A stretch of DNA of 48,292 nucleotides, from the NCBI GenBank assembly GCA_040753015.1, contig JBFMHM010000008.1, forward strand, positions 11,154-59,445, in the 5' to 3' direction. The stretch is from Candidatus Omnitrophota bacterium (lineage in GTDB: Bacteria > Omnitrophota > Gorgyraeia > Gygaellales > JBFMHM01). This document shows, piece after piece, positions 1 to 48,292 of this stretch (position 1 is the stretch's first letter; the number at the start of each line of letters is the position of its first letter). Position numbers and translations under genes: made by a program. The notes under the pieces are model-generated. The model worked only from the letters and a program-made list of their open reading frames with translations, did not search any database and had not been told where the DNA came from.

Positions 1-730
1 CCGGAACAGTAACCTTCTCTAGCACACTTGATGCCACCGTCTCGGAAAGTTTAGGCATTACTGCAGGGACAGGCAACATCGTCTTTACCGGCGCAGTAGG
101 AGCAGGCACGAGATTAGGCGCATTAACTCTAACCAGTGCAACTGATGTTACAGCAGATGCAATTACAGCTGCATCAATTACTCAAACAGCCTCAAGCGGC
201 ACAACCACATTTAACGGTGCAGTAAATACCAATGCAATAGCTGGTATTGATTTAAATGGCAGTACCTATGCAATTAACTCAACAATTACAACCACAGCAG
301 CCGGCCCACTTACAATTACTAACTCTGGTGTTTTAACTATTGCTGCTGCCGCAGACTTTAATCTTGATGGTGCATTTAGCCAAGATGGTGCAAGCACAGT
401 AAGTACTGCAGGAGATATCACCACAACCAATGATGCAATTAGCTTCTTACGTGCAGTAACCTTAACCGGAAATGTACTTTTAAACACCGGCGCAGGTGCC
501 GGAACAGTAACCTTCTCTAGCACACTTGATGCCACCGTCTCGGAAAGTTTAGGCATTACTGCAGGGACAGGCAACATCGTCTTTACCGGCGCAGTAGGAG
601 CAGGCACGAGATTAGGCGCATTAACCCTTACCAGTGCAACTGATGTTACAGCAGATGCAATTACTGCTGCATCAATTAGCCAAGTTGCCTCAAGCGGCAC
701 AACTACATTTAATGGAGCAGTAAATCTAAC
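1..730. repeat. Tandem in-frame repeat, period 498 bp (166 codons); copy A from 1, copy B from 499
   Basis: Bases 1-126 recur almost identically at 499-624. Similarity continues with scattered mismatches to about 230/730, then diverges. Confidence 0.9.
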
Positions 731-1874
731 CGGTACTTTTAGTATTGCCGCTGGAGTAACAGTAACCGCTGCCGCGGTAAATTGGAATATTGGCGATGAC
801 TGGTTGAATCTCGGTACTTTTAATTCTAACGGTTCTACGATTATTTTTGATATAGCTGCAAATCCTGCTACGATTAATGGTAATACAACATTTACTAACT
901 TACAATGTACAACTGCTGGAAAAACTTTAATTTTTACTAGAGGCACAACTCAGACCGTAACGGGTTCGCTTAATTTTACAGGAGCTGCTTTAAATGCTAT
1001 TATAATTAATGATGTAGGTTTAGGTGCTGTTCCAAAGTTAACAGTTCAGGCAGGTGCAACCCGGAGTATTTCAAATGTAGACGTAACGAATAACGATGCC
1101 TCGGATGGCCTGATGCTTGTTGCCGGTGGAAATTCAACGCTTTCCGGAATAACAACAAACTGGGCGCTTAGTTCAACAAGTTTAACTTATAGATGGACTG
1201 GTGCAGTGTCAACGGATTGGAATACAGCTGGAAATTGGGATATCGGATTAGTTCCCGGTGCAAACGATAAGGTAATTATTCCAAATACAGCTAACCAACC
1301 AGTGTTTGCCGGAGCCGTTACTTTAGATGATCTTACGATTAATACCGGAAGCACATTATCAACTGCCGGTAATACAGTGACTGTACTAGAAGATATTGTA
1401 TTAAACGGTAATCTAAATGCAGCAAATTCTACGATTATAGTTAGTGGTAATATTAGTGGCAATGGAGTGATAGAAGGGACTAATCCGATAGTTTACTGTG
1501 ATGGAGTTATTGGTGCACAAACGAGCCCGATTAATACTGCTATAACCGGAATATTTATTTTGAAGGTGAGTGGTATAGAGGAAAATAGCTCTATTTCTCT
1601 AAAAGGTTCGGGTAGTTTTAGTCTAGAAGGCGATACCCCTGGTTTTGTTTTTATAAATGGTTTTAAACCATATCTTGGCCAAACGGAAATTAGGAATAAT
1701 TTAATCACAAACGAAGCCCCAATGTTTAATTCTTTCATTAGAACTCCTTTTGTAGCTGTAAACCCTGCTGTAATTCTACCTATGACTATTGTTAGAGTAC
1801 CTGTAATAGCTGGTCAAAATTCAGACTTACAATCAAAACTTAACCTAAAAAATAAAAAAAAGAAAACAGCCTAG
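3..1874 (+). CDS. Giant repetitive Ala/Thr/Gly/Asn-rich beta-helix-type surface (adhesin-like) protein, C-terminal part; 5' end lies outside the window
   Basis: Frame +3 is open from base 3 and is in phase with the listed 804..1874 ORF. Translation GTVTFSSTLDATVSESLGITAGTGNIVFTGAVGAGTRLGALTLTSATDVTADAI recurs. The motif YRWTGAVSTDWNTAGNWD resembles passenger-domain repeats of large secreted proteins. Ends in a Lys-rich tail, KNKKKKTA. Confidence 0.8.
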   Translation, partial: GTVTFSSTLDATVSESLGITAGTGNIVFTGAVGAGTRLGALTLTSATDVTADAITAASITQTASSGTTTFNGAVNTNAIAGIDLNGSTYAINSTITTTAAGPLTITNSGVLTIAAAADFNLDGAFSQDGASTVSTAGDITTTNDAISFLRAVTLTGNVLLNTGAGAGTVTFSSTLDATVSESLGITAGTGNIVFTGAVGAGTRLGALTLTSATDVTADAITAASISQVASSGTTTFNGAVNLTGTFSIAAGVTVTAAAVNWNIGDDWLNLGTFNSNGSTIIFDIAANPATINGNTTFTNLQCTTAGKTLIFTRGTTQTVTGSLNFTGAALNAIIINDVGLGAVPKLTVQAGATRSISNVDVTNNDASDGLMLVAGGNSTLSGITTNWALSSTSLTYRWTGAVSTDWNTAGNWDIGLVPGANDKVIIPNTANQPVFAGAVTLDDLTINTGSTLSTAGNTVTVLEDIVLNGNLNAANSTIIVSGNISGNGVIEGTNPIVYCDGVIGAQTSPINTAITGIFILKVSGIEENSSISLKGSGSFSLEGDTPGFVFINGFKPYLGQTEIRNNLITNEAPMFNSFIRTPFVAVNPAVILPMTIVRVPVIAGQNSDLQSKLNLKNKKKKTA

Positions 1875-1889
1875 GCAAAATAAATATAA

Positions 1890-3857
1890 ATGATTTCAAT
1901 AAATAATGTTTCAAAAAATTATGGCCAGAAGATCCTTTTTGAAAACATTTCTTTTAGCATAAACAAAGGCGAGAAAATTGGCCTTATTGGCCCAAATGGT
2001 GCAGGCAAGAGCACTTTTTTTTCTTTGATACTCGGTGAAACCGAGCCTTCCGGCGGCAGTATTCAAAAAATTAAGAATATTCGCATAGGATATCTTCCTC
2101 AGGAAGCAAGTTTTAAATCCGATCAGACTGTTCTTTCAGAAATTACTGAAGGTGATAGAGAAATTCTTAATCTAGTAAAAGAAAAAGAAGAGCTTGAGCA
2201 AAAAAATAAGGCGGATTCTAACCGTTATGGAGAAATTTTGCACGAATTAGAAGTTTTGGATTATTTTGAATTAGAGCATAAGGCAAAAAAGATCCTTTCG
2301 GGCCTTGGATTTAAAGAAAAAGATTTTATCCGTCCTATAAATCAAATGAGCGGCGGTTGGCAGATGCGAACGCTGCTTGCAAAACTACTTACGCTTCATT
2401 ATGATTTTTTACTTTTAGATGAGCCAACTAACTATCTAGATTTAAATGCTGCTATTTGGTTAAAAGATTTTCTGAAAAACTATAAGGGTTCATTCTTAAT
2501 GATTTCTCATGATAAAGTATTTTTAACTGAAGTTACAAATTATACCTTGATTCTAGAAAACGGAATGATTACAAAGGTGCACGGCAATTATGAGCATTAT
2601 GAACAAATAAAAGAAGAAAAGCGTATACATCTTTTAAAACAATTTAAGGAACAGGAAAAGAAAAAGGAACAGCTTGAAAAATTTATCAGCCGTTTTCATG
2701 CACAGCCAAATAAGGCATCAAGCGTACGGGCAAAAAGGAAGTTTTTAGAGCAAATGGATGAAGTTATCCTTCCGCCAGATCCCCGCGAAAGCATTCGGGA
2801 TTTTAAGTTTCCTCAGACTAGAGCTTCCGGGCATCGTGTTATTAAGCTTGATAAGATATCAAAGGCATACGGAGATATTCAGGTATATCGTGATTTTGAC
2901 TTCGAAATTTTTAAGGACGAAAAAGCCGTTCTTGTTGGTGAAAATGGAGCAGGAAAGTCGACGCTTTTAAAAATCCTCGGCGGCATAATCAATATTGATA
3001 GTGGAAGCCGTGTAGTAGGCCATAATGTTGATATTGGATATTTTTCTCAGACTAGAATGGACGTGCTTAATCCAGAAAATACAGTTTTGAGAGAAGTCTA
3101 TTCAGCTGCGCCTGGCTTTACCTCAGAGGAAACAATTCGAACAATTCTCGGCGCGTTTTTATTTACAGGTGATGATTCAGATAAAAAAGTAAGCGTTCTT
3201 TCAGGAGGAGAAAAAAGCCGTCTTATTTTGGCAAAACTTTTAATTAATCCGCCAAATTTTTTGCTTCTTGATGAACCTACTACGCATTTAGATATCGATG
3301 CAGTAGAGGCGCTTATTAAGGCATTGAAAGATTACCAAGGAACGATATGTTTTATTAGTCATGATATTTATTTTGTTGAGTCTTTGGCTAATGTAGTTTA
3401 TGATGTTTCCGCCAAAGGCGGATCCGCCGCTGGCGGAAAAGATACCCAGGTAAAAAAATACCCTGGTAGATTTGATTATTATTTAGAGAAGAAAACAGAA
3501 GACAAAGACGAAAATCTTACGAAATCAAAAAATCACAGCAGGGAATTGCCGCAGCCATTACCTACGCAATCCCAGATCATAGCAGGGAAAAAGAAGGAAG
3601 AAGAAAAGCACAGAAAAGAACAAGAGAAAAAGCTAAAAATACATAATGATCCAATTAAACAAAAGATCGATAAGCTTCGTAAAGAAAGAGACGATCTTAA
3701 TCTAGAAAGTTATGCCAAGGCGCGCGCTTTATCAGATACTCGTGGTTATCGAGATGAAGAAACCTTAAAAGGATACGGCCGGCGTTTGAAAGAAATCCAG
3801 AATAGATTAGTTGAGATTGAGAAAGAGATAGAATTATTAAGATGTCAATTGTGGTAA
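1890..3857 (+). CDS. ABC-F family ATPase (Uup/YheS/EttA-like translation factor type) with a Lys/Glu-rich coiled-coil C-terminal tail
   Basis: Two ABC cassettes: Walker A GPNGAGKST and GENGAGKST, signatures MSGGWQ and LSGGEKSR, Walker B LLLDEPTN and LLLDEPTT. No transmembrane domain. Confidence 0.9.
   Translation: MISINNVSKNYGQKILFENISFSINKGEKIGLIGPNGAGKSTFFSLILGETEPSGGSIQKIKNIRIGYLPQEASFKSDQTVLSEITEGDREILNLVKEKEELEQKNKADSNRYGEILHELEVLDYFELEHKAKKILSGLGFKEKDFIRPINQMSGGWQMRTLLAKLLTLHYDFLLLDEPTNYLDLNAAIWLKDFLKNYKGSFLMISHDKVFLTEVTNYTLILENGMITKVHGNYEHYEQIKEEKRIHLLKQFKEQEKKKEQLEKFISRFHAQPNKASSVRAKRKFLEQMDEVILPPDPRESIRDFKFPQTRASGHRVIKLDKISKAYGDIQVYRDFDFEIFKDEKAVLVGENGAGKSTLLKILGGIINIDSGSRVVGHNVDIGYFSQTRMDVLNPENTVLREVYSAAPGFTSEETIRTILGAFLFTGDDSDKKVSVLSGGEKSRLILAKLLINPPNFLLLDEPTTHLDIDAVEALIKALKDYQGTICFISHDIYFVESLANVVYDVSAKGGSAAGGKDTQVKKYPGRFDYYLEKKTEDKDENLTKSKNHSRELPQPLPTQSQIIAGKKKEEEKHRKEQEKKLKIHNDPIKQKIDKLRKERDDLNLESYAKARALSDTRGYRDEETLKGYGRRLKEIQNRLVEIEKEIELLRCQLW
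3408..3437. repeat. In-frame 30-bp GC-rich element made of two tandem 15-bp hairpin units (TCCGCC-nnn-GGCGGA) inside the ABC-F gene
   Basis: tccgccaaaggcgga followed by tccgccgctggcgga, encoding SAKGGSAAGG. Strong GC contrast with the flanking sequence. Confidence 0.7.
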
Positions 3858-3876
3858 AATATGAGTGGAGGTTAGT

Positions 3877-4350
3877 ATGCCGCAGGATAACTATTTAACA
3901 AGAGAAGGTTTTAATAAATTAATGCAGGAATTAGAATATTTAAAAACTACTAAGCGTAGAGAGATTTCTAAAGAAATTGCTAAAGCGCGCGCATTCGGAG
4001 ACTTAAAAGAAAACGCTGAATATGATGCGGCTAAGAATGAGCAAGGATTAAATGAGAAAAAAATTGCTGAGTTAGAATTTAAGCTTTCTCAAGCAAGTAT
4101 AATTGATGATACAAATATTGAAAAAGACAAAGTTTTAATTGGCGCAAAAGTTAAATTGTTGGATTTAGATACACAAGAAGAATGTGAGTACATATTTGTA
4201 TCTGAACTAGAAGCAGATTATGCACAGAATAAAATTTCTATAACTTCACCTATTGGCAGAGGTCTTTTAGGGCATAAAAAGGGTGAAGTTGTCGAGATAA
4301 AAATTCCTGCGGGCATATTAAAGTACAAAATATTAAGTATTTGCAGGTAG
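3877..4350 (+). CDS. greA: Transcription elongation factor GreA
   Basis: MPQDNYLTREGFNKLMQELEYLK...RREISKEIAKARAFGDLKENAEYDAAK is the classic GreA N-terminal coiled coil. GGAGG lies 5 nt upstream of the ATG at 3877, in frame with listed ORF 3865. Confidence 0.9.
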   Translation: MPQDNYLTREGFNKLMQELEYLKTTKRREISKEIAKARAFGDLKENAEYDAAKNEQGLNEKKIAELEFKLSQASIIDDTNIEKDKVLIGAKVKLLDLDTQEECEYIFVSELEADYAQNKISITSPIGRGLLGHKKGEVVEIKIPAGILKYKILSICR

Positions 4351-4352
4351 GT

Positions 4353-4868
4353 ATGAATAAGAAATTGAAAACTTTATATCAGGGAAATTTGATCAGTATG
4401 TATACAGAAAGGCATAAATACCCTAATGGCAGTATTATAAATCTAGAAATAATTAGGCATCCCGGTGCAGTTTTAGTTATCCCTTTTTTAGATAAGAATA
4501 AGATAGTTCTAATTAAACAGTATAGGCCTGTAATTAATTCCTACATTTGGGAATTACCTGCCGGTACTTTAAGAAAAGGCGAAGATTTAATTCTTTGTGC
4601 AAAGAGAGAACTTTGTGAAGAAATCGGTTATAATGCAAAGCAAATTAAAAAAATTGGTTTTATATATCCGGCCCCTGGTTACACAACAGAGAAAATAGTT
4701 ATCTTTAGAGCAGATAAATTAGTAAAAGCAGCGCTGCATCAACATGAAGAAGACGAAGTTATTACACCAAAGATATTTTCTAAGACCCAAATAAAAAATT
4801 TAATCGAAAATAAAAAAATTGTTGATGCAAAAACAATTTCTGCTTTAGCGCTATCTGGTGTTATTTGA
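4353..4868 (+). CDS. NUDIX hydrolase (ADP-ribose pyrophosphatase-like)
   Basis: Nudix box GTLRKGEDLILCAKRELCEEIGY (G-x5-E-x7-REUxEExGU). The internal ATG at 4353 is preferred over the TTG at 4341. Confidence 0.8.
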   Translation: MNKKLKTLYQGNLISMYTERHKYPNGSIINLEIIRHPGAVLVIPFLDKNKIVLIKQYRPVINSYIWELPAGTLRKGEDLILCAKRELCEEIGYNAKQIKKIGFIYPAPGYTTEKIVIFRADKLVKAALHQHEEDEVITPKIFSKTQIKNLIENKKIVDAKTISALALSGVI

Positions 4869-4880
4869 TCTCCTTGTAAG

Positions 4881-5951
4881 ATGATGGCCAATTCCCTCTA
4901 TATACACATCCCATTTTGTAGAAAAAAATGTTTGTATTGCGATTTTTATAGTTTTCCCTGCAATTATGATATTGTAATTGCTTATATTAATACTTTAATT
5001 AAACAAATAGAGCAAATTGATAATAAGTTTTTGACAATCTATATTGGCGGAGGTACGCCAAGCCTACTTAGCTTGGCTCTGATTAAAAAATTATTATCCA
5101 GCTTGCAAAAAAATATCCAAAATAATACAGAGTTCACTATTGAGGTAAATCCAGACAGCCTAACAAGAGAAAAATCAAATCTGTTTTTAGATTATAAAGT
5201 AAATCGGTTAAGTATTGGTGTTCAATCTTTTAATAATGAAACATTAAAAAAACTAGGCCGTATTCATAATGCAGAAAAATCTATCGATGCAATTAGGATA
5301 GCTGCCAACGCCGGTTTTAAAAATATTAATATTGATTTAATTTTTGGTATTTGGGGCCAGTGTATCAATGATTGGAATAGAGAGCTCAGCCTAGCTGTTA
5401 AATTACCGATAAAACATATATCTTGCTATGCGCTTAGTTATGAGAAAAAAACAGGCCTCTATAGAAAAGTGCAAAGCAAAAATATAACCCCTTTAGATAG
5501 TGCTTTAGTTGCGGAGATGTTCGAATATACAATTGAATATCTGCCAACAAAAGGATTTTTGCATTACGAAGTTTCTAATTTCTCGAAAAAAGAATATGAG
5601 TGCAGGCATAATTTTAATTATTGGCAGAATAATGATTATATTGGATTAGGGGAAAGCGCAGTTTCTTATATTAACGGAGAACGGATAAAAAATATTGGAG
5701 AAAAAATATCTAGAGAAAGACTATCTATCGAAAAACGGGCAAAAGAAACCGCAGCATTAAAAATTAGGACAAAGGAAGGGATTAATTTTACCTGGTTTAA
5801 ACAAAAAACTGGGTTTGACGTGAAAGAATTTATTAAAGATTCTTTAGATAACCTTTTAGCGAATAATTTAGTTAAACTAGATGCTAGGAATATTAAGCTT
5901 ACTAAGAAGGGTTTTTTATTCGCCGATACAATTTCCAGTAGTTTTTTATGA
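4881..5951 (+). CDS. hemW: Radical SAM HemN-like protein (heme chaperone HemW / oxygen-independent coproporphyrinogen oxidase family)
   Basis: LYIHIPFCRKKCLYCDFYS (CxxxCxxC radical SAM motif), IYIGGGTPS, and HemN_C-like tail. Confidence 0.8.
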   Translation: MMANSLYIHIPFCRKKCLYCDFYSFPCNYDIVIAYINTLIKQIEQIDNKFLTIYIGGGTPSLLSLALIKKLLSSLQKNIQNNTEFTIEVNPDSLTREKSNLFLDYKVNRLSIGVQSFNNETLKKLGRIHNAEKSIDAIRIAANAGFKNINIDLIFGIWGQCINDWNRELSLAVKLPIKHISCYALSYEKKTGLYRKVQSKNITPLDSALVAEMFEYTIEYLPTKGFLHYEVSNFSKKEYECRHNFNYWQNNDYIGLGESAVSYINGERIKNIGEKISRERLSIEKRAKETAALKIRTKEGINFTWFKQKTGFDVKEFIKDSLDNLLANNLVKLDARNIKLTKKGFLFADTISSSFL

Positions 5952-6015
5952 GTGCTTATGTTACAATAAAACAACTTATATTTTTTAGGATCTTAATTTG
6001 TAAAAATGGAGATGT

Positions 6016-6741
6016 ATGGAAGTTAAGGCGAGAATAGAAAAGAATGTCGTAATTTTGGATTTATCTGGTAACATTGATGTTAATTCAGCTATTTTTGTAG
6101 AGGTTGTTGGCCAATGTCTTCGTGACGGGTATTATGATATTCTTTGTAATTTTGATGAAGTTGACTCTTTGGATTATATGGGTGTTTCAGTGATAATGAT
6201 TGCTTATAAGGAAGTTATTAATAGTAATGGCAGAATGAAGTTTGTGAACATTCCAATAAACTTAAAAAATATATTTTCTGTTGCTGGGCTGGATAAAGAA
6301 ATTGATATTTATGCTACAGAGGATTCAGCATTAGAAAGTTTCAAAGAAGATAGAGTCATAGACAATATAAAAAAAATGCAGTTACGCCGGCGTTTTAAGC
6401 GTTTACCTATAGATATTAAAATAGAAATTTGCGATAAATATAGCAAATCTAATTGTGAAAAAGCGGATATTTTAAATTTGAGCGGCATAGGTGCTTATAT
6501 CTATGGGGCAAGTAAATTTAAACTAGGCGATAGGGTAATTTTAAAGTTTAGGCTTTCACCGAAATTAGAAGAGATGGAGTTAGATGCAGAAGTCGTATGG
6601 ATTTCTGATAAGCAAATTCAACCGCAGGCACATCCTGGTATGGGTATAGAGTTTCGTAATATTTCTAGCATTATTCAGGCGAAGATCCTCGATTTTATTG
6701 ATAAAAACCTTCCTTTAATATCAACAGATAATGGTAAATAA
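6016..6741 (+). CDS. STAS (anti-sigma-factor-antagonist-like) domain fused to a C-terminal PilZ domain
   Basis: The N-terminal ~110 aa has a SpoIIAA-like layout (VVILDLSGNIDVNSA...VDSLDYMGVSVIM...AGLDKEIDIY). The C-terminal part carries PilZ motifs RRRFKR (RxxxR) and NLSGIG (D/NxSxxG), plus GMGIEF. Confidence 0.75.
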   Translation: MEVKARIEKNVVILDLSGNIDVNSAIFVEVVGQCLRDGYYDILCNFDEVDSLDYMGVSVIMIAYKEVINSNGRMKFVNIPINLKNIFSVAGLDKEIDIYATEDSALESFKEDRVIDNIKKMQLRRRFKRLPIDIKIEICDKYSKSNCEKADILNLSGIGAYIYGASKFKLGDRVILKFRLSPKLEEMELDAEVVWISDKQIQPQAHPGMGIEFRNISSIIQAKILDFIDKNLPLISTDNGK

Positions 6742-7030
6742 TTTTATACATAAAAAAATTAAGATTGGTAGAAAACATGTAGATGCTTTTTTAATTAAAC
6801 TTCAGGCAAAAAATTTTATAACTCTTGTTGGTAAAAATGGTTATATTATGTGTGGCTATTTAAATTTAAAAATTGCAAATAAATTTAAAGATGTAGCTAT
6901 AAAGGTTGTTGGAATTTCTACAATAGAGGAGATGCTTAAAGCAAAAATGCATAGTTGTAGTAATGCGGCAAAGAAACTAGGGATAAATAAATATCGTAGC
7001 GTCAAAGATATATTAAGAATAATTGCTTAA
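6731..7030 (+). CDS. DUF1805 (YunC-like) small protein
   Basis: GKNGYIMCGYLNLKIA...VVGISTIEEMLKA...AKKLGI resembles B. subtilis YunC-family proteins. Confidence 0.6.
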   Translation: MVNNFIHKKIKIGRKHVDAFLIKLQAKNFITLVGKNGYIMCGYLNLKIANKFKDVAIKVVGISTIEEMLKAKMHSCSNAAKKLGINKYRSVKDILRIIA

Positions 7031-7044
7031 AAAAGGATGCCTAA

Positions 7045-7317
7045 ATGGATTGGAAGATATTTTTTACAGTATTTGGTGCGGTGTTTGCTGCAGAGTTAGC
7101 CGATAAAACACAATTAGTTAGTATTATTTTTGCTTCAAAAACAGCTAAGCCGTTTACAGTATGGCTTAGCTCGGTTTGTGCTTATATGCTTGTTACAATT
7201 ATATCTGTCTTAGCAGGTGTGTTATTGGCGAAATATATAAAGCCGGAAATTATAAAATATACCGGGGCAGGTTTGTTTATCTTAATTGGCGCGCTGATGT
7301 TTTTAGGAAAATTATGA
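7045..7317 (+). CDS. UPF0016 (GDT1/TMEM165) family membrane protein, single-repeat 90-aa form
   Basis: Three predicted TM helices and an AELADKTQL motif (E-x-G/A-D-K-T signature). Confidence 0.7.
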   Translation: MDWKIFFTVFGAVFAAELADKTQLVSIIFASKTAKPFTVWLSSVCAYMLVTIISVLAGVLLAKYIKPEIIKYTGAGLFILIGALMFLGKL

Positions 7318-7706
7318 CCGATTTTACTATAAAGAAAATAATTTATTATCACGATACAGATTCCGGTGGTGTTGTTTATTATGCTAATTATTTAAAATTT
7401 TTTGAAGAAGCGCGTACGGAATTTTTCAGAGCCAAGGGCATAAATTTTAATGAGCTTATTAATCAACAAATTTTATTTTGTGTATCAGATGTGACTATTA
7501 AATATAAAGCGCCTGCATGTTATGCTGACGAGCTTTTAGTTTTAACGAAGATAGGAAGCTTGGGTAATGTTTATATTGATTTTCTTCATGAAATAAAAAA
7601 AGATGGATTGTTTATTTGTGAATGTAAGACGCGGCTTGTGTGTATTGACAAAAACTTTAAACCCCAACAAATTCCCCGTGATATAGCTGGTATATTAGCT
7701 ATATAA
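7314..7706 (+). CDS. Acyl-CoA thioesterase, 4HBT/YbgC family
   Basis: IYYHDTDSGGVVYYANYLKFFEEARTEFF is the YbgC-type hotdog motif. The ATG at 7314 overlaps the upstream TGA (ATGA). The listed start at 7176 would overlap the previous gene. Confidence 0.8.
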   Translation: MTDFTIKKIIYYHDTDSGGVVYYANYLKFFEEARTEFFRAKGINFNELINQQILFCVSDVTIKYKAPACYADELLVLTKIGSLGNVYIDFLHEIKKDGLFICECKTRLVCIDKNFKPQQIPRDIAGILAI

Positions 7707-7707
7707 T

Positions 7708-8439
7708 TTAAATCTTTATATCTAAATAATCTTTACGTATTCTTGTTATGCTTTTAAAAATATTCATTTTGACGGCCGGGCATTTTTTTTGGAGGTTTTT
7801 TATTAAGTTCTTTATGTGTTTGCGGCTTGATTCTTCTTTTATAGGGCAGTTACAGTTGATTATAGGGAGTTTATTTTCTTTAGCGAATTGCTGCATTTTG
7901 CATTCTTCGACATAACAAAGCGGGCGAATTACAGTTAACTGTCCATTAAATAATTTTTGGCATGGATTCATTGTTGATATCTCTCCGTTAAAAAATAGAT
8001 TGAGTAGCGTAGTTTCGATAATATCGTCCATATGATGCCCTAGCATAATTTTGTTAAATCCAAGTTTTCCTGCAAGTAAGAATAGCTCTTTGCGCCTATT
8101 CCAGGAACACCAAAAACAGTTCGTTTTTTTATTTTTATCTAATACTTTTATTTTCTTAAAGTAACATTTAATGCCAAGTTTCTTACAGAGTTTATCTATA
8201 ATTTGTCTATGTTTTTGGTTATTTTTATCAAAGTCGGCTAGTATATGGCAAGCAGCTAATTCAAATTTTACTGGCGCCCAACGCTGCCTTTCTTTTAAAA
8301 GCGAAAGCAGAGATAAACTATCTTTTCCGCCGGATATACCAATTAAGATCCTGTCTCCGTTATTGATTAGCTTATAATTTTGAATTGCTTTACCAATTTT
8401 TGATGAGATATAAAATCCTGTTTTAGTAAAATTTTTCAT
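7708..8439 (-). CDS. ttcA: PP-loop ATPase, tRNA 2-thiocytidine biosynthesis TtcA-like
   Basis: SGGKDS PP-loop plus Cys pairs CFWCSW and CNCP typical of Fe-S-dependent TtcA. This is the only convincing minus-strand gene. Confidence 0.75.
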   Translation of the reverse strand: MKNFTKTGFYISSKIGKAIQNYKLINNGDRILIGISGGKDSLSLLSLLKERQRWAPVKFELAACHILADFDKNNQKHRQIIDKLCKKLGIKCYFKKIKVLDKNKKTNCFWCSWNRRKELFLLAGKLGFNKIMLGHHMDDIIETTLLNLFFNGEISTMNPCQKLFNGQLTVIRPLCYVEECKMQQFAKENKLPIINCNCPIKEESSRKHIKNLIKNLQKKCPAVKMNIFKSITRIRKDYLDIKI

Positions 8440-8548
8440 AATTGTTTAAAATTATACCACACAAGAAAAAAATATGTTATATTTATTGTATTAAGATACT
8501 ATAATAATTTGTGTGTCTTTGTGTGTCTTAATCAATCTCAGGAGAATA

Positions 8549-9355
8549 ATGTTTAAAATACTTGATAAATACGAGCTTGCACCAAAAATTCATTATTGTT
8601 TAATTGAAGCACCTTTGATTGCAAAAAAAGCAAATGCCGGCCAGTTTGTTGTAATAAGGCTTGATGAAAAAGGCGAAAGGATACCTTTGACAATCGCTGA
8701 TTTTGATGGGGAGAAGGGGGTAATTACGCTTGTTTTTCAGGAGTTAGGTAAGACAACGAGCATGTTTGCCAAAATGAAAAAAGGTGAGTATATATTGGAT
8801 CTATTAGGGCCTCAGGGGAATCCTAGTGAAATAAAAAATTTTGGGAATGTTGTAATTATTGGCGGAGGTATTGGTATTGCTCCGGTTTATCTGCTAGCAA
8901 AAACTTTAAGAGGATTAAAAAATCATGTTACTGCTATTCTTGGTTATCGTTCTAAAGAATTTATTTTTTGGCAGGATAAAATGCAGTTGGTTTCAGATAG
9001 GTTATTAATTTCTACAAATGACGGATCTTTCGGTAAAAAAGGTTTTGTTACAGATGTTTTAAGAGGAATAATAGGCAGCAATGATAAAATAGATAAAGTT
9101 TTTGCAATTGGTCCGGCCGAAATGATGAGGGCGGTTGCAGAGTTAACTAAAACAAAAAATATTTCAACAATTGTTAGCCTTAACTCGCTTATGGTTTGTA
9201 GTATGGGTATGTGCGGAGCATGTAGAGTTACGGTAGGTAAAAAAACAAAATTCACCTGTATGGATGGCCCTGATTTTGATGCAAATGAAATTGATTTTGA
9301 TGAACTGATAAAACGATTGAATACTTATAAAAATGAGGAGTGTTCTTGTAAATGA
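8549..9355 (+). CDS. nfnA: NfnA/SudB-type FAD and [2Fe-2S] subunit of NADH-dependent ferredoxin:NADP+ oxidoreductase (DHOD electron-transfer-subunit-like)
   Basis: FNR-like fold motifs (RIPLTIADFD, IGGGIGIAP) and the C-terminal Cys cluster CSMGMCGACRV...FTCMDGP. GGAG lies upstream of the ATG at 8549. Confidence 0.75.
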   Translation: MFKILDKYELAPKIHYCLIEAPLIAKKANAGQFVVIRLDEKGERIPLTIADFDGEKGVITLVFQELGKTTSMFAKMKKGEYILDLLGPQGNPSEIKNFGNVVIIGGGIGIAPVYLLAKTLRGLKNHVTAILGYRSKEFIFWQDKMQLVSDRLLISTNDGSFGKKGFVTDVLRGIIGSNDKIDKVFAIGPAEMMRAVAELTKTKNISTIVSLNSLMVCSMGMCGACRVTVGKKTKFTCMDGPDFDANEIDFDELIKRLNTYKNEECSCK

Positions 9356-10779
9356 ATGAAGAAAAAAAAGCTATCGCTATGCGCGAACAGCCAATTGAGG
9401 TGCGGATTAAGAATTTTGAAGAAGTTCCTCTAGGGTATAATGAAGAAGAGGCAATTAAAGAAGCAGCGCGTTGTCTACAATGTAAGAACAAGCCTTGTAT
9501 TAGCGGCTGTCCAGTTCATATTGATATTCCGCTTTTTATCAAACTCATACAGGAGAAGAAATTTCAGGAAGCAGTAGATGTAATTCATATGACAGATTCT
9601 TTGCCTTGTGTAACTGGCAGGGTTTGTCCGCAGGAAGAGCAGTGCCAGGTAGTATGTATTATGAATAAAATCGGCGAGCCTATATCGATAGGGCGGCTAG
9701 AGAGATTTGTTGCTGATTGGGATTTGGCAAATAGGGAGAATAAAAAGATAAACCAAGTTCCAGAAGTTTTGAGAAAAAATATCTGCCACGAAGTGGCGAG
9801 ACCTCGCCTCGGGCGGGAGAAAGTGGCTATTGTTGGTTCTGGGCCCGCAGGCCTTACTTGCGCGGCTGAGTTAATAAAGAGGGGTTTTGATGTTACAGTT
9901 TTTGAGGGGTATCATAAATTAGGCGGAGTGCTTGTTTATGGAATACCAGAATTTCGTCTTCCAAAATCAATTGTTGAGAAAGAAATTAATTTTCTTAAAG
10001 ATATGGGTGTTAATTTCATGACGAATATTCTTATAGGGAGAGTTTTAACAATAGATGAGTTATTTAAAGAAGGTTTTAGGGCAATATTTATCGGTACAGG
10101 TGCGGGCCTGCCTAATTTTATGGGAATACCAGGTGAGAATTTAGATGGTATTTATTCTGCTAATGAGTTTTTAACACGTGTTAATTTAATGAAGGCGTAT
10201 AAATTTCCCGAATATGATACACCGATAAAAAAAGGTAAGTATGTTGCTGTAATTGGTGGTGGAAATGTGGCAATGGATTCAGCAAGAACCGCAATAAGAT
10301 TAGGTGCAAAACATGTTTATTTAATTTATCGGCGTACAGAGAATGAGATGCCAGCGCGTATAGAAGAGATATATAGGGCTAAAGAAGAGGGTGTTGATTT
10401 TAAAATTTTAACTAATCCTATAAGATATATTGGGGATAACAAAGGTTTTGTTCGAGAGGTTATTTGTGTAAAAATGGAATTAGGCCGGGTTGACTCTTCA
10501 GGAAGACCGAGGCCAACTCCTATAAAAGCATCAGAATTTAGCATTGACATAGATGAAGTAATTGTGGCAATAGGCAATACTCCTAATCCTATAATTATGC
10601 GCACAACCCCAGGCCTTAGGACAAAAGAAGAAGGAGAAATTATAGTTGATGATAAATATATGACTTCTTTACCAGGTGTATTTGCCGGCGGAGATATTGT
10701 TACAGGTGCTGCAACTGTAATTACGGCTATGGGTGCGGGGAAAAAGGCCGCCGAAAATATTGATACATATCTGTGCTAA
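9352..10779 (+). CDS. nfnB: NfnB/SudA-type subunit (glutamate synthase small-chain GltD homologue)
   Basis: CLQCKNKPCISGCPV and CVTGRVCPQEEQC Fe-S motifs. Two Rossmann motifs, VAIVGSGPAGL and VAVIGGGNVAMD, plus GVFAGGD. Confidence 0.8.
   Translation: MNEEKKAIAMREQPIEVRIKNFEEVPLGYNEEEAIKEAARCLQCKNKPCISGCPVHIDIPLFIKLIQEKKFQEAVDVIHMTDSLPCVTGRVCPQEEQCQVVCIMNKIGEPISIGRLERFVADWDLANRENKKINQVPEVLRKNICHEVARPRLGREKVAIVGSGPAGLTCAAELIKRGFDVTVFEGYHKLGGVLVYGIPEFRLPKSIVEKEINFLKDMGVNFMTNILIGRVLTIDELFKEGFRAIFIGTGAGLPNFMGIPGENLDGIYSANEFLTRVNLMKAYKFPEYDTPIKKGKYVAVIGGGNVAMDSARTAIRLGAKHVYLIYRRTENEMPARIEEIYRAKEEGVDFKILTNPIRYIGDNKGFVREVICVKMELGRVDSSGRPRPTPIKASEFSIDIDEVIVAIGNTPNPIIMRTTPGLRTKEEGEIIVDDKYMTSLPGVFAGGDIVTGAATVITAMGAGKKAAENIDTYLC
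9798..9827. repeat. 30-bp in-frame GC-rich palindromic insertion in nfnB, flanked by a 7-bp direct repeat AAGTGGC (9791-9797 / 9821-9827)
   Basis: aagtggc-gagacctcgcctcgggcgggaga-aagtggc, containing the palindrome ggcgag-ac-ctcgcc. Deleting 30 bp restores ...HEVAIVGSGPAG, the canonical dinucleotide-binding start. Confidence 0.7.
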
Positions 10780-10781
10780 AA
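10733..10781. repeat. 49-bp direct repeat, left copy (the real 3' end of nfnB including its stop codon)
   Basis: gtgcggggaaaaaggccgccgaaaatattgatacatatctgtgctaaaa. It recurs at 12367-12415 with one mismatch (10761 t versus 12395 c). Confidence 0.95.
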
Positions 10782-10783
10782 GC

Positions 10784-10812
10784 TTGACAAGAGCATATTT
10801 GTATGTTTTAAT
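10784..10812 (+). promoter_or_regulatory. Putative sigma70-type promoter of the abiE cassette (TTGACA-17 nt-TTTAAT)
   Basis: TTGACA at 10784-10789 and TTTAAT at 10807-10812, starting 3 nt inside the insertion. A GGGGG Shine-Dalgarno lies before the ATG at 10843. Confidence 0.4.
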
Positions 10813-10842
10813 ACACTGTAATTACCTATAGGGGGTATATAA

Positions 10843-11628
10843 ATGGTATCAAAAAATACTATTTTGACGGAGAAACGCCTCAGAGATATAGAAGACATTA
10901 TAGCCGCTTCTGGTAAGATTGTAACCGCTTGTGATATCTATAAAGTCTTAGACAAAAAATACTCAAAATTTGTCATTAAGAAATTGGTTTATGAGCTAAA
11001 GGTTAAAGGTTGGTTTGTTCCTTTAAAACGAGGGCTTTATTTTATCTCTGATATATCATCACGCGACTTTGTAAATATTTCGCCCATTATTATTGCTGCT
11101 GCATTCGATAAAGATTCTTATGTTTCACTGGATTCAGCTTTAAGCTATTACGGGCTTTTTGAACAGATGCTGCGCAGTGTATCATCCGTAACTAAGCATA
11201 GATCTCGAAAGTATGTTTTTCAGGATAACACTTATCGCTATCTAAAAATAAACAAAAAACTATATTTCGGATTTACTACGGAAAATATAGAAGGCTGCTA
11301 TGTAAAAGTTGCTGAACTTGAAAAAGTGATTTTGGATTATTTATATTTTAAAAACGGTACTTATGCTATTGATTTATTACTAGAAAAATTACAAAAAGCA
11401 AAAGAGAAAATCAATTTTCAGAAATTCATTGACTATGCTAAAAAATTTCCCGAAGCAACCAAGCGCAAATTAGGCTTTATTTTGGATGTGCTAAAAATGG
11501 ATACAGAGGGGCTACATAAAACCATACAGACAACAGGCTATAGTAAACTAACGCCCAATTCAAAAAAATTCAATGCGAAATGGCGGTTATATTATGAAGA
11601 TAGATTTGCTAGAAAGATCTCAGCTTGA
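10843..11628 (+). CDS. abiEi: Type IV toxin-antitoxin system antitoxin, AbiEi family (wHTH transcriptional regulator)
   Basis: Size, position directly upstream of and overlapping the AbiEii-like gene, and the YVSLDSALSYYGL motif typical of AbiEi C-terminal domains. Confidence 0.7.
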   Translation: MVSKNTILTEKRLRDIEDIIAASGKIVTACDIYKVLDKKYSKFVIKKLVYELKVKGWFVPLKRGLYFISDISSRDFVNISPIIIAAAFDKDSYVSLDSALSYYGLFEQMLRSVSSVTKHRSRKYVFQDNTYRYLKINKKLYFGFTTENIEGCYVKVAELEKVILDYLYFKNGTYAIDLLLEKLQKAKEKINFQKFIDYAKKFPEATKRKLGFILDVLKMDTEGLHKTIQTTGYSKLTPNSKKFNAKWRLYYEDRFARKISA

Positions 11629-12349
11629 AATATTAAATAAGCGTGGCCCGAAATATAATTTACAAGATGCCGAAAAGGATTATTTTCTAGCAATAATCTT
11701 GAGTATATTTTATGGCTCAAAATTAAAAGATGTACTTGTTTTTAAAGGCGGCACAGCTATTTATCATTGCTATTTAGGCCAGATTCGCTTTTCAAAAGAT
11801 TTAGATTTTACTGCGACAATTAAACTAAAACTGCACGACATAGAGAATTTATTTTCTGGCTTTGGTATATTTAAATTGAAGAACGCAGAAGAGAAAAAAT
11901 TCGGATTAGCTTTTTCTTTGCAGTATCGCGGTATATTGGCTCAAGCCGATACAATAGAGGTGGATATAAACACAAATCAAAAAGTACTACTTAAACCAAA
12001 AATAATGGAGTACAAGAATTATTATGGCGTTAAACTTTTATGTCCGGTTATGGATAAAAATGAAATTATCGCCGAGAAAATACGTACGCTTAATGATAGA
12101 GCAAGGCCGAGGGATTCTTATGATTTGGTAATATTGCAGAAAAAATTAGGATTGAATATCGATGAAGCATTGGTATTACTGGCGAAGAAGGAGATGTATA
12201 TACCTTTAAATAAAAAGAATATTACTGAAAATATAAAGATATCTTTAGAAAGATTTGATAACGAAATGGAAGAGTTGTATTATCGCGAGAAGATAACCAA
12301 AGAAGAAATAAAGGGCTTTTCGAATGAATTATTGGAAAAGATAAAGTAA
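11594..12349 (+). CDS. abiEii: Nucleotidyltransferase toxin, AbiEii/AbiGii (DUF1814) family
   Basis: VFKGGTAIYHCY...RFSKDLDF (NTase G-G-[ST] and D-x-D motifs). EKIRTLNDRARPRDSYDL is typical of the family. The ATG at 11594 overlaps the antitoxin gene by 35 nt. Confidence 0.75.
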   Translation: MKIDLLERSQLEILNKRGPKYNLQDAEKDYFLAIILSIFYGSKLKDVLVFKGGTAIYHCYLGQIRFSKDLDFTATIKLKLHDIENLFSGFGIFKLKNAEEKKFGLAFSLQYRGILAQADTIEVDINTNQKVLLKPKIMEYKNYYGVKLLCPVMDKNEIIAEKIRTLNDRARPRDSYDLVILQKKLGLNIDEALVLLAKKEMYIPLNKKNITENIKISLERFDNEMEELYYREKITKEEIKGFSNELLEKIK

Positions 12350-12366
12350 TTTTTAGCAGTATATAT

Positions 12367-12415
12367 GTGCGGGGAAAAAGGCCGCCGAAAATATCGATAC
12401 ATATCTGTGCTAAAA
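12367..12415. repeat. 49-bp direct repeat, right copy (orphan duplicate of the nfnB 3' end)
   Basis: 48/49 identical to 10733-10781. It lies in the intergenic region after abiEii. Confidence 0.95.
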
Positions 12416-12479
12416 AATACTTTATTTTTTTTAAAAATATGGTAACATATTTGAAATTGTTTTTATTACCTTAAAATTT

Positions 12480-13193
12480 ATGTCAAACGAATTATTTATT
12501 CTTTTAACTACGGCAGTTTCAGTTGGGTTTATTCATACATTACTTGGCCCGGATCATTATTTGCCATTCATAGTAATGGCTAAAGCGCGGCGATGGTCAT
12601 ACCTTAAAACAACTCTTATAACCTTTGTTTGTGGCCTAGGGCATGTAGCAAGTTCTGTATTAATAGGCTTGGTTGGCTTGCAGCTCGGGTTTGCTCTAAA
12701 TAAATTAGAATTTTTTGAGTCGTTAAGGGGTAATTGGGCTGGATGGGGTTTAATTATTTTTGGTTTTAGTTATTTTGTTTATGGTGTTTTTCGCGTAATT
12801 AAGAATAAACCTCATACACATTCACATTTCCATTTAGATGGTAATAAACATATGCATGAACATACTCACAAGGGTGAACATGTTCATGTTCACCAGCAAA
12901 CTATTTTTTCAAAAACAATTCCTTGGACGTTATTTGTAATTTTTGTTTTTGGCCCGTGCGAACCATTAATTCCGGTTTTGATGTATCCGGCATTAAAACA
13001 AAATTTGGCAAATATGTTTTTAATTGCGATAGTATTTGGTTTATCTACAATTTCGACAATGATAGGCATAGTTTTGGTTTCAACTTTTGGAATTAATATT
13101 TTACCGATAAAGCCGTTAGAGAAATATTCTCATGCTTTTGCAGGGTTTATAATTTTCTTCTGCGGTTTAGCAGTGCAATTTTTTGGTTTATAA
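12480..13193 (+). CDS. NicO/RcnA-like nickel/cobalt transporter with a central His-rich loop
   Basis: 3+3 TM layout, HTLLGPDH and FGPCEPLIP motifs (compare RcnA HGLEPGHSK / GGLIPCPAA), and the loop HTHSHFHLDGNKHMHEHTHKGEHVHVH. Sits directly upstream of [NiFe]-hydrogenase genes. Confidence 0.65.
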   Translation: MSNELFILLTTAVSVGFIHTLLGPDHYLPFIVMAKARRWSYLKTTLITFVCGLGHVASSVLIGLVGLQLGFALNKLEFFESLRGNWAGWGLIIFGFSYFVYGVFRVIKNKPHTHSHFHLDGNKHMHEHTHKGEHVHVHQQTIFSKTIPWTLFVIFVFGPCEPLIPVLMYPALKQNLANMFLIAIVFGLSTISTMIGIVLVSTFGINILPIKPLEKYSHAFAGFIIFFCGLAVQFFGL

Positions 13194-13200
13194 TTCTAAT

Positions 13201-13443
13201 ATGCATGAGACCCATCTTTTAGAAAAAATATTTAAATTTTTAGAAGATAAAGAAGTAGAATCAAGAAAAAAGATAAAAAAAGTATATTTTTGTATTTCTG
13301 AATTTGGTTCAATTTCAAAAGAGCATTTTTTGGAACATTTTAGAAAAGAATCTTGCGGCACTAAATGGCAGAATATTGATATTGAAATAAAAAAAGTTCC
13401 TGTTGGATCGGAACTTGAAATTACAAAGATTGATTTCGAATAA
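13201..13443 (+). CDS. hypA: HypA-like hydrogenase nickel-insertion protein lacking the zinc-finger domain (80 aa)
   Basis: Starts with MHE, the HypA Ni-binding N-terminus, at the ATG at 13201. The body aligns to the HypA N-domain and ends GSELEITKIDFE, like the HypA C-terminal strand. Neither CxxC pair is present. Confidence 0.6.
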   Translation: MHETHLLEKIFKFLEDKEVESRKKIKKVYFCISEFGSISKEHFLEHFRKESCGTKWQNIDIEIKKVPVGSELEITKIDFE

Positions 13444-13461
13444 AAAAATCGGGGGTTCAAA

Positions 13462-14499
13462 GTGAAATACGCTTGTATTAAGAAAGAAGATATAAATAAA
13501 TGGCTTGAATATTTGAAAGAGAAGGCAAGCCTTTATGCGCCTAGAAAAAAGGAGAATCTATTCGTTTTTGATAAAGTTAAAGATATAGCCGATATCGTAT
13601 TATCATATATTCCTACGATTCTTCCTCCAAAGAAATATTATTTTCCTCAGAAAGAAAAATTGTATAATTTTAGTATTTCTCCGTTTAAAACCTCTAAGGC
13701 AATCGAAGAATTCGAGGAATATATTCTTTTTGCTGTGCATACCTGCGATATCGCCGGAATTCAATGTATGGATGTTGTATTTCGGGAAGGCCCGGAAGAT
13801 CCTAATTACTTGAACAGAAAAGAGAAGATGACGATTATAGGTATAGAATGTCTTAAACGTTGCGATAAATTTTCTAATTGCGTCTCTATGGGTAATCATA
13901 TTCCAAGGGGTGGCTATGATTTGATGATGATTGATATCGGAGATAATTTTATTTTGCATATCAATTCTCATAAAGGAGAAAATATTATTAAAGGGTTAAG
14001 TTATATTAAAGAAGCATCTTCAAAAGATATACTCAATCTAGATCGTGTAAGAGATGTAAAAAAACAAGATTTTAAGGAAGAATTTATTGCGCCATTAACT
14101 AAGGTGTACGAGGCCTTTGATAAACGTTTTAATTCTGATGTATGGGAAGATGTTGGAAGACGTTGTATTGCCTGTGGCAATTGTACGAACGTATGCCCGA
14201 CTTGTTATTGCTTTGATGTTAAAGATGAGTTAGAGCTGAACTTAAATGAAGGTACAAGGTCGCGGATATGGAATTCTTGTCAGATGGATGATTTTGCAAA
14301 AGTAGCTGGTGGAGAGGATTTCCGTAAAGGCCGTGATACCAGGCAGCGGCATAGATATTACAGGAAGTTTAAATACCCTGTTGATAAATTTAACAGATAT
14401 TTTTGTATTGGTTGTGGCAGATGTACCAGGACTTGTATGGCAGAGATAAATTTAGTTGATACAGTTAATTCGCTTCTTTCTAAGGAAGAAATTAAATAA
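13462..14499 (+). CDS. [NiFe]-hydrogenase group 3b-type (sulfhydrogenase-like) beta subunit; AsrA-like Fe-S protein
   Basis: CIACGNCTNVCPTCYCFD and CIGCGRCTRTCMAE ferredoxin-type motifs. Gene order beta-gamma-delta-alpha matches Pyrococcus-type sulfhydrogenases. Confidence 0.75.
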   Translation: MKYACIKKEDINKWLEYLKEKASLYAPRKKENLFVFDKVKDIADIVLSYIPTILPPKKYYFPQKEKLYNFSISPFKTSKAIEEFEEYILFAVHTCDIAGIQCMDVVFREGPEDPNYLNRKEKMTIIGIECLKRCDKFSNCVSMGNHIPRGGYDLMMIDIGDNFILHINSHKGENIIKGLSYIKEASSKDILNLDRVRDVKKQDFKEEFIAPLTKVYEAFDKRFNSDVWEDVGRRCIACGNCTNVCPTCYCFDVKDELELNLNEGTRSRIWNSCQMDDFAKVAGGEDFRKGRDTRQRHRYYRKFKYPVDKFNRYFCIGCGRCTRTCMAEINLVDTVNSLLSKEEIK

Positions 14500-14522
14500 A
14501 CACATATTAACGGAGAATAAAG

Positions 14523-15389
14523 ATGATTGACAGAGAAATACTTTTAGAAAAGATGAAGACCTCTCCTTATAAACCGATGAAGGCAAAGATTCTCGAAGCG
14601 AAAATGCTTACTGAGAATGAAAAGTTTTTTAGAATTGAACTTGAGGGTAAGATTAATCTTGGCCATGACCCCGGGCAATTTGTAATGGTGTCTATATTTG
14701 GTTACGAGGAAGCACCAATTTCTATTTGTTCATCGCCGACAGATAAAGGGTATTTTGATTTAACCGTAAGAAATGTTGGTAGTTTTACTAATAAATTACA
14801 TCAGTTAGAAAGAGGCGATATTCTTGGTATCCGTGGTCCGTTTGGCAAAGGTTTTCCCGTTGATAATATGTTTGGTAATGATTTAGTTATAGTTGCTGGC
14901 GGCTTAGGGATAGTTCCGCTTAGATCGTTGATTAGGTATATAATGCATAATAAAAATGCTTTTGGCAATGTTCAAATACTCCTTGGGTGCAAAACACCAA
15001 AGGATTTATTATTTAGAGAAGAAACAAAAGAATGGATGGAAAGATCAGAGATTAAATTTAATTGTACTGTTGACCGCGCAGACCCTGATTGGAAGGGAAA
15101 TGTCGGGCTTATTACATCATTGATTCCTGGGGTAGATATAAATCCTGCTAGGACTTATGCGGTAGTTGTTGGCCCGCCGATAATGTATAAGTTTGTTATT
15201 GTGAAATTACTCGAAAAAAATATTCCTGATCATCAAATTATTGTTTCTCTTGAGCGTAGAATGCGTTGCGGCCTTGGTAAGTGCGGCCATTGTCAGATTG
15301 AAGGTAAATATGTTTGTCAGTCTGGGCCGGTTTTTACTTACGCAGATTTAAAAGATTTTAAAGGAGAGTGCCATGAAAAAGCAATCTAA
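14523..15389 (+). CDS. Group 3b-type hydrogenase gamma subunit (FAD/NAD(P)-binding, [2Fe-2S]; AsrB-like)
   Basis: FNR-like motifs (APISICSSP, VAGGLGIVPL) and the C-terminal CGLGKCGHCQIEGKYVCQSGP cluster motif. Confidence 0.75.
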   Translation: MIDREILLEKMKTSPYKPMKAKILEAKMLTENEKFFRIELEGKINLGHDPGQFVMVSIFGYEEAPISICSSPTDKGYFDLTVRNVGSFTNKLHQLERGDILGIRGPFGKGFPVDNMFGNDLVIVAGGLGIVPLRSLIRYIMHNKNAFGNVQILLGCKTPKDLLFREETKEWMERSEIKFNCTVDRADPDWKGNVGLITSLIPGVDINPARTYAVVVGPPIMYKFVIVKLLEKNIPDHQIIVSLERRMRCGLGKCGHCQIEGKYVCQSGPVFTYADLKDFKGECHEKAI

Positions 15390-16137
15390 ACCAAAAGTAG
15401 CTTTCTTCGATTTTACAGATTGCGAGGGTTGCCAGCTTCAAATTGCAAATATGGGAGAGGCATTCCTTGAATTAGCCGAGCTTATTGATATAGTTAGCTT
15501 TCGTGAGATAATGTCAGAAGAAGGCCAAGATTATGACATAGCAGTTGTTGAAGGCAGCATTTCAACAGATAATGACGTTATGCGTATAAAGAAGATTAGA
15601 GAAAAAGCAAAAATTTTAGTTGCGTTTGGTTCTTGCGCTGCGATCGCAGGCGTTAACGGCATAAAAAATCGCACACCCCTAGATGTTGCTAAAACTAGAG
15701 TTTATGGTGATAAGGCGGATAAGATTAATACAATTAAAGCTATGCCGCTCGATCAGGTGGTAAAAGTTGATTACTATATTCTTAATTGTCCGCCATACAT
15801 CCCTGAAATAATTGCAGTTTTTAAGGCAATTCTTATGGGTAAACCATATCCTCGTCCAAATTATTCGGTATGCGTTGAATGTAAAATGAATGAAAACGTT
15901 TGTCGTTATGAAAAAGACGAAGAGTGTATGGGGCCGGTAACGCGCGCAGGATGTAATTCTTGGTGTGTTAATAATGGAAATCGCTGTTATGGCTGCCGTG
16001 GATTGCTAGATAATCCGGCGATTGAAGGCGCAAAAGATATTTTATTAAAATATGGGTTAAAAATCGAAGATATTTTAAACCATTTTACTTTATATAATGA
16101 TCCGCAGGGAGAGAAATATGACCAAGCATTCAAATAA
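15373..16137 (+). CDS. [NiFe]-hydrogenase small (delta) subunit
   Basis: FFDFTDCEGCQ proximal-cluster motif, GSCAAIAG, and multiple C-terminal Cys motifs (CVECKMNENVC, CNSWC, CYGCRG). Confidence 0.8.
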   Translation: MKKQSKPKVAFFDFTDCEGCQLQIANMGEAFLELAELIDIVSFREIMSEEGQDYDIAVVEGSISTDNDVMRIKKIREKAKILVAFGSCAAIAGVNGIKNRTPLDVAKTRVYGDKADKINTIKAMPLDQVVKVDYYILNCPPYIPEIIAVFKAILMGKPYPRPNYSVCVECKMNENVCRYEKDEECMGPVTRAGCNSWCVNNGNRCYGCRGLLDNPAIEGAKDILLKYGLKIEDILNHFTLYNDPQGEKYDQAFK

Positions 16138-17470
16138 TATTGATTCTCAAAATTTAAAAGTTGATGTCCATTATTTAACGCGTGTTGAGGGGCATGGTAA
16201 CATAGTGGTTGATGTAAAAGAAAGTAAGCTTACAAAATGCGAATTTCAAGTGATTGAATCACCGCGGTTTTTTGAATCTATGCTTGTAGGTAGATCAATT
16301 TGGGAAGCGCAACATATAACTTCAAGGATCTGCGGTATTTGTGCTTGTGGCCATAGTTTGGCAAGTGTTAAGGCCGGTGAAGATACTTTAGGTATAAAAC
16401 CAAGCGAAGAGACGGTTATGCTAAGAAAATTACTTTTATACGCTGAGCAATTAGACAGCCATATTTTACATATTTATGTGCTTGTAGCGCCGGATCTTTT
16501 AGGCGTAAAGAGTATTATGCCGCTAATAAAAACTCATAAACCGGTGATTGAAATGGCGCTTCGCATGAAAAGAATGAGTGATTATGCGGGCGAAGTATTA
16601 GCTGGTAGGCATATTCATCCTATAAGTTATGTAATTGGTGGGCTTACACAGCTCCCTAAAAAAGAGAATTTAGAGAAGCTTTATAAAATGATGCTTGATA
16701 GCCGGAAAGATGGAGAAGAGACTGTAAAAATTATTAAAACCCTTAAATTTCCTCAATTCGACAGGCCTACGCAATACTTATCTCTTAAATCCGAAGAAGA
16801 GTATGCTTTTTATGACGGTGATTTAGTCGTTAATGGCAGTCAATTGACAAAAATTCGGGATTACCGTAAGCTTCTTTCAGAAACTGTGGTTGATTATTCA
16901 AAGGCTAAGATAGCTAGAATAAATGGTAAAACTTATGCAGTCGGCGCCTTAGCCAGATTCAATAATAATTTTGATAAATTACACAAAAAGGCAAAAGATG
17001 TTGCTAAAGAGTTAGGATTAAAAGCGCCAGTACATAATCCTTATTTAAATACAGCAGCTCAACTTGTTGAATGGGTTCATTGTTTAGAAGAATCAATTAC
17101 GATTATGGAGAAAATTTTAAAAGATGGCCTTGATGAGAAAAAAATAGTTGTTAGTTCTTGGCCAAAAAGAAGTGAGATAGGGAAAGTAAAATATAAACCT
17201 AATACGGGTATTTCATGTGTTGAGGTACCTAGGGGAAGTTTATTTCATGAGTATACAATTAATGATACCGCGCATATAACAGCTGCTAATTGCGTAATTC
17301 CCACAAACCAGAATATGGGTAATTTGGAAGATGATATGCGCAAGATCGTGCCAGAACTTCTTGGTAAAAAGACGCAAGAAGAGATAACTTTTGATTTGGA
17401 AATGCTCGCCAGAAGTTATGATCCTTGTATTTCCTGCGCAACGCACTTGTTAGATATAAAATTTGAATAA
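16118..17470 (+). CDS. [NiFe]-hydrogenase large (alpha) subunit
   Basis: N-terminal RICGICACGHS (RxCGxCxxxH) and C-terminal DPCISCATH (DPCxxCxxH) Ni-Fe ligands, followed by a 7-aa tail. GGGAGAG lies upstream of the ATG at 16118. Confidence 0.9.
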   Translation: MTKHSNNIDSQNLKVDVHYLTRVEGHGNIVVDVKESKLTKCEFQVIESPRFFESMLVGRSIWEAQHITSRICGICACGHSLASVKAGEDTLGIKPSEETVMLRKLLLYAEQLDSHILHIYVLVAPDLLGVKSIMPLIKTHKPVIEMALRMKRMSDYAGEVLAGRHIHPISYVIGGLTQLPKKENLEKLYKMMLDSRKDGEETVKIIKTLKFPQFDRPTQYLSLKSEEEYAFYDGDLVVNGSQLTKIRDYRKLLSETVVDYSKAKIARINGKTYAVGALARFNNNFDKLHKKAKDVAKELGLKAPVHNPYLNTAAQLVEWVHCLEESITIMEKILKDGLDEKKIVVSSWPKRSEIGKVKYKPNTGISCVEVPRGSLFHEYTINDTAHITAANCVIPTNQNMGNLEDDMRKIVPELLGKKTQEEITFDLEMLARSYDPCISCATHLLDIKFE

Positions 17471-17948
17471 GTTTGCTGTAATTGGTTTAGGTAATACTTT
17501 AAGGCGAGATGATGGCGTCGGTATAATTGTCTTGGAGTCACTCCTTAAGCATCACAAGCAGTCAAATTTAGATTATTTAAATTACGGTGTTACAAGTTTT
17601 GATCTTATTAATCGTGTTGGGCAGTATGATTTAGTTTTTCTTCTCGATGGAATAAACGCCGGTTTAACGGCAGGTTCATTAAAGATATTCGAATTAAAAG
17701 ATATAAAATATAATTCTAATAATACTTCTGCTTCTACTCACGAATTAGATTTAACGACCTTATTTGAGCTTTATAAGAAATTTGAACTTTCAACAAAAAT
17801 ATATGTTTTGGGAATTCAAGTAAGCGATATATCCTTCGAAGAAGGCCTCAGCGATAAATTAAAAACTCAATTGGAGCAAAATATAAAAGAAATAAATTCT
17901 TTTATCTGCGATAAAATAAAATGTGTTACGCAATCCCAGGAAAAATAG
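17463..17948 (+). CDS. Hydrogenase maturation endopeptidase (HycI/HoxW/HyaD family)
   Basis: VIGLGNTLRRDDGVG N-terminal motif, the later metal-binding D and H (LLDGIN, STHELD), about 160 aa. The TTG start overlaps the large-subunit stop. Confidence 0.8.
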   Translation: MNKFAVIGLGNTLRRDDGVGIIVLESLLKHHKQSNLDYLNYGVTSFDLINRVGQYDLVFLLDGINAGLTAGSLKIFELKDIKYNSNNTSASTHELDLTTLFELYKKFELSTKIYVLGIQVSDISFEEGLSDKLKTQLEQNIKEINSFICDKIKCVTQSQEK

Positions 17949-19222
17949 AGAAAATAGAAAATAATTTAGTTACTGTTGATTATTTTGGCGAAAAAAGGAA
18001 CGCCTATAATGAGCTAGAAAACTTATTCTTGGGAGATTATATTTATGCGCAAGGAGGTTATGTTATTAATAAAATATCTAATCTAGAGGCAGAGAGTATT
18101 TTAGCTACGTGGAAAGAAGAATTTTTTGAGCTCCAAAAGGTAGATTTAAGATTATCACGTATAGACCTCGAGAAAAAAGGTATAGATAAAAAAGTAAGTG
18201 AAATATTAGACAGGATTCTTGAGAATAAAATGGTTAAACCGGATGAGTTAGGTTATTTATTGGCTATAAAAAATGATTCGGATAAACAGCTATTATTTAA
18301 AACCGCTAATTTTTCACGCAGCAAGAATTTTGGCAATTCTTGTTGTGTGCATGGGATCATCGAAATATCAAATCATTGTAAGAGAAATTGTTATTATTGC
18401 GGGATATCCAATCATAACAGGAAGATTATCCGTTATAGGATGGATAAAGAAGAAATATTAGAGGCCGTCAGGGAGGCGGTTGAGGTATACGGTTTTAAGG
18501 CGCTTGTTTTACAGAGCGCAGAAGACCTAGCTTATAAAATTGAGGAGTTGGCAGACATTATTAAGGAGATTAAAAAAAGGTATCCCGTTTTAATTTTTAT
18601 TAGTTTTGGAGAAATTGGAATCGAGGGGCTTAGAAAATTATATGAAGCTGGAGCAAGGGGTCTGCTATTGCGGTTTGAAACTTCAAACCAAAAAATTTAT
18701 GAAAAACTGCACCCGGGGTATTGTCTTGATACAAGGTTGGAGCATCTTAAGAAGGCTTTTGAAATTGGATATCTATTGATTACAGGTAGTTTAATAGGTT
18801 TGCCCGGTCAGACTAGGGAAGATTTAGTTAACGATATACTACTTGCAAAAGAATTAAATGCTGAAATGTTTAGTTTTGGCCCATTCTTACCTAGTCCAAA
18901 CACACCGCTTGAGAATTTAACCGCTCCATTACCAGAAGATATATTTAAAATTCTTTCCATTGCGCGTTTAGTTGATCAGAAAAAAGCAAAAATTCTAATC
19001 ACAACCGCGTTCGAAACACTGGATATAAGCGCAAGAAAGAAAGGCCTGCTTTCTGGGGCAAATTCAGTTATGTTAAATGTTACGCCTCTAAAATATAGAC
19101 AGTTATATTCTATTTATCCAAAAAGAGCCCATGAAAACGAAGAAATAGATAAACAAATAAATGAAACAATTTATTTATTAAGAGATTTAGGGCGCTCCCC
19201 TACAGATTTAAGCATGGGATAA
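17921..19222 (+). CDS. Fusion protein: N-terminal HypC/HupF-like chaperone domain plus a full-length HydE-like radical SAM enzyme
   Basis: Residues 1-75, MCYAIPGKIEKIENNLVTVDYFGEKRNAYN...GDYIYAQGGYVINKISNLEAESIL, match the HypC signature (MC-x-x-x-PG, GD-x-hydrophobic...EA). The rest matches HydE: IIEISNHCKRNCYYCGISNHNRKIIRYRM, VLQSAEDLAY, GANSVMLNVTPLKYRQLYSIYP. No stop codon lies between the two parts. Confidence 0.75.
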   Translation: MCYAIPGKIEKIENNLVTVDYFGEKRNAYNELENLFLGDYIYAQGGYVINKISNLEAESILATWKEEFFELQKVDLRLSRIDLEKKGIDKKVSEILDRILENKMVKPDELGYLLAIKNDSDKQLLFKTANFSRSKNFGNSCCVHGIIEISNHCKRNCYYCGISNHNRKIIRYRMDKEEILEAVREAVEVYGFKALVLQSAEDLAYKIEELADIIKEIKKRYPVLIFISFGEIGIEGLRKLYEAGARGLLLRFETSNQKIYEKLHPGYCLDTRLEHLKKAFEIGYLLITGSLIGLPGQTREDLVNDILLAKELNAEMFSFGPFLPSPNTPLENLTAPLPEDIFKILSIARLVDQKKAKILITTAFETLDISARKKGLLSGANSVMLNVTPLKYRQLYSIYPKRAHENEEIDKQINETIYLLRDLGRSPTDLSMG

Positions 19223-19237
19223 TTTTTTTATATTTTT

Positions 19238-19255
19238 TAGTGAAAAAAATCACAA
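19238..19255. promoter_or_regulatory. Candidate Rex operator (TAGTGAA-n4-ATCACAA)
   Basis: tagtgaaaaaaatcacaa matches the Rex consensus TTGTGAA-n4-TTCACAA at 12 of 14 specified positions. It lies just upstream of the -35 box of the rex promoter. A further TTGTGAA half-site is at 19311-19317. Confidence 0.55.
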
Positions 19256-19261
19256 AAATAC

Positions 19262-19289
19262 TTGACTAGTAAGCTAGATATGTTATACT
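19262..19289 (+). promoter_or_regulatory. Sigma70-type promoter (TTGACT-16 nt-TATACT) of the rex/hyd gene string
   Basis: TTGACT at 19262-19267 and TATACT at 19284-19289. AGGAG lies before the ATG at 19322. Confidence 0.55.
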
Positions 19290-19321
19290 TTTATTGGATA
19301 TTGTGAAAAAAGGAGCAAAAT

Positions 19322-19951
19322 ATGATGGTAAATCGAAATTGTATTATACGCCTTTCTCGTTATAAAAACGCTCTTTTTCGACTTAAGGCTTTGGGTTTTA
19401 TGAAAGTATTTTCTGATAATCTAGCTGATGCGGTAGGTGTTACAGCTGCACAAGTTCGAAAGGATTTTTCTTTGTTTGGCGTGACAGGTAATAAAAAAGG
19501 CGGTTATTTAGTAGATTCTTTGATTGAAAGATTAAATATTATACTTGGGAAAGATAGCGTGAATAATGTAATTATTATAGGGGCGGGGAATATTGGCACT
19601 GCTCTTATGAAATATAAAGGGTTTGAAAAAGAAGGAATTAAAATTATAGCTTGTTTTGATATTGATCCAATAAAGTTTAGTAAAAAAGCCGATATTCCCG
19701 TATTGCCTTTAGAAAACATAAAAGATTTTATCAAGAATAATGAAGTGAAGATCGGTATTATTGCTGTGCCGGATATCGCAGCGCAAAATGTCTTAGACAT
19801 TTTAGCCGTATCTGGAGTTAAGGGAGTGTTAAATTTTGCCCCTATAAGATTGAAAGGACCAGACGATTGTATTATCAATAATGTTAATTTAGAGCATGAG
19901 CTTGAAAATGTGATTTATTTTGTGAATACACAGGAAAAAACTAAACAATGA
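19322..19951 (+). CDS. rex: Redox-sensing transcriptional repressor Rex
   Basis: N-terminal wHTH (RLSRYKNALFRLKALG...VGVTAAQVRKDFSLFG) and Rossmann motif IIIGAGNIGTAL. About 210 aa. Confidence 0.85.
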   Translation: MMVNRNCIIRLSRYKNALFRLKALGFMKVFSDNLADAVGVTAAQVRKDFSLFGVTGNKKGGYLVDSLIERLNIILGKDSVNNVIIIGAGNIGTALMKYKGFEKEGIKIIACFDIDPIKFSKKADIPVLPLENIKDFIKNNEVKIGIIAVPDIAAQNVLDILAVSGVKGVLNFAPIRLKGPDDCIINNVNLEHELENVIYFVNTQEKTKQ

Positions 19952-21768
19952 AAATGGTTTCTTTAAGAACAAGGATTATTTTATCTTTTAGTTTAGTAAT
20001 ACTAGCGTTGGGTTTATTTATTGCGTTGCATAGAATTTATGTTATAAAAAATAACATTTTTAATCGTGCGCAAAAAGAAGTCATAAATGATTTAAAAATT
20101 GCCCGTTTTATCTATCAGGGTGAAATAGAACTTATAGAGAAAGTTTTTAGTGTTATTGATTCAAAGATTGAATTTAATAAATTAAAAGAAAATTTGAACC
20201 TTGATTATATATATTTTACTACTAGTCAAGATAATATAGAAAGTGAGATAGTAAAAAAAGTTTTTATTACTAAACGTGGCGCAGGGGCAACAAGAATAAT
20301 CAAGGCAGAAGAACTAAAAAAGATGAACCCTTTGCTTTATAAAAAAAATAAAATCCAAGTTCGTAATACTAATAAAGCAAGGCCGACTTCAAAGAAGAAT
20401 ATTGACTCAGTCCTTGCTATTGAATATGCAATGCCTTTATCGAACGGCGTTTTATATGGTGGAAAGATTATAAATAATGATTTTAGTTTGGTTGATAAAA
20501 TTCATAATTTTATTTTTGAAAATAAGCTTTATGATGCAAAGCCGATAGGAACTGTTACGGTTTTTCAAGATGATGTAAGAGTGTCAACTAATGTTTTAGA
20601 TAATAGTGCTAAGCGCGCCGTAGGAACAAGAGTTTCAGACACAGTTTATAAAAAAGTAGTGGAAGAGGGCAAGGTATGGACAGATCGCGCATTTGTTGTT
20701 ACTGATTGGTACTTAAGTGCGTATGAACCAATAAGAGATATTAATGGAAAGATAATTGGTATTCTCTATGTTGGGCTTTTAGAGAAACCGTTTGTTGATC
20801 TGGAGCGCAGCGTTCTTTTTACTCTATTCATGATTGTTGGGCTGGCAATTTTTTTAGCAGTAATACTTTCTGTTGTTTTATCTAGGTCGATAGTAAAACC
20901 CGTTGTTGACATGCTAAAGGCAACAAGAATTCTTTCAGGGGGTAATTTAGATTATAAGATTATAACAGAAACATCTATTAGAGAGTTGAATGAATTAGCT
21001 TATTCTTTTAATGACATGGCAGAGAAGCTTAGCGAGAGAGAAAAAAGTTTAGAAATTTCAAATAAAAAATTAGCTGAATTAAATAAATCCTATCTTGATT
21101 TAATTAGTTTTGTTGCGCATGAATTAAAAGGAATTCTTTCTGCAGCTATTTTGAATGCTTATTCTTTAAGAGATGGATTTCTTGGCTTGATCAATTTTAA
21201 GCAAAGGAAAGCAATGGATTCAGTAACGCGCAATCTTGATTATCTCGACACTACTGTTAAACATTTTCTTAATTTAAGCAGAATAGAAAAGGGAGAGCTT
21301 GAAATAAGAAAAACGAATTGTTTAATTAAAGAAGATATCTTTGATCCTTCAGTGGAAGCATTCTTAAAATTAGCCACCGAAAAAAATATACAAATTATTA
21401 ATAATATTTGGCCAAATCTAAAAATTAAAGCTGATATTAATCTTTTGTTGATTGTAGCAAATAATTTAATTAGTAATGCTTTAAAATATGGTAAAAGAGA
21501 TGGCCAAGTTGTTTTGAACTCAAGGGTATTGGATAAAAACTTGGAAATCGAGGTATATAATGATGGTAGTCCTATAAACCAAGAAGATAAGCAAAAGATC
21601 TTTAAACGTTTTTCCCGCCTTAATTTGACAGAAGCTAAGAATGAGCGGGGCACAGGTTTAGGTTTATTTATAGTAAAAGAAATAATTCAAAAACATTTTG
21701 GGAATATCGAATTGATAGTTAGGCAATTTGGTAATTCTTTTATTTTTTTATTACCACTGGAGGAGTGA
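19948..21768 (+). CDS. Sensor histidine kinase (periplasmic Cache-like sensor, HAMP, HisKA, HATPase_c)
   Basis: Two TM segments flank a ~270-aa extracytoplasmic domain (FQDDVRVSTNV...WYLSAYEPIRDINGKIIGILYVG). HAMP follows, then H-box SFVAHELKGIL, N-box NLISNALKYG and G-box GTGLGLFIVKEI. Confidence 0.85.
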   Translation: MKMVSLRTRIILSFSLVILALGLFIALHRIYVIKNNIFNRAQKEVINDLKIARFIYQGEIELIEKVFSVIDSKIEFNKLKENLNLDYIYFTTSQDNIESEIVKKVFITKRGAGATRIIKAEELKKMNPLLYKKNKIQVRNTNKARPTSKKNIDSVLAIEYAMPLSNGVLYGGKIINNDFSLVDKIHNFIFENKLYDAKPIGTVTVFQDDVRVSTNVLDNSAKRAVGTRVSDTVYKKVVEEGKVWTDRAFVVTDWYLSAYEPIRDINGKIIGILYVGLLEKPFVDLERSVLFTLFMIVGLAIFLAVILSVVLSRSIVKPVVDMLKATRILSGGNLDYKIITETSIRELNELAYSFNDMAEKLSEREKSLEISNKKLAELNKSYLDLISFVAHELKGILSAAILNAYSLRDGFLGLINFKQRKAMDSVTRNLDYLDTTVKHFLNLSRIEKGELEIRKTNCLIKEDIFDPSVEAFLKLATEKNIQIINNIWPNLKIKADINLLLIVANNLISNALKYGKRDGQVVLNSRVLDKNLEIEVYNDGSPINQEDKQKIFKRFSRLNLTEAKNERGTGLGLFIVKEIIQKHFGNIELIVRQFGNSFIFLLPLEE

Positions 21769-21769
21769 A

Positions 21770-22126
21770 ATGGCAAACCCTTTAGAAATTATTAAAAAAA
21801 AGAGAGCAGAGGCAATTAATAGTATTATGAGTAAAGGCTATCTTTCTAAAAAAAGAGTTTATGTCGGTATGGCAACTTGTGAAATTGCAGCGGGTTCTAA
21901 AGATGTAATGGATGTGTTTAAGTCGGCAATCGCAAATGGCTTGACTGATGTTTATCTAAGCCAGAAAGGATGTGCTGGTAGGTGTAATTTAGAGCCAACA
22001 GTAGAGGTGATTGAAGAAGGTAAAATTCCTGTTAAGTATTGTAAGGTTAATAAAGATATGGCAAAAGATATAATCGAATACCATATTAAAAAAGGTGAAG
22101 TTATAAAAGATTGGATAATTAAGTAA
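21770..22126 (+). CDS. Thioredoxin-like [2Fe-2S] ferredoxin-fold protein (HndB/NuoE-related small hydrogenase subunit), only three of four canonical Cys in register
   Basis: VYVGMATCEIAAGS...QKGCAGRCNLEPTVEV. The usual C-x4-C first pair is C-x4-A here. The ATG at 21770 lies 1 nt after the kinase stop. Confidence 0.55.
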   Translation: MANPLEIIKKKRAEAINSIMSKGYLSKKRVYVGMATCEIAAGSKDVMDVFKSAIANGLTDVYLSQKGCAGRCNLEPTVEVIEEGKIPVKYCKVNKDMAKDIIEYHIKKGEVIKDWIIK

Positions 22127-22153
22127 GTAGTATATTATTAAGAGGTATAAATT

Positions 22154-23971
22154 ATGATTAGATATGTTATTACATTATGCGATGGGCCTAGCTGTATGCA
22201 AAAAAAATCAAAAGAACTTCAAGAAATTATAGAAAAGCAGCTTGATAATTTGGGTGTTAGGCAAAAGGTGCAAATTAATTTATCCGGTTGCCTGGGTATG
22301 TGCGCTAAAGGCCCGGTTATGGTTATCAATCCCGGATATACTATATATGGGAATATCTCTGAGAAAGATGTGCCAGAAATTATAGAAAGCCATATTGTTA
22401 AGAAAAAACCTTTAGCAAAATTTATCGTAGATCAGGATCATTTATTTAATCGTTTTTATAGGGTATTTGGTGACGTAAATTTCTTTGGTAAGCAGATGAG
22501 AATCGTTCTTCGTAATTGCGGTATTATCGATCCAGAAAATATAAATGATTATTTATCAGTAAGGGGCTATGAGGCATTGGCAAAGGTTCTAACTGATATG
22601 AGCCCTAAAGATATTATTGCTGAAATTAAAAAATCAGGTTTAAGAGGGCGAGGCGGCGCAGGATTTCCTACCGGTTTTAAATGGGAGCTTGCCGCTAGTG
22701 AGGAGTCTTTAGAAAAATATATCATTTGTAACGCTGATGAAGGGGATCCAGGCGCATTTATGGACAGGAGTACAATAGAAGGAGATCCTCATACAGTAAT
22801 TGAGGGTATGATAATAGGCGCTTATGCTGTGGGTGCGAAAAAAGGCATTATTTATATTCGGGCAGAATATCCGCTTGCAATTAAAAGATTAGAAAAAGCA
22901 ATTAATGATGCTAGGCAGCATAAATTTCTAGGTGACGATATTTTAGGGACAAAATTTTGTTTTGATATTGAAATAAGACTAGGGGCAGGGGCTTTTGTTT
23001 GCGGAGAAGAGACAGCTTTAATTCATTCAATCGAAGGTTCTCGCGGTATGCCGCGTCCTCGGCCGCCATTTCCTTCTGTTTCAGGGTTATTTGATAAGCC
23101 AACCGTAATCAATAATGTTGAGACTTTGGCAAATATTCCTGTGATTATTCTTGATGGTGCGAAATGGTTTAGTTCTATTGGTACAGAAAAATCAAAAGGA
23201 ACAAAAGTCTTTGCGTTGGCAGGGAAAATAAATAATACAGGATTAGTAGAGGTGCCAATGGGGACTACTTTAAGACAGATTATTTATGATATCGGAGGAG
23301 GTATTCCTAATAACAAAAAATTTAAAGCAGTCCAGACCGGTGGGCCATCGGGCGGGTGTTTACCAGAAATATATCTTGATACAAAAATTGACTACGAATC
23401 ATTATTAGCCGCAGGTTCAATTATGGGTTCAGGAGGAATGATTGTAATTGATGAAGATTCTTGTATGGTGAATATTGCAAGATTTTTCTTGGAATTTACA
23501 CAAAACGAATCTTGTGGTAAATGCACTCCTTGCCGGGAAGGGACAAAAAGAATGTTTGAGATTTTAACTCGTATTACTCAAGGCAAAGGTAAAGAAGGAG
23601 ATATTGAAAAATTAGAGAGGCTAGGTAATATGATTAAGAAATCGTCTTTATGTGGGTTAGGTCAGTCTGCGCCAAACCCAGTTTTAAGCACGATAAAAAA
23701 TTTTAGAGAAGAATATATCGAGCATATTAATTATAAAAAATGCCGCGCTGGCCAATGTCAGGGTTTATTTAATTTTGAAATTAATGAAAAATGTATCGGC
23801 TGTGGTGTTTGTAAAAAAGTTTGCCCTAACCAGGCAATATTCGCAAGCCCAAAATCTAAGTATCAAATTATTCAAGATAAATGTATTAAGTGCGGGCTTT
23901 GTTTTAAGGTTTGTAAATTTAACGCAATCAATAAGATTTTAAAAGAGGTAAACTTATGGAAAAGAAATTAG
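22154..23971 (+). CDS. hydB: NuoF-like NAD(P)H/FMN-binding subunit (HydB) of a multimeric [FeFe]-hydrogenase
   Basis: N-terminal Trx-like 2Fe-2S (CDGPSC...GCLGMC), GRGGAGFPTGFKW, ESCGKCTPCREG, and two C-terminal ferredoxin motifs, CIGCGVCKKVCP and CIKCGLCFKVC. Confidence 0.9.
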   Translation: MIRYVITLCDGPSCMQKKSKELQEIIEKQLDNLGVRQKVQINLSGCLGMCAKGPVMVINPGYTIYGNISEKDVPEIIESHIVKKKPLAKFIVDQDHLFNRFYRVFGDVNFFGKQMRIVLRNCGIIDPENINDYLSVRGYEALAKVLTDMSPKDIIAEIKKSGLRGRGGAGFPTGFKWELAASEESLEKYIICNADEGDPGAFMDRSTIEGDPHTVIEGMIIGAYAVGAKKGIIYIRAEYPLAIKRLEKAINDARQHKFLGDDILGTKFCFDIEIRLGAGAFVCGEETALIHSIEGSRGMPRPRPPFPSVSGLFDKPTVINNVETLANIPVIILDGAKWFSSIGTEKSKGTKVFALAGKINNTGLVEVPMGTTLRQIIYDIGGGIPNNKKFKAVQTGGPSGGCLPEIYLDTKIDYESLLAAGSIMGSGGMIVIDEDSCMVNIARFFLEFTQNESCGKCTPCREGTKRMFEILTRITQGKGKEGDIEKLERLGNMIKKSSLCGLGQSAPNPVLSTIKNFREEYIEHINYKKCRAGQCQGLFNFEINEKCIGCGVCKKVCPNQAIFASPKSKYQIIQDKCIKCGLCFKVCKFNAINKILKEVNLWKRN

Positions 23972-25734
23972 TTTTAGTTCATATTGATGATAGGCCATAT
24001 CAAGTGGAGGCAGGGCAAACAATAATGCAGGCAGCTGACAAATTGGGTTATCATATACCACGGCTTTGTTACCATCCTAAAATTTCTATTGAAGGGGCTT
24101 GCCGTGTTTGTATTGTTGAAGTTGAAGGGATGAAAAATTTTGTTGCTTCATGCGCATTTCCAATCGCTGACGGCATGAAAATTAGGACCCATACTAAAGA
24201 ATTAAGGACAGCTCGCCGGGATATCGTTGAGTTGATTTTAGATAATCATCCCGAAGATTGCCATACTTGCGAAAGAGATGGTATTTGCGAATTACAAAGG
24301 CTTGCTTATGCTATGGGTTTAAGGCATAGGCATTTTGAAGGCGAGAAAAAAGATTACGAGAAAGATCTTTCTTCTACGGCTGTGATAAGAGACCCTAATA
24401 AGTGCATTCTTTGCGGAAGGTGTGTGAGGATTTGTTCTGAAGTGCAGAAGGTAAATGCATTAGGCCATGCCTATCGCGGGTTTAAAACCGTAGTAATGCC
24501 CGCTTATGATATGCCATTTAAAGATAGCGTTTGTACTACCTGTGGACAATGTATTAATGTTTGTCCGACTGCTGCATTTGTTGAAAAAAATTATACTCAA
24601 GAATTATTTGAGAAACTTCAAGACAAAAAATTTGTAAAAATTGCCCAAATTGCTCCATCAGTAAGGGCTGCAATTGGAGAGGCATTTGGTTTTCCTCCGG
24701 GTAGGGCTATGCATCTTGAGACAGTTGCTTGTTTAAAGAGGCTTGGTTTTGACTATGTTTTTGATACACAGCTTACTGCTGATTTGACAATTATGGAAGA
24801 GGCAAGCGAATTCTTAGAAAGGCTTGGAGGAAAAGGAAAGCTTCCTATGATTACTTCTTGTTCAAGCGCATGGATGAAATACATGGAGCAATTTTGTCCC
24901 GATTTAATTGAAAATATATCTACTTGTAAATCACCTATGTCAATGATGGGCGCTCTTTTAAAAAGTTATTTTGCGCAAAAGATTAAAAAAAATCCTACGG
25001 ATATTTTAAGTGTGGCTGTGATGTGTTGTACTGCGAAAAAATATGAAGCAGCCCGTCCAGAGTTAGAGATTGATAGTTTAAGGGCAGTAGATATTGTTGT
25101 AACTACGCGAGAAATAGCTTGGATGATTAAGTCAGCTGGCATTGATTTTGTAAATATAAAAGGGGAGCAATTTGATGAGCCACTTGGAATTTCATCGGGA
25201 GCAGGTGCAATATTTGGGGCAACCGGTGGTGTTATGGAAGCTGCAATTAGGACTGCTTATGAGCTTTATACCGGAGAAACTCTTATGGATATAGAATTAA
25301 ATGATTTAAGGGGTTTAAGCGGCATTAAGGAAGGAAAAATAAATATAGACGGCAAAGAGATAAGGGTTGCTGTTGCGCATGGCTTAGGTAATGCAAGCGA
25401 GCTTCTTTCTATAATAAGAAAAGATCCGGATAGATTCCATTTTATAGAAATAATGGGTTGTCCTGGTGGGTGCATCGGCGGCGGCGGGCAGCCCTATGCA
25501 GGGAGTAATTCAATACCACTTGATGAAGAGTGTTTAAGAAAACGCGCTCAGGCGCTTTATGATATCGACAGAGGAAAAACTATTAGAAGGAGCCATGAAA
25601 ATCCTGATGTTCAAAAGATATATAAAGAATTTTTAGGCAGGCCATTAGGAGCTTTGTCGCATAAATATCTGCATACGCATTATAAACCAAAAGAGCCGCG
25701 TGGTATAATTCCAGAAGAGATTAAAGCAAGGTAA
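23956..25734 (+). CDS. hydA: [FeFe]-hydrogenase catalytic subunit (HydA, NuoG-like N-terminus plus H-cluster domain plus small-subunit-like tail)
   Basis: 2Fe-2S (CYHPKISIEGACRVCIVE), His-ligated cluster (HPEDCHTCERDGICELQ), two ferredoxin motifs, and H-cluster motifs TSCSSAW / MCCTAKKYE / EIMGCPGGCIGGGGQP. Confidence 0.9.
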   Translation: MEKKLVLVHIDDRPYQVEAGQTIMQAADKLGYHIPRLCYHPKISIEGACRVCIVEVEGMKNFVASCAFPIADGMKIRTHTKELRTARRDIVELILDNHPEDCHTCERDGICELQRLAYAMGLRHRHFEGEKKDYEKDLSSTAVIRDPNKCILCGRCVRICSEVQKVNALGHAYRGFKTVVMPAYDMPFKDSVCTTCGQCINVCPTAAFVEKNYTQELFEKLQDKKFVKIAQIAPSVRAAIGEAFGFPPGRAMHLETVACLKRLGFDYVFDTQLTADLTIMEEASEFLERLGGKGKLPMITSCSSAWMKYMEQFCPDLIENISTCKSPMSMMGALLKSYFAQKIKKNPTDILSVAVMCCTAKKYEAARPELEIDSLRAVDIVVTTREIAWMIKSAGIDFVNIKGEQFDEPLGISSGAGAIFGATGGVMEAAIRTAYELYTGETLMDIELNDLRGLSGIKEGKINIDGKEIRVAVAHGLGNASELLSIIRKDPDRFHFIEIMGCPGGCIGGGGQPYAGSNSIPLDEECLRKRAQALYDIDRGKTIRRSHENPDVQKIYKEFLGRPLGALSHKYLHTHYKPKEPRGIIPEEIKAR

Positions 25735-25751
25735 TTTTTAGGAGATGAATT

Positions 25752-26234
25752 ATGGAAATGATTGATAATAAAAAGATAGGCATTCTAAAAGATCACATTA
25801 AGAGTTTTTCTAATAAACCGCATCCGGAATCAAACCTTATAGCTATTTTACATAAAGCTCAGGAACTTTTTGGTTATCTTGATAAAGATGTAATGAATGA
25901 AATTGCATTATTTATGAATATTCCACGGGCTCATATTTGGGGAGTGGCAACTTTTTATCATTTTTTTAGGCTAAAACCCCAAGGTAAACATTCTATTTCT
26001 ATATGTTTAGGTACCGCTTGCTATGTTAAGGGTGCTAGTGAGATTCTTGATATGATAAAAAGTGAATTAAAAATTGATATTGGAGAGACTACGCAGGATG
26101 GATTATTTACCTTAATCGAAACTAGGTGTTTAGGCGCTTGTGGCCTTGCGCCGGTGATAATGATTGATGAAAAAATTTATGGCAATATTACACCAAAAAA
26201 AGCTATCGAAATTTTAAAAACTTTTAAAAAATAG
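25752..26234 (+). CDS. hydC: NuoE-like [2Fe-2S] subunit (HydC) of the [FeFe]-hydrogenase
   Basis: ISICLGTACYVKGA...TRCLGACGLAPVIMID is the NuoE C-x4-C...C-x3-C pattern. About 160 aa. Confidence 0.85.
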   Translation: MEMIDNKKIGILKDHIKSFSNKPHPESNLIAILHKAQELFGYLDKDVMNEIALFMNIPRAHIWGVATFYHFFRLKPQGKHSISICLGTACYVKGASEILDMIKSELKIDIGETTQDGLFTLIETRCLGACGLAPVIMIDEKIYGNITPKKAIEILKTFKK

Positions 26235-26260
26235 ATAAACCAATAAACAAGGAGGAAAAA

Positions 26261-26644
26261 ATGGCTAAAATATTGGTTATTGATGATGATGTAGATTTTG
26301 TTGAGGCAATGATTACATTGCTTGAGGCAAAAGGCTATGAAGTAATTACTGCAGAGAATGGTAAAGTAGGTTTTGATAAGGCAAAGGCTGAACTGCCGGC
26401 CTTAATTTTTCTTGATGTAATGATGACAAATAAAAGTGAAGGATTTGATATTGCGAGAAATTTAAAACAGGAGATCGTTACCAAGAATATCCCGGTAGTT
26501 ATAATAACTGGTATTAGAAAAGATATGAATATACCTTTTAGTTTTCAGGCAGATGAGGATTGGCTTCCGGTTAAGGCGGTTTTAGAAAAACCAGTAAAAC
26601 CAGAAATTGTTTTAAAAACAGTCGAAGAATATGTAAAAAAATAA
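26261..26644 (+). CDS. Stand-alone response-regulator receiver domain (CheY-like)
   Basis: ILVIDDDVDF, phospho-acceptor context LIFLDVMM, VVIITG and EKPVKPE (conserved Lys). No output domain. Confidence 0.85.
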   Translation: MAKILVIDDDVDFVEAMITLLEAKGYEVITAENGKVGFDKAKAELPALIFLDVMMTNKSEGFDIARNLKQEIVTKNIPVVIITGIRKDMNIPFSFQADEDWLPVKAVLEKPVKPEIVLKTVEEYVKK

Positions 26645-26652
26645 TTAATATC

Positions 26653-28026
26653 ATGAAACACATTAACGAAGATAAAATAGTTGGTTTAATTGAGAAGGCA
26701 AAGAATGTAAGCGCAAGAGATATTAAGGCGATATTAGAGAAGAGTAAATTGCTTAAGCGGCTAACGCTTGAAGAAACAGCTAGTCTTTTAGCAGTGAAAG
26801 ATGAAGCATTGATTAAGAAAATATTCGATGCTGCTTGGTATGTTAAAGATACTATTTATGGCCGCAGGATGGTTATCTTTGCACCACTTTATATAAGCAA
26901 TATCTGTTCAAATAATTGTTTATATTGTGCATTTAAATCAGATAATAAATTAGTCGAAAGAAAAGCGCTTAGCCTAGATGAAATTAAAAACGAAGTAGAA
27001 TTACTTTTAAAAAAGGGCCATAAGCGGATTCTGCTTGTTGCTGGAGAAAAGGATGATAATGTAAGTTATTATGTTGATGCAATCAGGGCAATTTACTCAG
27101 TTAAAATAGGCAAGAATTATATTCGCCGTGTTAACATTAATTGCGCGCCACTTTCTGTAGAGGATTTTAAGAAAATAAAGGCCGCAGGTATTGGGACATA
27201 TCAGCTTTTTCAGGAAACATACCACGATGTAACTTACAGAAAAGTTCATCCGAAAGGCCCAAAATCTGACCCAGATAATAGGCTCGATGCGGTTGATCGT
27301 GCTTTTAAAGCGGGAATTGATGATCTTGGAATAGGTGTTTTATATGGGTTATATGATTACAAATTCGATACATTAGCACTTCTTTCACATATTGAATATT
27401 TAGAAAAAACTTTTGGCCTCGGGCCGCATACGATATCAGTTCCAAGAATTGAACCGGCATTCGGCTCTGATTTTAGTAAAAACGTTCCTTACAAAATAAG
27501 TGATAGCGAATTTAAAAAAATCATCGCAATTCTACGATTGTCAGTTCCTTATACAGGAATGATTCTTTCAACGCGCGAATCTTCTGGCCTTCGCGATGAG
27601 TTATTTAGTTTAGGTATATCACAAATTAGCGCGGAATCAAAAACATCTCCTGGCGGATATCAAGAGGGCAGAAAAGATATTGCATCGCAGTTTGCAATTA
27701 GCGATGAGAGAACATTAGATGAGGTTGTCGCATCTTTAATTAAAAAAGATTTTATTCCTAGTTTTTGTGCGGCGTGTTATAGAAAAGAGCGCACAGGTGG
27801 AACTTTTATGAATTTAGCAAAACCGGGGGCAATAAAAGATAAATGCACGATTAACGGTATAATTACTTTTAAGGAATATTTAGATGATTTTGCTTCAGAT
27901 GAAGTTAAAAAAAATGGTAATAATTTAATAAATAGATTTAAAGAAAGATTAGGCAGAAATGATAAAGCTTTGTTAGAAGAATATTTAAAGAATATTGAAC
28001 AAGGCGCGCGCGATGAATATATCTAA
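26653..28026 (+). CDS. hydG: [FeFe]-hydrogenase H-cluster maturase HydG (radical SAM tyrosine lyase)
   Basis: YISNICSNNCLYCAF radical SAM motif, a ThiH-like body, and the C-terminal C-x2-C-x22-C motif (FCAACYRKERTGGTFMNLAKPGAIKDKC). Confidence 0.9.
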   Translation: MKHINEDKIVGLIEKAKNVSARDIKAILEKSKLLKRLTLEETASLLAVKDEALIKKIFDAAWYVKDTIYGRRMVIFAPLYISNICSNNCLYCAFKSDNKLVERKALSLDEIKNEVELLLKKGHKRILLVAGEKDDNVSYYVDAIRAIYSVKIGKNYIRRVNINCAPLSVEDFKKIKAAGIGTYQLFQETYHDVTYRKVHPKGPKSDPDNRLDAVDRAFKAGIDDLGIGVLYGLYDYKFDTLALLSHIEYLEKTFGLGPHTISVPRIEPAFGSDFSKNVPYKISDSEFKKIIAILRLSVPYTGMILSTRESSGLRDELFSLGISQISAESKTSPGGYQEGRKDIASQFAISDERTLDEVVASLIKKDFIPSFCAACYRKERTGGTFMNLAKPGAIKDKCTINGIITFKEYLDDFASDEVKKNGNNLINRFKERLGRNDKALLEEYLKNIEQGARDEYI

Positions 28027-29071
28027 AACAAAAGATATCTTAGATAGAACTTATGACAGAGAAAATCCAGAGGCCAAAGATTTAGTATATTTGATATCTT
28101 TAGAAAATAAAGATGATTTAACTTATTTATTTAGTTTGGCTGATAAAGTGCGTCAAGAATATATGGGGCAGGGTATCTTGTTGCGCGGGATTGTCGAATT
28201 TTCCAATTATTGCCGCAATAGTTGTTATTATTGCGGATTAAATAAGAACAATGCGCGCTTAGCGCGATATAAATTAACAATTCAAGAAATAATCGAGAGC
28301 GTTGATCATATTATCAAGCGAAATATTAAGACAGTTGTGCTTCAGTCTGGAGAATGTGGAGAATTAGACTATCTTTGGTTGGCAGAAGTAATTAAAGAAA
28401 TAAGATTAAAGTTTGATATTGCAATAACGTTATCAGTCGGTGAGTGGAAGGAAAAAGAATATAAATCGTGGCGTGATGCTGGCGCCGATAGGTATTTATT
28501 AAAAATTGAAACTACAGATAAAAAGCTTTATCAATCTTTGCATCCACAAATGAATTTTGATAATAGAATGAGGTGCTTAGAAATTTTACGTAATTTAAGT
28601 TATCAGGTTGGTACAGGTAATATTATCGGCCTTAAAAATCAGACTTTAGAGCAAATTGTAGGCGATATATTATTTTTTAAAAGCGGAAACTTTGACATGG
28701 TTGGCATTGGCCCGTTTATACCGCACCCAGAAACAAAACTGAATTTCGAGCCTAAAGGAAATGTTAGCCTCACTTTAAAAACTGTGGCGCTTGCGCGTAT
28801 TGTTACAAAAAATGCACATATTCCTGCAACTACAGCATTAGGGAGTGTGGGTGAAGAAGATTATAGAATTAATGCATTAAAAGCTGGGGCAAATGTCTTA
28901 ATGCCAAATTTTACACCACTTAAATATAAAAAACTTTATGAAATTTATCCAAATAAAAGATGTGTCGATGAGGCAGTTGGTGCATGTAGTTTCTGTGCAG
29001 AAACTATTGCAAGTTCAATTAATAGATTTATCGATTATTCAAAAGGAAATAGTTTAAAAGGAGCTATGTGA
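28013..29071 (+). CDS. hydE: [FeFe]-hydrogenase H-cluster maturase HydE (radical SAM)
   Basis: GIVEFSNYCRNSCYYCGLNKNNARLARYKL, VLQSGECGELD, GANVLMPNFTPLKYKKLYEIYP, and the C-terminal Cys triad CVDEAVGACSFC. The ATG at 28013 is in frame with the listed TTG at 27995. Confidence 0.9.
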   Translation: MNISKTKDILDRTYDRENPEAKDLVYLISLENKDDLTYLFSLADKVRQEYMGQGILLRGIVEFSNYCRNSCYYCGLNKNNARLARYKLTIQEIIESVDHIIKRNIKTVVLQSGECGELDYLWLAEVIKEIRLKFDIAITLSVGEWKEKEYKSWRDAGADRYLLKIETTDKKLYQSLHPQMNFDNRMRCLEILRNLSYQVGTGNIIGLKNQTLEQIVGDILFFKSGNFDMVGIGPFIPHPETKLNFEPKGNVSLTLKTVALARIVTKNAHIPATTALGSVGEEDYRINALKAGANVLMPNFTPLKYKKLYEIYPNKRCVDEAVGACSFCAETIASSINRFIDYSKGNSLKGAM

Positions 29072-30309
29072 AGACAACGCCTAAATCGTTACGTTTACAA
29101 ATTGGCATATTTGGCCGCACGAATGTAGGAAAATCAAGCTTTTTAAATTATATTGCTAAGCAAGACGTCGCGATAACTTCGCCGGTTCCGGGTACAACTA
29201 CAGATGTAGTAGAAAAAACTATGGAGCTTTTACCAGTTGGCCCAGTTGTATTTTTAGATACAGCGGGGCTCGATGATGTTTCAGAATTAAGTAATCTTCG
29301 CATACAAAAAACGAAAAAAATATTTAATCGTTCAGATGTTATCTTATTGATTATTGAGCCGGATGTTTGGACAGAATATGAAGAAAATGTTTTAACGATA
29401 GCAAAAGAGAAAAACATTCCCTATATTATTGTTGTTAATAAAATTGATAAAAATTATCCTAGCCGGATATTTATTGATAAACTTAAACAGAATACAGAGA
29501 GATTTTTACTTTGTTCGAGTATTGATTTAAAAGATCGAGATAAAAATGTAAATTTATTAAAAAAATATTTACTTGAAATTACTCCTGATAGCGTGCTTAA
29601 TGCAGCTAGCATTCTGGAGGGAATTTTACCAAAAGGTGGGCTTGCGCTTTTGATTGTTCCTATTGATTTAGAAGCGCCAAAGGGGAGAATTATTTTACCG
29701 CAAGTACAGGTAGTTCGTGATTGCCTTGATAATGATGCCGCGAGTTTAATAGTAAAAGAGCATCAGTACAAAGATATATTAAAAAAATTAAAAGTAAATC
29801 CGGATATAGTTATTTGTGATTCACAAGTTGTTGATAAGATGGTAAACGATTCTCCTAAAGGTATTAATTGTACGACTTTTTCGATACTTTTTACGCATTG
29901 GAAGGCAGATTTAGCTTGTGCAACAAAGTCCGTTTTTATTTTAGATTACTTAAGAGGAAATGATAAAATTCTTATTGCTGAAAGTTGCTCGCATCATGCA
30001 ATTGAAGACGATATTGGCAGAGTTAAAATTCCGCGTTGGTTGAATGAATACTTAGGGTTTAAGCCAGAAATTGATATTTGTTCGGGAAGAGATTTTCCTG
30101 AAGATTTAAGAAAATATAAACTCGTAATTCATTGCGGAAGCTGTATGATTACACGCAAAGAAACCTTAAGAAGGATTGAATTTGCAAAAGAGGCTGGAGT
30201 TGCGATTACAAACTATGGTGTTTGTATTGCTTATTTAAAAGGCGCCTTAGCTAGAGTGCTTGAACCCTTTCCTTATGCGCTTGAGATATTTAAAAAATAT
30301 GGAAAATAA
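29068..30309 (+). CDS. hydF: [FeFe]-hydrogenase maturation GTPase/scaffold HydF
   Basis: P-loop GRTNVGKSS, DTAG, NKID, and C-terminal cluster ligands ESCSHH...IHCGSCM. The GTG start overlaps the hydE stop. Confidence 0.9.
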   Translation: MKTTPKSLRLQIGIFGRTNVGKSSFLNYIAKQDVAITSPVPGTTTDVVEKTMELLPVGPVVFLDTAGLDDVSELSNLRIQKTKKIFNRSDVILLIIEPDVWTEYEENVLTIAKEKNIPYIIVVNKIDKNYPSRIFIDKLKQNTERFLLCSSIDLKDRDKNVNLLKKYLLEITPDSVLNAASILEGILPKGGLALLIVPIDLEAPKGRIILPQVQVVRDCLDNDAASLIVKEHQYKDILKKLKVNPDIVICDSQVVDKMVNDSPKGINCTTFSILFTHWKADLACATKSVFILDYLRGNDKILIAESCSHHAIEDDIGRVKIPRWLNEYLGFKPEIDICSGRDFPEDLRKYKLVIHCGSCMITRKETLRRIEFAKEAGVAITNYGVCIAYLKGALARVLEPFPYALEIFKKYGK

Positions 30310-31978
30310 TTTCTTACCTATATCAAAGGAGGATTTAGAAAAACGTGGATGGCATGAGTTAGATATTATTCTTATTACGGGTGATGCTTACGTGGATCAT
30401 CCGTCTTATGGTGTTAGCGTTATTGGTAGAGTTTTAGAAAAAGCGGGTTTCAAGGTTGGTGTTATTGCTCAGCCGAATTGGCGCGATAAAAATGATTTTA
30501 TGAAATTAGGCAGGCCTAAATTATTTTTTGGTATAACTAGCGGTAACGTTGATTCAATGGTTGCCAACTATACTGCAAATAAAAAACCTCGCAAGACCGA
30601 TGATTATTCGCCGCAACAAAAAAATCAATTTCGGCCTGACCGCGCCTTAATTGTTTATTCAAATAGAGCTAAAGAAGCATTCCCTGATACAAAAATAGTT
30701 TTAGGAGGGATAGAGGCAAGCCTTCGTAGGCTGGTTCACTATGATTATTGGAGTGATTCAGTTAGGCGTTCCATTCTTATTGATGCAAAGGCAGATATTT
30801 TGGCTTATGGCATGGCAGAAAAAGCAATTGTTGAAATTGCTAAAAGATTAAGCCAAAATAAAGAATTGTATAATATTCGCGGCACGGTAATAGTTAGAAA
30901 AAATTTTGATTCTTTAGAAAATTTTTTAGAAATTCCATCTTTTGAAGAGATTGCTCTAGATAAAAATAGATTCAATCTTGCTTTTAGGTTTATTTATGAA
31001 AATCAAAATCCGTTTTCAGCGAAAATTTTAATACAGAAGCATGCCGATAGATTTATAGTGTATTTCCCACCGCAGCTACCTTTAAAAACAGAAGAATTAG
31101 ATGAAATTTTTGATTTGCCATATGTGCGAAATTGGCATCCTGTATATAATAAACTTGGAGGAATTAAGGCATTTGAAACTATAAAAAGCTCTATAATAGC
31201 TCATCGTGGATGTGTAGGAGAGTGTAGTTTTTGCTCCTTATATTTTCATCAAGGCAGGATTGTTCAATCAAGAAGCCATGCCTCGATCCTTAAGGAAGTC
31301 AAACTTATTACTAGGCAAAGTTATTTTAAAGGCACAATTTCTGATGTTGGAGGCCCAACAGCAAATTTATATAGCGCAGAATGCGATCGTTGGCGGAAAG
31401 AGGGGTTTTGTAAAGATAAAAAATGTCTTATTCCGCAAAAATGTTTTAATCTAAAACTTAATTATGATAAATGTTTAAATTTATATGGGAAAATTAAGAA
31501 TATTCATGGAATAAAACATGTTTTTATTGCGAGCGGCTTTCGCTATGATTTGCTAATCGAGAAATATGCTGTAAAATATTTATCCGAACTTTGTAAATAT
31601 TATATTAGCGGGCAGATGAAGGTTGCGCCAGAGCATGCTGCTGATAATGTGCTTGAAATTATGAATAAGCCGCATTTTAAAATCTATGAAAAATTTGTTC
31701 ATAAGTTTGAACAGATAAATAAAAATTTAAAGAAACGTTGCTTTTTAGTAAATTATTTTATAATCGCGCATCCCGGGACAACTAATAATGATGCGTTTAT
31801 TCTAAAGGAATATCTTCGAAGGAAACATATTCATCCAGAGCAAATTCAAGATTTTATCCCTATTCCAATGACTTTATCAGCGGCTATTTATCATACTGCT
31901 AAGCATCCATTGACAGGCTATAGCATCTATATCCCAAAGACATTTCAAGAAAGGAAGCTCCAACGTGTTATGATTTGA
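30299..31978 (+). CDS. ygiQ: YgiQ-family (UPF0313) radical SAM protein
   Basis: N-terminal LPISKEDLEKRGWHELDIILITGDAYVDHPSYG is typical of YgiQ. Radical SAM motif HRGCVGECSFCSL. The ATG at 30299 overlaps the hydF end by 11 nt. Confidence 0.8.
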   Translation: MENNFLPISKEDLEKRGWHELDIILITGDAYVDHPSYGVSVIGRVLEKAGFKVGVIAQPNWRDKNDFMKLGRPKLFFGITSGNVDSMVANYTANKKPRKTDDYSPQQKNQFRPDRALIVYSNRAKEAFPDTKIVLGGIEASLRRLVHYDYWSDSVRRSILIDAKADILAYGMAEKAIVEIAKRLSQNKELYNIRGTVIVRKNFDSLENFLEIPSFEEIALDKNRFNLAFRFIYENQNPFSAKILIQKHADRFIVYFPPQLPLKTEELDEIFDLPYVRNWHPVYNKLGGIKAFETIKSSIIAHRGCVGECSFCSLYFHQGRIVQSRSHASILKEVKLITRQSYFKGTISDVGGPTANLYSAECDRWRKEGFCKDKKCLIPQKCFNLKLNYDKCLNLYGKIKNIHGIKHVFIASGFRYDLLIEKYAVKYLSELCKYYISGQMKVAPEHAADNVLEIMNKPHFKIYEKFVHKFEQINKNLKKRCFLVNYFIIAHPGTTNNDAFILKEYLRRKHIHPEQIQDFIPIPMTLSAAIYHTAKHPLTGYSIYIPKTFQERKLQRVMI

Positions 31979-32023
31979 GCAGAATTAGTTTACTTTTGGT
32001 TAATTTAATGTTATATTAACCAA

Positions 32024-32719
32024 ATGAAACTCGAGCAACTTTCTGTATTTCTTCCTGCTTATAATGAACAGGATAATATTGTTAATACTGTAGAAGCTGT
32101 ATATAAAATAATGCCTCATTTTGCGGAAAAGTTTGAGGTTATTATTATTAATGATGGTTCCAGTGATCAAACGGCAGCGCGTTTAGAGGAGCTAGCTAAC
32201 AAGTACGTTGATTTTAGAATTATAACTCATGCAAATAATAGAGGTTATGGCGCAGCCCTAAAGAGCGGATTTCTTAATTCTAAATACGATTATATTTTCT
32301 TTTCTGATAGCGATGGCCAGTTTGATCTAAGTCAAATAGATAAGCTAATTACATTAATCAATATTTGTGATATTGCTATTGGTTTTCGTATTAAAAGGCA
32401 GGATCCGCTTTATAGAATTATTAATGCCAAGGCCTATAATTTATTAGTTGTAATGTTGTTTGGCCTTGGGGTTAGAGATATCGATTGCGCATTTAAATTA
32501 ATCAGAAAAAATGTTTTAGATAAAATTAATTTAAAAAGCGAAAGTCAATTTATTAGCGCAGAGTTTTTAATTAAAGCGAAAAAATTAGGGTTTAGGATTC
32601 AACAATGCCCGGTAAAACATTTGCCACGAACGGAAGGTAGGGCAACTGGTAATTCATTTCGTGCAATTGTCAATTCTTTTAAGGAGCTATTTAGATTATG
32701 GAAGGAATTAAAACATTAA
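32024..32719 (+). CDS. Family 2 glycosyltransferase (polyprenol-phosphate sugar synthase, DPM1/ArnC-like)
   Basis: LSVFLPAYNEQDNI, IIINDGSSDQT, FFSDSDGQFD (DxD). Confidence 0.8.
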   Translation: MKLEQLSVFLPAYNEQDNIVNTVEAVYKIMPHFAEKFEVIIINDGSSDQTAARLEELANKYVDFRIITHANNRGYGAALKSGFLNSKYDYIFFSDSDGQFDLSQIDKLITLINICDIAIGFRIKRQDPLYRIINAKAYNLLVVMLFGLGVRDIDCAFKLIRKNVLDKINLKSESQFISAEFLIKAKKLGFRIQQCPVKHLPRTEGRATGNSFRAIVNSFKELFRLWKELKH

Positions 32720-34065
32720 GAAATTTAGTTTTACTTATTATTATCGCAAGTTTTATATTCTTGTGGAATTTGGGTACGGGTAGCTTAAGTTCTTGGGATG
32801 AAGGATTATATGCTGAAGTGTCCAGAGAGATGTTTAACTCGGGTAATTTACTTAATCTAACTTGGGCAGGTCAGCCATGGTCTGACAAGCCTCCTCTTTA
32901 TATGTGGGTAACCGTGTTTTTCTATAAGCTTTTTGGTATAAATGAATTTTCTGTAAGATTGTTTTCGGCAATTTGTGGTATTGGAACAGTTATTATTGTT
33001 TATTTATTCGCAAATATGCTATATTCAAGAAGGGCTGCATCTGCCAGCGCTTTAATTCTTCTTTCAACATGGCATTTTTTGTGGGCTGGCAAGATTGGCA
33101 TGCTTGATGCAGCAATTACTTTTTTTATTACATTATCGCTTTTTTTATTTAAGCTTGGGGAGGAGAATCAACTCTATTTATTTTTTTCATGCTTAGTTTT
33201 CACCCTAGCATTTTTGACAAAGAGTTTTGCTGCGTTATTAATACCGTTAATTTTATTTTTTTATATTATTCTTACGAAAAAATTTAAACTTATTCTTCGC
33301 CCTGCTCTTTGGATTGGGGTAGTTATTTCTTTAGCTATCCTTGGATGGTGGCATCTGCAAGCATTTAGTAATTACGGTAAAGATTTTGTTGGGGGATATT
33401 TTATAAGAAATCTATTTACGCGTACCACTCAAGCCTTAGAAGGTCATAGCGGAACAATATTTACTTATTTGGAAGTTTTGCCGAATAAAGGTAGACCATG
33501 GGCAGCAATAGGGCTTTTTGCCTTGCTATATGCGATATGGAGAATGGTTATTAATAATCGAAATAAAGAGTTGATGCTTCCCGCAATATGGGCGCTTGTA
33601 GTATTAATAGTTTTTAGTGTTGTAAAGACTAAGCTTCATTGGTATATAGTGCCAATATATCCTGCCTTATCAATGCTAGTCGGTTGGGGAATGGCCAAGA
33701 TATTTAAAAAAATTACTGTATTTATTATAGTTATATTTACTTTAGCTTCTATTCTATATTTATCCGCCGATAAAAAAATATTTAATTTAGATTACTCTCC
33801 CGAGATTAAAAAAATCGCTATTACTGTTAGAAATATAATTCCAGAAAATAAAAGGATCTATCTCTATAATATCGGAGATCCAGGAATACAATTTTATTTT
33901 GGTGATATAAGAGAAAATATTGCAGCGCCAGAGATTTTAGAAAAATTAATGAAAGAAAAAAATAGATATTTTATTTTTGAGATAAATTATTTTGCATCAT
34001 TAGATAAGTTAAAATTTTTAAAAATTATTGAAACAAAAAATTTTGTCGTAGTTAAAACTAAATGA
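32698..34065 (+). CDS. Family 39 (ArnT/PMT-like) membrane glycosyltransferase
   Basis: Polytopic membrane protein with the N-terminal loop SSWDEGLYAEVSREM and KPPLYMW motif typical of ArnT/PMT enzymes. Follows the GT2 gene with an overlap. Confidence 0.7.
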   Translation: MEGIKTLRNLVLLIIIASFIFLWNLGTGSLSSWDEGLYAEVSREMFNSGNLLNLTWAGQPWSDKPPLYMWVTVFFYKLFGINEFSVRLFSAICGIGTVIIVYLFANMLYSRRAASASALILLSTWHFLWAGKIGMLDAAITFFITLSLFLFKLGEENQLYLFFSCLVFTLAFLTKSFAALLIPLILFFYIILTKKFKLILRPALWIGVVISLAILGWWHLQAFSNYGKDFVGGYFIRNLFTRTTQALEGHSGTIFTYLEVLPNKGRPWAAIGLFALLYAIWRMVINNRNKELMLPAIWALVVLIVFSVVKTKLHWYIVPIYPALSMLVGWGMAKIFKKITVFIIVIFTLASILYLSADKKIFNLDYSPEIKKIAITVRNIIPENKRIYLYNIGDPGIQFYFGDIRENIAAPEILEKLMKEKNRYFIFEINYFASLDKLKFLKIIETKNFVVVKTK

Positions 34066-35018
34066 AAAAAAATATATTTCTTTTATTATTGCTATTCTTT
34101 AATAATGTTTATGGTCAAGTGAGCGATCCCATTCAATATAATGAGATAGGTAATATTTATTTTTCTAAAGGTAAATATGAAGAAGCTATTATAAATTACA
34201 CGCATTCTTTAGAGCTTAATCCTAAATATACTGCTAGTCTATGTAATAGGGGCAGTGCATATTATAACTTAAGACAATTTAATGAGGCTATAAATGATTT
34301 TAATAAGGTAATTGAGCTTGAACCCGGTTTCCATTCCGGCATAGCTTATATATTCAGAGCAAGTTCATATCTTAACCTTGGGAAATTTGATAGGGCGATT
34401 GAAGATTATTCAAAGGCTATTGAGATAAATCCGCTTGATGCAAGATTTTATGCTGACAGGGCAAATGCGTATTATTTTAACGGCCAATATGATTTTGCAA
34501 AAATGGATTATGAGAAGGCGATCGAGCTTGACAAAAATGGGAAAACTGCAAAGTCTGCCCGTCAAAAATTGAATACAATGGTCAAACAAGGCGTAAGCAA
34601 AAATCTTTTAAATAGAATTGATTTTCTGAAAAGATCCTGGGCAAATGAATTAGACATGGCCGGATATAGGATAGCAGAAAAAAATTATAATGGTGCGCGA
34701 ATAAATATCCAAAATAGCATTAATCTTGCAGGATGTTTAAAACAAGAATTATTAACTAATAATTTATCTATTGATAAAGCTAGTGCAATGGAAAAACTTT
34801 CTTTAACTTATCAGAATTTAAATACCCTTTTTGAAAAGTTAGAAGGATCTTCAGATGTAGTTGATTTAATTGAAGTTAGGCAGTTAGTTTCAGAATCTTA
34901 TGAATATCTTGATGATGCCCAGCCAAAATTTCAGGATGCGCCTCTTTTGAAAAAGGTTTGCCAGGAGATAAGAAAAGGCTTAGACGGTATTTCATTACAG
35001 CTTCGCCAATTAAAATAA
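34062..35018 (+). CDS. Secreted TPR-repeat protein
   Basis: Signal peptide MKKNIFLLLLLFFNNVYG. Several 34-aa TPR units (AIINYTHSLELNPKY, AINDFNKVIELEP, AIEDYSKAIEINP, DYEKAIELD). Confidence 0.8.
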   Translation: MKKNIFLLLLLFFNNVYGQVSDPIQYNEIGNIYFSKGKYEEAIINYTHSLELNPKYTASLCNRGSAYYNLRQFNEAINDFNKVIELEPGFHSGIAYIFRASSYLNLGKFDRAIEDYSKAIEINPLDARFYADRANAYYFNGQYDFAKMDYEKAIELDKNGKTAKSARQKLNTMVKQGVSKNLLNRIDFLKRSWANELDMAGYRIAEKNYNGARINIQNSINLAGCLKQELLTNNLSIDKASAMEKLSLTYQNLNTLFEKLEGSSDVVDLIEVRQLVSESYEYLDDAQPKFQDAPLLKKVCQEIRKGLDGISLQLRQLK

Positions 35019-35022
35019 AAAT

Positions 35023-35589
35023 ATGCAGATTCTCGCCATAAATGGATCTCCTAGAATTAGAGGTAATACAGCTATATTGCTAGATAGAATTTTGGAAGGC
35101 GCTGAATCAAGAGGCGTGAAGATAGAAAAAATTAATCTTTCTGAATTAAAAATTAATTTTTGTAAAGAATGTGACACCGTAAGAATTGCCAGTTTGTGCA
35201 ATATGAAAGATGATATGCGTATTATTTTCAAAAAAATTAAACAGGCAGACGTGATAATAATTGGTTCTCCGATATTTTTTGGCAGTTTGACCGGTCAATT
35301 AAAAACGATGATAGATCGGTTCCAGTGTTTTTGGTTAGCAAAGTATATTTTTAAAAAAAATCTATTTAGAGATCATAAAAAAAGAATTGGGGTTTTTGTA
35401 AGTTGCTCCGCAGCTGAAAGGAAAGATTTTTTTTCTAATGCAAAAGCAATTATAAAGAATTTTTTTGCAACTATTTCTGTTGAGTACAAATATGAATTTT
35501 TTTGCGGCGGTATAGATAAAAAAGGGGATATTTTAGAGCATTCAGATATTATAAAAAAAGCTTTTGACTTAGGCAAGAGAATATCATAA
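35023..35589 (+). CDS. NADPH-dependent FMN reductase / iron-sulfur-flavoprotein-like flavodoxin-fold protein
   Basis: MQILAINGSPRIRGNT, IIIGSPIFFGSLTGQLK, and a Cys-containing segment FCKECDTVRIASLC. Confidence 0.7.
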   Translation: MQILAINGSPRIRGNTAILLDRILEGAESRGVKIEKINLSELKINFCKECDTVRIASLCNMKDDMRIIFKKIKQADVIIIGSPIFFGSLTGQLKTMIDRFQCFWLAKYIFKKNLFRDHKKRIGVFVSCSAAERKDFFSNAKAIIKNFFATISVEYKYEFFCGGIDKKGDILEHSDIIKKAFDLGKRIS

Positions 35590-35598
35590 ACTTAAAAT

Positions 35599-36573
35599 AT
35601 GGCAAAAAAAATAATTTTAACTGGCGGGGCGGGATTTATTGGAAGCTGTTTTCTTAGCAAGCTTAATCAAGAAGGTGAAAGTAATATTTTTGTTGTTGAT
35701 GAATTAGGGTGCGATTTAAAATGGAAAAACTTAGTAAATAAAAAATTTATAGATTATTTTGAGAAAAATGATTTTATTGGAGATCTTGCTTCTAAAATAA
35801 AAGCAAAAGATATCAAGGCAATTTTTCATATAGGTGCCTGCAGTTCTACAACTGAAAACAATGCTTCGTTTCTTATTAAGAATAACTATGAATATTCCAA
35901 AGCCCTTGCCAAGTTTGCATTAGATAACGATATTGATTTTTATTACGCAAGTTCTGCTGCCGTATATGGTAATGGCAGCTTCGGTTATTCCGATGATGAT
36001 ATAGCAACTTTAAAATTACGGCCTCTTAATATGTATGGTTATTCTAAGCTTATTTTTGATCAATGGGTAATTACTAATAAATTAACAAATAATTTTACCG
36101 GTTTTAGGTATTTTAATGTTTATGGGCCTAACGAATATCATAAAGAAGATATGAGGAGTATGGTGGTTAAGGCATACGAACAGATTAAAAAAGATAAAAA
36201 AATAAAATTGTTTAAATCTTATATGCCAGAATATAAAGATGGAGAACAAAAGAGAGACTTTATTTATATAAGAGATGTTGTTAATTTAATGTATCAGTTT
36301 TATGAGAAAAATAATGTTAAGGGGATTTTCAATATCGGGACCGGTATCGCAAGAACTTGGAATGATTTAGCAAAGGCGATATTTAAATCGCTTAACTTAG
36401 AATTAAATATCGAATATATTGATATGCCCAATATTTTAAAAGAAAAATATCAATATTTTACTCAGGCTGATTTAACTAAGCTTAAAAAATCTGGTATAAA
36501 ATATACGCCAACCGGTATCGAAGAGGGCGTTAAAGACTACGTTAATTATTTAAATACAGATAGTTTTATTTAA
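35599..36573 (+). CDS. hldD: ADP-L-glycero-D-manno-heptose 6-epimerase
   Basis: Collinear with E. coli HldD/RfaD: ILTGGAGFIGS, IFHIGACSSTTE, YASSAAVYG, NMYGYSK, GFRYFNVYGPNE, KRDFIYIRDV, FNIGTG, YQYFTQADLTKL. Confidence 0.9.
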   Translation: MAKKIILTGGAGFIGSCFLSKLNQEGESNIFVVDELGCDLKWKNLVNKKFIDYFEKNDFIGDLASKIKAKDIKAIFHIGACSSTTENNASFLIKNNYEYSKALAKFALDNDIDFYYASSAAVYGNGSFGYSDDDIATLKLRPLNMYGYSKLIFDQWVITNKLTNNFTGFRYFNVYGPNEYHKEDMRSMVVKAYEQIKKDKKIKLFKSYMPEYKDGEQKRDFIYIRDVVNLMYQFYEKNNVKGIFNIGTGIARTWNDLAKAIFKSLNLELNIEYIDMPNILKEKYQYFTQADLTKLKKSGIKYTPTGIEEGVKDYVNYLNTDSFI

Positions 36574-36575
36574 CC

Positions 36576-37295
36576 TTGCGTTTACAAGTATTTCTATCAA
36601 AATCAGGTATTTGCTCCCGCAGAAGCGCCCTAGAATTAATAAAGCAAGGGCTTGTTAGAGTTAATTCCGCTATCGTTACGGAACCGAGTACGCAAATCTA
36701 TCCGGAAAAAGACAGCGTAGAATTTAGAAATAATAAGGTTAGAATTAAGCGATTTACCTATATTTTATTGAACAAGCCAAAAAATGTTGTTACTACAAAA
36801 GAAGATAAATTTGCCAGTCGTATAGTAACTGATTTATTGCCAAAACAATTTTTCCATCTCAATCCTTGTGGCAGGCTAGATAAAGATACAACAGGGCTTT
36901 TGCTTTTAACTAACGACGGAGAGCTTATCTATCGCCTGACCCATCCAAGATTCGAAATTAAAAAAACATACTTTGTTAAAATTAAAGGACAGCTCAATAA
37001 TATTGAAAAACAATCTTTGGAAAAGGGGGTAGTTATTGATGGCAAAAAAACAGGCTTAGCAAAAATTAAAATTATCAATTCTTTTAAAGATGTTACAAGT
37101 TTAAATATAGAAATAAGAGAGGGCAGAAAACGTCAAGTCAGGCGAATGTTTTTAGCGGTTAACCATCCTGTTACTGAATTAAAGCGTATAAGAGAAGGCA
37201 GCTTAGAATTAGGTAATTTAGGCCCCGGCCAATGGAGATTTTTAAATAAAGATGAAATCAAGCAACTATACGAAGAAACAGGGTTGAATAATTAA
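36576..37295 (+). CDS. Pseudouridine synthase, RsuA/RluB family (S4 domain plus catalytic domain)
   Basis: S4-like N-terminus (RLQVFLSKSGICSRR) and catalytic motif GRLDKDTTGLLLLTNDG. TTG start. Confidence 0.85.
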   Translation: MRLQVFLSKSGICSRRSALELIKQGLVRVNSAIVTEPSTQIYPEKDSVEFRNNKVRIKRFTYILLNKPKNVVTTKEDKFASRIVTDLLPKQFFHLNPCGRLDKDTTGLLLLTNDGELIYRLTHPRFEIKKTYFVKIKGQLNNIEKQSLEKGVVIDGKKTGLAKIKIINSFKDVTSLNIEIREGRKRQVRRMFLAVNHPVTELKRIREGSLELGNLGPGQWRFLNKDEIKQLYEETGLNN

Positions 37296-37335
37296 TTACT
37301 TATGTTATAATTAAAAAAATAAAAAGGTGGAAAAT

Positions 37336-37923
37336 ATGAAAAAAATCGTACTTATAATTATGTTTTTATTTATTTTTTCTTCTTTTAGTTTTTCCGCAGA
37401 TGATCAGGAAGAATCAAAAAAGGGGATTTTAAGAGAGCTGGGGGTCTATGGGGGTTATGCCAAGGGCCATTTAGATAGGCAAGGGCCTTATCATGTTGCT
37501 CAAATGGGCTTAAGGTTTGGATTTGATATGAATCCTCTATTAGCAAAGATTCACTTAAAGCCCCCTATAGGTGAATTTGATTTTGTTATAGAGCCTTTTA
37601 TTAATCCTATAATTGATCCTCGTTCAAATGTTGAATTAGGTGCTGCTTTGATGTTCAAATATATGTTACCGTTATCAAAAAGATTTTCTATTTATGCAGA
37701 GTTTGGTGCTGCTCCGTCTTATTACACATTGCATACTCAAGAACAGTCTACCCAGTTTAATTTCATAGATCAAGCGGGTGGCGGATTTTATGTATTTTTA
37801 AAAGACGGGCTAGCTTTAAACGCTGGATATCGCAGGAGACACATGTCTAATGCTTCAATTAAGCGCCCTAATAGCGGCATAAATACCGATTCTTACTTAT
37901 TAGGCCTATCATATTTTAAATGA
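37336..37923 (+). CDS. Outer-membrane beta-barrel acyloxyacyl hydrolase (lipid A deacylase PagL-like)
   Basis: Signal peptide, alternating beta-strand pattern, H-x-S-N motif (RRHMSNASI), and a C-terminal aromatic residue context (LSYFK). Confidence 0.6.
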   Translation: MKKIVLIIMFLFIFSSFSFSADDQEESKKGILRELGVYGGYAKGHLDRQGPYHVAQMGLRFGFDMNPLLAKIHLKPPIGEFDFVIEPFINPIIDPRSNVELGAALMFKYMLPLSKRFSIYAEFGAAPSYYTLHTQEQSTQFNFIDQAGGGFYVFLKDGLALNAGYRRRHMSNASIKRPNSGINTDSYLLGLSYFK

Positions 37924-38837
37924 GCATCGTAGTTTTAGGTACCATTGCTTTAGATTCAGTTAAAACCCCTCAAGGTGCGCGAGAGCATATTTTAGGCGGT
38001 TCAGCTGCACATTTTTCAATGGCTGCACGGTTTTTTACTAATGTAAACCTAGTGGCAATCATCGGTGAAGACTTTCCTAAGAAACATATTAATTTTCTTC
38101 ATCAAAAAGGGGTAATTCTGACTTCGCTTATCAAATCAAAAGGCAAGACATTTCGTTGGCAAGGGGAATATAAGGGAGATTTAAATACTGCGCTTACTTT
38201 GGATACTGAATTAGGAGTTTTATCTATTTTCCGCCCAACGTTGACCAGCGAGCAAAAAAAAATTCAACATATATTTCTTGCAAACGTTGATCCCGATATT
38301 CAGGCGAATCTTTTAGATAAGATGCATTCTGCAAGATTAGTTGGTTTAGACAGTATGAATTATTGGATTCATAGTAAAAAAGCGTCCTTATTAGAATTAT
38401 TGAAACGCGTTGATATTTATGTTGCTAATGAACAGGAAGCGAAAGATTTATCCGGCGAGAATAATTTGATTAAGGCAGCAAAGAAATTGCATTCATTCGG
38501 GCCGAAAATGATTGTAGTTAAAAAGGGAGAACACGGAGTATTATTTTTTAGCAAGAAGCTGTTATTTATATTACCGGCTTATCCAGTCGAGAAGATTGTT
38601 GATCCTACCGGTGCGGGTGATACATTTGCAGGTGGATTTATGGGTTATCTTGCAAAGGTTAAAAGAATCAATCAAGAGAATATAAAAAAAGCCCTTTTAT
38701 ATGGGACTATCTTGGCTTCATTTAATGTCGAAGGATTTGGTTTAGCGAGAACAGCCCATGTTACGTTAGCTGATATTGAAAAGCGGGCAAAGATCTTTAG
38801 AAAGTTTATTGATACAGGAGAATATGCGAGTATTTAA
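37920..38837 (+). CDS. PfkB-family carbohydrate kinase
   Basis: N-terminal LGGSAAH-type motif and C-terminal DPTGAGDTFAGGF (PfkB signature 2). Confidence 0.8.
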   Translation: MSIVVLGTIALDSVKTPQGAREHILGGSAAHFSMAARFFTNVNLVAIIGEDFPKKHINFLHQKGVILTSLIKSKGKTFRWQGEYKGDLNTALTLDTELGVLSIFRPTLTSEQKKIQHIFLANVDPDIQANLLDKMHSARLVGLDSMNYWIHSKKASLLELLKRVDIYVANEQEAKDLSGENNLIKAAKKLHSFGPKMIVVKKGEHGVLFFSKKLLFILPAYPVEKIVDPTGAGDTFAGGFMGYLAKVKRINQENIKKALLYGTILASFNVEGFGLARTAHVTLADIEKRAKIFRKFIDTGEYASI

Positions 38838-39609
38838 AAGGATATTTCTTGTCTTCTTATTCATTCTTATTTTTTTGTTTATTACGACACTAATCTATGT
38901 TTATAATCATTATAATGTCCCGATATTAACCTATCACAGTATTAATAATTTTTATATAGGCACACCGGTTGTTAAATCAGAGAATTTTGAAAAACAGGTA
39001 AAATATCTACATGACCATAAATATAATGTGATTACACTTGATGAGCTGGTAGATAATATTAAAAATAATAAAAATATGCCTCGTGATACAGTTGTGATCA
39101 CATTTGATGATGGTTTTAAAGATAATTATAGCAATGCCTATCCGATTTTAAAGAAATATAAAATACCAGCAACAATTTTTTTAATTTCAAATTGTATTGG
39201 TAATAAATCAGAATATTTAACTTGGCAAGAAATAAATGAGATGCTAAAAGGCGGGGTATTTTTTGGCGGCCATACAAAAAATCATGTTTATTTACCAAAT
39301 GTAAGCTTGGCTGTTGCCTATCAAGAAATAAAGGGATCAAAAGAACAAATTGAGGCTAATACTGGCCAAGTGATTACGATGTTTTCTTATCCAGCAGGAG
39401 GATTCGATAATAATATAAAAAAAATAGTGGAGAAAGCTGGTTTTAAAGCAGCTTGCACAACTAATCGCGGTTATAATAAAGCGAGTTGTGATATTTTTGA
39501 GTTGAAACGGATAAAAGTTACTGATAAAGATGCTCAAAATTTACTTAAATTTCGCATGAAAATATCAGGATATTATGACGTTTTTCGTAGATTAAAAAAT
39601 CCATCATAG
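38824..39609 (+). CDS. Polysaccharide deacetylase (NodB/CE4 family), N-terminal membrane anchor
   Basis: VVITFDDGFKDNY (TFDDG motif), GGHTKNH and FSYPAGG. The ATG at 38824 gives an N-terminal TM helix and removes most of the overlap with the upstream gene. Confidence 0.8.
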   Translation: MRVFKRIFLVFLFILIFLFITTLIYVYNHYNVPILTYHSINNFYIGTPVVKSENFEKQVKYLHDHKYNVITLDELVDNIKNNKNMPRDTVVITFDDGFKDNYSNAYPILKKYKIPATIFLISNCIGNKSEYLTWQEINEMLKGGVFFGGHTKNHVYLPNVSLAVAYQEIKGSKEQIEANTGQVITMFSYPAGGFDNNIKKIVEKAGFKAACTTNRGYNKASCDIFELKRIKVTDKDAQNLLKFRMKISGYYDVFRRLKNPS

Positions 39610-39687
39610 GGAGCAACAGATAAAAAATTGTATTTACTTTATATATTTTTTTTGCTTTAATATTATCTTCATATTTAATATAAATTA

Positions 39688-40086
39688 ATGGAAAATAATG
39701 AACTTTTAAAGAAGCGGTATTTGATTTGGTTATATAAGACAACAAAAGAGTCTCTGGATAGAATTGATAGGAAGTTTACACAGTTAGATATCGACTATAG
39801 ATTTTTGCGGGATTTTAAAAAAGCAATAAAAAGGTATCCTGGGATAGAAAAGAATATCCGAGAATTCGATATTTATATAAAAAATAAGGAAAAAGAAGCT
39901 TTTTTAGAAAAATTTGAGGAAAGCTCCAAGAAAATAAACACAAATTATATTTTTTTACAATTAAAGATTTCAGCTGTTGAAAAAGAAATAACTAATATTT
40001 TTGGAAAAAAAATATTGAAAGAAATAAAAAAACTATATGAAGAAGAAATGATTAATCGTATTTTAAGTGAAAGAATGCATAGGTAA
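39688..40086 (+). CDS. Hypothetical Lys/Glu-rich helical protein
   Basis: ORF only. No motif recognised. Confidence 0.4.
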   Translation: MENNELLKKRYLIWLYKTTKESLDRIDRKFTQLDIDYRFLRDFKKAIKRYPGIEKNIREFDIYIKNKEKEAFLEKFEESSKKINTNYIFLQLKISAVEKEITNIFGKKILKEIKKLYEEEMINRILSERMHR

Positions 40087-40103
40087 ACAGAGAGAGGGAA
40101 AAT

Positions 40104-40376
40104 ATGTCAAAAGTAGGGAAAACTACTCATAAGTATTATAAGGAAACAGCTGGATTAAAAGTCTCTGGCGGCCAGATTGTTAAAGCTGGAACAATTTTAA
40201 CTAGAGAATCCGATAAATGGAAACCAGGAAAGAATGTTAAAGGCCAAGGCACGCTTTACGCACTGCATGCGGGTAAAATTTATTTTACAAAAAGGCGCGG
40301 CACTTATAGGACAAATAAGGCTTATACAATAATTAATGTTGAACCAGTGCTAAAACAGAGTCAAAAGCATAGCTAA
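40104..40376 (+). CDS. Divergent ribosomal protein bL27-like protein
   Basis: GLKVSGGQIVKAGTILTRE...KPGKNVKGQGTLYALHAGKIYF...INVEP is collinear with the bL27 core (GVK.FGG..V.AG.II.RQRGT...PG.NVG.G.D.TLFA...G.V.F). The conserved AHKK..GS..NGRDS N-terminus and the RQRGT motif are absent. Confidence 0.5.
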   Translation: MSKVGKTTHKYYKETAGLKVSGGQIVKAGTILTRESDKWKPGKNVKGQGTLYALHAGKIYFTKRRGTYRTNKAYTIINVEPVLKQSQKHS

Positions 40377-40378
40377 CA

Positions 40379-41695
40379 ATGTTGCTTGAAAAGATTACCG
40401 ATTCTTATATTAAGCATAGTGGCCCAGAGCGGCTTGCAAGAAATTATAGGGCAACAAATTATAGACTTCTTGAAGCAAGAGCAAATGTATTATTTAGAGA
40501 GCTTGTTATTTATGCAGCGAAATTTTCGCCTTTCTATAGGCGAAAATTTGAAGAGTTTAAAATTAACCCTTATCAAGTAAAACATCCTTTGGATTTAGGA
40601 GATTTTTATACCACGCCAGAAGATATTGTTCGTAATCCAAAGGAGTTTATTTGCCAGCCTCCTTATATTGTATTTGAATCATCAGGTACAACTGGTAAGA
40701 ATAAAGAAATCTATTATTCGCTTAAAGAGCTTAAGGATATTGGTAGGTTTGTTGCCGCTGGTTTTCATATGTGGGGCATAGATAGAAATGACCGTATTGC
40801 TAATGCATTTGATTTTTCGATTTGGATTCCTGGTAGGATTTTTCAAGAAGGGCTTGATGCGGCAAATATTTTTAATTTAAATTTTAGTAAAGTTGACCCG
40901 CAAGAAGTTTATAACCGTTTGGGAAATTATAAGTTTAATGTAATTTTAGGAGAGCCAACATGGCTTATCCGTTTAACAGAAATTGCCGAAAAAAAAGGGG
41001 CATTTCCTTTAAAACTTATGATTGGAAGTGCTGAAGGCATGCCACAGGCTGCGCGGCCTTGGATAAAAGAAATTTGGCAGGGGGCGGGTGTAATTATGGC
41101 TTATTCTTCAGTTGAATCAGCCCTTGCTTTAGGTGTTGAAGTAGATACTAAGTGTGATGCCTATCATATTGATGATGTGAATTTTTACTATGAAATTATA
41201 AATAAAGATGCTGATGGTTTTGGTGAGGTTACTTATTCAACCTTAACGCGTCGTACGATGCCCCTAATTCGATATCGTAACAGAGATATATCTAGTTTGA
41301 ACGAGAGGGTTTGTGCTTGTGGTTTAAAAACTAAGATGCTTTCGCGGATACGGGGCAGAATTGATGAAATGATAATTGCTTCAGGCGGTAATTTATATCC
41401 TCTAATGTTTGAAAAGATCTTAGATGATATAGAAGGTATTACTAAAGATTGGCAGGTAGTATTTAAATTAAACGGCTATCGCGAGGTAATGGAGATAAAT
41501 GTTGAGGCCAGCAGTAAATTTGATTCTCTAAAAGAAAAAGTATTTAATAATATGAAAACCTATTATCCTGATCTTTGGAAAAATTACAATATAGGTATTT
41601 TTGATATTGATTTTATTTGGAATACGCCGGGTGAACTAAGAAAAAATAAAAGAAAATTGAGAAGGTTGGTAGATGAAAGATGCAAGGCACTTTAG
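40379..41695 (+). CDS. Adenylate-forming enzyme, phenylacetate-CoA ligase / CapK / F390-synthetase family
   Basis: FESSGTTGKNKEIYYS (P-loop-like AMP motif), GSAEGM, PLIRYRNRDIS...CACGL...RIRGRIDEMIIASGGNLYP, as in PaaK-type ligases. Confidence 0.75.
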   Translation: MLLEKITDSYIKHSGPERLARNYRATNYRLLEARANVLFRELVIYAAKFSPFYRRKFEEFKINPYQVKHPLDLGDFYTTPEDIVRNPKEFICQPPYIVFESSGTTGKNKEIYYSLKELKDIGRFVAAGFHMWGIDRNDRIANAFDFSIWIPGRIFQEGLDAANIFNLNFSKVDPQEVYNRLGNYKFNVILGEPTWLIRLTEIAEKKGAFPLKLMIGSAEGMPQAARPWIKEIWQGAGVIMAYSSVESALALGVEVDTKCDAYHIDDVNFYYEIINKDADGFGEVTYSTLTRRTMPLIRYRNRDISSLNERVCACGLKTKMLSRIRGRIDEMIIASGGNLYPLMFEKILDDIEGITKDWQVVFKLNGYREVMEINVEASSKFDSLKEKVFNNMKTYYPDLWKNYNIGIFDIDFIWNTPGELRKNKRKLRRLVDERCKAL

Positions 41696-42375
41696 TTTGT
41701 TTTGGAGATAGTTTTACAAAAGGAAAAGTATTTGATTTAAAAGATAAAGATTTTAGAATAACCGCAAAAAATTTCCCGAACCTTCTGGCAAGAGGGTTGC
41801 CTTTAATTAAAGTTATAAACGCAGGGGTTAATGATAATACGACTTTCGATGCTCTAAATAGAATAGAAAAAGATGTCTTAGCAAAAAATCCAAATTATGT
41901 ATTAATATTATTTGGCGGTAATGATGTAAGGATCGATTGGTTTAAATTGATTATAAGCGGCTTCAGAGATCCTAAATCAAAAGTAAGCTTGAAAGATTAT
42001 AGAGTAAATTTGATAAAAATGGTTTCTATCCTAAGAAAAAATACAATTTTACCTATTCTTGTTACTCTCCCGCCAATTGATACAAGCCAGTTTTTAAAAA
42101 GATTAAGCATTGCTTTTGGCACAAGGATAATTTCTATTATAAAGAAACACAGCGGCGGAAAGAGAATCAAGTGCACTTATGCCAAATATAATGATGCTAT
42201 TAAAACTATTGCAAAAAATACTAAAGTCCCTATAATTGATTTAAGAAGAGAGATGTTGAAGTTTAAAAATTGGCAGGATTTTTTAAGCCAAGACGGTGCG
42301 CATCCTAGTACTAAAGGGCATGCGTTTATGGCAAAAATTATCGCTGATAGTTTGAATAAATTGATATTTAAGTAG
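41680..42375 (+). CDS. SGNH/GDSL-family hydrolase
   Basis: Block I FGDSFTKG, block II AGVNDNT, block III FGGND, block V DGAHPS. Confidence 0.8.
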   Translation: MQGTLVCFGDSFTKGKVFDLKDKDFRITAKNFPNLLARGLPLIKVINAGVNDNTTFDALNRIEKDVLAKNPNYVLILFGGNDVRIDWFKLIISGFRDPKSKVSLKDYRVNLIKMVSILRKNTILPILVTLPPIDTSQFLKRLSIAFGTRIISIIKKHSGGKRIKCTYAKYNDAIKTIAKNTKVPIIDLRREMLKFKNWQDFLSQDGAHPSTKGHAFMAKIIADSLNKLIFK

Positions 42376-42390
42376 AGTTATATCCTTTAC

Positions 42391-42419
42391 TTGACATAAA
42401 AAACGCTTTATTATAAAAT
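42391..42419 (+). promoter_or_regulatory. Sigma70-type promoter (TTGACA-17 nt-TAAAAT) ahead of the ACP gene
   Basis: TTGACA at 42391-42396 and TAAAAT at 42414-42419. AAGGAGG lies 5 nt before the ATG at 42448. Confidence 0.5.
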
Positions 42420-42447
42420 ATTTGCATTTATAAACCTAAGGAGGTTT

Positions 42448-42702
42448 ATGTTGACAGAGTTGTCAATTGAAAATGAATTAAAATCGCTTATTTCGGAGAT
42501 TGCCGAAGTTGAGTTAAATAAGGTTAACTGTGATGCATCTTTAACTAAAGATTTAGGCGTTGATTCAATGCGCGCTTTAGAGCTTTTGGCTGCTTTAGAA
42601 AAGAAATATAAAATAGAGATCGCCGAGGAAGACCTGCCGAAGCTTGACAAATTAGGCACAGTTGTTGAGTTAGTAAAAAAATACCTTGCCGAGAAAAGTT
42701 AA
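42448..42702 (+). CDS. acpP: Acyl carrier protein
   Basis: DLGVDSMRALEL phosphopantetheine-attachment motif (DS). 84 aa. Confidence 0.9.
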   Translation: MLTELSIENELKSLISEIAEVELNKVNCDASLTKDLGVDSMRALELLAALEKKYKIEIAEEDLPKLDKLGTVVELVKKYLAEKS

Positions 42703-42707
42703 GTAGT

Positions 42708-43205
42708 ATGCCTGACAAGAATTCATTTATGTTAGAAGCAAAAGATATTGAAAAAATATTGCCGCATCGTTATCCATTCTTGTTAATCGATAAAATATTA
42801 TCTATAGAAAATTCTGCTTCTGCTAAAGACGGATCTTCTTCCGGAGGAAAAAAAATTGTTGCGCTTAAGAATGTCACAATGAATGAAGCGCAGTTTTTAG
42901 GCCATTTTCCGGGTAACCCTATTATGCCCGGTGTTTTAATCGTTGAAGCAATGGCTCAAGCCGCAGCAGTTTTATTTTTAGAAGCAATTGATAGCAATCT
43001 TCGTAGCCAGTATACATTTGTTTTAGGCGCGATTAAAGATTTTCGTTTTTTAAGCCCGGTTTATCCAGGAGATCAACTAATTATTGAGATTGAAGTATTA
43101 AAGTTGATTAAGCAGTCCGGAATTGTTAAAGGGTCTGCTTTGGTATCTGGAAAGAAGGCCGCAGAAGGGCAGTTATTTTTTGGTACTATAAAAAAGGATG
43201 AATGA
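42708..43205 (+). CDS. fabZ: 3-hydroxyacyl-ACP dehydratase FabZ-like, with a ~10-aa Ser/Gly-rich insertion
   Basis: LPHRYPFLLIDKI...LKNVTMNEAQFLGHFPGNPIMPGVLIVEAMAQ is collinear with E. coli FabZ. The extra segment SASAKDGSSSGG lies between the two blocks. Confidence 0.85.
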   Translation: MPDKNSFMLEAKDIEKILPHRYPFLLIDKILSIENSASAKDGSSSGGKKIVALKNVTMNEAQFLGHFPGNPIMPGVLIVEAMAQAAAVLFLEAIDSNLRSQYTFVLGAIKDFRFLSPVYPGDQLIIEIEVLKLIKQSGIVKGSALVSGKKAAEGQLFFGTIKKDE

Positions 43206-44413
43206 GAAGAGTTGTTGTAACCGGCCTCGGTATAATATCTTCTATTGGTTGGAAAAAAGAAGTTTTCTGGAGAGCTTTAGTTTCAGGCCAATCTGGTATA
43301 AGCCCCGCAAAAGCATTTGATACTCAAGATTTTAAAGTTCATAATACAGCAGAAGTAAAGGATTTCGATCCCAGTGGTTATCTCAATTACGAATTTTCGA
43401 AACAATACGGTAAGGCCGCGCAATTCGCGCTTTGTGCTTCTGAATTTGCCATTAATGATTCATTACTTGATATTAAAAATATAAATTTATCAAGAATTGG
43501 CGTTGTTTTGGGTACGACTATGGGTGAAGCGCAAGTTTTTCAGCAGCTTGTTGAAAAAAAAATTCATAGTGATTTTGAACCTCGCGACAGAACCCTTATT
43601 ATGCAATATCCCTTAGAAAATATTCCTCAGGCGATAGCTAAATTTTTTCATCTTGAAGGGCCGAATGCGATCTTTCCTACGGCTTGTTCTAGTGGTAATT
43701 ATGCAATTTCTTATGGTTATGATTGTATTAAAGATAAAAGGGCAGATTTTATGCTTTGCGGCGGTGTAGATGTGATTTCAGTGATTGCTTTTACTGGTTT
43801 TGCCAGGATGTTATCAATCGCGCCCGATACTTGCCAACCATTTGATAGAAACAGAAAAGGTATTATTGTTGGCGAGGGATGCGCGATTCTATTATTAGAA
43901 GATTTTGATAATGCTATAAAACGCAATGCCCATATTTATGCCGAAATTTTAGGTTATGGTTTAAGCTGTGATGCGTATCATATGACTAGCCCTCATCCTC
44001 AAGGATATGGTGCAAGCATTGCTATGAGAAAATGCCTGAAAGAATCCGGCCTAAATTTAGAAGATGTAAGTTATATTAATGCCCATGGTACAGGTACGCA
44101 GGCAAATGATAAGGCAGAAACCATAGCCATTAAAGATGTCTTCGGCAGTCTTGCTTATAAAATACCGGTTTCTTCAATTAAATCAATGTTAGGCCATACT
44201 ATGGGTGCTGCATCTGCGATAGAGGCGGCTGCTTGTTGCCTTAGTATCGACAAACAGATAATTCCTCCAACAATTAATTATCAGACTAAAGACCCAGATT
44301 GTGATTTGGATTATGTTCCTAATCAGGCGCGTCATATTAATGTAAAAAATATTATTTCAAATGCTTTTGCATTCGGAGGCAATAATGCTTGTGTGGGGTT
44401 TGGAAAGGTATAA
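43202..44413 (+). CDS. fabF: Beta-ketoacyl-ACP synthase II-type ketosynthase (KS-alpha)
   Basis: RRVVVTGLG, active-site ACSSG, HMTSP and NAHGTGT His motifs, FAFGGNNA. Confidence 0.85.
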   Translation: MRRVVVTGLGIISSIGWKKEVFWRALVSGQSGISPAKAFDTQDFKVHNTAEVKDFDPSGYLNYEFSKQYGKAAQFALCASEFAINDSLLDIKNINLSRIGVVLGTTMGEAQVFQQLVEKKIHSDFEPRDRTLIMQYPLENIPQAIAKFFHLEGPNAIFPTACSSGNYAISYGYDCIKDKRADFMLCGGVDVISVIAFTGFARMLSIAPDTCQPFDRNRKGIIVGEGCAILLLEDFDNAIKRNAHIYAEILGYGLSCDAYHMTSPHPQGYGASIAMRKCLKESGLNLEDVSYINAHGTGTQANDKAETIAIKDVFGSLAYKIPVSSIKSMLGHTMGAASAIEAAACCLSIDKQIIPPTINYQTKDPDCDLDYVPNQARHINVKNIISNAFAFGGNNACVGFGKV

Positions 44414-45294
44414 TGGATAAAAGGATTGTGATTACCGGGGCAGGCATAATTTCTTCTTTAGGTAAAAATAAGGAGGATTTCCTGCGAAATTTTTTAAGCG
44501 GGCATTTAGCAATAAAGTCAAAAATTGAAGATTTTGATGCGGTTGGTATTTTAGGGCAGGGCGGAATAAGGACATTAGATAGATCTTCGCTTTTGAGTTT
44601 ATCGGCCTCTAAGATTGCGATTGAAGATGCCAATCTTAATATAGGCCAATTAGATTCTTCAGATATAGGGGTTTCTTTAGGGACGATGGGAAGTATTTTT
44701 AGCGGATTTGATTTTTACCGCGTAAAGTTATTAGAAAGTCCGCGCTATGTTAACCCTATGCAGTTTTCAAATACAGTAGTTAATGCTAGTGCTGGGCAAA
44801 TTGCGATTCGTTTTGGTTTAAATGGTTTTAATGCAACTATTTCAACAGGGGCTTGCGCAGGTATGGATGCGATTATTTATGCCAGCCAAATGATAAAAAA
44901 ATCAAAAGCAAATATCGTATTAGCTGGCGGGGTAGAAGAATATTGCGATGAAATCAATTCTGTATTCAAGCTGGTTAAAGGCGAGGATATTTCTGAAGGC
45001 GCTGCTATTCTAATTCTGGAAGATTTAGATTTTGCTTTAGGTAGGAAGGCAAATATATTAGCTGAGATAATAGATACTTGTCAAGAGAACCGCTTATCTA
45101 GAGAGAATTTAGAACCCGAGCAATTTTCAATAAAAGAAAAATTAGGAAATCTTTATAGTGCCACAGGAGCGTTTAAAACGCTTATTGCTAGTTTATTAAT
45201 AAAAAATAACACTCGTAATAGCATTTCGTTAAATTGCTCTAGTTGTCTAGGGAATTATTCAAGCATAACACTTTCAAAATTCAATGCAGAGTAA
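44413..45294 (+). CDS. Short ketosynthase-like protein (N-terminal KS half only; chain-length-factor/KS-beta-like)
   Basis: KRIVITGAGIISSLG and STGACAGMDAI are retained, but the protein ends after ~293 aa without the two catalytic His motifs. The ATG overlaps the fabF stop (TAATG). Confidence 0.65.
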   Translation: MDKRIVITGAGIISSLGKNKEDFLRNFLSGHLAIKSKIEDFDAVGILGQGGIRTLDRSSLLSLSASKIAIEDANLNIGQLDSSDIGVSLGTMGSIFSGFDFYRVKLLESPRYVNPMQFSNTVVNASAGQIAIRFGLNGFNATISTGACAGMDAIIYASQMIKKSKANIVLAGGVEEYCDEINSVFKLVKGEDISEGAAILILEDLDFALGRKANILAEIIDTCQENRLSRENLEPEQFSIKEKLGNLYSATGAFKTLIASLLIKNNTRNSISLNCSSCLGNYSSITLSKFNAE

Positions 45295-46663
45295 ATATGA
45301 TGTTATTATTATTGGCTCTGGTATTGGCGGGCTAGTCAGCGCTACGCGCCTGGCAAAGAGTGGATTAAAAACACTAGTCTTAGAAAAAAATGATATCCCA
45401 GGTGGCTGCGTATGTAGTTTTAAAAGGAAGAATTTTATCTTTGATGGTGGTGCGCATATAGTAGGAAGTGCGGGTAGATTTCAAATTTTTGATACCATCC
45501 TTAAAGGTTTAGGTGTTAAGATTGATTTTATAAATTTAGATCCTGCCGAAAGAATTCAGTTTCCTAGTTTTAAATTTGAAGTACCTGCTGATTTAGATAA
45601 TCTAAAAGAAGAGCTAATTAAAGATTTTCCCAAAGAAATAAATGCGATCAATATTTTTTTTGATTTAGTAAAAAAAATTTGGCGCAGATTTTCAAGCGGA
45701 AATTTTAACGATCCCATGATCAAGCAGTTTGAAGATAAAACATTTATGCAAGTTTTAAATGATGTATTTGTTTCTTCAGGCTTAAAGGCGATAATTTCTA
45801 GCCAGTTTATTTATGCCGGAAATAACCTTAATGAGATTTCGGCTTTAGCGATGTTTTTATTATTGGGTAGCTATTTAAAAGATGGCTGTTTTTACCCAAG
45901 GCGCGGCATGCAGGAAATACCAGAGGCAATAATATGTGCTCTAACTAATTATAAAGGAAAAATAATATTTAATCAGGAAGTTGATAAAATCATTATAAAA
46001 GATAATAACGCCGTTAATTTAATTACGAAAAGTGGAATCTCTTACGAAGCAGATTTTTTTATATCTAATATTGATGCAAGAAAGACATTTTTTGAATTAA
46101 TAGGAGAAGATAATATTACGCAAGATTATCTAAATAAGTTAAAAAAATTAGAAGTTGCGAAAGGTTTTTTTCTAATTTATCTTGGGCTCAATGATTCGCC
46201 AGAAAAACTCAATAAGCTAAGAGGCTTCTATTTTTCTTGCAATAATTTTGACAAAGATTTAGATTGTATTTTAGTTTTTAATCCGCCTGGAAAAAATATT
46301 CTTCATGTCGTAGCTCCTGTTGGGGAACGCATCGTTTGGGATAAGAATAAAAAAGCTAATTTTGAAAATAAAATATTAGATAAAATGCAAACATTTTATC
46401 CAGAGATTATAGAAAAGATAATTTTTAAGGAAAGCGCAACCCTGGATACAATTGAAAAATATACTGGGAATACGTGCGGGAGCCCTTATGGCTGGTCAAA
46501 TATAGCAAATCAAACGCTAAATAAACGGCTTAGTCAAGCCACTCCTATCGGTAATTTATTTTTAGCTGGGCATTGGACGCAACCGGGAAGCGGTGTTGTT
46601 GCGGTTGCTTTATCTGGCTGGAATGCCGCAGGATTAATACTGGATAAACTTAAGAGAGGGTAA
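45284..46663 (+). CDS. FAD-dependent oxidoreductase of the phytoene desaturase (CrtI)/amine oxidase family
   Basis: YDVIIIGSGIGGL...LEKNDIPGG dinucleotide-binding motif and C-terminal LFLAGHWTQPGSGV, typical of CrtI-like enzymes. Confidence 0.75.
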   Translation: MQSKYDVIIIGSGIGGLVSATRLAKSGLKTLVLEKNDIPGGCVCSFKRKNFIFDGGAHIVGSAGRFQIFDTILKGLGVKIDFINLDPAERIQFPSFKFEVPADLDNLKEELIKDFPKEINAINIFFDLVKKIWRRFSSGNFNDPMIKQFEDKTFMQVLNDVFVSSGLKAIISSQFIYAGNNLNEISALAMFLLLGSYLKDGCFYPRRGMQEIPEAIICALTNYKGKIIFNQEVDKIIIKDNNAVNLITKSGISYEADFFISNIDARKTFFELIGEDNITQDYLNKLKKLEVAKGFFLIYLGLNDSPEKLNKLRGFYFSCNNFDKDLDCILVFNPPGKNILHVVAPVGERIVWDKNKKANFENKILDKMQTFYPEIIEKIIFKESATLDTIEKYTGNTCGSPYGWSNIANQTLNKRLSQATPIGNLFLAGHWTQPGSGVVAVALSGWNAAGLILDKLKRG

Positions 46664-46666
46664 GTT

Positions 46667-47398
46667 ATGCAGAAAGTTGTTTTAATTACTGGTGGTTCGC
46701 GTGGTATAGGTAAAGCAATAGTTGAAAAATTTGCTAATTCCGGGTTTAAGGTGGCGTTTACCTATAATAAGAATGCAAACCTTGCACAGGAGATAGTTAC
46801 AGATTTGAACAATTCGGATATTATTGCGTTGCAGGCTGATGTAAGTGATTTTAACCGGGCAAAAGAGGTCGTAAAAGAAGTAAAGGCAAGATTTGGACAA
46901 GTTGATATTTTAGTAAACAATGCCGGGATTAAAATTGACAAATCATTTTTGATGATGACACAGGATGATTGGAGGCAAGTTGTAACAACAAATTTAGACG
47001 GTGTGTTTAGCTATGCAAAGGCAGTGATGTTTGATTTTTTAAAACGTTCTTCGGGAAATATTATTAATATATCAAGTATTAGTGGAGTTATTGGCCTGCC
47101 GGGACAGGTCAATTATTCTGCTTCAAAGGCAGGTATTATTGGTTTTACAAAGGCGCTTGCTAAAGAAGTTGCAAAACAAAATATAAGAGTGAATGCAGTG
47201 TGCCCTGGTTTTATTGAAACCGAAATGCTTGATACTATACCGCAAAACTTAAAAGATAATCTAATCCAAGCAATACCTTTAAAAAGAGTTGGCAATATTA
47301 AAGAGGTTGCGGATTTAGTTTATTTTTTAGCAAGTCCAGATTCTAGTTATATTACTGGCCAGGTAATAGTTATTGATGGCGGCCTCAGTTTAGGCTAA
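46667..47398 (+). CDS. fabG: 3-oxoacyl-ACP reductase (SDR)
   Basis: [22 protein letters not shown] catalytic motif, PGFIETEM and [12 protein letters not shown]. Confidence 0.9.
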
Positions 47399-47435
47399 CT
47401 TTACACCTTTATTATCAACAACTTACATTCTTTTC

Positions 47436-47533
47436 TGTAAGCGTTTGGCGGATGTAACCGTCCGCCACTAAACACTGGCGAGACGCATCTTCATCTCGCC
47501 GAAAATCAGGCGGATGAAAGCGCTTACATTTTT
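47436..47533 (+). terminator. GC-rich compound stem-loop element: an outer 8+3-bp stem encloses two hairpins and is followed by TTTTT. Possible operon terminator, REP-like element or small structured RNA.
   Basis: tgtaagcg (47436-43) pairs with cgcttaca (47521-28). ggcgga (47447-52) pairs with tccgcc (47461-66). ggcgag (47477-82) pairs with ctcgcc (47495-500). A second ggcggatg copy is at 47509-16 and a T-run at 47529-33. Confidence 0.5.
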
Positions 47534-47583
47534 CGCCCCAAACCCCTTGAAATTGGCCTTTTCTTGTTGCATACTTATTATAT

Positions 47584-48292
47584 ATGATGAAACGTATATT
47601 TATCTTATTATTGGTAGGGATTTTTTGTCTAAACCAATTGGCTTTTGCTATGCCACAGGACGCGGTAACCGCGCCCCTACAGGTTACAAATCCTACGTTA
47701 TTGGGAATTGATTTAAATGGTAGAGACGCACTGCAGTGCGTCTCTACAGGTATCCAATTCAATCTAAACATCCCCAAAGGCACTGTTCTTAGCATAGACC
47801 AACGCAATAACCTTAAAACCAACATAAACTACTTTCTAACAGCTCTAACAATAGACGACTCTGAATTCTGGGTTAACCTAAATCCAAACCAACCTAACAG
47901 GCTTACAGGAACTAATCTAGCTTACACAGACATGGGTAAGCATCTACTACTCCTAGACCTAAAGCTTAAGAAAGACACAGCCTTTAGCCTATTTCCCGGA
48001 TTATCTACAGGAGCAACAGAGTACTGGACTAGAGTGTTTGCTAAAGCTAAAGCTTTAGCAAAATCAAATATCAAATATCAAAAATCAAATATACAAACCA
48101 AAAATCAAAAAGAAGAACAAAACCGAAGAACCGAAGAACTGACGAACAGTCGAACTGTATCTATCCCCACAACCTTCCGTGTCTGGATAGTCCCAGACAA
48201 AGCAGAAGTATACGAAGACGGAAAAGGTAGCTGTGTAATAACCAAATCAACACTGAAAGTGTTACTGGAAAGTGAGTATCTACAACTCCCCC
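47584..48292 (+). CDS. Secreted hypothetical protein, N-terminal part (runs off the right edge; not in the supplied ORF track)
   Basis: ATGATG at 47584 opens a frame with no stop to the window end (236 codons). Signal peptide MMKRIFILLLVGIFCLNQLAFA. Codon usage differs from the rest of the window (CTA Leu, AAC Asn, ACA Thr). Confidence 0.7.
   Translation, partial: MMKRIFILLLVGIFCLNQLAFAMPQDAVTAPLQVTNPTLLGIDLNGRDALQCVSTGIQFNLNIPKGTVLSIDQRNNLKTNINYFLTALTIDDSEFWVNLNPNQPNRLTGTNLAYTDMGKHLLLLDLKLKKDTAFSLFPGLSTGATEYWTRVFAKAKALAKSNIKYQKSNIQTKNQKEEQNRRTEELTNSRTVSIPTTFRVWIVPDKAEVYEDGKGSCVITKSTLKVLLESEYLQLP
47720..47747. repeat. 28-bp perfect palindrome inside the secreted-protein ORF
   Basis: gtagagacgcactg/cagtgcgtctctac, encoding GRDALQCVST. 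It shares the 8-mer gagacgca with the intergenic element at 47480-47487. Confidence 0.85.

Follow-up and report, generated by a model that had tools for sequence, protein, structure and literature searches.

A 36-bp GC-rich segment within nfnB of an AT-rich, uncultured Omnitrophota bacterium is probably a diverged copy of a GC-rich, dispersed 33-nt double-hairpin repeat that was inserted in frame in the linker between two protein domains. It occupies positions 9784-9819 on the forward strand of the window, i.e., the complete stretch of 48,292 nucleotides analyzed here, and comprises 12 codons (CHEVARPRLGRE) with a GC content of 72%. The sequence-only reading of this DNA had described a miniature GC-rich palindromic element, REP- or RPE-like, lying in frame in the gene. 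This description is supported by the occurrence of the same core at around 66 unrelated loci.

The host gene and the boundaries of the insertion

The nfnB gene (9352-10779, forward strand) is intact and encodes 475 amino acids. Its product is the large subunit of NADH-dependent ferredoxin:NADP oxidoreductase, which is GltD-like (TIGR01316, 592 bits; PDB 4ylf_B, 1.1e-169, residues 7-474), and its start region overlaps the stop codon of nfnA (8513-9355). The closest relatives share 74-75% identity and no nearer ones were found. The protein forms a singleton cluster without an exact match in the contig collection, and the window's own element copies were not encountered in a second sample in the genome-contig or metagenome-contig scans; a search for sequencing runs returned none. 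Between the N-terminal iron-sulfur domain and the FAD-binding Rossmann domain lies the linker, which varies more than any other region of the protein, with lengths of 22 to 42 residues among 119 homologues. Different hairpin-rich extra segments are present at the same linker in other NfnB lineages. An Rfam search of the window returned tRNAs and no other family.

The orthologue alignment that had been suggested as a check shows that the 36-bp segment is missing from 119 out of 119 best NfnB homologues. Across the junction, homologue L001 reads AGG AAA AAT ATC/AAG GTC GCT, compared to AGA AAA AAT ATC/(36 bp)/AAA GTG GCT in the window, and the homologue DNA at the insertion point is ATC/AAR GTN GCN (L001 and L002). 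The insert therefore spans 9784-9819, instead of the 30 bp proposed earlier, and the left copy of a 7-mer that occurs twice here (aagtggc) falls inside it. The boundaries are unambiguous; the ends carry no repeat and the flanks no homology. With 36 bp excised, the linker returns to its modal length of 26 residues (80 of 119 homologues) and regains a lysine at position -1 (97 of 119) and the tetrapeptide KNIK (seven homologues), which yields the common junction "...KNIK/VA.VG". The codons of the insert show the rarest usage among 13,248 twelve-codon windows (GC3 of 0.75 vs. 0.26), and the GC-rich interior that had been pointed out is indeed a patch of 83% GC in a window of 34% GC. Judged from these alignments, 9784-9819 is a single lineage-specific in-frame insertion of 36 bp in the variable nfnB linker. 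In the AF2 model (pLDDT 85.7), the inserted residues 145-156 form a coil with block pLDDT 56-61 that leads straight into strand 157-161. As far as the model goes, the insert sits in a low-confidence loop ahead of beta-1 of the FAD domain, and the loop position expected by the sequence-only reading is confirmed.

A dispersed family of 33-nt double hairpins

The family consensus, TCCGCC-TT-TGGCGAG-AC-CTCGCC-N4-GGCGGG, has a length of 33 nt and four arms. Pairing of these arms can give two hairpins in tandem or, alternatively, a nested pair. The roughly 66 unrelated loci are mostly metagenome contigs, complemented by five Phycisphaerae/Omnitrophota MAGs. In the metagenome scan, 99 stretches were retrieved, corresponding to 66 distinct loci, while the genome scan yielded five moderate-GC MAG loci with an identical compact core plus the upstream TCCGCC arm. 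The search pattern was taken from the nfnB copy and fixed the stem sequences. Arm 1 was not required by the pattern, yet TCCGCC is found at the same offset in 48 of the 66 loci; 18 have no canonical arm 1 or a long left loop. Loop 2 occurs in 45 different sequences. According to a rough estimate, well below one chance match is expected in moderate-GC DNA.

Hosts are Phycisphaerae/Sedimentisphaerales and Omnitrophota MAGs, along with many sediment and groundwater contigs. Most copies are intergenic, and one of these has been retained by two genomes at orthologous positions (L007/L008). One Sedimentisphaerales MAG holds two copies (L007, L009). In-frame copies occur in LigT, a Mur ligase (murF-like), LeuRS (leuS), HEAT-repeat proteins and an HI0933-like flavoprotein; among unrelated proteins, the unit is read in three different frames and lies in both orientations. 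Rfam searches of eight family loci gave tRNAs and no other family, and a string search across 8.4 million papers found no match to the literal motif strings. Exact 19- and 22-mers of the nfnB insert were not found in viral contigs. A looser core gave two matches there, on high-GC contigs without arm 1, which were judged to be chance. Within 5 kb of the 66 loci, no protein recurs except for an HNH-AP2 gene at five of them, keeping in mind that RAYTs need not adjoin the copies. A target-site rule was also considered, with (G)AAA(G) on the right flank as in nfnB, an ABC-F gene of the window, LigT and HI0933, and was rejected, since neither the remaining in-gene copies nor most of the intergenic ones (T.AATCCGTG) follow it.

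The nfnB insert reads TGCCAC-GAAG-TGGCGAG-AC-CTCGCC-TCG-GGCGGG-AG. Arms 2, 3 and 4 and the AC center (TGGCGAGACCTCGCC ... GGCGGG) are present, as is inherent to a family retrieved with this pattern. The homologous segment (9794-9817, forward strand; TGGCGAGAC CTCGCC tcg GGCGGG) equals the consensus except that loop 2 counts three nucleotides and not four. A profile derived from 41 copies of other organisms recognizes it as the best match in the window (profile positions 9-33, 21 bits, E 1.9e-5), although this E-value and the identity of arms 2-4 are partly circular because the pattern came from nfnB. The inner hairpin GGCGAG-AC-CTCGCC (9795-9808, forward strand) is perfect. This palindrome had been noticed earlier, and a motif scan finds GGCGAG..CTCGCC only here and at 47477, with 0 expected in the window. 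The inner hairpin is also the top match of the structured covariance model (20 bits), which recognizes nothing else in the insert, as pairing between arms 1 and 4 is impossible there. Where arm 1 belongs, the insert carries TGCCAC-GAAG instead of TCCGCC two bases upstream of TGGCGAG. The 15-nt near-palindrome formed at this place, TGCCAC-GAA-GTGGCG (9784-9798, forward strand), is not recognizable as arm 1; it may correspond to TCCGCCAC of an intergenic copy in the window, minus two C. The centroid fold shows two hairpins. In an alternative pairing, arms 3 and 4 form a second 15-nt near-palindrome on the same strand, CTCGCC-TCG-GGCGGG (9803-9817), with five Watson-Crick pairs and one T.G. Overall, the insert is three bases longer than the canonical 33 nt and folds only weakly better than shuffles (z of about -1.8 to -2.2).

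Filled and empty alleles

The HI0933-like flavoprotein gene provides a pair of alleles that are 95.9% identical and differ by exactly 33 nt. The filled allele (L041) reads gggtcacc/.../gaaatactg and the empty one (L119) gggtcacc/gaagtgctg, without duplication. In a third allele (L120), a second 33-nt copy is nested in loop 2 of the first. As read from these alleles, insertion adds exactly the family unit; the target is not duplicated, no bases are lost and the junctions show no microhomology. The nfnB copy (ATC/36 bp/AAA) is equally duplication-free, but measures 36 nt instead of 33. The mobility and in-frame landing postulated by the sequence-only reading are thus supported by the allele pair and by the in-frame copies in other genes.

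Relatives within the window

The proposed kinship between the nfnB core and an intergenic element at 47476-47513 is likewise supported. By motif scan and folding, this relative extends over 47446-47514 (forward strand), after fabG, with four arms in family order and swollen loops: TGGCGGA..TCCGCCA (47446-47467), TGGCGAGAC (47476-47484), CTCGCC (47495-47500) and GGCGGA (47509-47514). A 98-nt region around it folds at z = -4.75, and its profile matches are only weak because the loops are long. A sister element of 30 bp (3408-3437, forward strand) lies in frame in a gene for an ABC-F ATPase, as identified by hairpin scan, comparison with YbiT and folding. It consists of two tandem perfect 15-nt palindromes (TCCGCC-AAA-GGCGGA and TCCGCC-GCT-GGCGGA), encodes SAKGGSAAGG, corresponds to an exact 10-residue gap versus YbiT and folds at z = -4.25. 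On the minus strand, it has TCCGCCTTTGGCG in common with the first 13 nt of the family, and it is the second-best profile match in the window (E 0.023). GC-rich perfect hairpins number seven in the window, compared to 0.67 expected. When the 36-mer was compared with the window by BLAST at low stringency, no copy beyond a 9-mer at 47476 was revealed.

Favored explanation and alternatives

The favored explanation is that of a diverged family copy. The 33-nt unit enters exactly as such and can nest in the loop of an earlier copy. In nfnB, arms 2-4 are kept perfectly, the left arm is altered and three bases are extra. The insert is tolerated because a length divisible by three keeps the reading frame, no frame contains a stop, and its 12 residues are added to a flexible loop just ahead of beta-1. 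It is most likely neutral passenger DNA and may be old and decaying. Spread would be brought about by a trans-acting enzyme that reads hairpins on single-stranded DNA, either HUH/RAYT-like or another nuclease. A broader proposal is more tentative: together with its sisters (TCCGCC-N3-GGCGGA palindromes of 15/30 nt and others in the same genes), the 33-nt unit could perhaps represent an undescribed class of ultra-small hairpins, common to Planctomycetota, Omnitrophota and neighboring uncultured phyla. Such elements would be tagless and insert as exact units, without duplication, in single-stranded DNA, where loops of earlier copies would also serve as targets. Their mechanism would be unlike that of RAYT/GTAG REPs, and they would keep adding short loops at the domain linkers of essential proteins.

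Among the alternatives, a templated repair or replication patch is unlikely. Here, no transposition would be involved: a template switch or gene conversion, aided by short homologies (AAAG, GTGGC), would have copied part of another hairpin such as that at 47446-47514. The nfnB and intergenic copies do have TGGCGAGAC, CTCGCC and GGCGG in common, followed by R-W-GAAAG, and GTGGC/GCCAC appears three times around the nfnB site; no transposase was found near family copies, and a copying scar might account for the noncanonical length. However, the loops of the intergenic copy are much longer, so it was not the direct template. Canonical members insert as exact units without junction microhomology, and the nfnB boundaries have no homology to the flanks.

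The sequence-only reading had proposed an element of 30 bp, made up of 23 bp and one repeat and placed by classical transposition with duplication of the 7-bp target AAGTGGC, which is now very improbable. The letters are as it claimed, namely aagtggc (9791-9797), gagacctcgcctcgggcgggaga (9798-9820) and again aagtggc (9821-9827), 30 bp apart and in frame in the ORF 9352-10779. The predicted excision product HEVAIVG could exist in principle, since position -1 is E in one homologue. Still, nucleotide and protein alignments both put the left repeat inside the insertion, and therefore there is no target-site duplication. In the same alignments, the right repeat (9821-9827, forward strand) consists of native conserved codons, (A)AA GTG GC(T), for the K-V-A that opens beta-1. 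Removing 30 bp would give a rare linker length of 28 residues (7 of 119), the E at -1 (1 of 119) and an otherwise unseen 'CH' left behind. Direct 7-mer repeats with 20-40 bp spacing are common, with 166 in the 48-kb window (eight having at least four G/C), so the aagtggc repeat is not beyond chance and is judged coincidental. Junction DNA, repeat frequency and the excision comparison together lead to rejection of the duplication, in agreement with the duplication-free pair L041/L119.

That the insert is a selected functional module, be it an mRNA structure that pauses translation between domains, a loop of the NfnAB protein or a binding site, is hardly probable. It is found exactly at the domain boundary, where other NfnB lineages have their own hairpin-rich segments, and the orthologous intergenic copy is kept in L007 and L008. 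On the contrary, the segment is absent from all 119 homologues, the same unit appears in unrelated proteins irrespective of frame and orientation, the loop is of low confidence in the AF2 model, and repeated insertions in linkers are what a tolerance filter predicts. Finally, a native fast-evolving linker or an assembly artefact that resembles the palindrome by chance is very improbable. The linker does vary from 22 to 42 residues, but 21 specified bases are identical to the family of around 66 loci. In addition, the segment is extreme in both composition and codon usage, leaves the frame intact and shares the window with two sister elements.

Significance

Short palindromic repeats in frame inside genes are already known from RPEs and some REPs. 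Added here are the 33-nt tagless unit, delimited to the base with the help of a filled and an empty allele, the duplication-free insertion combined with nesting in own loops, and the presence in at least two uncultured phyla, inside nfnB, leuS, murF-like and ligT genes. In annotation, inserts of this kind account for unusual GC-rich loops with rare codons in proteins of AT-rich MAGs, and such loops are better not taken for functional motifs. The family also gives mobile-DNA biology a very small substrate with which to look for its moving enzyme, and for protein evolution, it marks linkers that tolerate 11-12 extra residues.

Comparison with known repeat systems

HUH-type single-strand transposition is not expected to duplicate its target, and RAYTs, the IS200/IS605-type HUH tyrosine transposases, are single-copy. 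REP elements include GTAG- and CGTC-tagged superfamilies, and in some cases the whole copy falls in the ORF of a known protein (Di Nocera, De Gregorio & Rocco 2013, PMC3733652). REPs/REPINs and the 33-nt unit are alike as GC-rich palindromes of 20-40 bp that are dispersed, mostly intergenic and often paired as hairpins, with conserved stems and variable loops; the nfnB insert itself is a short (20-40 bp) palindromic stem-loop repeat. In contrast to the tagged superfamilies, GTAG, CTAC, CGTC and GACG are absent from the 36-nt insert and the 33-nt consensus. No RAYT was seen within 5 kb of the 66 loci, although such genes need not lie next to their repeats. As a further difference, the 33-nt unit is a single four-arm module that nests in its own loops. 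Classic REPs belong to Proteobacteria, whereas the 33-nt unit is found in Planctomycetota and Omnitrophota MAGs.

Rickettsia palindromic elements (RPEs), with a length of roughly 100-150 bp, resemble the 33-nt unit in that they are palindromic, lie in frame in functional genes and add a tolerated peptide. The nfnB copy is in frame inside an intact gene, as are family copies in other genes. RPEs (Ogata et al.) are cited in PMC3733652 and PMC10969869, and they carry a CGTC end (PMC3733652). By contrast, the unit of 33-36 nt is tagless, far shorter and located in other phyla than that of Rickettsia, with the sequences compared by tags only.

MITEs usually make target-site duplications and, like the 33-nt unit, are non-autonomous short repeats that are presumably moved in trans. 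They have a size of 70-300 bp with terminal inverted repeats of 15-30 bp (PMC3733652) and are treated in a review (PMC10969869). With 33-36 nt and no duplication, the nfnB insert and the 33-nt unit fall outside this class. Fungal mitochondrial GC clusters and double-hairpin elements are short GC-rich hairpins that invade AT-rich genomes and occasionally their coding sequence. Repetitive hairpin-forming elements in sponge mitochondria are described in PMC2800124. These mitochondrial hairpins are organellar and have different sequences, and their likeness to the 33-nt unit is by description only. The 33-nt repeat is apparently an undescribed, very short variant of the REP/RPE kind of selfish DNA.

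The insertion in nfnB

The ORF at 9352..10779 encodes a full-length NfnB/GltD-type protein (TIGR01316, 592 bits; 1.1e-169 over residues 7-474 against T. maritima NfnB, 4ylf_B) and is preceded, with a stop/start overlap, by an NfnA-like gene (8513..9355). Window positions 9790-9828 read gaagtggcgagacctcgcctcgggcgggagaaagtggct, with aagtggc at 9791-9797 and 9821-9827 and a 23-nt interior between them, just as the sequence-only reading reported. The patch indeed lies in frame within nfnB and is indeed GC-rich (83% GC for 9792-9820 versus 34% for the window). That reading also proposed an element of 30 bp with a 7-bp target-site duplication, and here the alignments decide otherwise. Among the 120 best NfnB homologues, of which the closest are 74-75% identical and the majority come from Candidatus Omnitrophota MAGs, the linker from the ERF motif to VA(V/I)(V/I)GSGPAGL is 26 residues long in most (80 of 119), compared to 38 in the window protein. 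In several relatives this linker is closed by RKNIKVA, where the window protein has RKNI-CHEVARPRLGRE-KVA. The corresponding DNA reads AGG AAA AAT ATC|AAG GTC GCT and GCA AAA AAT ATA|AAG GTT GCG in two homologous loci (L001 and L002, respectively), and AGA AAA AAT ATC|TGC CAC GAA GTG GCG AGA CCT CGC CTC GGG CGG GAG|AAA GTG GCT in the window. The insertion therefore comprises 9784-9819 (36 bp, 12 codons), and because its end bases differ from the adjoining flank bases, its boundaries cannot slide. Excision of 36 bp restores the 26-residue linker and leaves a lysine at residue -1 (97/119), with the tetrapeptide KNIK in seven homologues, whereas excision of 30 bp leaves an uncommon linker of 28 residues (7/119) and a glutamate (1/119). 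Nucleotide comparison with L001 and L002 reveals no duplication at the junctions: the left aagtggc lies inside the insert and the right one represents the native K-V-A codons. Nor does the repeat exceed chance, as 7-mer direct repeats at 20-40 bp spacing number 166 in the window. Based on these sequence comparisons, we regard the aagtggc repeat at nfnB as a coincidence. Of all 13,248 twelve-codon windows in the 41 window ORFs, the 12 inserted codons rank last in mean codon frequency, and their GC3 is 0.75 versus 0.26.

In an AlphaFold2 model of the window NfnB (72 aligned sequences, mean pLDDT 85.7), the insert (residues 145-156) is located between helix 138-146 and strand 157-161 (KVAIV) and is modeled as coil with a block pLDDT of 56-61. 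Solved NfnB structures align with gaps across this stretch. Other NfnB lineages (~55% GC) carry different extra segments with strong hairpin potential at the same linker (homologues P0098, P0092 and P0084, encoded at L116 1501-2943, L117 115-1551 and L118 1501-2919, respectively), for example CCTCACCTT...AAGGTGAGG, with -40.5 kcal/mol over 90 nt. These segments fit an insertion-tolerant linker, which seems to have been hit by, or to be tolerant of, insertions repeatedly. Separately, BLAST shows that the 3' end of nfnB recurs ~1.63 kb downstream (10749-10758 and 12383-12392, CGCCGAAAAT), bracketing two ORFs at 10843..12349.

A family of 33-nt double-hairpin repeats

The core GGCGAG..CTCGCC occurs in the window only at nfnB and at 47477 (0 in 100 shuffles), the latter site being part of the intergenic element after fabG (47446-47514); the noted kinship of this element with the nfnB copy is supported. 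The window has seven GC-rich hairpins with perfect stems of 6 bp or more, where 0.67 would be expected. Both copies have the arm set TGGCGAGAC, CTCGCC and GGCGG in common. The arm set, with its loops left free, was used to scan a collection with a single genome for each species and yielded 11 matches. Six of these, in 64-69% GC genomes and with no further common feature, look like chance. The other five come from MAGs of 43-51% GC, one from Omnitrophota and four from Phycisphaerae/Sedimentisphaerales, where a single MAG accounts for two. Each of the five shows the compact nfnB form TGGCGAGACCTCGCC followed by 3-5 nt and GGCGGG, as well as a (T)CCGCC arm upstream of the core.

In metagenomes, a search for the compact core returned 99 stretches; dereplication by their flanks left 66 distinct loci with a GC content below 62%. 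TCCGCC is found exactly at -8 to -3 in 48 of them, a position that the search pattern did not require, and is directly preceded by G in 41 loci. Loop 1 is TT in 37 loci. Loop 2, mostly 4 nt long, takes 45 different sequences. From these loci, a canonical unit of 33 nt emerges: TCCGCC-TT-TGGCGAG-AC-CTCGCC-N4-GGCGGG (alignment A1). Since all four arms share GGCG/CGCC, two pairings are open to them, one giving two hairpins in tandem and the other an inner hairpin enclosed by an outer stem. The unit is open in all six frames, and a minority of copies (L011, L084, L095, L103 and others) have a long left loop with an extra small hairpin. No Rfam family matches the unit in the window or in eight family loci, and its literal motif occurs in no searchable paper. 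With a sequence profile built from foreign copies only, the top-scoring stretch of the window is nfnB 9794-9817 (21 bits, E 1.9e-5, covering positions 9-33 of 33), and its inner hairpin also leads the ranking under a structured model (20 bits). Both scores are in part circular, since nfnB supplied the pattern by which the family was retrieved. Independent evidence for the family comes from the number of loci, together with the features not imposed by the search pattern. Relatives of the nfnB core do exist elsewhere, at about 66 unrelated loci.

Compared to the canonical unit, the nfnB copy has perfect arms 2-4, a loop 2 of 3 nt and AG after arm 4, while TGCCAC-GAAG replaces TCCGCC-TT and pairs instead with GTGGCG. 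Its centroid fold comprises two hairpins and exceeds shuffles in stability only slightly (z -1.8 to -2.2). TCCGCCAC precedes the left loop of the intergenic relative, and the TGCCAC of nfnB could be TCCGCCAC minus two C. The nfnB copy thus reads as a variant or decayed 36-nt family member. In the intergenic element itself, the four arms follow the family order, the loops are swollen and one more arm lies upstream. Positions 47436-47533 form a GC-rich multi-stem structure (-24.5 kcal/mol, z = -4.75) that is followed by TTTTT and may thus double as a terminator. A sister element in the ABC-F ATPase gene (1890..3857) consists of two tandem perfect 15-nt palindromes, TCCGCC-AAA-GGCGGA and TCCGCC-GCT-GGCGGA (3408-3437, 30 bp). 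It reads in frame as SAKGGSAAGG, has a fold z-score of -4.25 and corresponds to an exact 10-residue gap against E. coli YbiT (HMMER).

Many canonical intergenic copies (L017, L027, L029, L049, L064, L088 and L100, among others) sit within arrays of ~10-nt short repeats, of type (T)TAATCCGTG / AATTCGTG / AATCAGTG, which flank the hairpin on either side and make up a separate, abundant intergenic repeat system of those metagenome contigs. In L095 (~2430-2532), a tRNA gene (Rfam tRNA 2461-2532, 72.7 bits) has a copy with a long left loop immediately at its 5' end. Just downstream of the L011 copy, a primase/helicase-like protein (2611-4353) contains the peptide SPNGSA(V/E)AS twice, which may be another translated repeat.

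Copies inside genes and empty alleles

The frame is open across the unit in 19 of the 66 loci, and Pfam confirms real genes for seven in-gene copies. The unit reads SAFGETSPLGG in a LigT protein, SAVGETSPKGG between the middle and C-terminal domains of a Mur ligase, and SAFGETSPAGG in an HI0933-like flavoprotein. It lies just past the editing domain of a LeuRS, in two HEAT-repeat proteins (reversed in one of them), and at the N-terminus of a BcrAD/BadFG ATPase, possibly upstream of the true start. In nfnB, the common core is read in another frame (VARPRL). In-frame landing in coding sequence, as proposed from nfnB, hence extends to other genes.

Among close relatives of the flavoprotein, P0121 (96% identical) has the 11 unit residues, P0122 lacks exactly these, and in P0123 the site is occupied by 22 residues. 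The filled locus L041 reads gggtcacc|TCCGCCTTTGGCGAGACCTCGCCTGCGGGCGGG|gaaatactg and the empty locus L119 gggtcacc|gaagtgctg, in genes that are 95.9% identical; in L120, a second 33-nt copy lies between bases 2 and 3 of the first copy's loop 2. This comparison fixes the ends of the unit and demonstrates entry without duplication, lost bases or junction homology, as well as nesting in its own loop. These flavoproteins (L041, L119, L120; P0121-P0133) vary in length (411 to 483 aa) because they carry several further lineage-specific short insertions. One of these, SASRLAGQAD (DNA palindrome GTCCCGC-CTT-GCGGGAC), is present in both P0123 and P0128, at different positions; GLPVRATRTQT, NPTDPDVSSGREPGTG and KAMGSNNTLPSPSRLS are further examples. 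Such insertions suggest further hairpin element families.

Mechanism and comparison with known systems

The hairpin unit inserts precisely and without duplication, in both orientations, and its targets are genes, spacers and the loop of the unit itself. Among proteins within 5 kb of the unit copies in the 66 loci, none recurs except an HNH-AP2 gene: homing-endonuclease-like genes with HNH and AP2 domains (109-237 aa) are located 0.2-2.5 kb from the unit in five loci (L023, L033, L042, L049 and L094). This gene, a weak candidate for a nuclease that mobilises the unit or travels with it, represents a lead rather than an association. We favour the reading of the unit as a REP-like non-autonomous element that would be moved in trans, its hairpins being recognised on single-stranded DNA; selection would then retain only stop-free copies with a length that is a multiple of three, in tolerant loops. 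We hold the family and insertion part of this explanation to be quite probable, and the enzymatic part far less so.

Known systems that behave likewise rely on single-strand HUH transposition (IS200/IS605; RAYT with REPs) (PMC3733652), although the unit differs from REPs in the absence of a GTAG or CGTC tag. Both 20-40 bp REPs lying within ORFs and, in Rickettsia, RPEs inserted in frame in genes have been documented (PMC3733652); therefore, this kind of element is already known. The REP/RPE-like reading of a palindromic element in frame in coding sequence is supported. What appears undescribed is the tagless four-arm unit of 33 nt, its base-exact and duplication-free insertion, its self-nesting, and its presence in Planctomycetota and Omnitrophota.

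What the first reader, a model, noticed from the sequence alone, without database searches (positions are those of the whole stretch)
17921..19222. HypC-like [NiFe] chaperone domain fused to a HydE-like [FeFe] radical-SAM maturase, at the 3' end of a [NiFe]-hydrogenase operon
Seen: one uninterrupted 433-codon ORF. The first ~75 residues carry the HypC/HupF signature: Met-Cys at positions 1-2, MCYAIPGKI, then GDYIYAQGGYVINKISNLEAESIL. The remaining ~350 residues are collinear with HydE: IEISNHCKRNCYYCGISNHNRKIIRYRM, VLQSAEDLAY, NVTPLKYRQLYSIYP. The ORF overlaps the [NiFe] endopeptidase gene by 28 nt, so it belongs to the [NiFe] operon. A second, stand-alone hydE with the C-terminal Cys triad sits in the hydGEF set about 8.8 kb downstream (28013-29071). 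No hypB/D/E/F is in the window. Established: HypC carries the Fe(CN)2CO moiety to the [NiFe] large subunit. HydE processes the HydG-made Fe(CO)2(CN)-cysteine synthon for the [FeFe] H-cluster. The anaerobic source of the [NiFe] CO ligand is still unresolved. Inference: a covalent HypC::HydE-like protein suggests radical-SAM chemistry coupled directly to the [NiFe] iron-ligand scaffold, or crosstalk between the two maturation pathways. I do not know of a described example of this architecture.
Basis: partly seen in the sequence, partly recalled or inferred. Interest (0 to 1): 0.82.

Follow-up and report, generated by a model that had tools for sequence, protein, structure and literature searches.

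The report
HypC–HydE-like fusion in [NiFe] hydrogenase operons
A conserved protein that joins the iron-carrying chaperone of nickel-iron hydrogenases to a radical enzyme from the iron-iron hydrogenase pathway, almost always next to the CO/cyanide-making enzyme HydG, points to an undescribed way of building the nickel-iron active site in hundreds of uncultured anaerobes.

Summary
Window 17921-19222 is one 433-codon ORF. It has an N-terminal HypC domain (Pfam 45.3 bits, cut-off 28.5), a conserved helical linker, and a HydE-type radical-SAM barrel (TM 0.92-0.95 to T. maritima HydE).

It is not an assembly artefact. About 200 distinct sequences and 316 species-representative genomes carry it (Omnitrophota, Margulisiibacteriota, Saganbacteria, Brevinematales and others).

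In relatives a canonical HydG is adjacent, translationally coupled, or covalently fused to it (HypC+HydE-like+HydG, 881-906 aa). The pair sits in or beside [NiFe] operons of three classes (3b, 4, and one with a cytochrome b), usually after the protease and HypA, in the hypC slot.

The radical-SAM domain keeps every residue that binds and processes HydG's Fe(CO)2(CN)-cysteine product. It replaces the three residues that cradle the di-iron product (R54H, T134F, R155G) and gains an invariant Cys. The HypC domain keeps Cys2 but never has the His needed for HypD binding.

No hypD, hypE or hypF occurs in 2.31 Mb of neighbourhoods (173 loci).

Best reading: a HydG, HydE-like, HypC route that supplies the Fe-CO/CN unit to [NiFe] large subunits. 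I found no description of it. Genome-wide absence of HypD/E/F could not be tested.

The parts
13183..13443 (+). Short HypA-like nickel chaperone. The likely true start is 13201 (MHETHLL). It keeps the N-terminal MHE motif and lacks the zinc-finger domain.
   Evidence: Pfam HypA 27.9 bits against a cut-off of 28.9. Alignment with the 80-aa HypA of L001 and L004 and with full-length HypA of L091 and E. coli.
13462..15389 (+). Group 3b-type [NiFe] hydrogenase beta and gamma (diaphorase) subunits.
   Evidence: The best NCBIfam hits are sulfhydrogenase ShyB/HydB and ShyC/HydG-gamma. Pfam finds Fer4_22 and FAD/NAD-binding domains.
15373..17470 (+). Group 3b-type [NiFe] hydrogenase small (delta) and large (alpha) subunits. 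The large subunit has CGIC (79) and DPCISCATH (442-450) metal-binding motifs and a short C-terminal extension.
   Evidence: Pfam Oxidored_q6 and NiFeSe_Hases, with NCBIfam sulfhydrogenase best hits. Motifs read from the translation.
17463..17948 (+). HycI/HyaD-type large-subunit maturation endopeptidase. It overlaps the fusion gene by 28 nt.
   Evidence: Pfam HycI 52.5 bits; TIGR00072 103.2 bits.
17921..18112 (+). Fusion protein, HypC/HupF domain (aa 1-64). The N-terminal Met-Cys2 is kept. The conserved His of HypC (E. coli H51) is replaced by Gln44.
   Evidence: Pfam PF01455 45.3 bits. Alignment to solved HypC structures. Across 200 homologues C2 is present in 199, and position 44 is Q in 194 and never H.
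18113..18205 (+). Fusion protein, conserved linker (aa 65-95, WKEEFFELQKVDLRLSRIDLE...), predicted to be a long helix.
   Evidence: Conservation in alignment A1. Column conservation is 0.67, against 0.71 for the HypC domain. AlphaFold2 predicts a helix at 67-85, with pTM 0.82.
18206..19222 (+). Fusion protein, HydE-like radical-SAM TIM-barrel domain (aa 96-433), without the C-terminal Cys triad.
   Evidence: TIGR03956 262.3 bits. Phmmer to TmHydE E=3e-62. Foldseek TM 0.92-0.95 and rmsd 1.7 A.
18341..18352 (+). Clade-specific motif Cys141-Cys142-Val-His144. These align with TmHydE positions 51-54, where canonical HydE has V-[HYF]-[LIV]-R.
   Evidence: C142 and H144 are present in 200/200 fusions. 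Canonical HydE has R54 in 94/103.
18377..18400 (+). Radical-SAM CX3CX2C motif (C153, C157, C160).
   Evidence: Invariant in all sequences.
19322..19951 (+). Rex-type redox-sensing repressor. In many relatives it is also directly downstream of the fusion.
   Evidence: Pfam Put_DNA-bind_N + CoA_binding. Synteny.
22154..26234 (+). Trimeric [FeFe] hydrogenase genes (NuoF-like, HydA, NuoE-like). In relatives without them, HydG directly follows the fusion or Rex.
   Evidence: Pfam. Locus comparison.
26653..28026 (+). HydG, the tyrosine-cleaving CO/CN- synthase. It is the only HydG in the window and is orthologous to the HydG that is adjacent to the fusion in relatives.
   Evidence: TIGR03955 506.2 bits against a cut-off of 312. 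Fusion-adjacent and [FeFe]-context HydGs are interleaved.
27995..30309 (+). Canonical HydE (with R54/T134/R155 equivalents and the Cys triad) and HydF. Together they are the ordinary [FeFe] maturation set and are kept in addition to the fusion.
   Evidence: TIGR03956 330.7 bits and TIGR03918 499 bits. Sequence. Signature table.

Best explanation
The gene encodes a [NiFe]-hydrogenase maturation protein of an undescribed type. It works with HydG as a radical-SAM route that makes the iron-carbonyl/cyanide unit of the [NiFe] cofactor and hands it to the large subunit.

Proposed steps:
1. HydG cleaves tyrosine and assembles an Fe(CO)2(CN)(cysteinate) synthon. This is established HydG chemistry, and the HydG here has all the motifs for it.
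2. The HydE-like domain binds that synthon in the same pocket as HydE and uses the 5'-deoxyadenosyl radical to strip off the cysteine backbone. This is inferred from full conservation of the pocket.
3. Canonical HydE holds two Fe(I) units and dimerises them. Here the remodelled lower cavity (R54H, T134F, R155G, new invariant Cys142) is proposed to retain a mononuclear Fe unit instead. This is an inference.
4. The unit passes to Cys2 of the covalently attached HypC domain, which docks on the apo large subunit and delivers it. The HypC role is established; the hand-over is inferred.
5. The minimal HypA (with HypB in some lineages) then inserts nickel, and the HycI protease finishes maturation.

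In the window's organism one HydG serves both this route and the ordinary HydE/HydF route for the neighbouring [FeFe] hydrogenase. It remains open whether HypD/E/F are also needed, for example to supply the second cyanide.
For: - Covalent linkage of all three parts. P0122 (906 aa) and P0130 (881 aa) are HypC+HydE-like+HydG in one chain. Both lie in [NiFe] clusters.
- HydG adjacency. In 81 species-level loci HydG lies within 1.2 kb downstream in 32 of the 65 loci with enough sequence, and elsewhere in the locus in 12 more. In 80 metagenome loci of the divergent branch it is adjacent or fused in 45. The genes often overlap by 4-8 nt.
- The adjacent gene is a bona fide HydG. It scores 456-537 bits on TIGR03955 and 512 bits against T. 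italicus HydG, and it has the GPHTIS and CX2CX22C motifs.
- [NiFe] context in three classes. The fusion follows a 3b large subunit in 56 loci and a group 4 large subunit in 11 of 81. It lies between diaphorase and catalytic subunits in the divergent branch. In L091 it follows a hydrogenase cytochrome b, protease, HypA and HypB. HypA is directly upstream in 52 of 79 loci.
- Even the unfused clade member P0141 lies between a [NiFe] large-subunit gene and HydG.
- The substrate pocket is kept. Equivalents of TmHydE Q107, R159, M224 and M291 are present in 200/200, R180 in 198/200, and T268 and T269 in 197 and 195 of 200. M224 and M291 carry the Fe(I)S(CO)2(CN) species (PMC11826987).
- The residues reported to contact the CN ligands of the di-iron product (R54, T134, R155; PMC11826987) are replaced by H, F and G/A, and a new invariant Cys appears.
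- Genomes with an [FeFe] hydrogenase in the locus keep a separate canonical HydE where enough sequence is available (window, L009, L011, L038).
- HydF occurs in only 3 of 81 and 1 of 80 loci.
- The HypC domain lacks the His that PMC9002611 shows is needed for HypD interaction.
- No hypD/E/F was found in 173 loci, 2.31 Mb and 10,706 ORFs, by phmmer or by four motif tests whose E. coli controls were positive.
Against: - There are no experimental data, and every carrier is an uncultured MAG or SAG.
HydG could therefore be present for an [FeFe] enzyme encoded elsewhere.
- In the window itself HydG sits with HydE/HydF, 7.4 kb from the fusion.
- HydG's known product carries 2 CO + 1 CN, whereas the [NiFe] site needs 1 CO + 2 CN. 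The origin of the second cyanide is unexplained.
- Two divergent loci (L101, L124) have a small canonical HypC, with the His, beside the fusion. This hints that a HypD-type partner may exist in some genomes.
- 21 of 65 and 25 of 80 loci show no HydG nearby.
- Support for a separate clade is moderate: NJ bootstrap 132/200, no outgroup.
- HypD/E/F seeds came only from E. coli, and no positive control from these phyla was available.
Confidence: 0.6

Rival explanations
1. Auxiliary supplier. The fusion plus HydG provide only the CO ligand (or a pre-carbonylated iron) to an otherwise standard HypC-HypD-HypE-HypF pathway encoded elsewhere in the genome. This would be a functional analogue of HypX for strict anaerobes.
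For: The anaerobic CO source is unknown, and aerobes use an add-on enzyme, HypX (PMC12134894). HydG's product has the wrong CO:CN ratio for a complete [NiFe] iron unit. A canonical His-bearing HypC lies beside the fusion in L101 and L124. HypB occurs with the fusion in five loci, so other Hyp genes do coexist with it.
Against: The fused HypC domain has lost the His that supports HypD binding in all 200 sequences. hypD/E/F never appear in 2.31 Mb around the fusion, although hypC-hypD adjacency is the norm in classical operons such as E. coli hypABCDE. In L091 HydG occupies the position after the hypC-like gene.
Confidence: 0.25
2. [FeFe]-pathway paralogue. The protein is a second HydE for H-cluster assembly, and its HypC-like domain merely serves as an iron carrier toward HydF. 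Its position next to [NiFe] genes would then reflect a shared, Rex-regulated hydrogen-metabolism island.
For: The best family hit is HydE, and the window's copy is just above the equivalog cut-off. The window and about 10 other loci also hold HydA, and some of them also show HydG, HydE or HydF. Fusion-adjacent HydGs are orthologous to [FeFe]-cluster HydGs. L008 has fusion-HydG-HydF.
Against: HydF is absent from 157 of 161 surveyed loci and HydA from 151. Loci with HydA keep a separate canonical HydE where enough sequence is available. The fusion is embedded between [NiFe] structural, protease and HypA/HypB genes in three hydrogenase classes. The residues that cradle the di-iron product are all replaced. 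Relatives score below the HydE cut-off at 238.6 and 239.0.
Confidence: 0.08
3. Different chemistry. The radical-SAM domain acts on something other than the HydG synthon, for example by modifying the large subunit or making a sulfur or carbon ligand. The HypC domain would then only target it to the apo-enzyme.
For: Changes at positions 52, 54, 134 and 155 show that the product side of the cavity differs from HydE. 21 of 65 and 25 of 80 loci lack a nearby HydG.
Against: All residues that bind the cysteinyl-iron synthon and carry the Fe(I) intermediate are kept. Triple fusions with HydG argue for direct substrate channelling.
Confidence: 0.06
4. Artefact. A missed stop or frameshift joins two separate genes (hypC and a hydE paralogue) in this assembly.
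For: None beyond the general possibility. One unfused clade member exists (P0141).
Against: About 200 distinct full-length homologues from NCBI, ENA, JGI and Logan assemblies share the architecture, the length and a conserved linker. The model has pTM 0.82.
Confidence: 0.01

Closest known systems
HydE, the radical-SAM [FeFe]-hydrogenase maturase (TIGR03956; T. maritima structures 3CIW, 5FEW, 7O1O)
   Same: Same fold (TM 0.92-0.95, rmsd 1.7 A, 40% identity). Same CX3CX2C motif. Same residues for binding the Fe(CO)2(CN)-cysteine synthon and carrying the Fe(I) intermediate (Q107, R159, R180, M224, T268/T269, M291). Works next to HydG.
   Different: Carries an N-terminal HypC domain and a conserved linker helix. 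R54, T134 and R155 are replaced by H, F and G/A, and a new invariant Cys appears at position 52. There is no C-terminal Cys triad. Relatives score below the equivalog cut-off. It forms its own clade with 66% NJ bootstrap. It is found in [NiFe] operons, not hydEFG/hydA operons, and it coexists with a canonical HydE where [FeFe] enzymes are present.
HypC/HybG/HupF, the [NiFe] iron-unit chaperone (PF01455; structures 2Z1C, 3VYR)
   Same: Matches the full-length Pfam model, keeps the essential N-terminal Cys2 and the MCxxxPG motif, and occupies the hypC position after hypA/hypB or the protease in [NiFe] operons.
   Different: Fused to a 340-aa enzyme rather than standing alone at 75-110 aa. The conserved His at the HypD interface (E. 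coli H51) is Gln. It is never adjacent to hypD. It scores below the TIGR00074 cut-off.
HydG-HydE-HydF pathway for the [FeFe] H-cluster
   Same: Uses a canonical HydG and a HydE-type enzyme in tandem. The inferred substrate is the same organometallic synthon.
   Different: There is no HydF partner in most loci. The inferred acceptor is HypC Cys2 and a [NiFe] large subunit instead of HydF and HydA. The inferred product is mononuclear, not di-iron.
HypCD scaffold with HypE/HypF, plus HypX in aerobes
   Same: Addresses the same task, which is putting CO and CN- on one iron and delivering it to the large subunit. Like HypX, it would be a dedicated source of CO.
   Different: Radical-SAM, tyrosine-derived ligands instead of carbamoyl phosphate (CN-) and formyl-THF (CO). 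No [4Fe-4S] HypD scaffold was seen near it.
Other maturase fusions and HcgA/HmdB of [Fe]-hydrogenase (recalled from memory, except the HMM score)
   Same: Fusions between hydrogenase maturases are known, for example the algal HydEF. A HydE/BioB-like radical-SAM enzyme (HcgA/HmdB) also serves the third hydrogenase class.
   Different: Those fusions stay within one pathway. This one crosses between the [NiFe] and [FeFe] systems. The HmdB model scores only 63.8 bits against a cut-off of 320.9.

Membership tests
HypC/HupF family (PF01455 / TIGR00074) | Profile match above the curated cut-off. | tested here: inconclusive
   Pfam PF01455 scores 45.3 against 28.5 (met) over model positions 1-65 of 65. 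NCBIfam TIGR00074 scores 34.7 against 48 (not met). Solved HypCs match at E about 1e-6.
HypC/HupF family (PF01455 / TIGR00074) | N-terminal Met-Cys, with Cys2 as the iron ligand. | tested here: met
   MCYAIPG in the window. C2 is present in 199 of 200 homologues.
HypC/HupF family (PF01455 / TIGR00074) | Conserved His (E. coli H51) at the HypC-HypD interface. | tested here: not met
   The aligned position is Gln44. Across 200 homologues it is Q in 194, T in 3, A in 2 and Y in 1, never H. Role of the His: PMC9002611 and PMC12134894.
HypC/HupF family (PF01455 / TIGR00074) | Works with HypD (gene neighbourhood or complex). | tested here: not met
   No HypD by phmmer or by the GPGCPVC, GFETT+CGxHxH motifs in 173 loci and 2.31 Mb. 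Genome-wide presence and physical interaction are not testable with these tools.
HydE (TIGR03956 equivalog) | Equivalog HMM score above the cut-off. | tested here: inconclusive
   The window's protein scores 262.3 against 254.6 (just met). The relatives in L001 and L004 score 238.6 and 239.0 (not met). The window's canonical HydE scores 330.7.
HydE (TIGR03956 equivalog) | Radical-SAM CX3CX2C motif and the HydE TIM-barrel fold. | tested here: met
   C153/C157/C160 are invariant. Foldseek TM 0.92-0.95 to TmHydE.
HydE (TIGR03956 equivalog) | Synthon-binding and Fe(I)-carrier residues (Q107, R159, R180, M224, T268/T269, M291). | tested here: met
   Q107, R159, M224 and M291 equivalents are present in 200/200, R180 in 198/200, T268 in 197/200 and T269 in 195/200. 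Residue roles: PMC11826987.
HydE (TIGR03956 equivalog) | Polar residues contacting the CN ligands of the di-iron product (R54, T134, R155). | tested here: not met
   H in 200/200; F in 175/200 (otherwise C or L); G/A in 200/200. Canonical HydE has R in 94/103, T in 94/103 and R in 95/103.
HydE (TIGR03956 equivalog) | Genomic association with HydF and HydA. | tested here: not met
   HydF occurs in 3 of 81 and 1 of 80 loci. HydA occurs in 9 of 81 and 1 of 80. Association with HydG is met.
HydE (TIGR03956 equivalog) | Converts the HydG synthon to the [2Fe] precursor for HydF. | not testable with these tools
   Requires biochemistry.
BioB / PylB / HmdB radical-SAM families | Equivalog HMM above the cut-off. 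| tested here: not met
   PylB 149.8 against 348.2. BioB 91.7 against 225. HmdB 63.8 against 320.9.
HydG (partner gene, TIGR03955) | Equivalog HMM above the cut-off, CX3CX2C, dangler-iron His and a C-terminal auxiliary-cluster motif. | tested here: met
   456-537 bits against 312. 512 bits to TiHydG, with GPHTIS and CX2CX22C. A sub-lineage has a rearranged Cys motif.

The most novel reading that the evidence does not exclude
In at least some of these lineages the minimal set of HypA, HypC::HydE-like fusion, HydG and protease builds the whole NiFe(CN)2CO cofactor without HypD, HypE or HypF. Both CO and CN- would then come from tyrosine. This would be a second, radical-SAM pathway for [NiFe]-hydrogenase maturation. 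It would give a concrete answer, for these anaerobes, to where the CO ligand comes from, and it would link the [NiFe] and [FeFe] maturation systems evolutionarily.
Probability: 0.3. Interest if true: 0.95.

Novelty: new variant of a known kind. Interest (0 to 1): 0.88.

Why it matters
The 2025 review of the field states that six Hyp proteins are required for anaerobic [NiFe] cofactor synthesis. [quoted passage not shown]

Here, hundreds of anaerobic lineages have physically welded the [NiFe] iron chaperone to a HydE-type enzyme, and sometimes also to HydG, the one enzyme known to make both CO and CN- on iron. They have placed that module inside [NiFe] operons. This makes a specific hypothesis directly testable: tyrosine-derived ligands for a [NiFe] site. 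The test needs a small gene set that could be expressed in E. coli hyp mutants.

If it holds, it has three consequences:
- It changes the view that the two hydrogenase maturation systems are unrelated.
- It explains how genome-reduced bacteria (1.3-1.5 Mb Omnitrophota) could afford [NiFe] enzymes.
- It offers a 3-4 gene maturation kit for heterologous [NiFe] hydrogenase production.

It also flags a systematic annotation error. These proteins are currently named HydE, biotin synthase or HypC, depending on the source.

Tried and rejected
- **Frameshift or assembly artefact.** Rejected on conservation.
- **BioB or PylB identity.** Rejected on HMM scores and fold ranking.
- **Strict monophyly of fused sequences only.** 0/200 bootstraps. 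The reason was four sequences (P0141, P0144, P0155, P0237) that lack a HypC domain or are fragments; three carry the clade signature, and P0155 does not cover that region. With them included, support is 132/200.
- **First neighbour tally.** It undercounted group 4 enzymes, because their large subunit lies about 7 kb upstream behind the Mrp-like subunits. Corrected.
- **Regex for the HydG auxiliary-cluster motif.** It flagged 19 HydGs. On inspection most are a lineage-specific rearranged Cys motif (CTAGYRCGRTGxC...C), not a loss. The variant also occurs in a HydF-HydG-HydE context, so it is not [NiFe]-specific.
- **Retrieving the 11 kb of the source contig outside the window.** No record was found.
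- **Hyp gene content of Margulisbacteria, Saganbacteria and Omnitrophota from the literature.** The papers do not report it.
- **Residue roles.** A structural review (PMC10114646) used different residue labels and gave nothing. PMC11826987 supplied them.
- **Distances in the AlphaFold model.** The tool returns no coordinates, so the Cys2 to Cys142/His144 distance could not be measured.


Full report
**1.

Window 17921-19222 (+) is a single ATG-initiated ORF of 433 codons with no interruption.
- Residues 1-64 match the whole Pfam HupF_HypC model at 45.3 bits (gathering cut-off 28.5). They also match three solved HypC structures. The stricter TIGR00074 model is below its cut-off (34.7 against 48).
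- Residues 96-412 match the HydE equivalog TIGR03956 at 262.3 bits, only just above its cut-off of 254.6. PylB, BioB, ThiH, HydG and HmdB are far below theirs.
- T. maritima HydE aligns end to end at E=3e-62.
- An AlphaFold2 model (mean pLDDT 83, pTM 0.82) superposes on HydE crystal structures with TM 0.92-0.95 and rmsd 1.7 A. PylB and BioB come next.
- The gene overlaps the HycI-type protease gene by 28 nt.
- It follows four genes whose best matches are the sulfhydrogenase (group 3b) beta, gamma, delta and alpha subunits.
- The large subunit has the usual CGIC and DPCISCATH metal motifs.

Downstream of the fusion the window holds Rex, a histidine kinase, a trimeric [FeFe] hydrogenase, a receiver-only response regulator, HydG, a canonical HydE with the C-terminal Cys triad, and HydF. 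No HypB/D/E/F is in the window. A short HypA-like ORF precedes the operon at 13183-13443.

**2. It is a real, widespread protein family**

- A word-indexed search returned at least 120 clusters at 60-68% identity. All are about 433 aa with both Pfam domains. Sources name them HydE, HypC chaperone, biotin synthase or radical SAM protein.
- An exhaustive search of 1.84 billion representatives found about 20 clusters (at 50% identity) that align from residue 1.
- A scan of one genome per GTDB species found 316 genomes. They are mostly Omnitrophota, with Margulisiibacteriota, Saganbacteria/WOR-1, Brevinematales and bins labelled Planctomycetes, Atribacterota and others.
- The linker (aa 65-95) is about as conserved as the domains and is predicted helical.

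An assembly artefact is therefore excluded.

**3. The missing partner is HydG**

In Saganbacteria, Margulisbacteria and a third lineage the gene order is [NiFe] hydrogenase, HycI, an 80-aa HypA, the fusion, then a 457-509 aa radical-SAM/BATS protein. The last two often overlap by a few bases.

That protein is a bona fide HydG:
- It scores 456-537 bits on TIGR03955 (cut-off 312).
- It scores 512 bits against T. italicus HydG.
- It has the dangler-iron His region and the C-terminal CX2CX22C auxiliary-cluster motif.

Two representatives, P0122 (906 aa) and P0130 (881 aa), are triple fusions of HypC, the HydE-like domain and HydG in one chain. Both lie inside [NiFe] hydrogenase clusters.

**4. Systematic context**

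I annotated every ORF of 81 species-level loci (1.32 Mb) with phmmer. Seeds came from the window, from relatives and from the E. coli hyp operon.

| Feature (81 loci) | Count |
|---|---|
| Fusion preceded on the same strand by a group 3b large subunit | 56 |
| Preceded by a group 4 (Mbh/Mrp-type) large subunit | 11 |
| Only protease/HypA visible upstream | 7 |
| HypA directly upstream | 52 of 79 |
| HydG within 1.2 kb downstream (directly or after Rex) | 32 of 65 with enough sequence |
| HydG elsewhere in the locus | 12 more |
| HydA present | 9 |
| Canonical HydE present | 6 |
| HydF present | 3 |

Where an [FeFe] hydrogenase is present, its genes sit between Rex and HydG. A separate canonical HydE follows HydG where enough sequence is available (window, L009, L011, L038). 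Fusion-adjacent and [FeFe]-context HydGs are interleaved orthologues, for example 82% identity between L009 and L034/L008. So there is one HydG type, and in the window it is evidently shared.

A second scan was aimed at the divergent half of the family and returned 80 metagenome loci.
- HydG was adjacent or fused in 45.
- A new arrangement appeared in which the fusion and HydG lie between the diaphorase subunits and the small and large subunits.
- Other divergent members show further contexts. P0138 has hydrogenase cytochrome b (PF01292), protease, full-length HypA, HypB, fusion, HydG; that is the fusion in the hypC slot, with HydG where hypD normally is. P0126 is a bare fusion-HydG pair. The unfused clade member P0141 lies between a [NiFe] large-subunit gene (…DPCMSCAAH…) and HydG.

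**5. No hypD, hypE or hypF nearby**

Across 173 loci, 2.31 Mb and 10,706 ORFs there is no phmmer hit to HypD, HypE or HypF. There is also no match to the HypD GPGCPVC or CGxHxH motifs, the HypE C-terminal PRIC, or the HypF double zinc finger. All of these motifs fire on the E. coli controls. HypA (more than 60 loci), HypB (5 loci) and the protease are readily found by the same method. Precomputed Pfam tables for 12 loci agree.

This is neighbourhood evidence only. Whole genomes could not be searched.

**6. Residue-level signature**

I reconstructed T. maritima HydE numbering from the PDB alignment and verified it at 19 positions. I then compared 42 fusion-clade sequences with 103 canonical HydEs and checked 200 distinct fusions.

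Kept in the fusion clade:
- the radical-SAM cysteines (200/200);
- V105 and L157 (41 and 42 of 42);
- Q107, R159, M224 and M291 (200/200 each);
- R180 (198/200), T268 (197/200) and T269 (195/200).

M224 and M291 are the methionines that carry the Fe(I)S(CO)2(CN) species derived from HydG's synthon (PMC11826987).

Changed in the fusion clade:

| TmHydE position | Canonical HydE | Fusion clade |
|---|---|---|
| R54 | R in 94/103 | H in 200/200 |
| T134 | T in 94/103 | F in 175/200 |
| R155 | R in 95/103 | G/A in 200/200 |
| 52 | H, Y or F | C in 200/200 |

R54, T134 and R155 are three of the four polar residues that the same paper reports as contacting the CN ligands of the di-iron product.

The window's own canonical HydE has the canonical residues. 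In an NJ tree the signature-bearing sequences form a clade with 132/200 bootstrap support. Relatives of the fusion score below the HydE equivalog cut-off.

In the HypC domain, Cys2 is kept (199/200). The highly conserved His (E. coli H51) is Gln in 194 of 200 and is never His. That His lies at the HypC-HypD interface, and exchanging it weakens HypD binding and abolishes activity (PMC9002611; PMC12134894).

**7. Interpretation**

The following are shown:
- the architecture and its spread;
- the physical and genomic coupling of HypC, the HydE-like domain and HydG;
- the [NiFe] context in three hydrogenase classes;
- the split between a conserved substrate side and a remodelled product side of the HydE cavity;
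- the loss of the HypD-interface His;
- the absence of hypD/E/F nearby.

The following are inferred. HydG's Fe(CO)2(CN)(Cys) synthon is processed by the HydE-like domain. It is kept mononuclear, perhaps by Cys142/His144. It is passed to Cys2 of the fused HypC domain and delivered to the apo large subunit, before HypA-dependent nickel insertion and proteolysis.

The unexplained point is ligand stoichiometry: HydG's product carries 2 CO + 1 CN, whereas the [NiFe] site needs 1 CO + 2 CN.

I put 0.6 on a [NiFe]-directed HydG, HydE-like, HypC route. Within that, whether HypD/E/F are dispensable is open, at about 0.3 for at least some lineages. Two loci with a small His-bearing HypC next to the fusion caution against a universal replacement.

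Rival readings are an [FeFe]-pathway paralogue, unrelated chemistry, and an artefact. The data above disfavour them.

**8. Novelty**

Nine full-text searches and reading of the relevant reviews found no description of a HypC-HydE fusion or of HydG/HydE-type genes acting in [NiFe] maturation. NCBIfam release 20 has no dedicated model. The library does not cover most subscription journals, so an existing report cannot be fully excluded.

The parts belong to known families. The combination and its context are new, so I rate it a new variant of a known kind, with high interest because it makes a long-standing question experimentally approachable.

Noticed in passing
window 13183-13443 (+); also L001 9756-9998 and L004 9753-9998: A minimal HypA of about 80 aa keeps the N-terminal MHE nickel-binding motif but lacks the whole zinc-finger (double CxxC) domain. 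It is the form found next to the fusion in most Omnitrophota, Margulisbacteria and Saganbacteria loci. The divergent L091 has a full-length 110-aa HypA plus HypB.
   Followed up: partly
L026, L040, L041, L047-L051, L057, L062, L072, L074, L079, L081, L083, L084 and L027 (HydG genes): A sub-lineage of HydG has a rearranged auxiliary-cluster motif, SFCTAGYRCGRTG[KE]CIM...FC. The second Cys of CX2C is replaced by Gly and two new Cys lie downstream. The variant also occurs in a HydF-HydG-HydE context (L027), so it is lineage-specific rather than [NiFe]-specific.
   Followed up: partly
P0173, P0177, P0212, P0248: Another N-terminal fusion of a HydE-family enzyme: a putative Se/S carrier domain (PF11823) joined to a HydE-like radical-SAM domain of about 440 aa. 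It has its own active-site variant (Asp at Tm52, Asn at Tm155, Arg54 kept).
   Followed up: no
P0147 (803 aa): A HydE-HydG fusion without a HypC domain and with canonical HydE residues (His52, Arg54). This shows that HydE-HydG coupling by fusion also exists on the canonical side.
   Followed up: no
window 26261-26644 (+); also L001 12737-13105 and L002 12726-13073: A receiver-only response regulator (115-127 aa, no output domain) is repeatedly found immediately beside HydG. It lies upstream in the window and downstream in Saganbacteria/Margulisbacteria loci. Its role is unknown.
   Followed up: no
window 19322-19951 (+) and many loci: A Rex redox-sensing repressor gene directly follows the fusion in many lineages. 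Where an [FeFe] hydrogenase is present, its genes are inserted exactly between Rex and HydG, as if a cassette had been gained or lost at that point.
   Followed up: partly
L101 10379-10585 (-); L124 162-395 (+): Small stand-alone HypC proteins lie beside the fusion. They carry the canonical His and an unusual His-rich loop (PHHSHK, HDGHDHK).
   Followed up: partly
P0237 (377 aa): An unfused member of the signature clade has a Gly-rich insertion inside the radical-SAM cysteine motif (C-SGSGIAGEKGGGGG-C-LY-C, that is CX14CX2C instead of CX3CX2C).
   Followed up: no
window 30260-31978 (+): A YgiQ-family radical-SAM protein (Radical_SAM_N, DUF3362) starts within the end of hydF. It is a third or fourth radical-SAM gene in this stretch, and its relation to the hydrogenase genes is unknown.
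   Followed up: no
window 11573-12349 (+): An AbiEii-type nucleotidyltransferase toxin gene (type IV toxin-antitoxin) lies just upstream of the hydrogenase operon.
   Followed up: no
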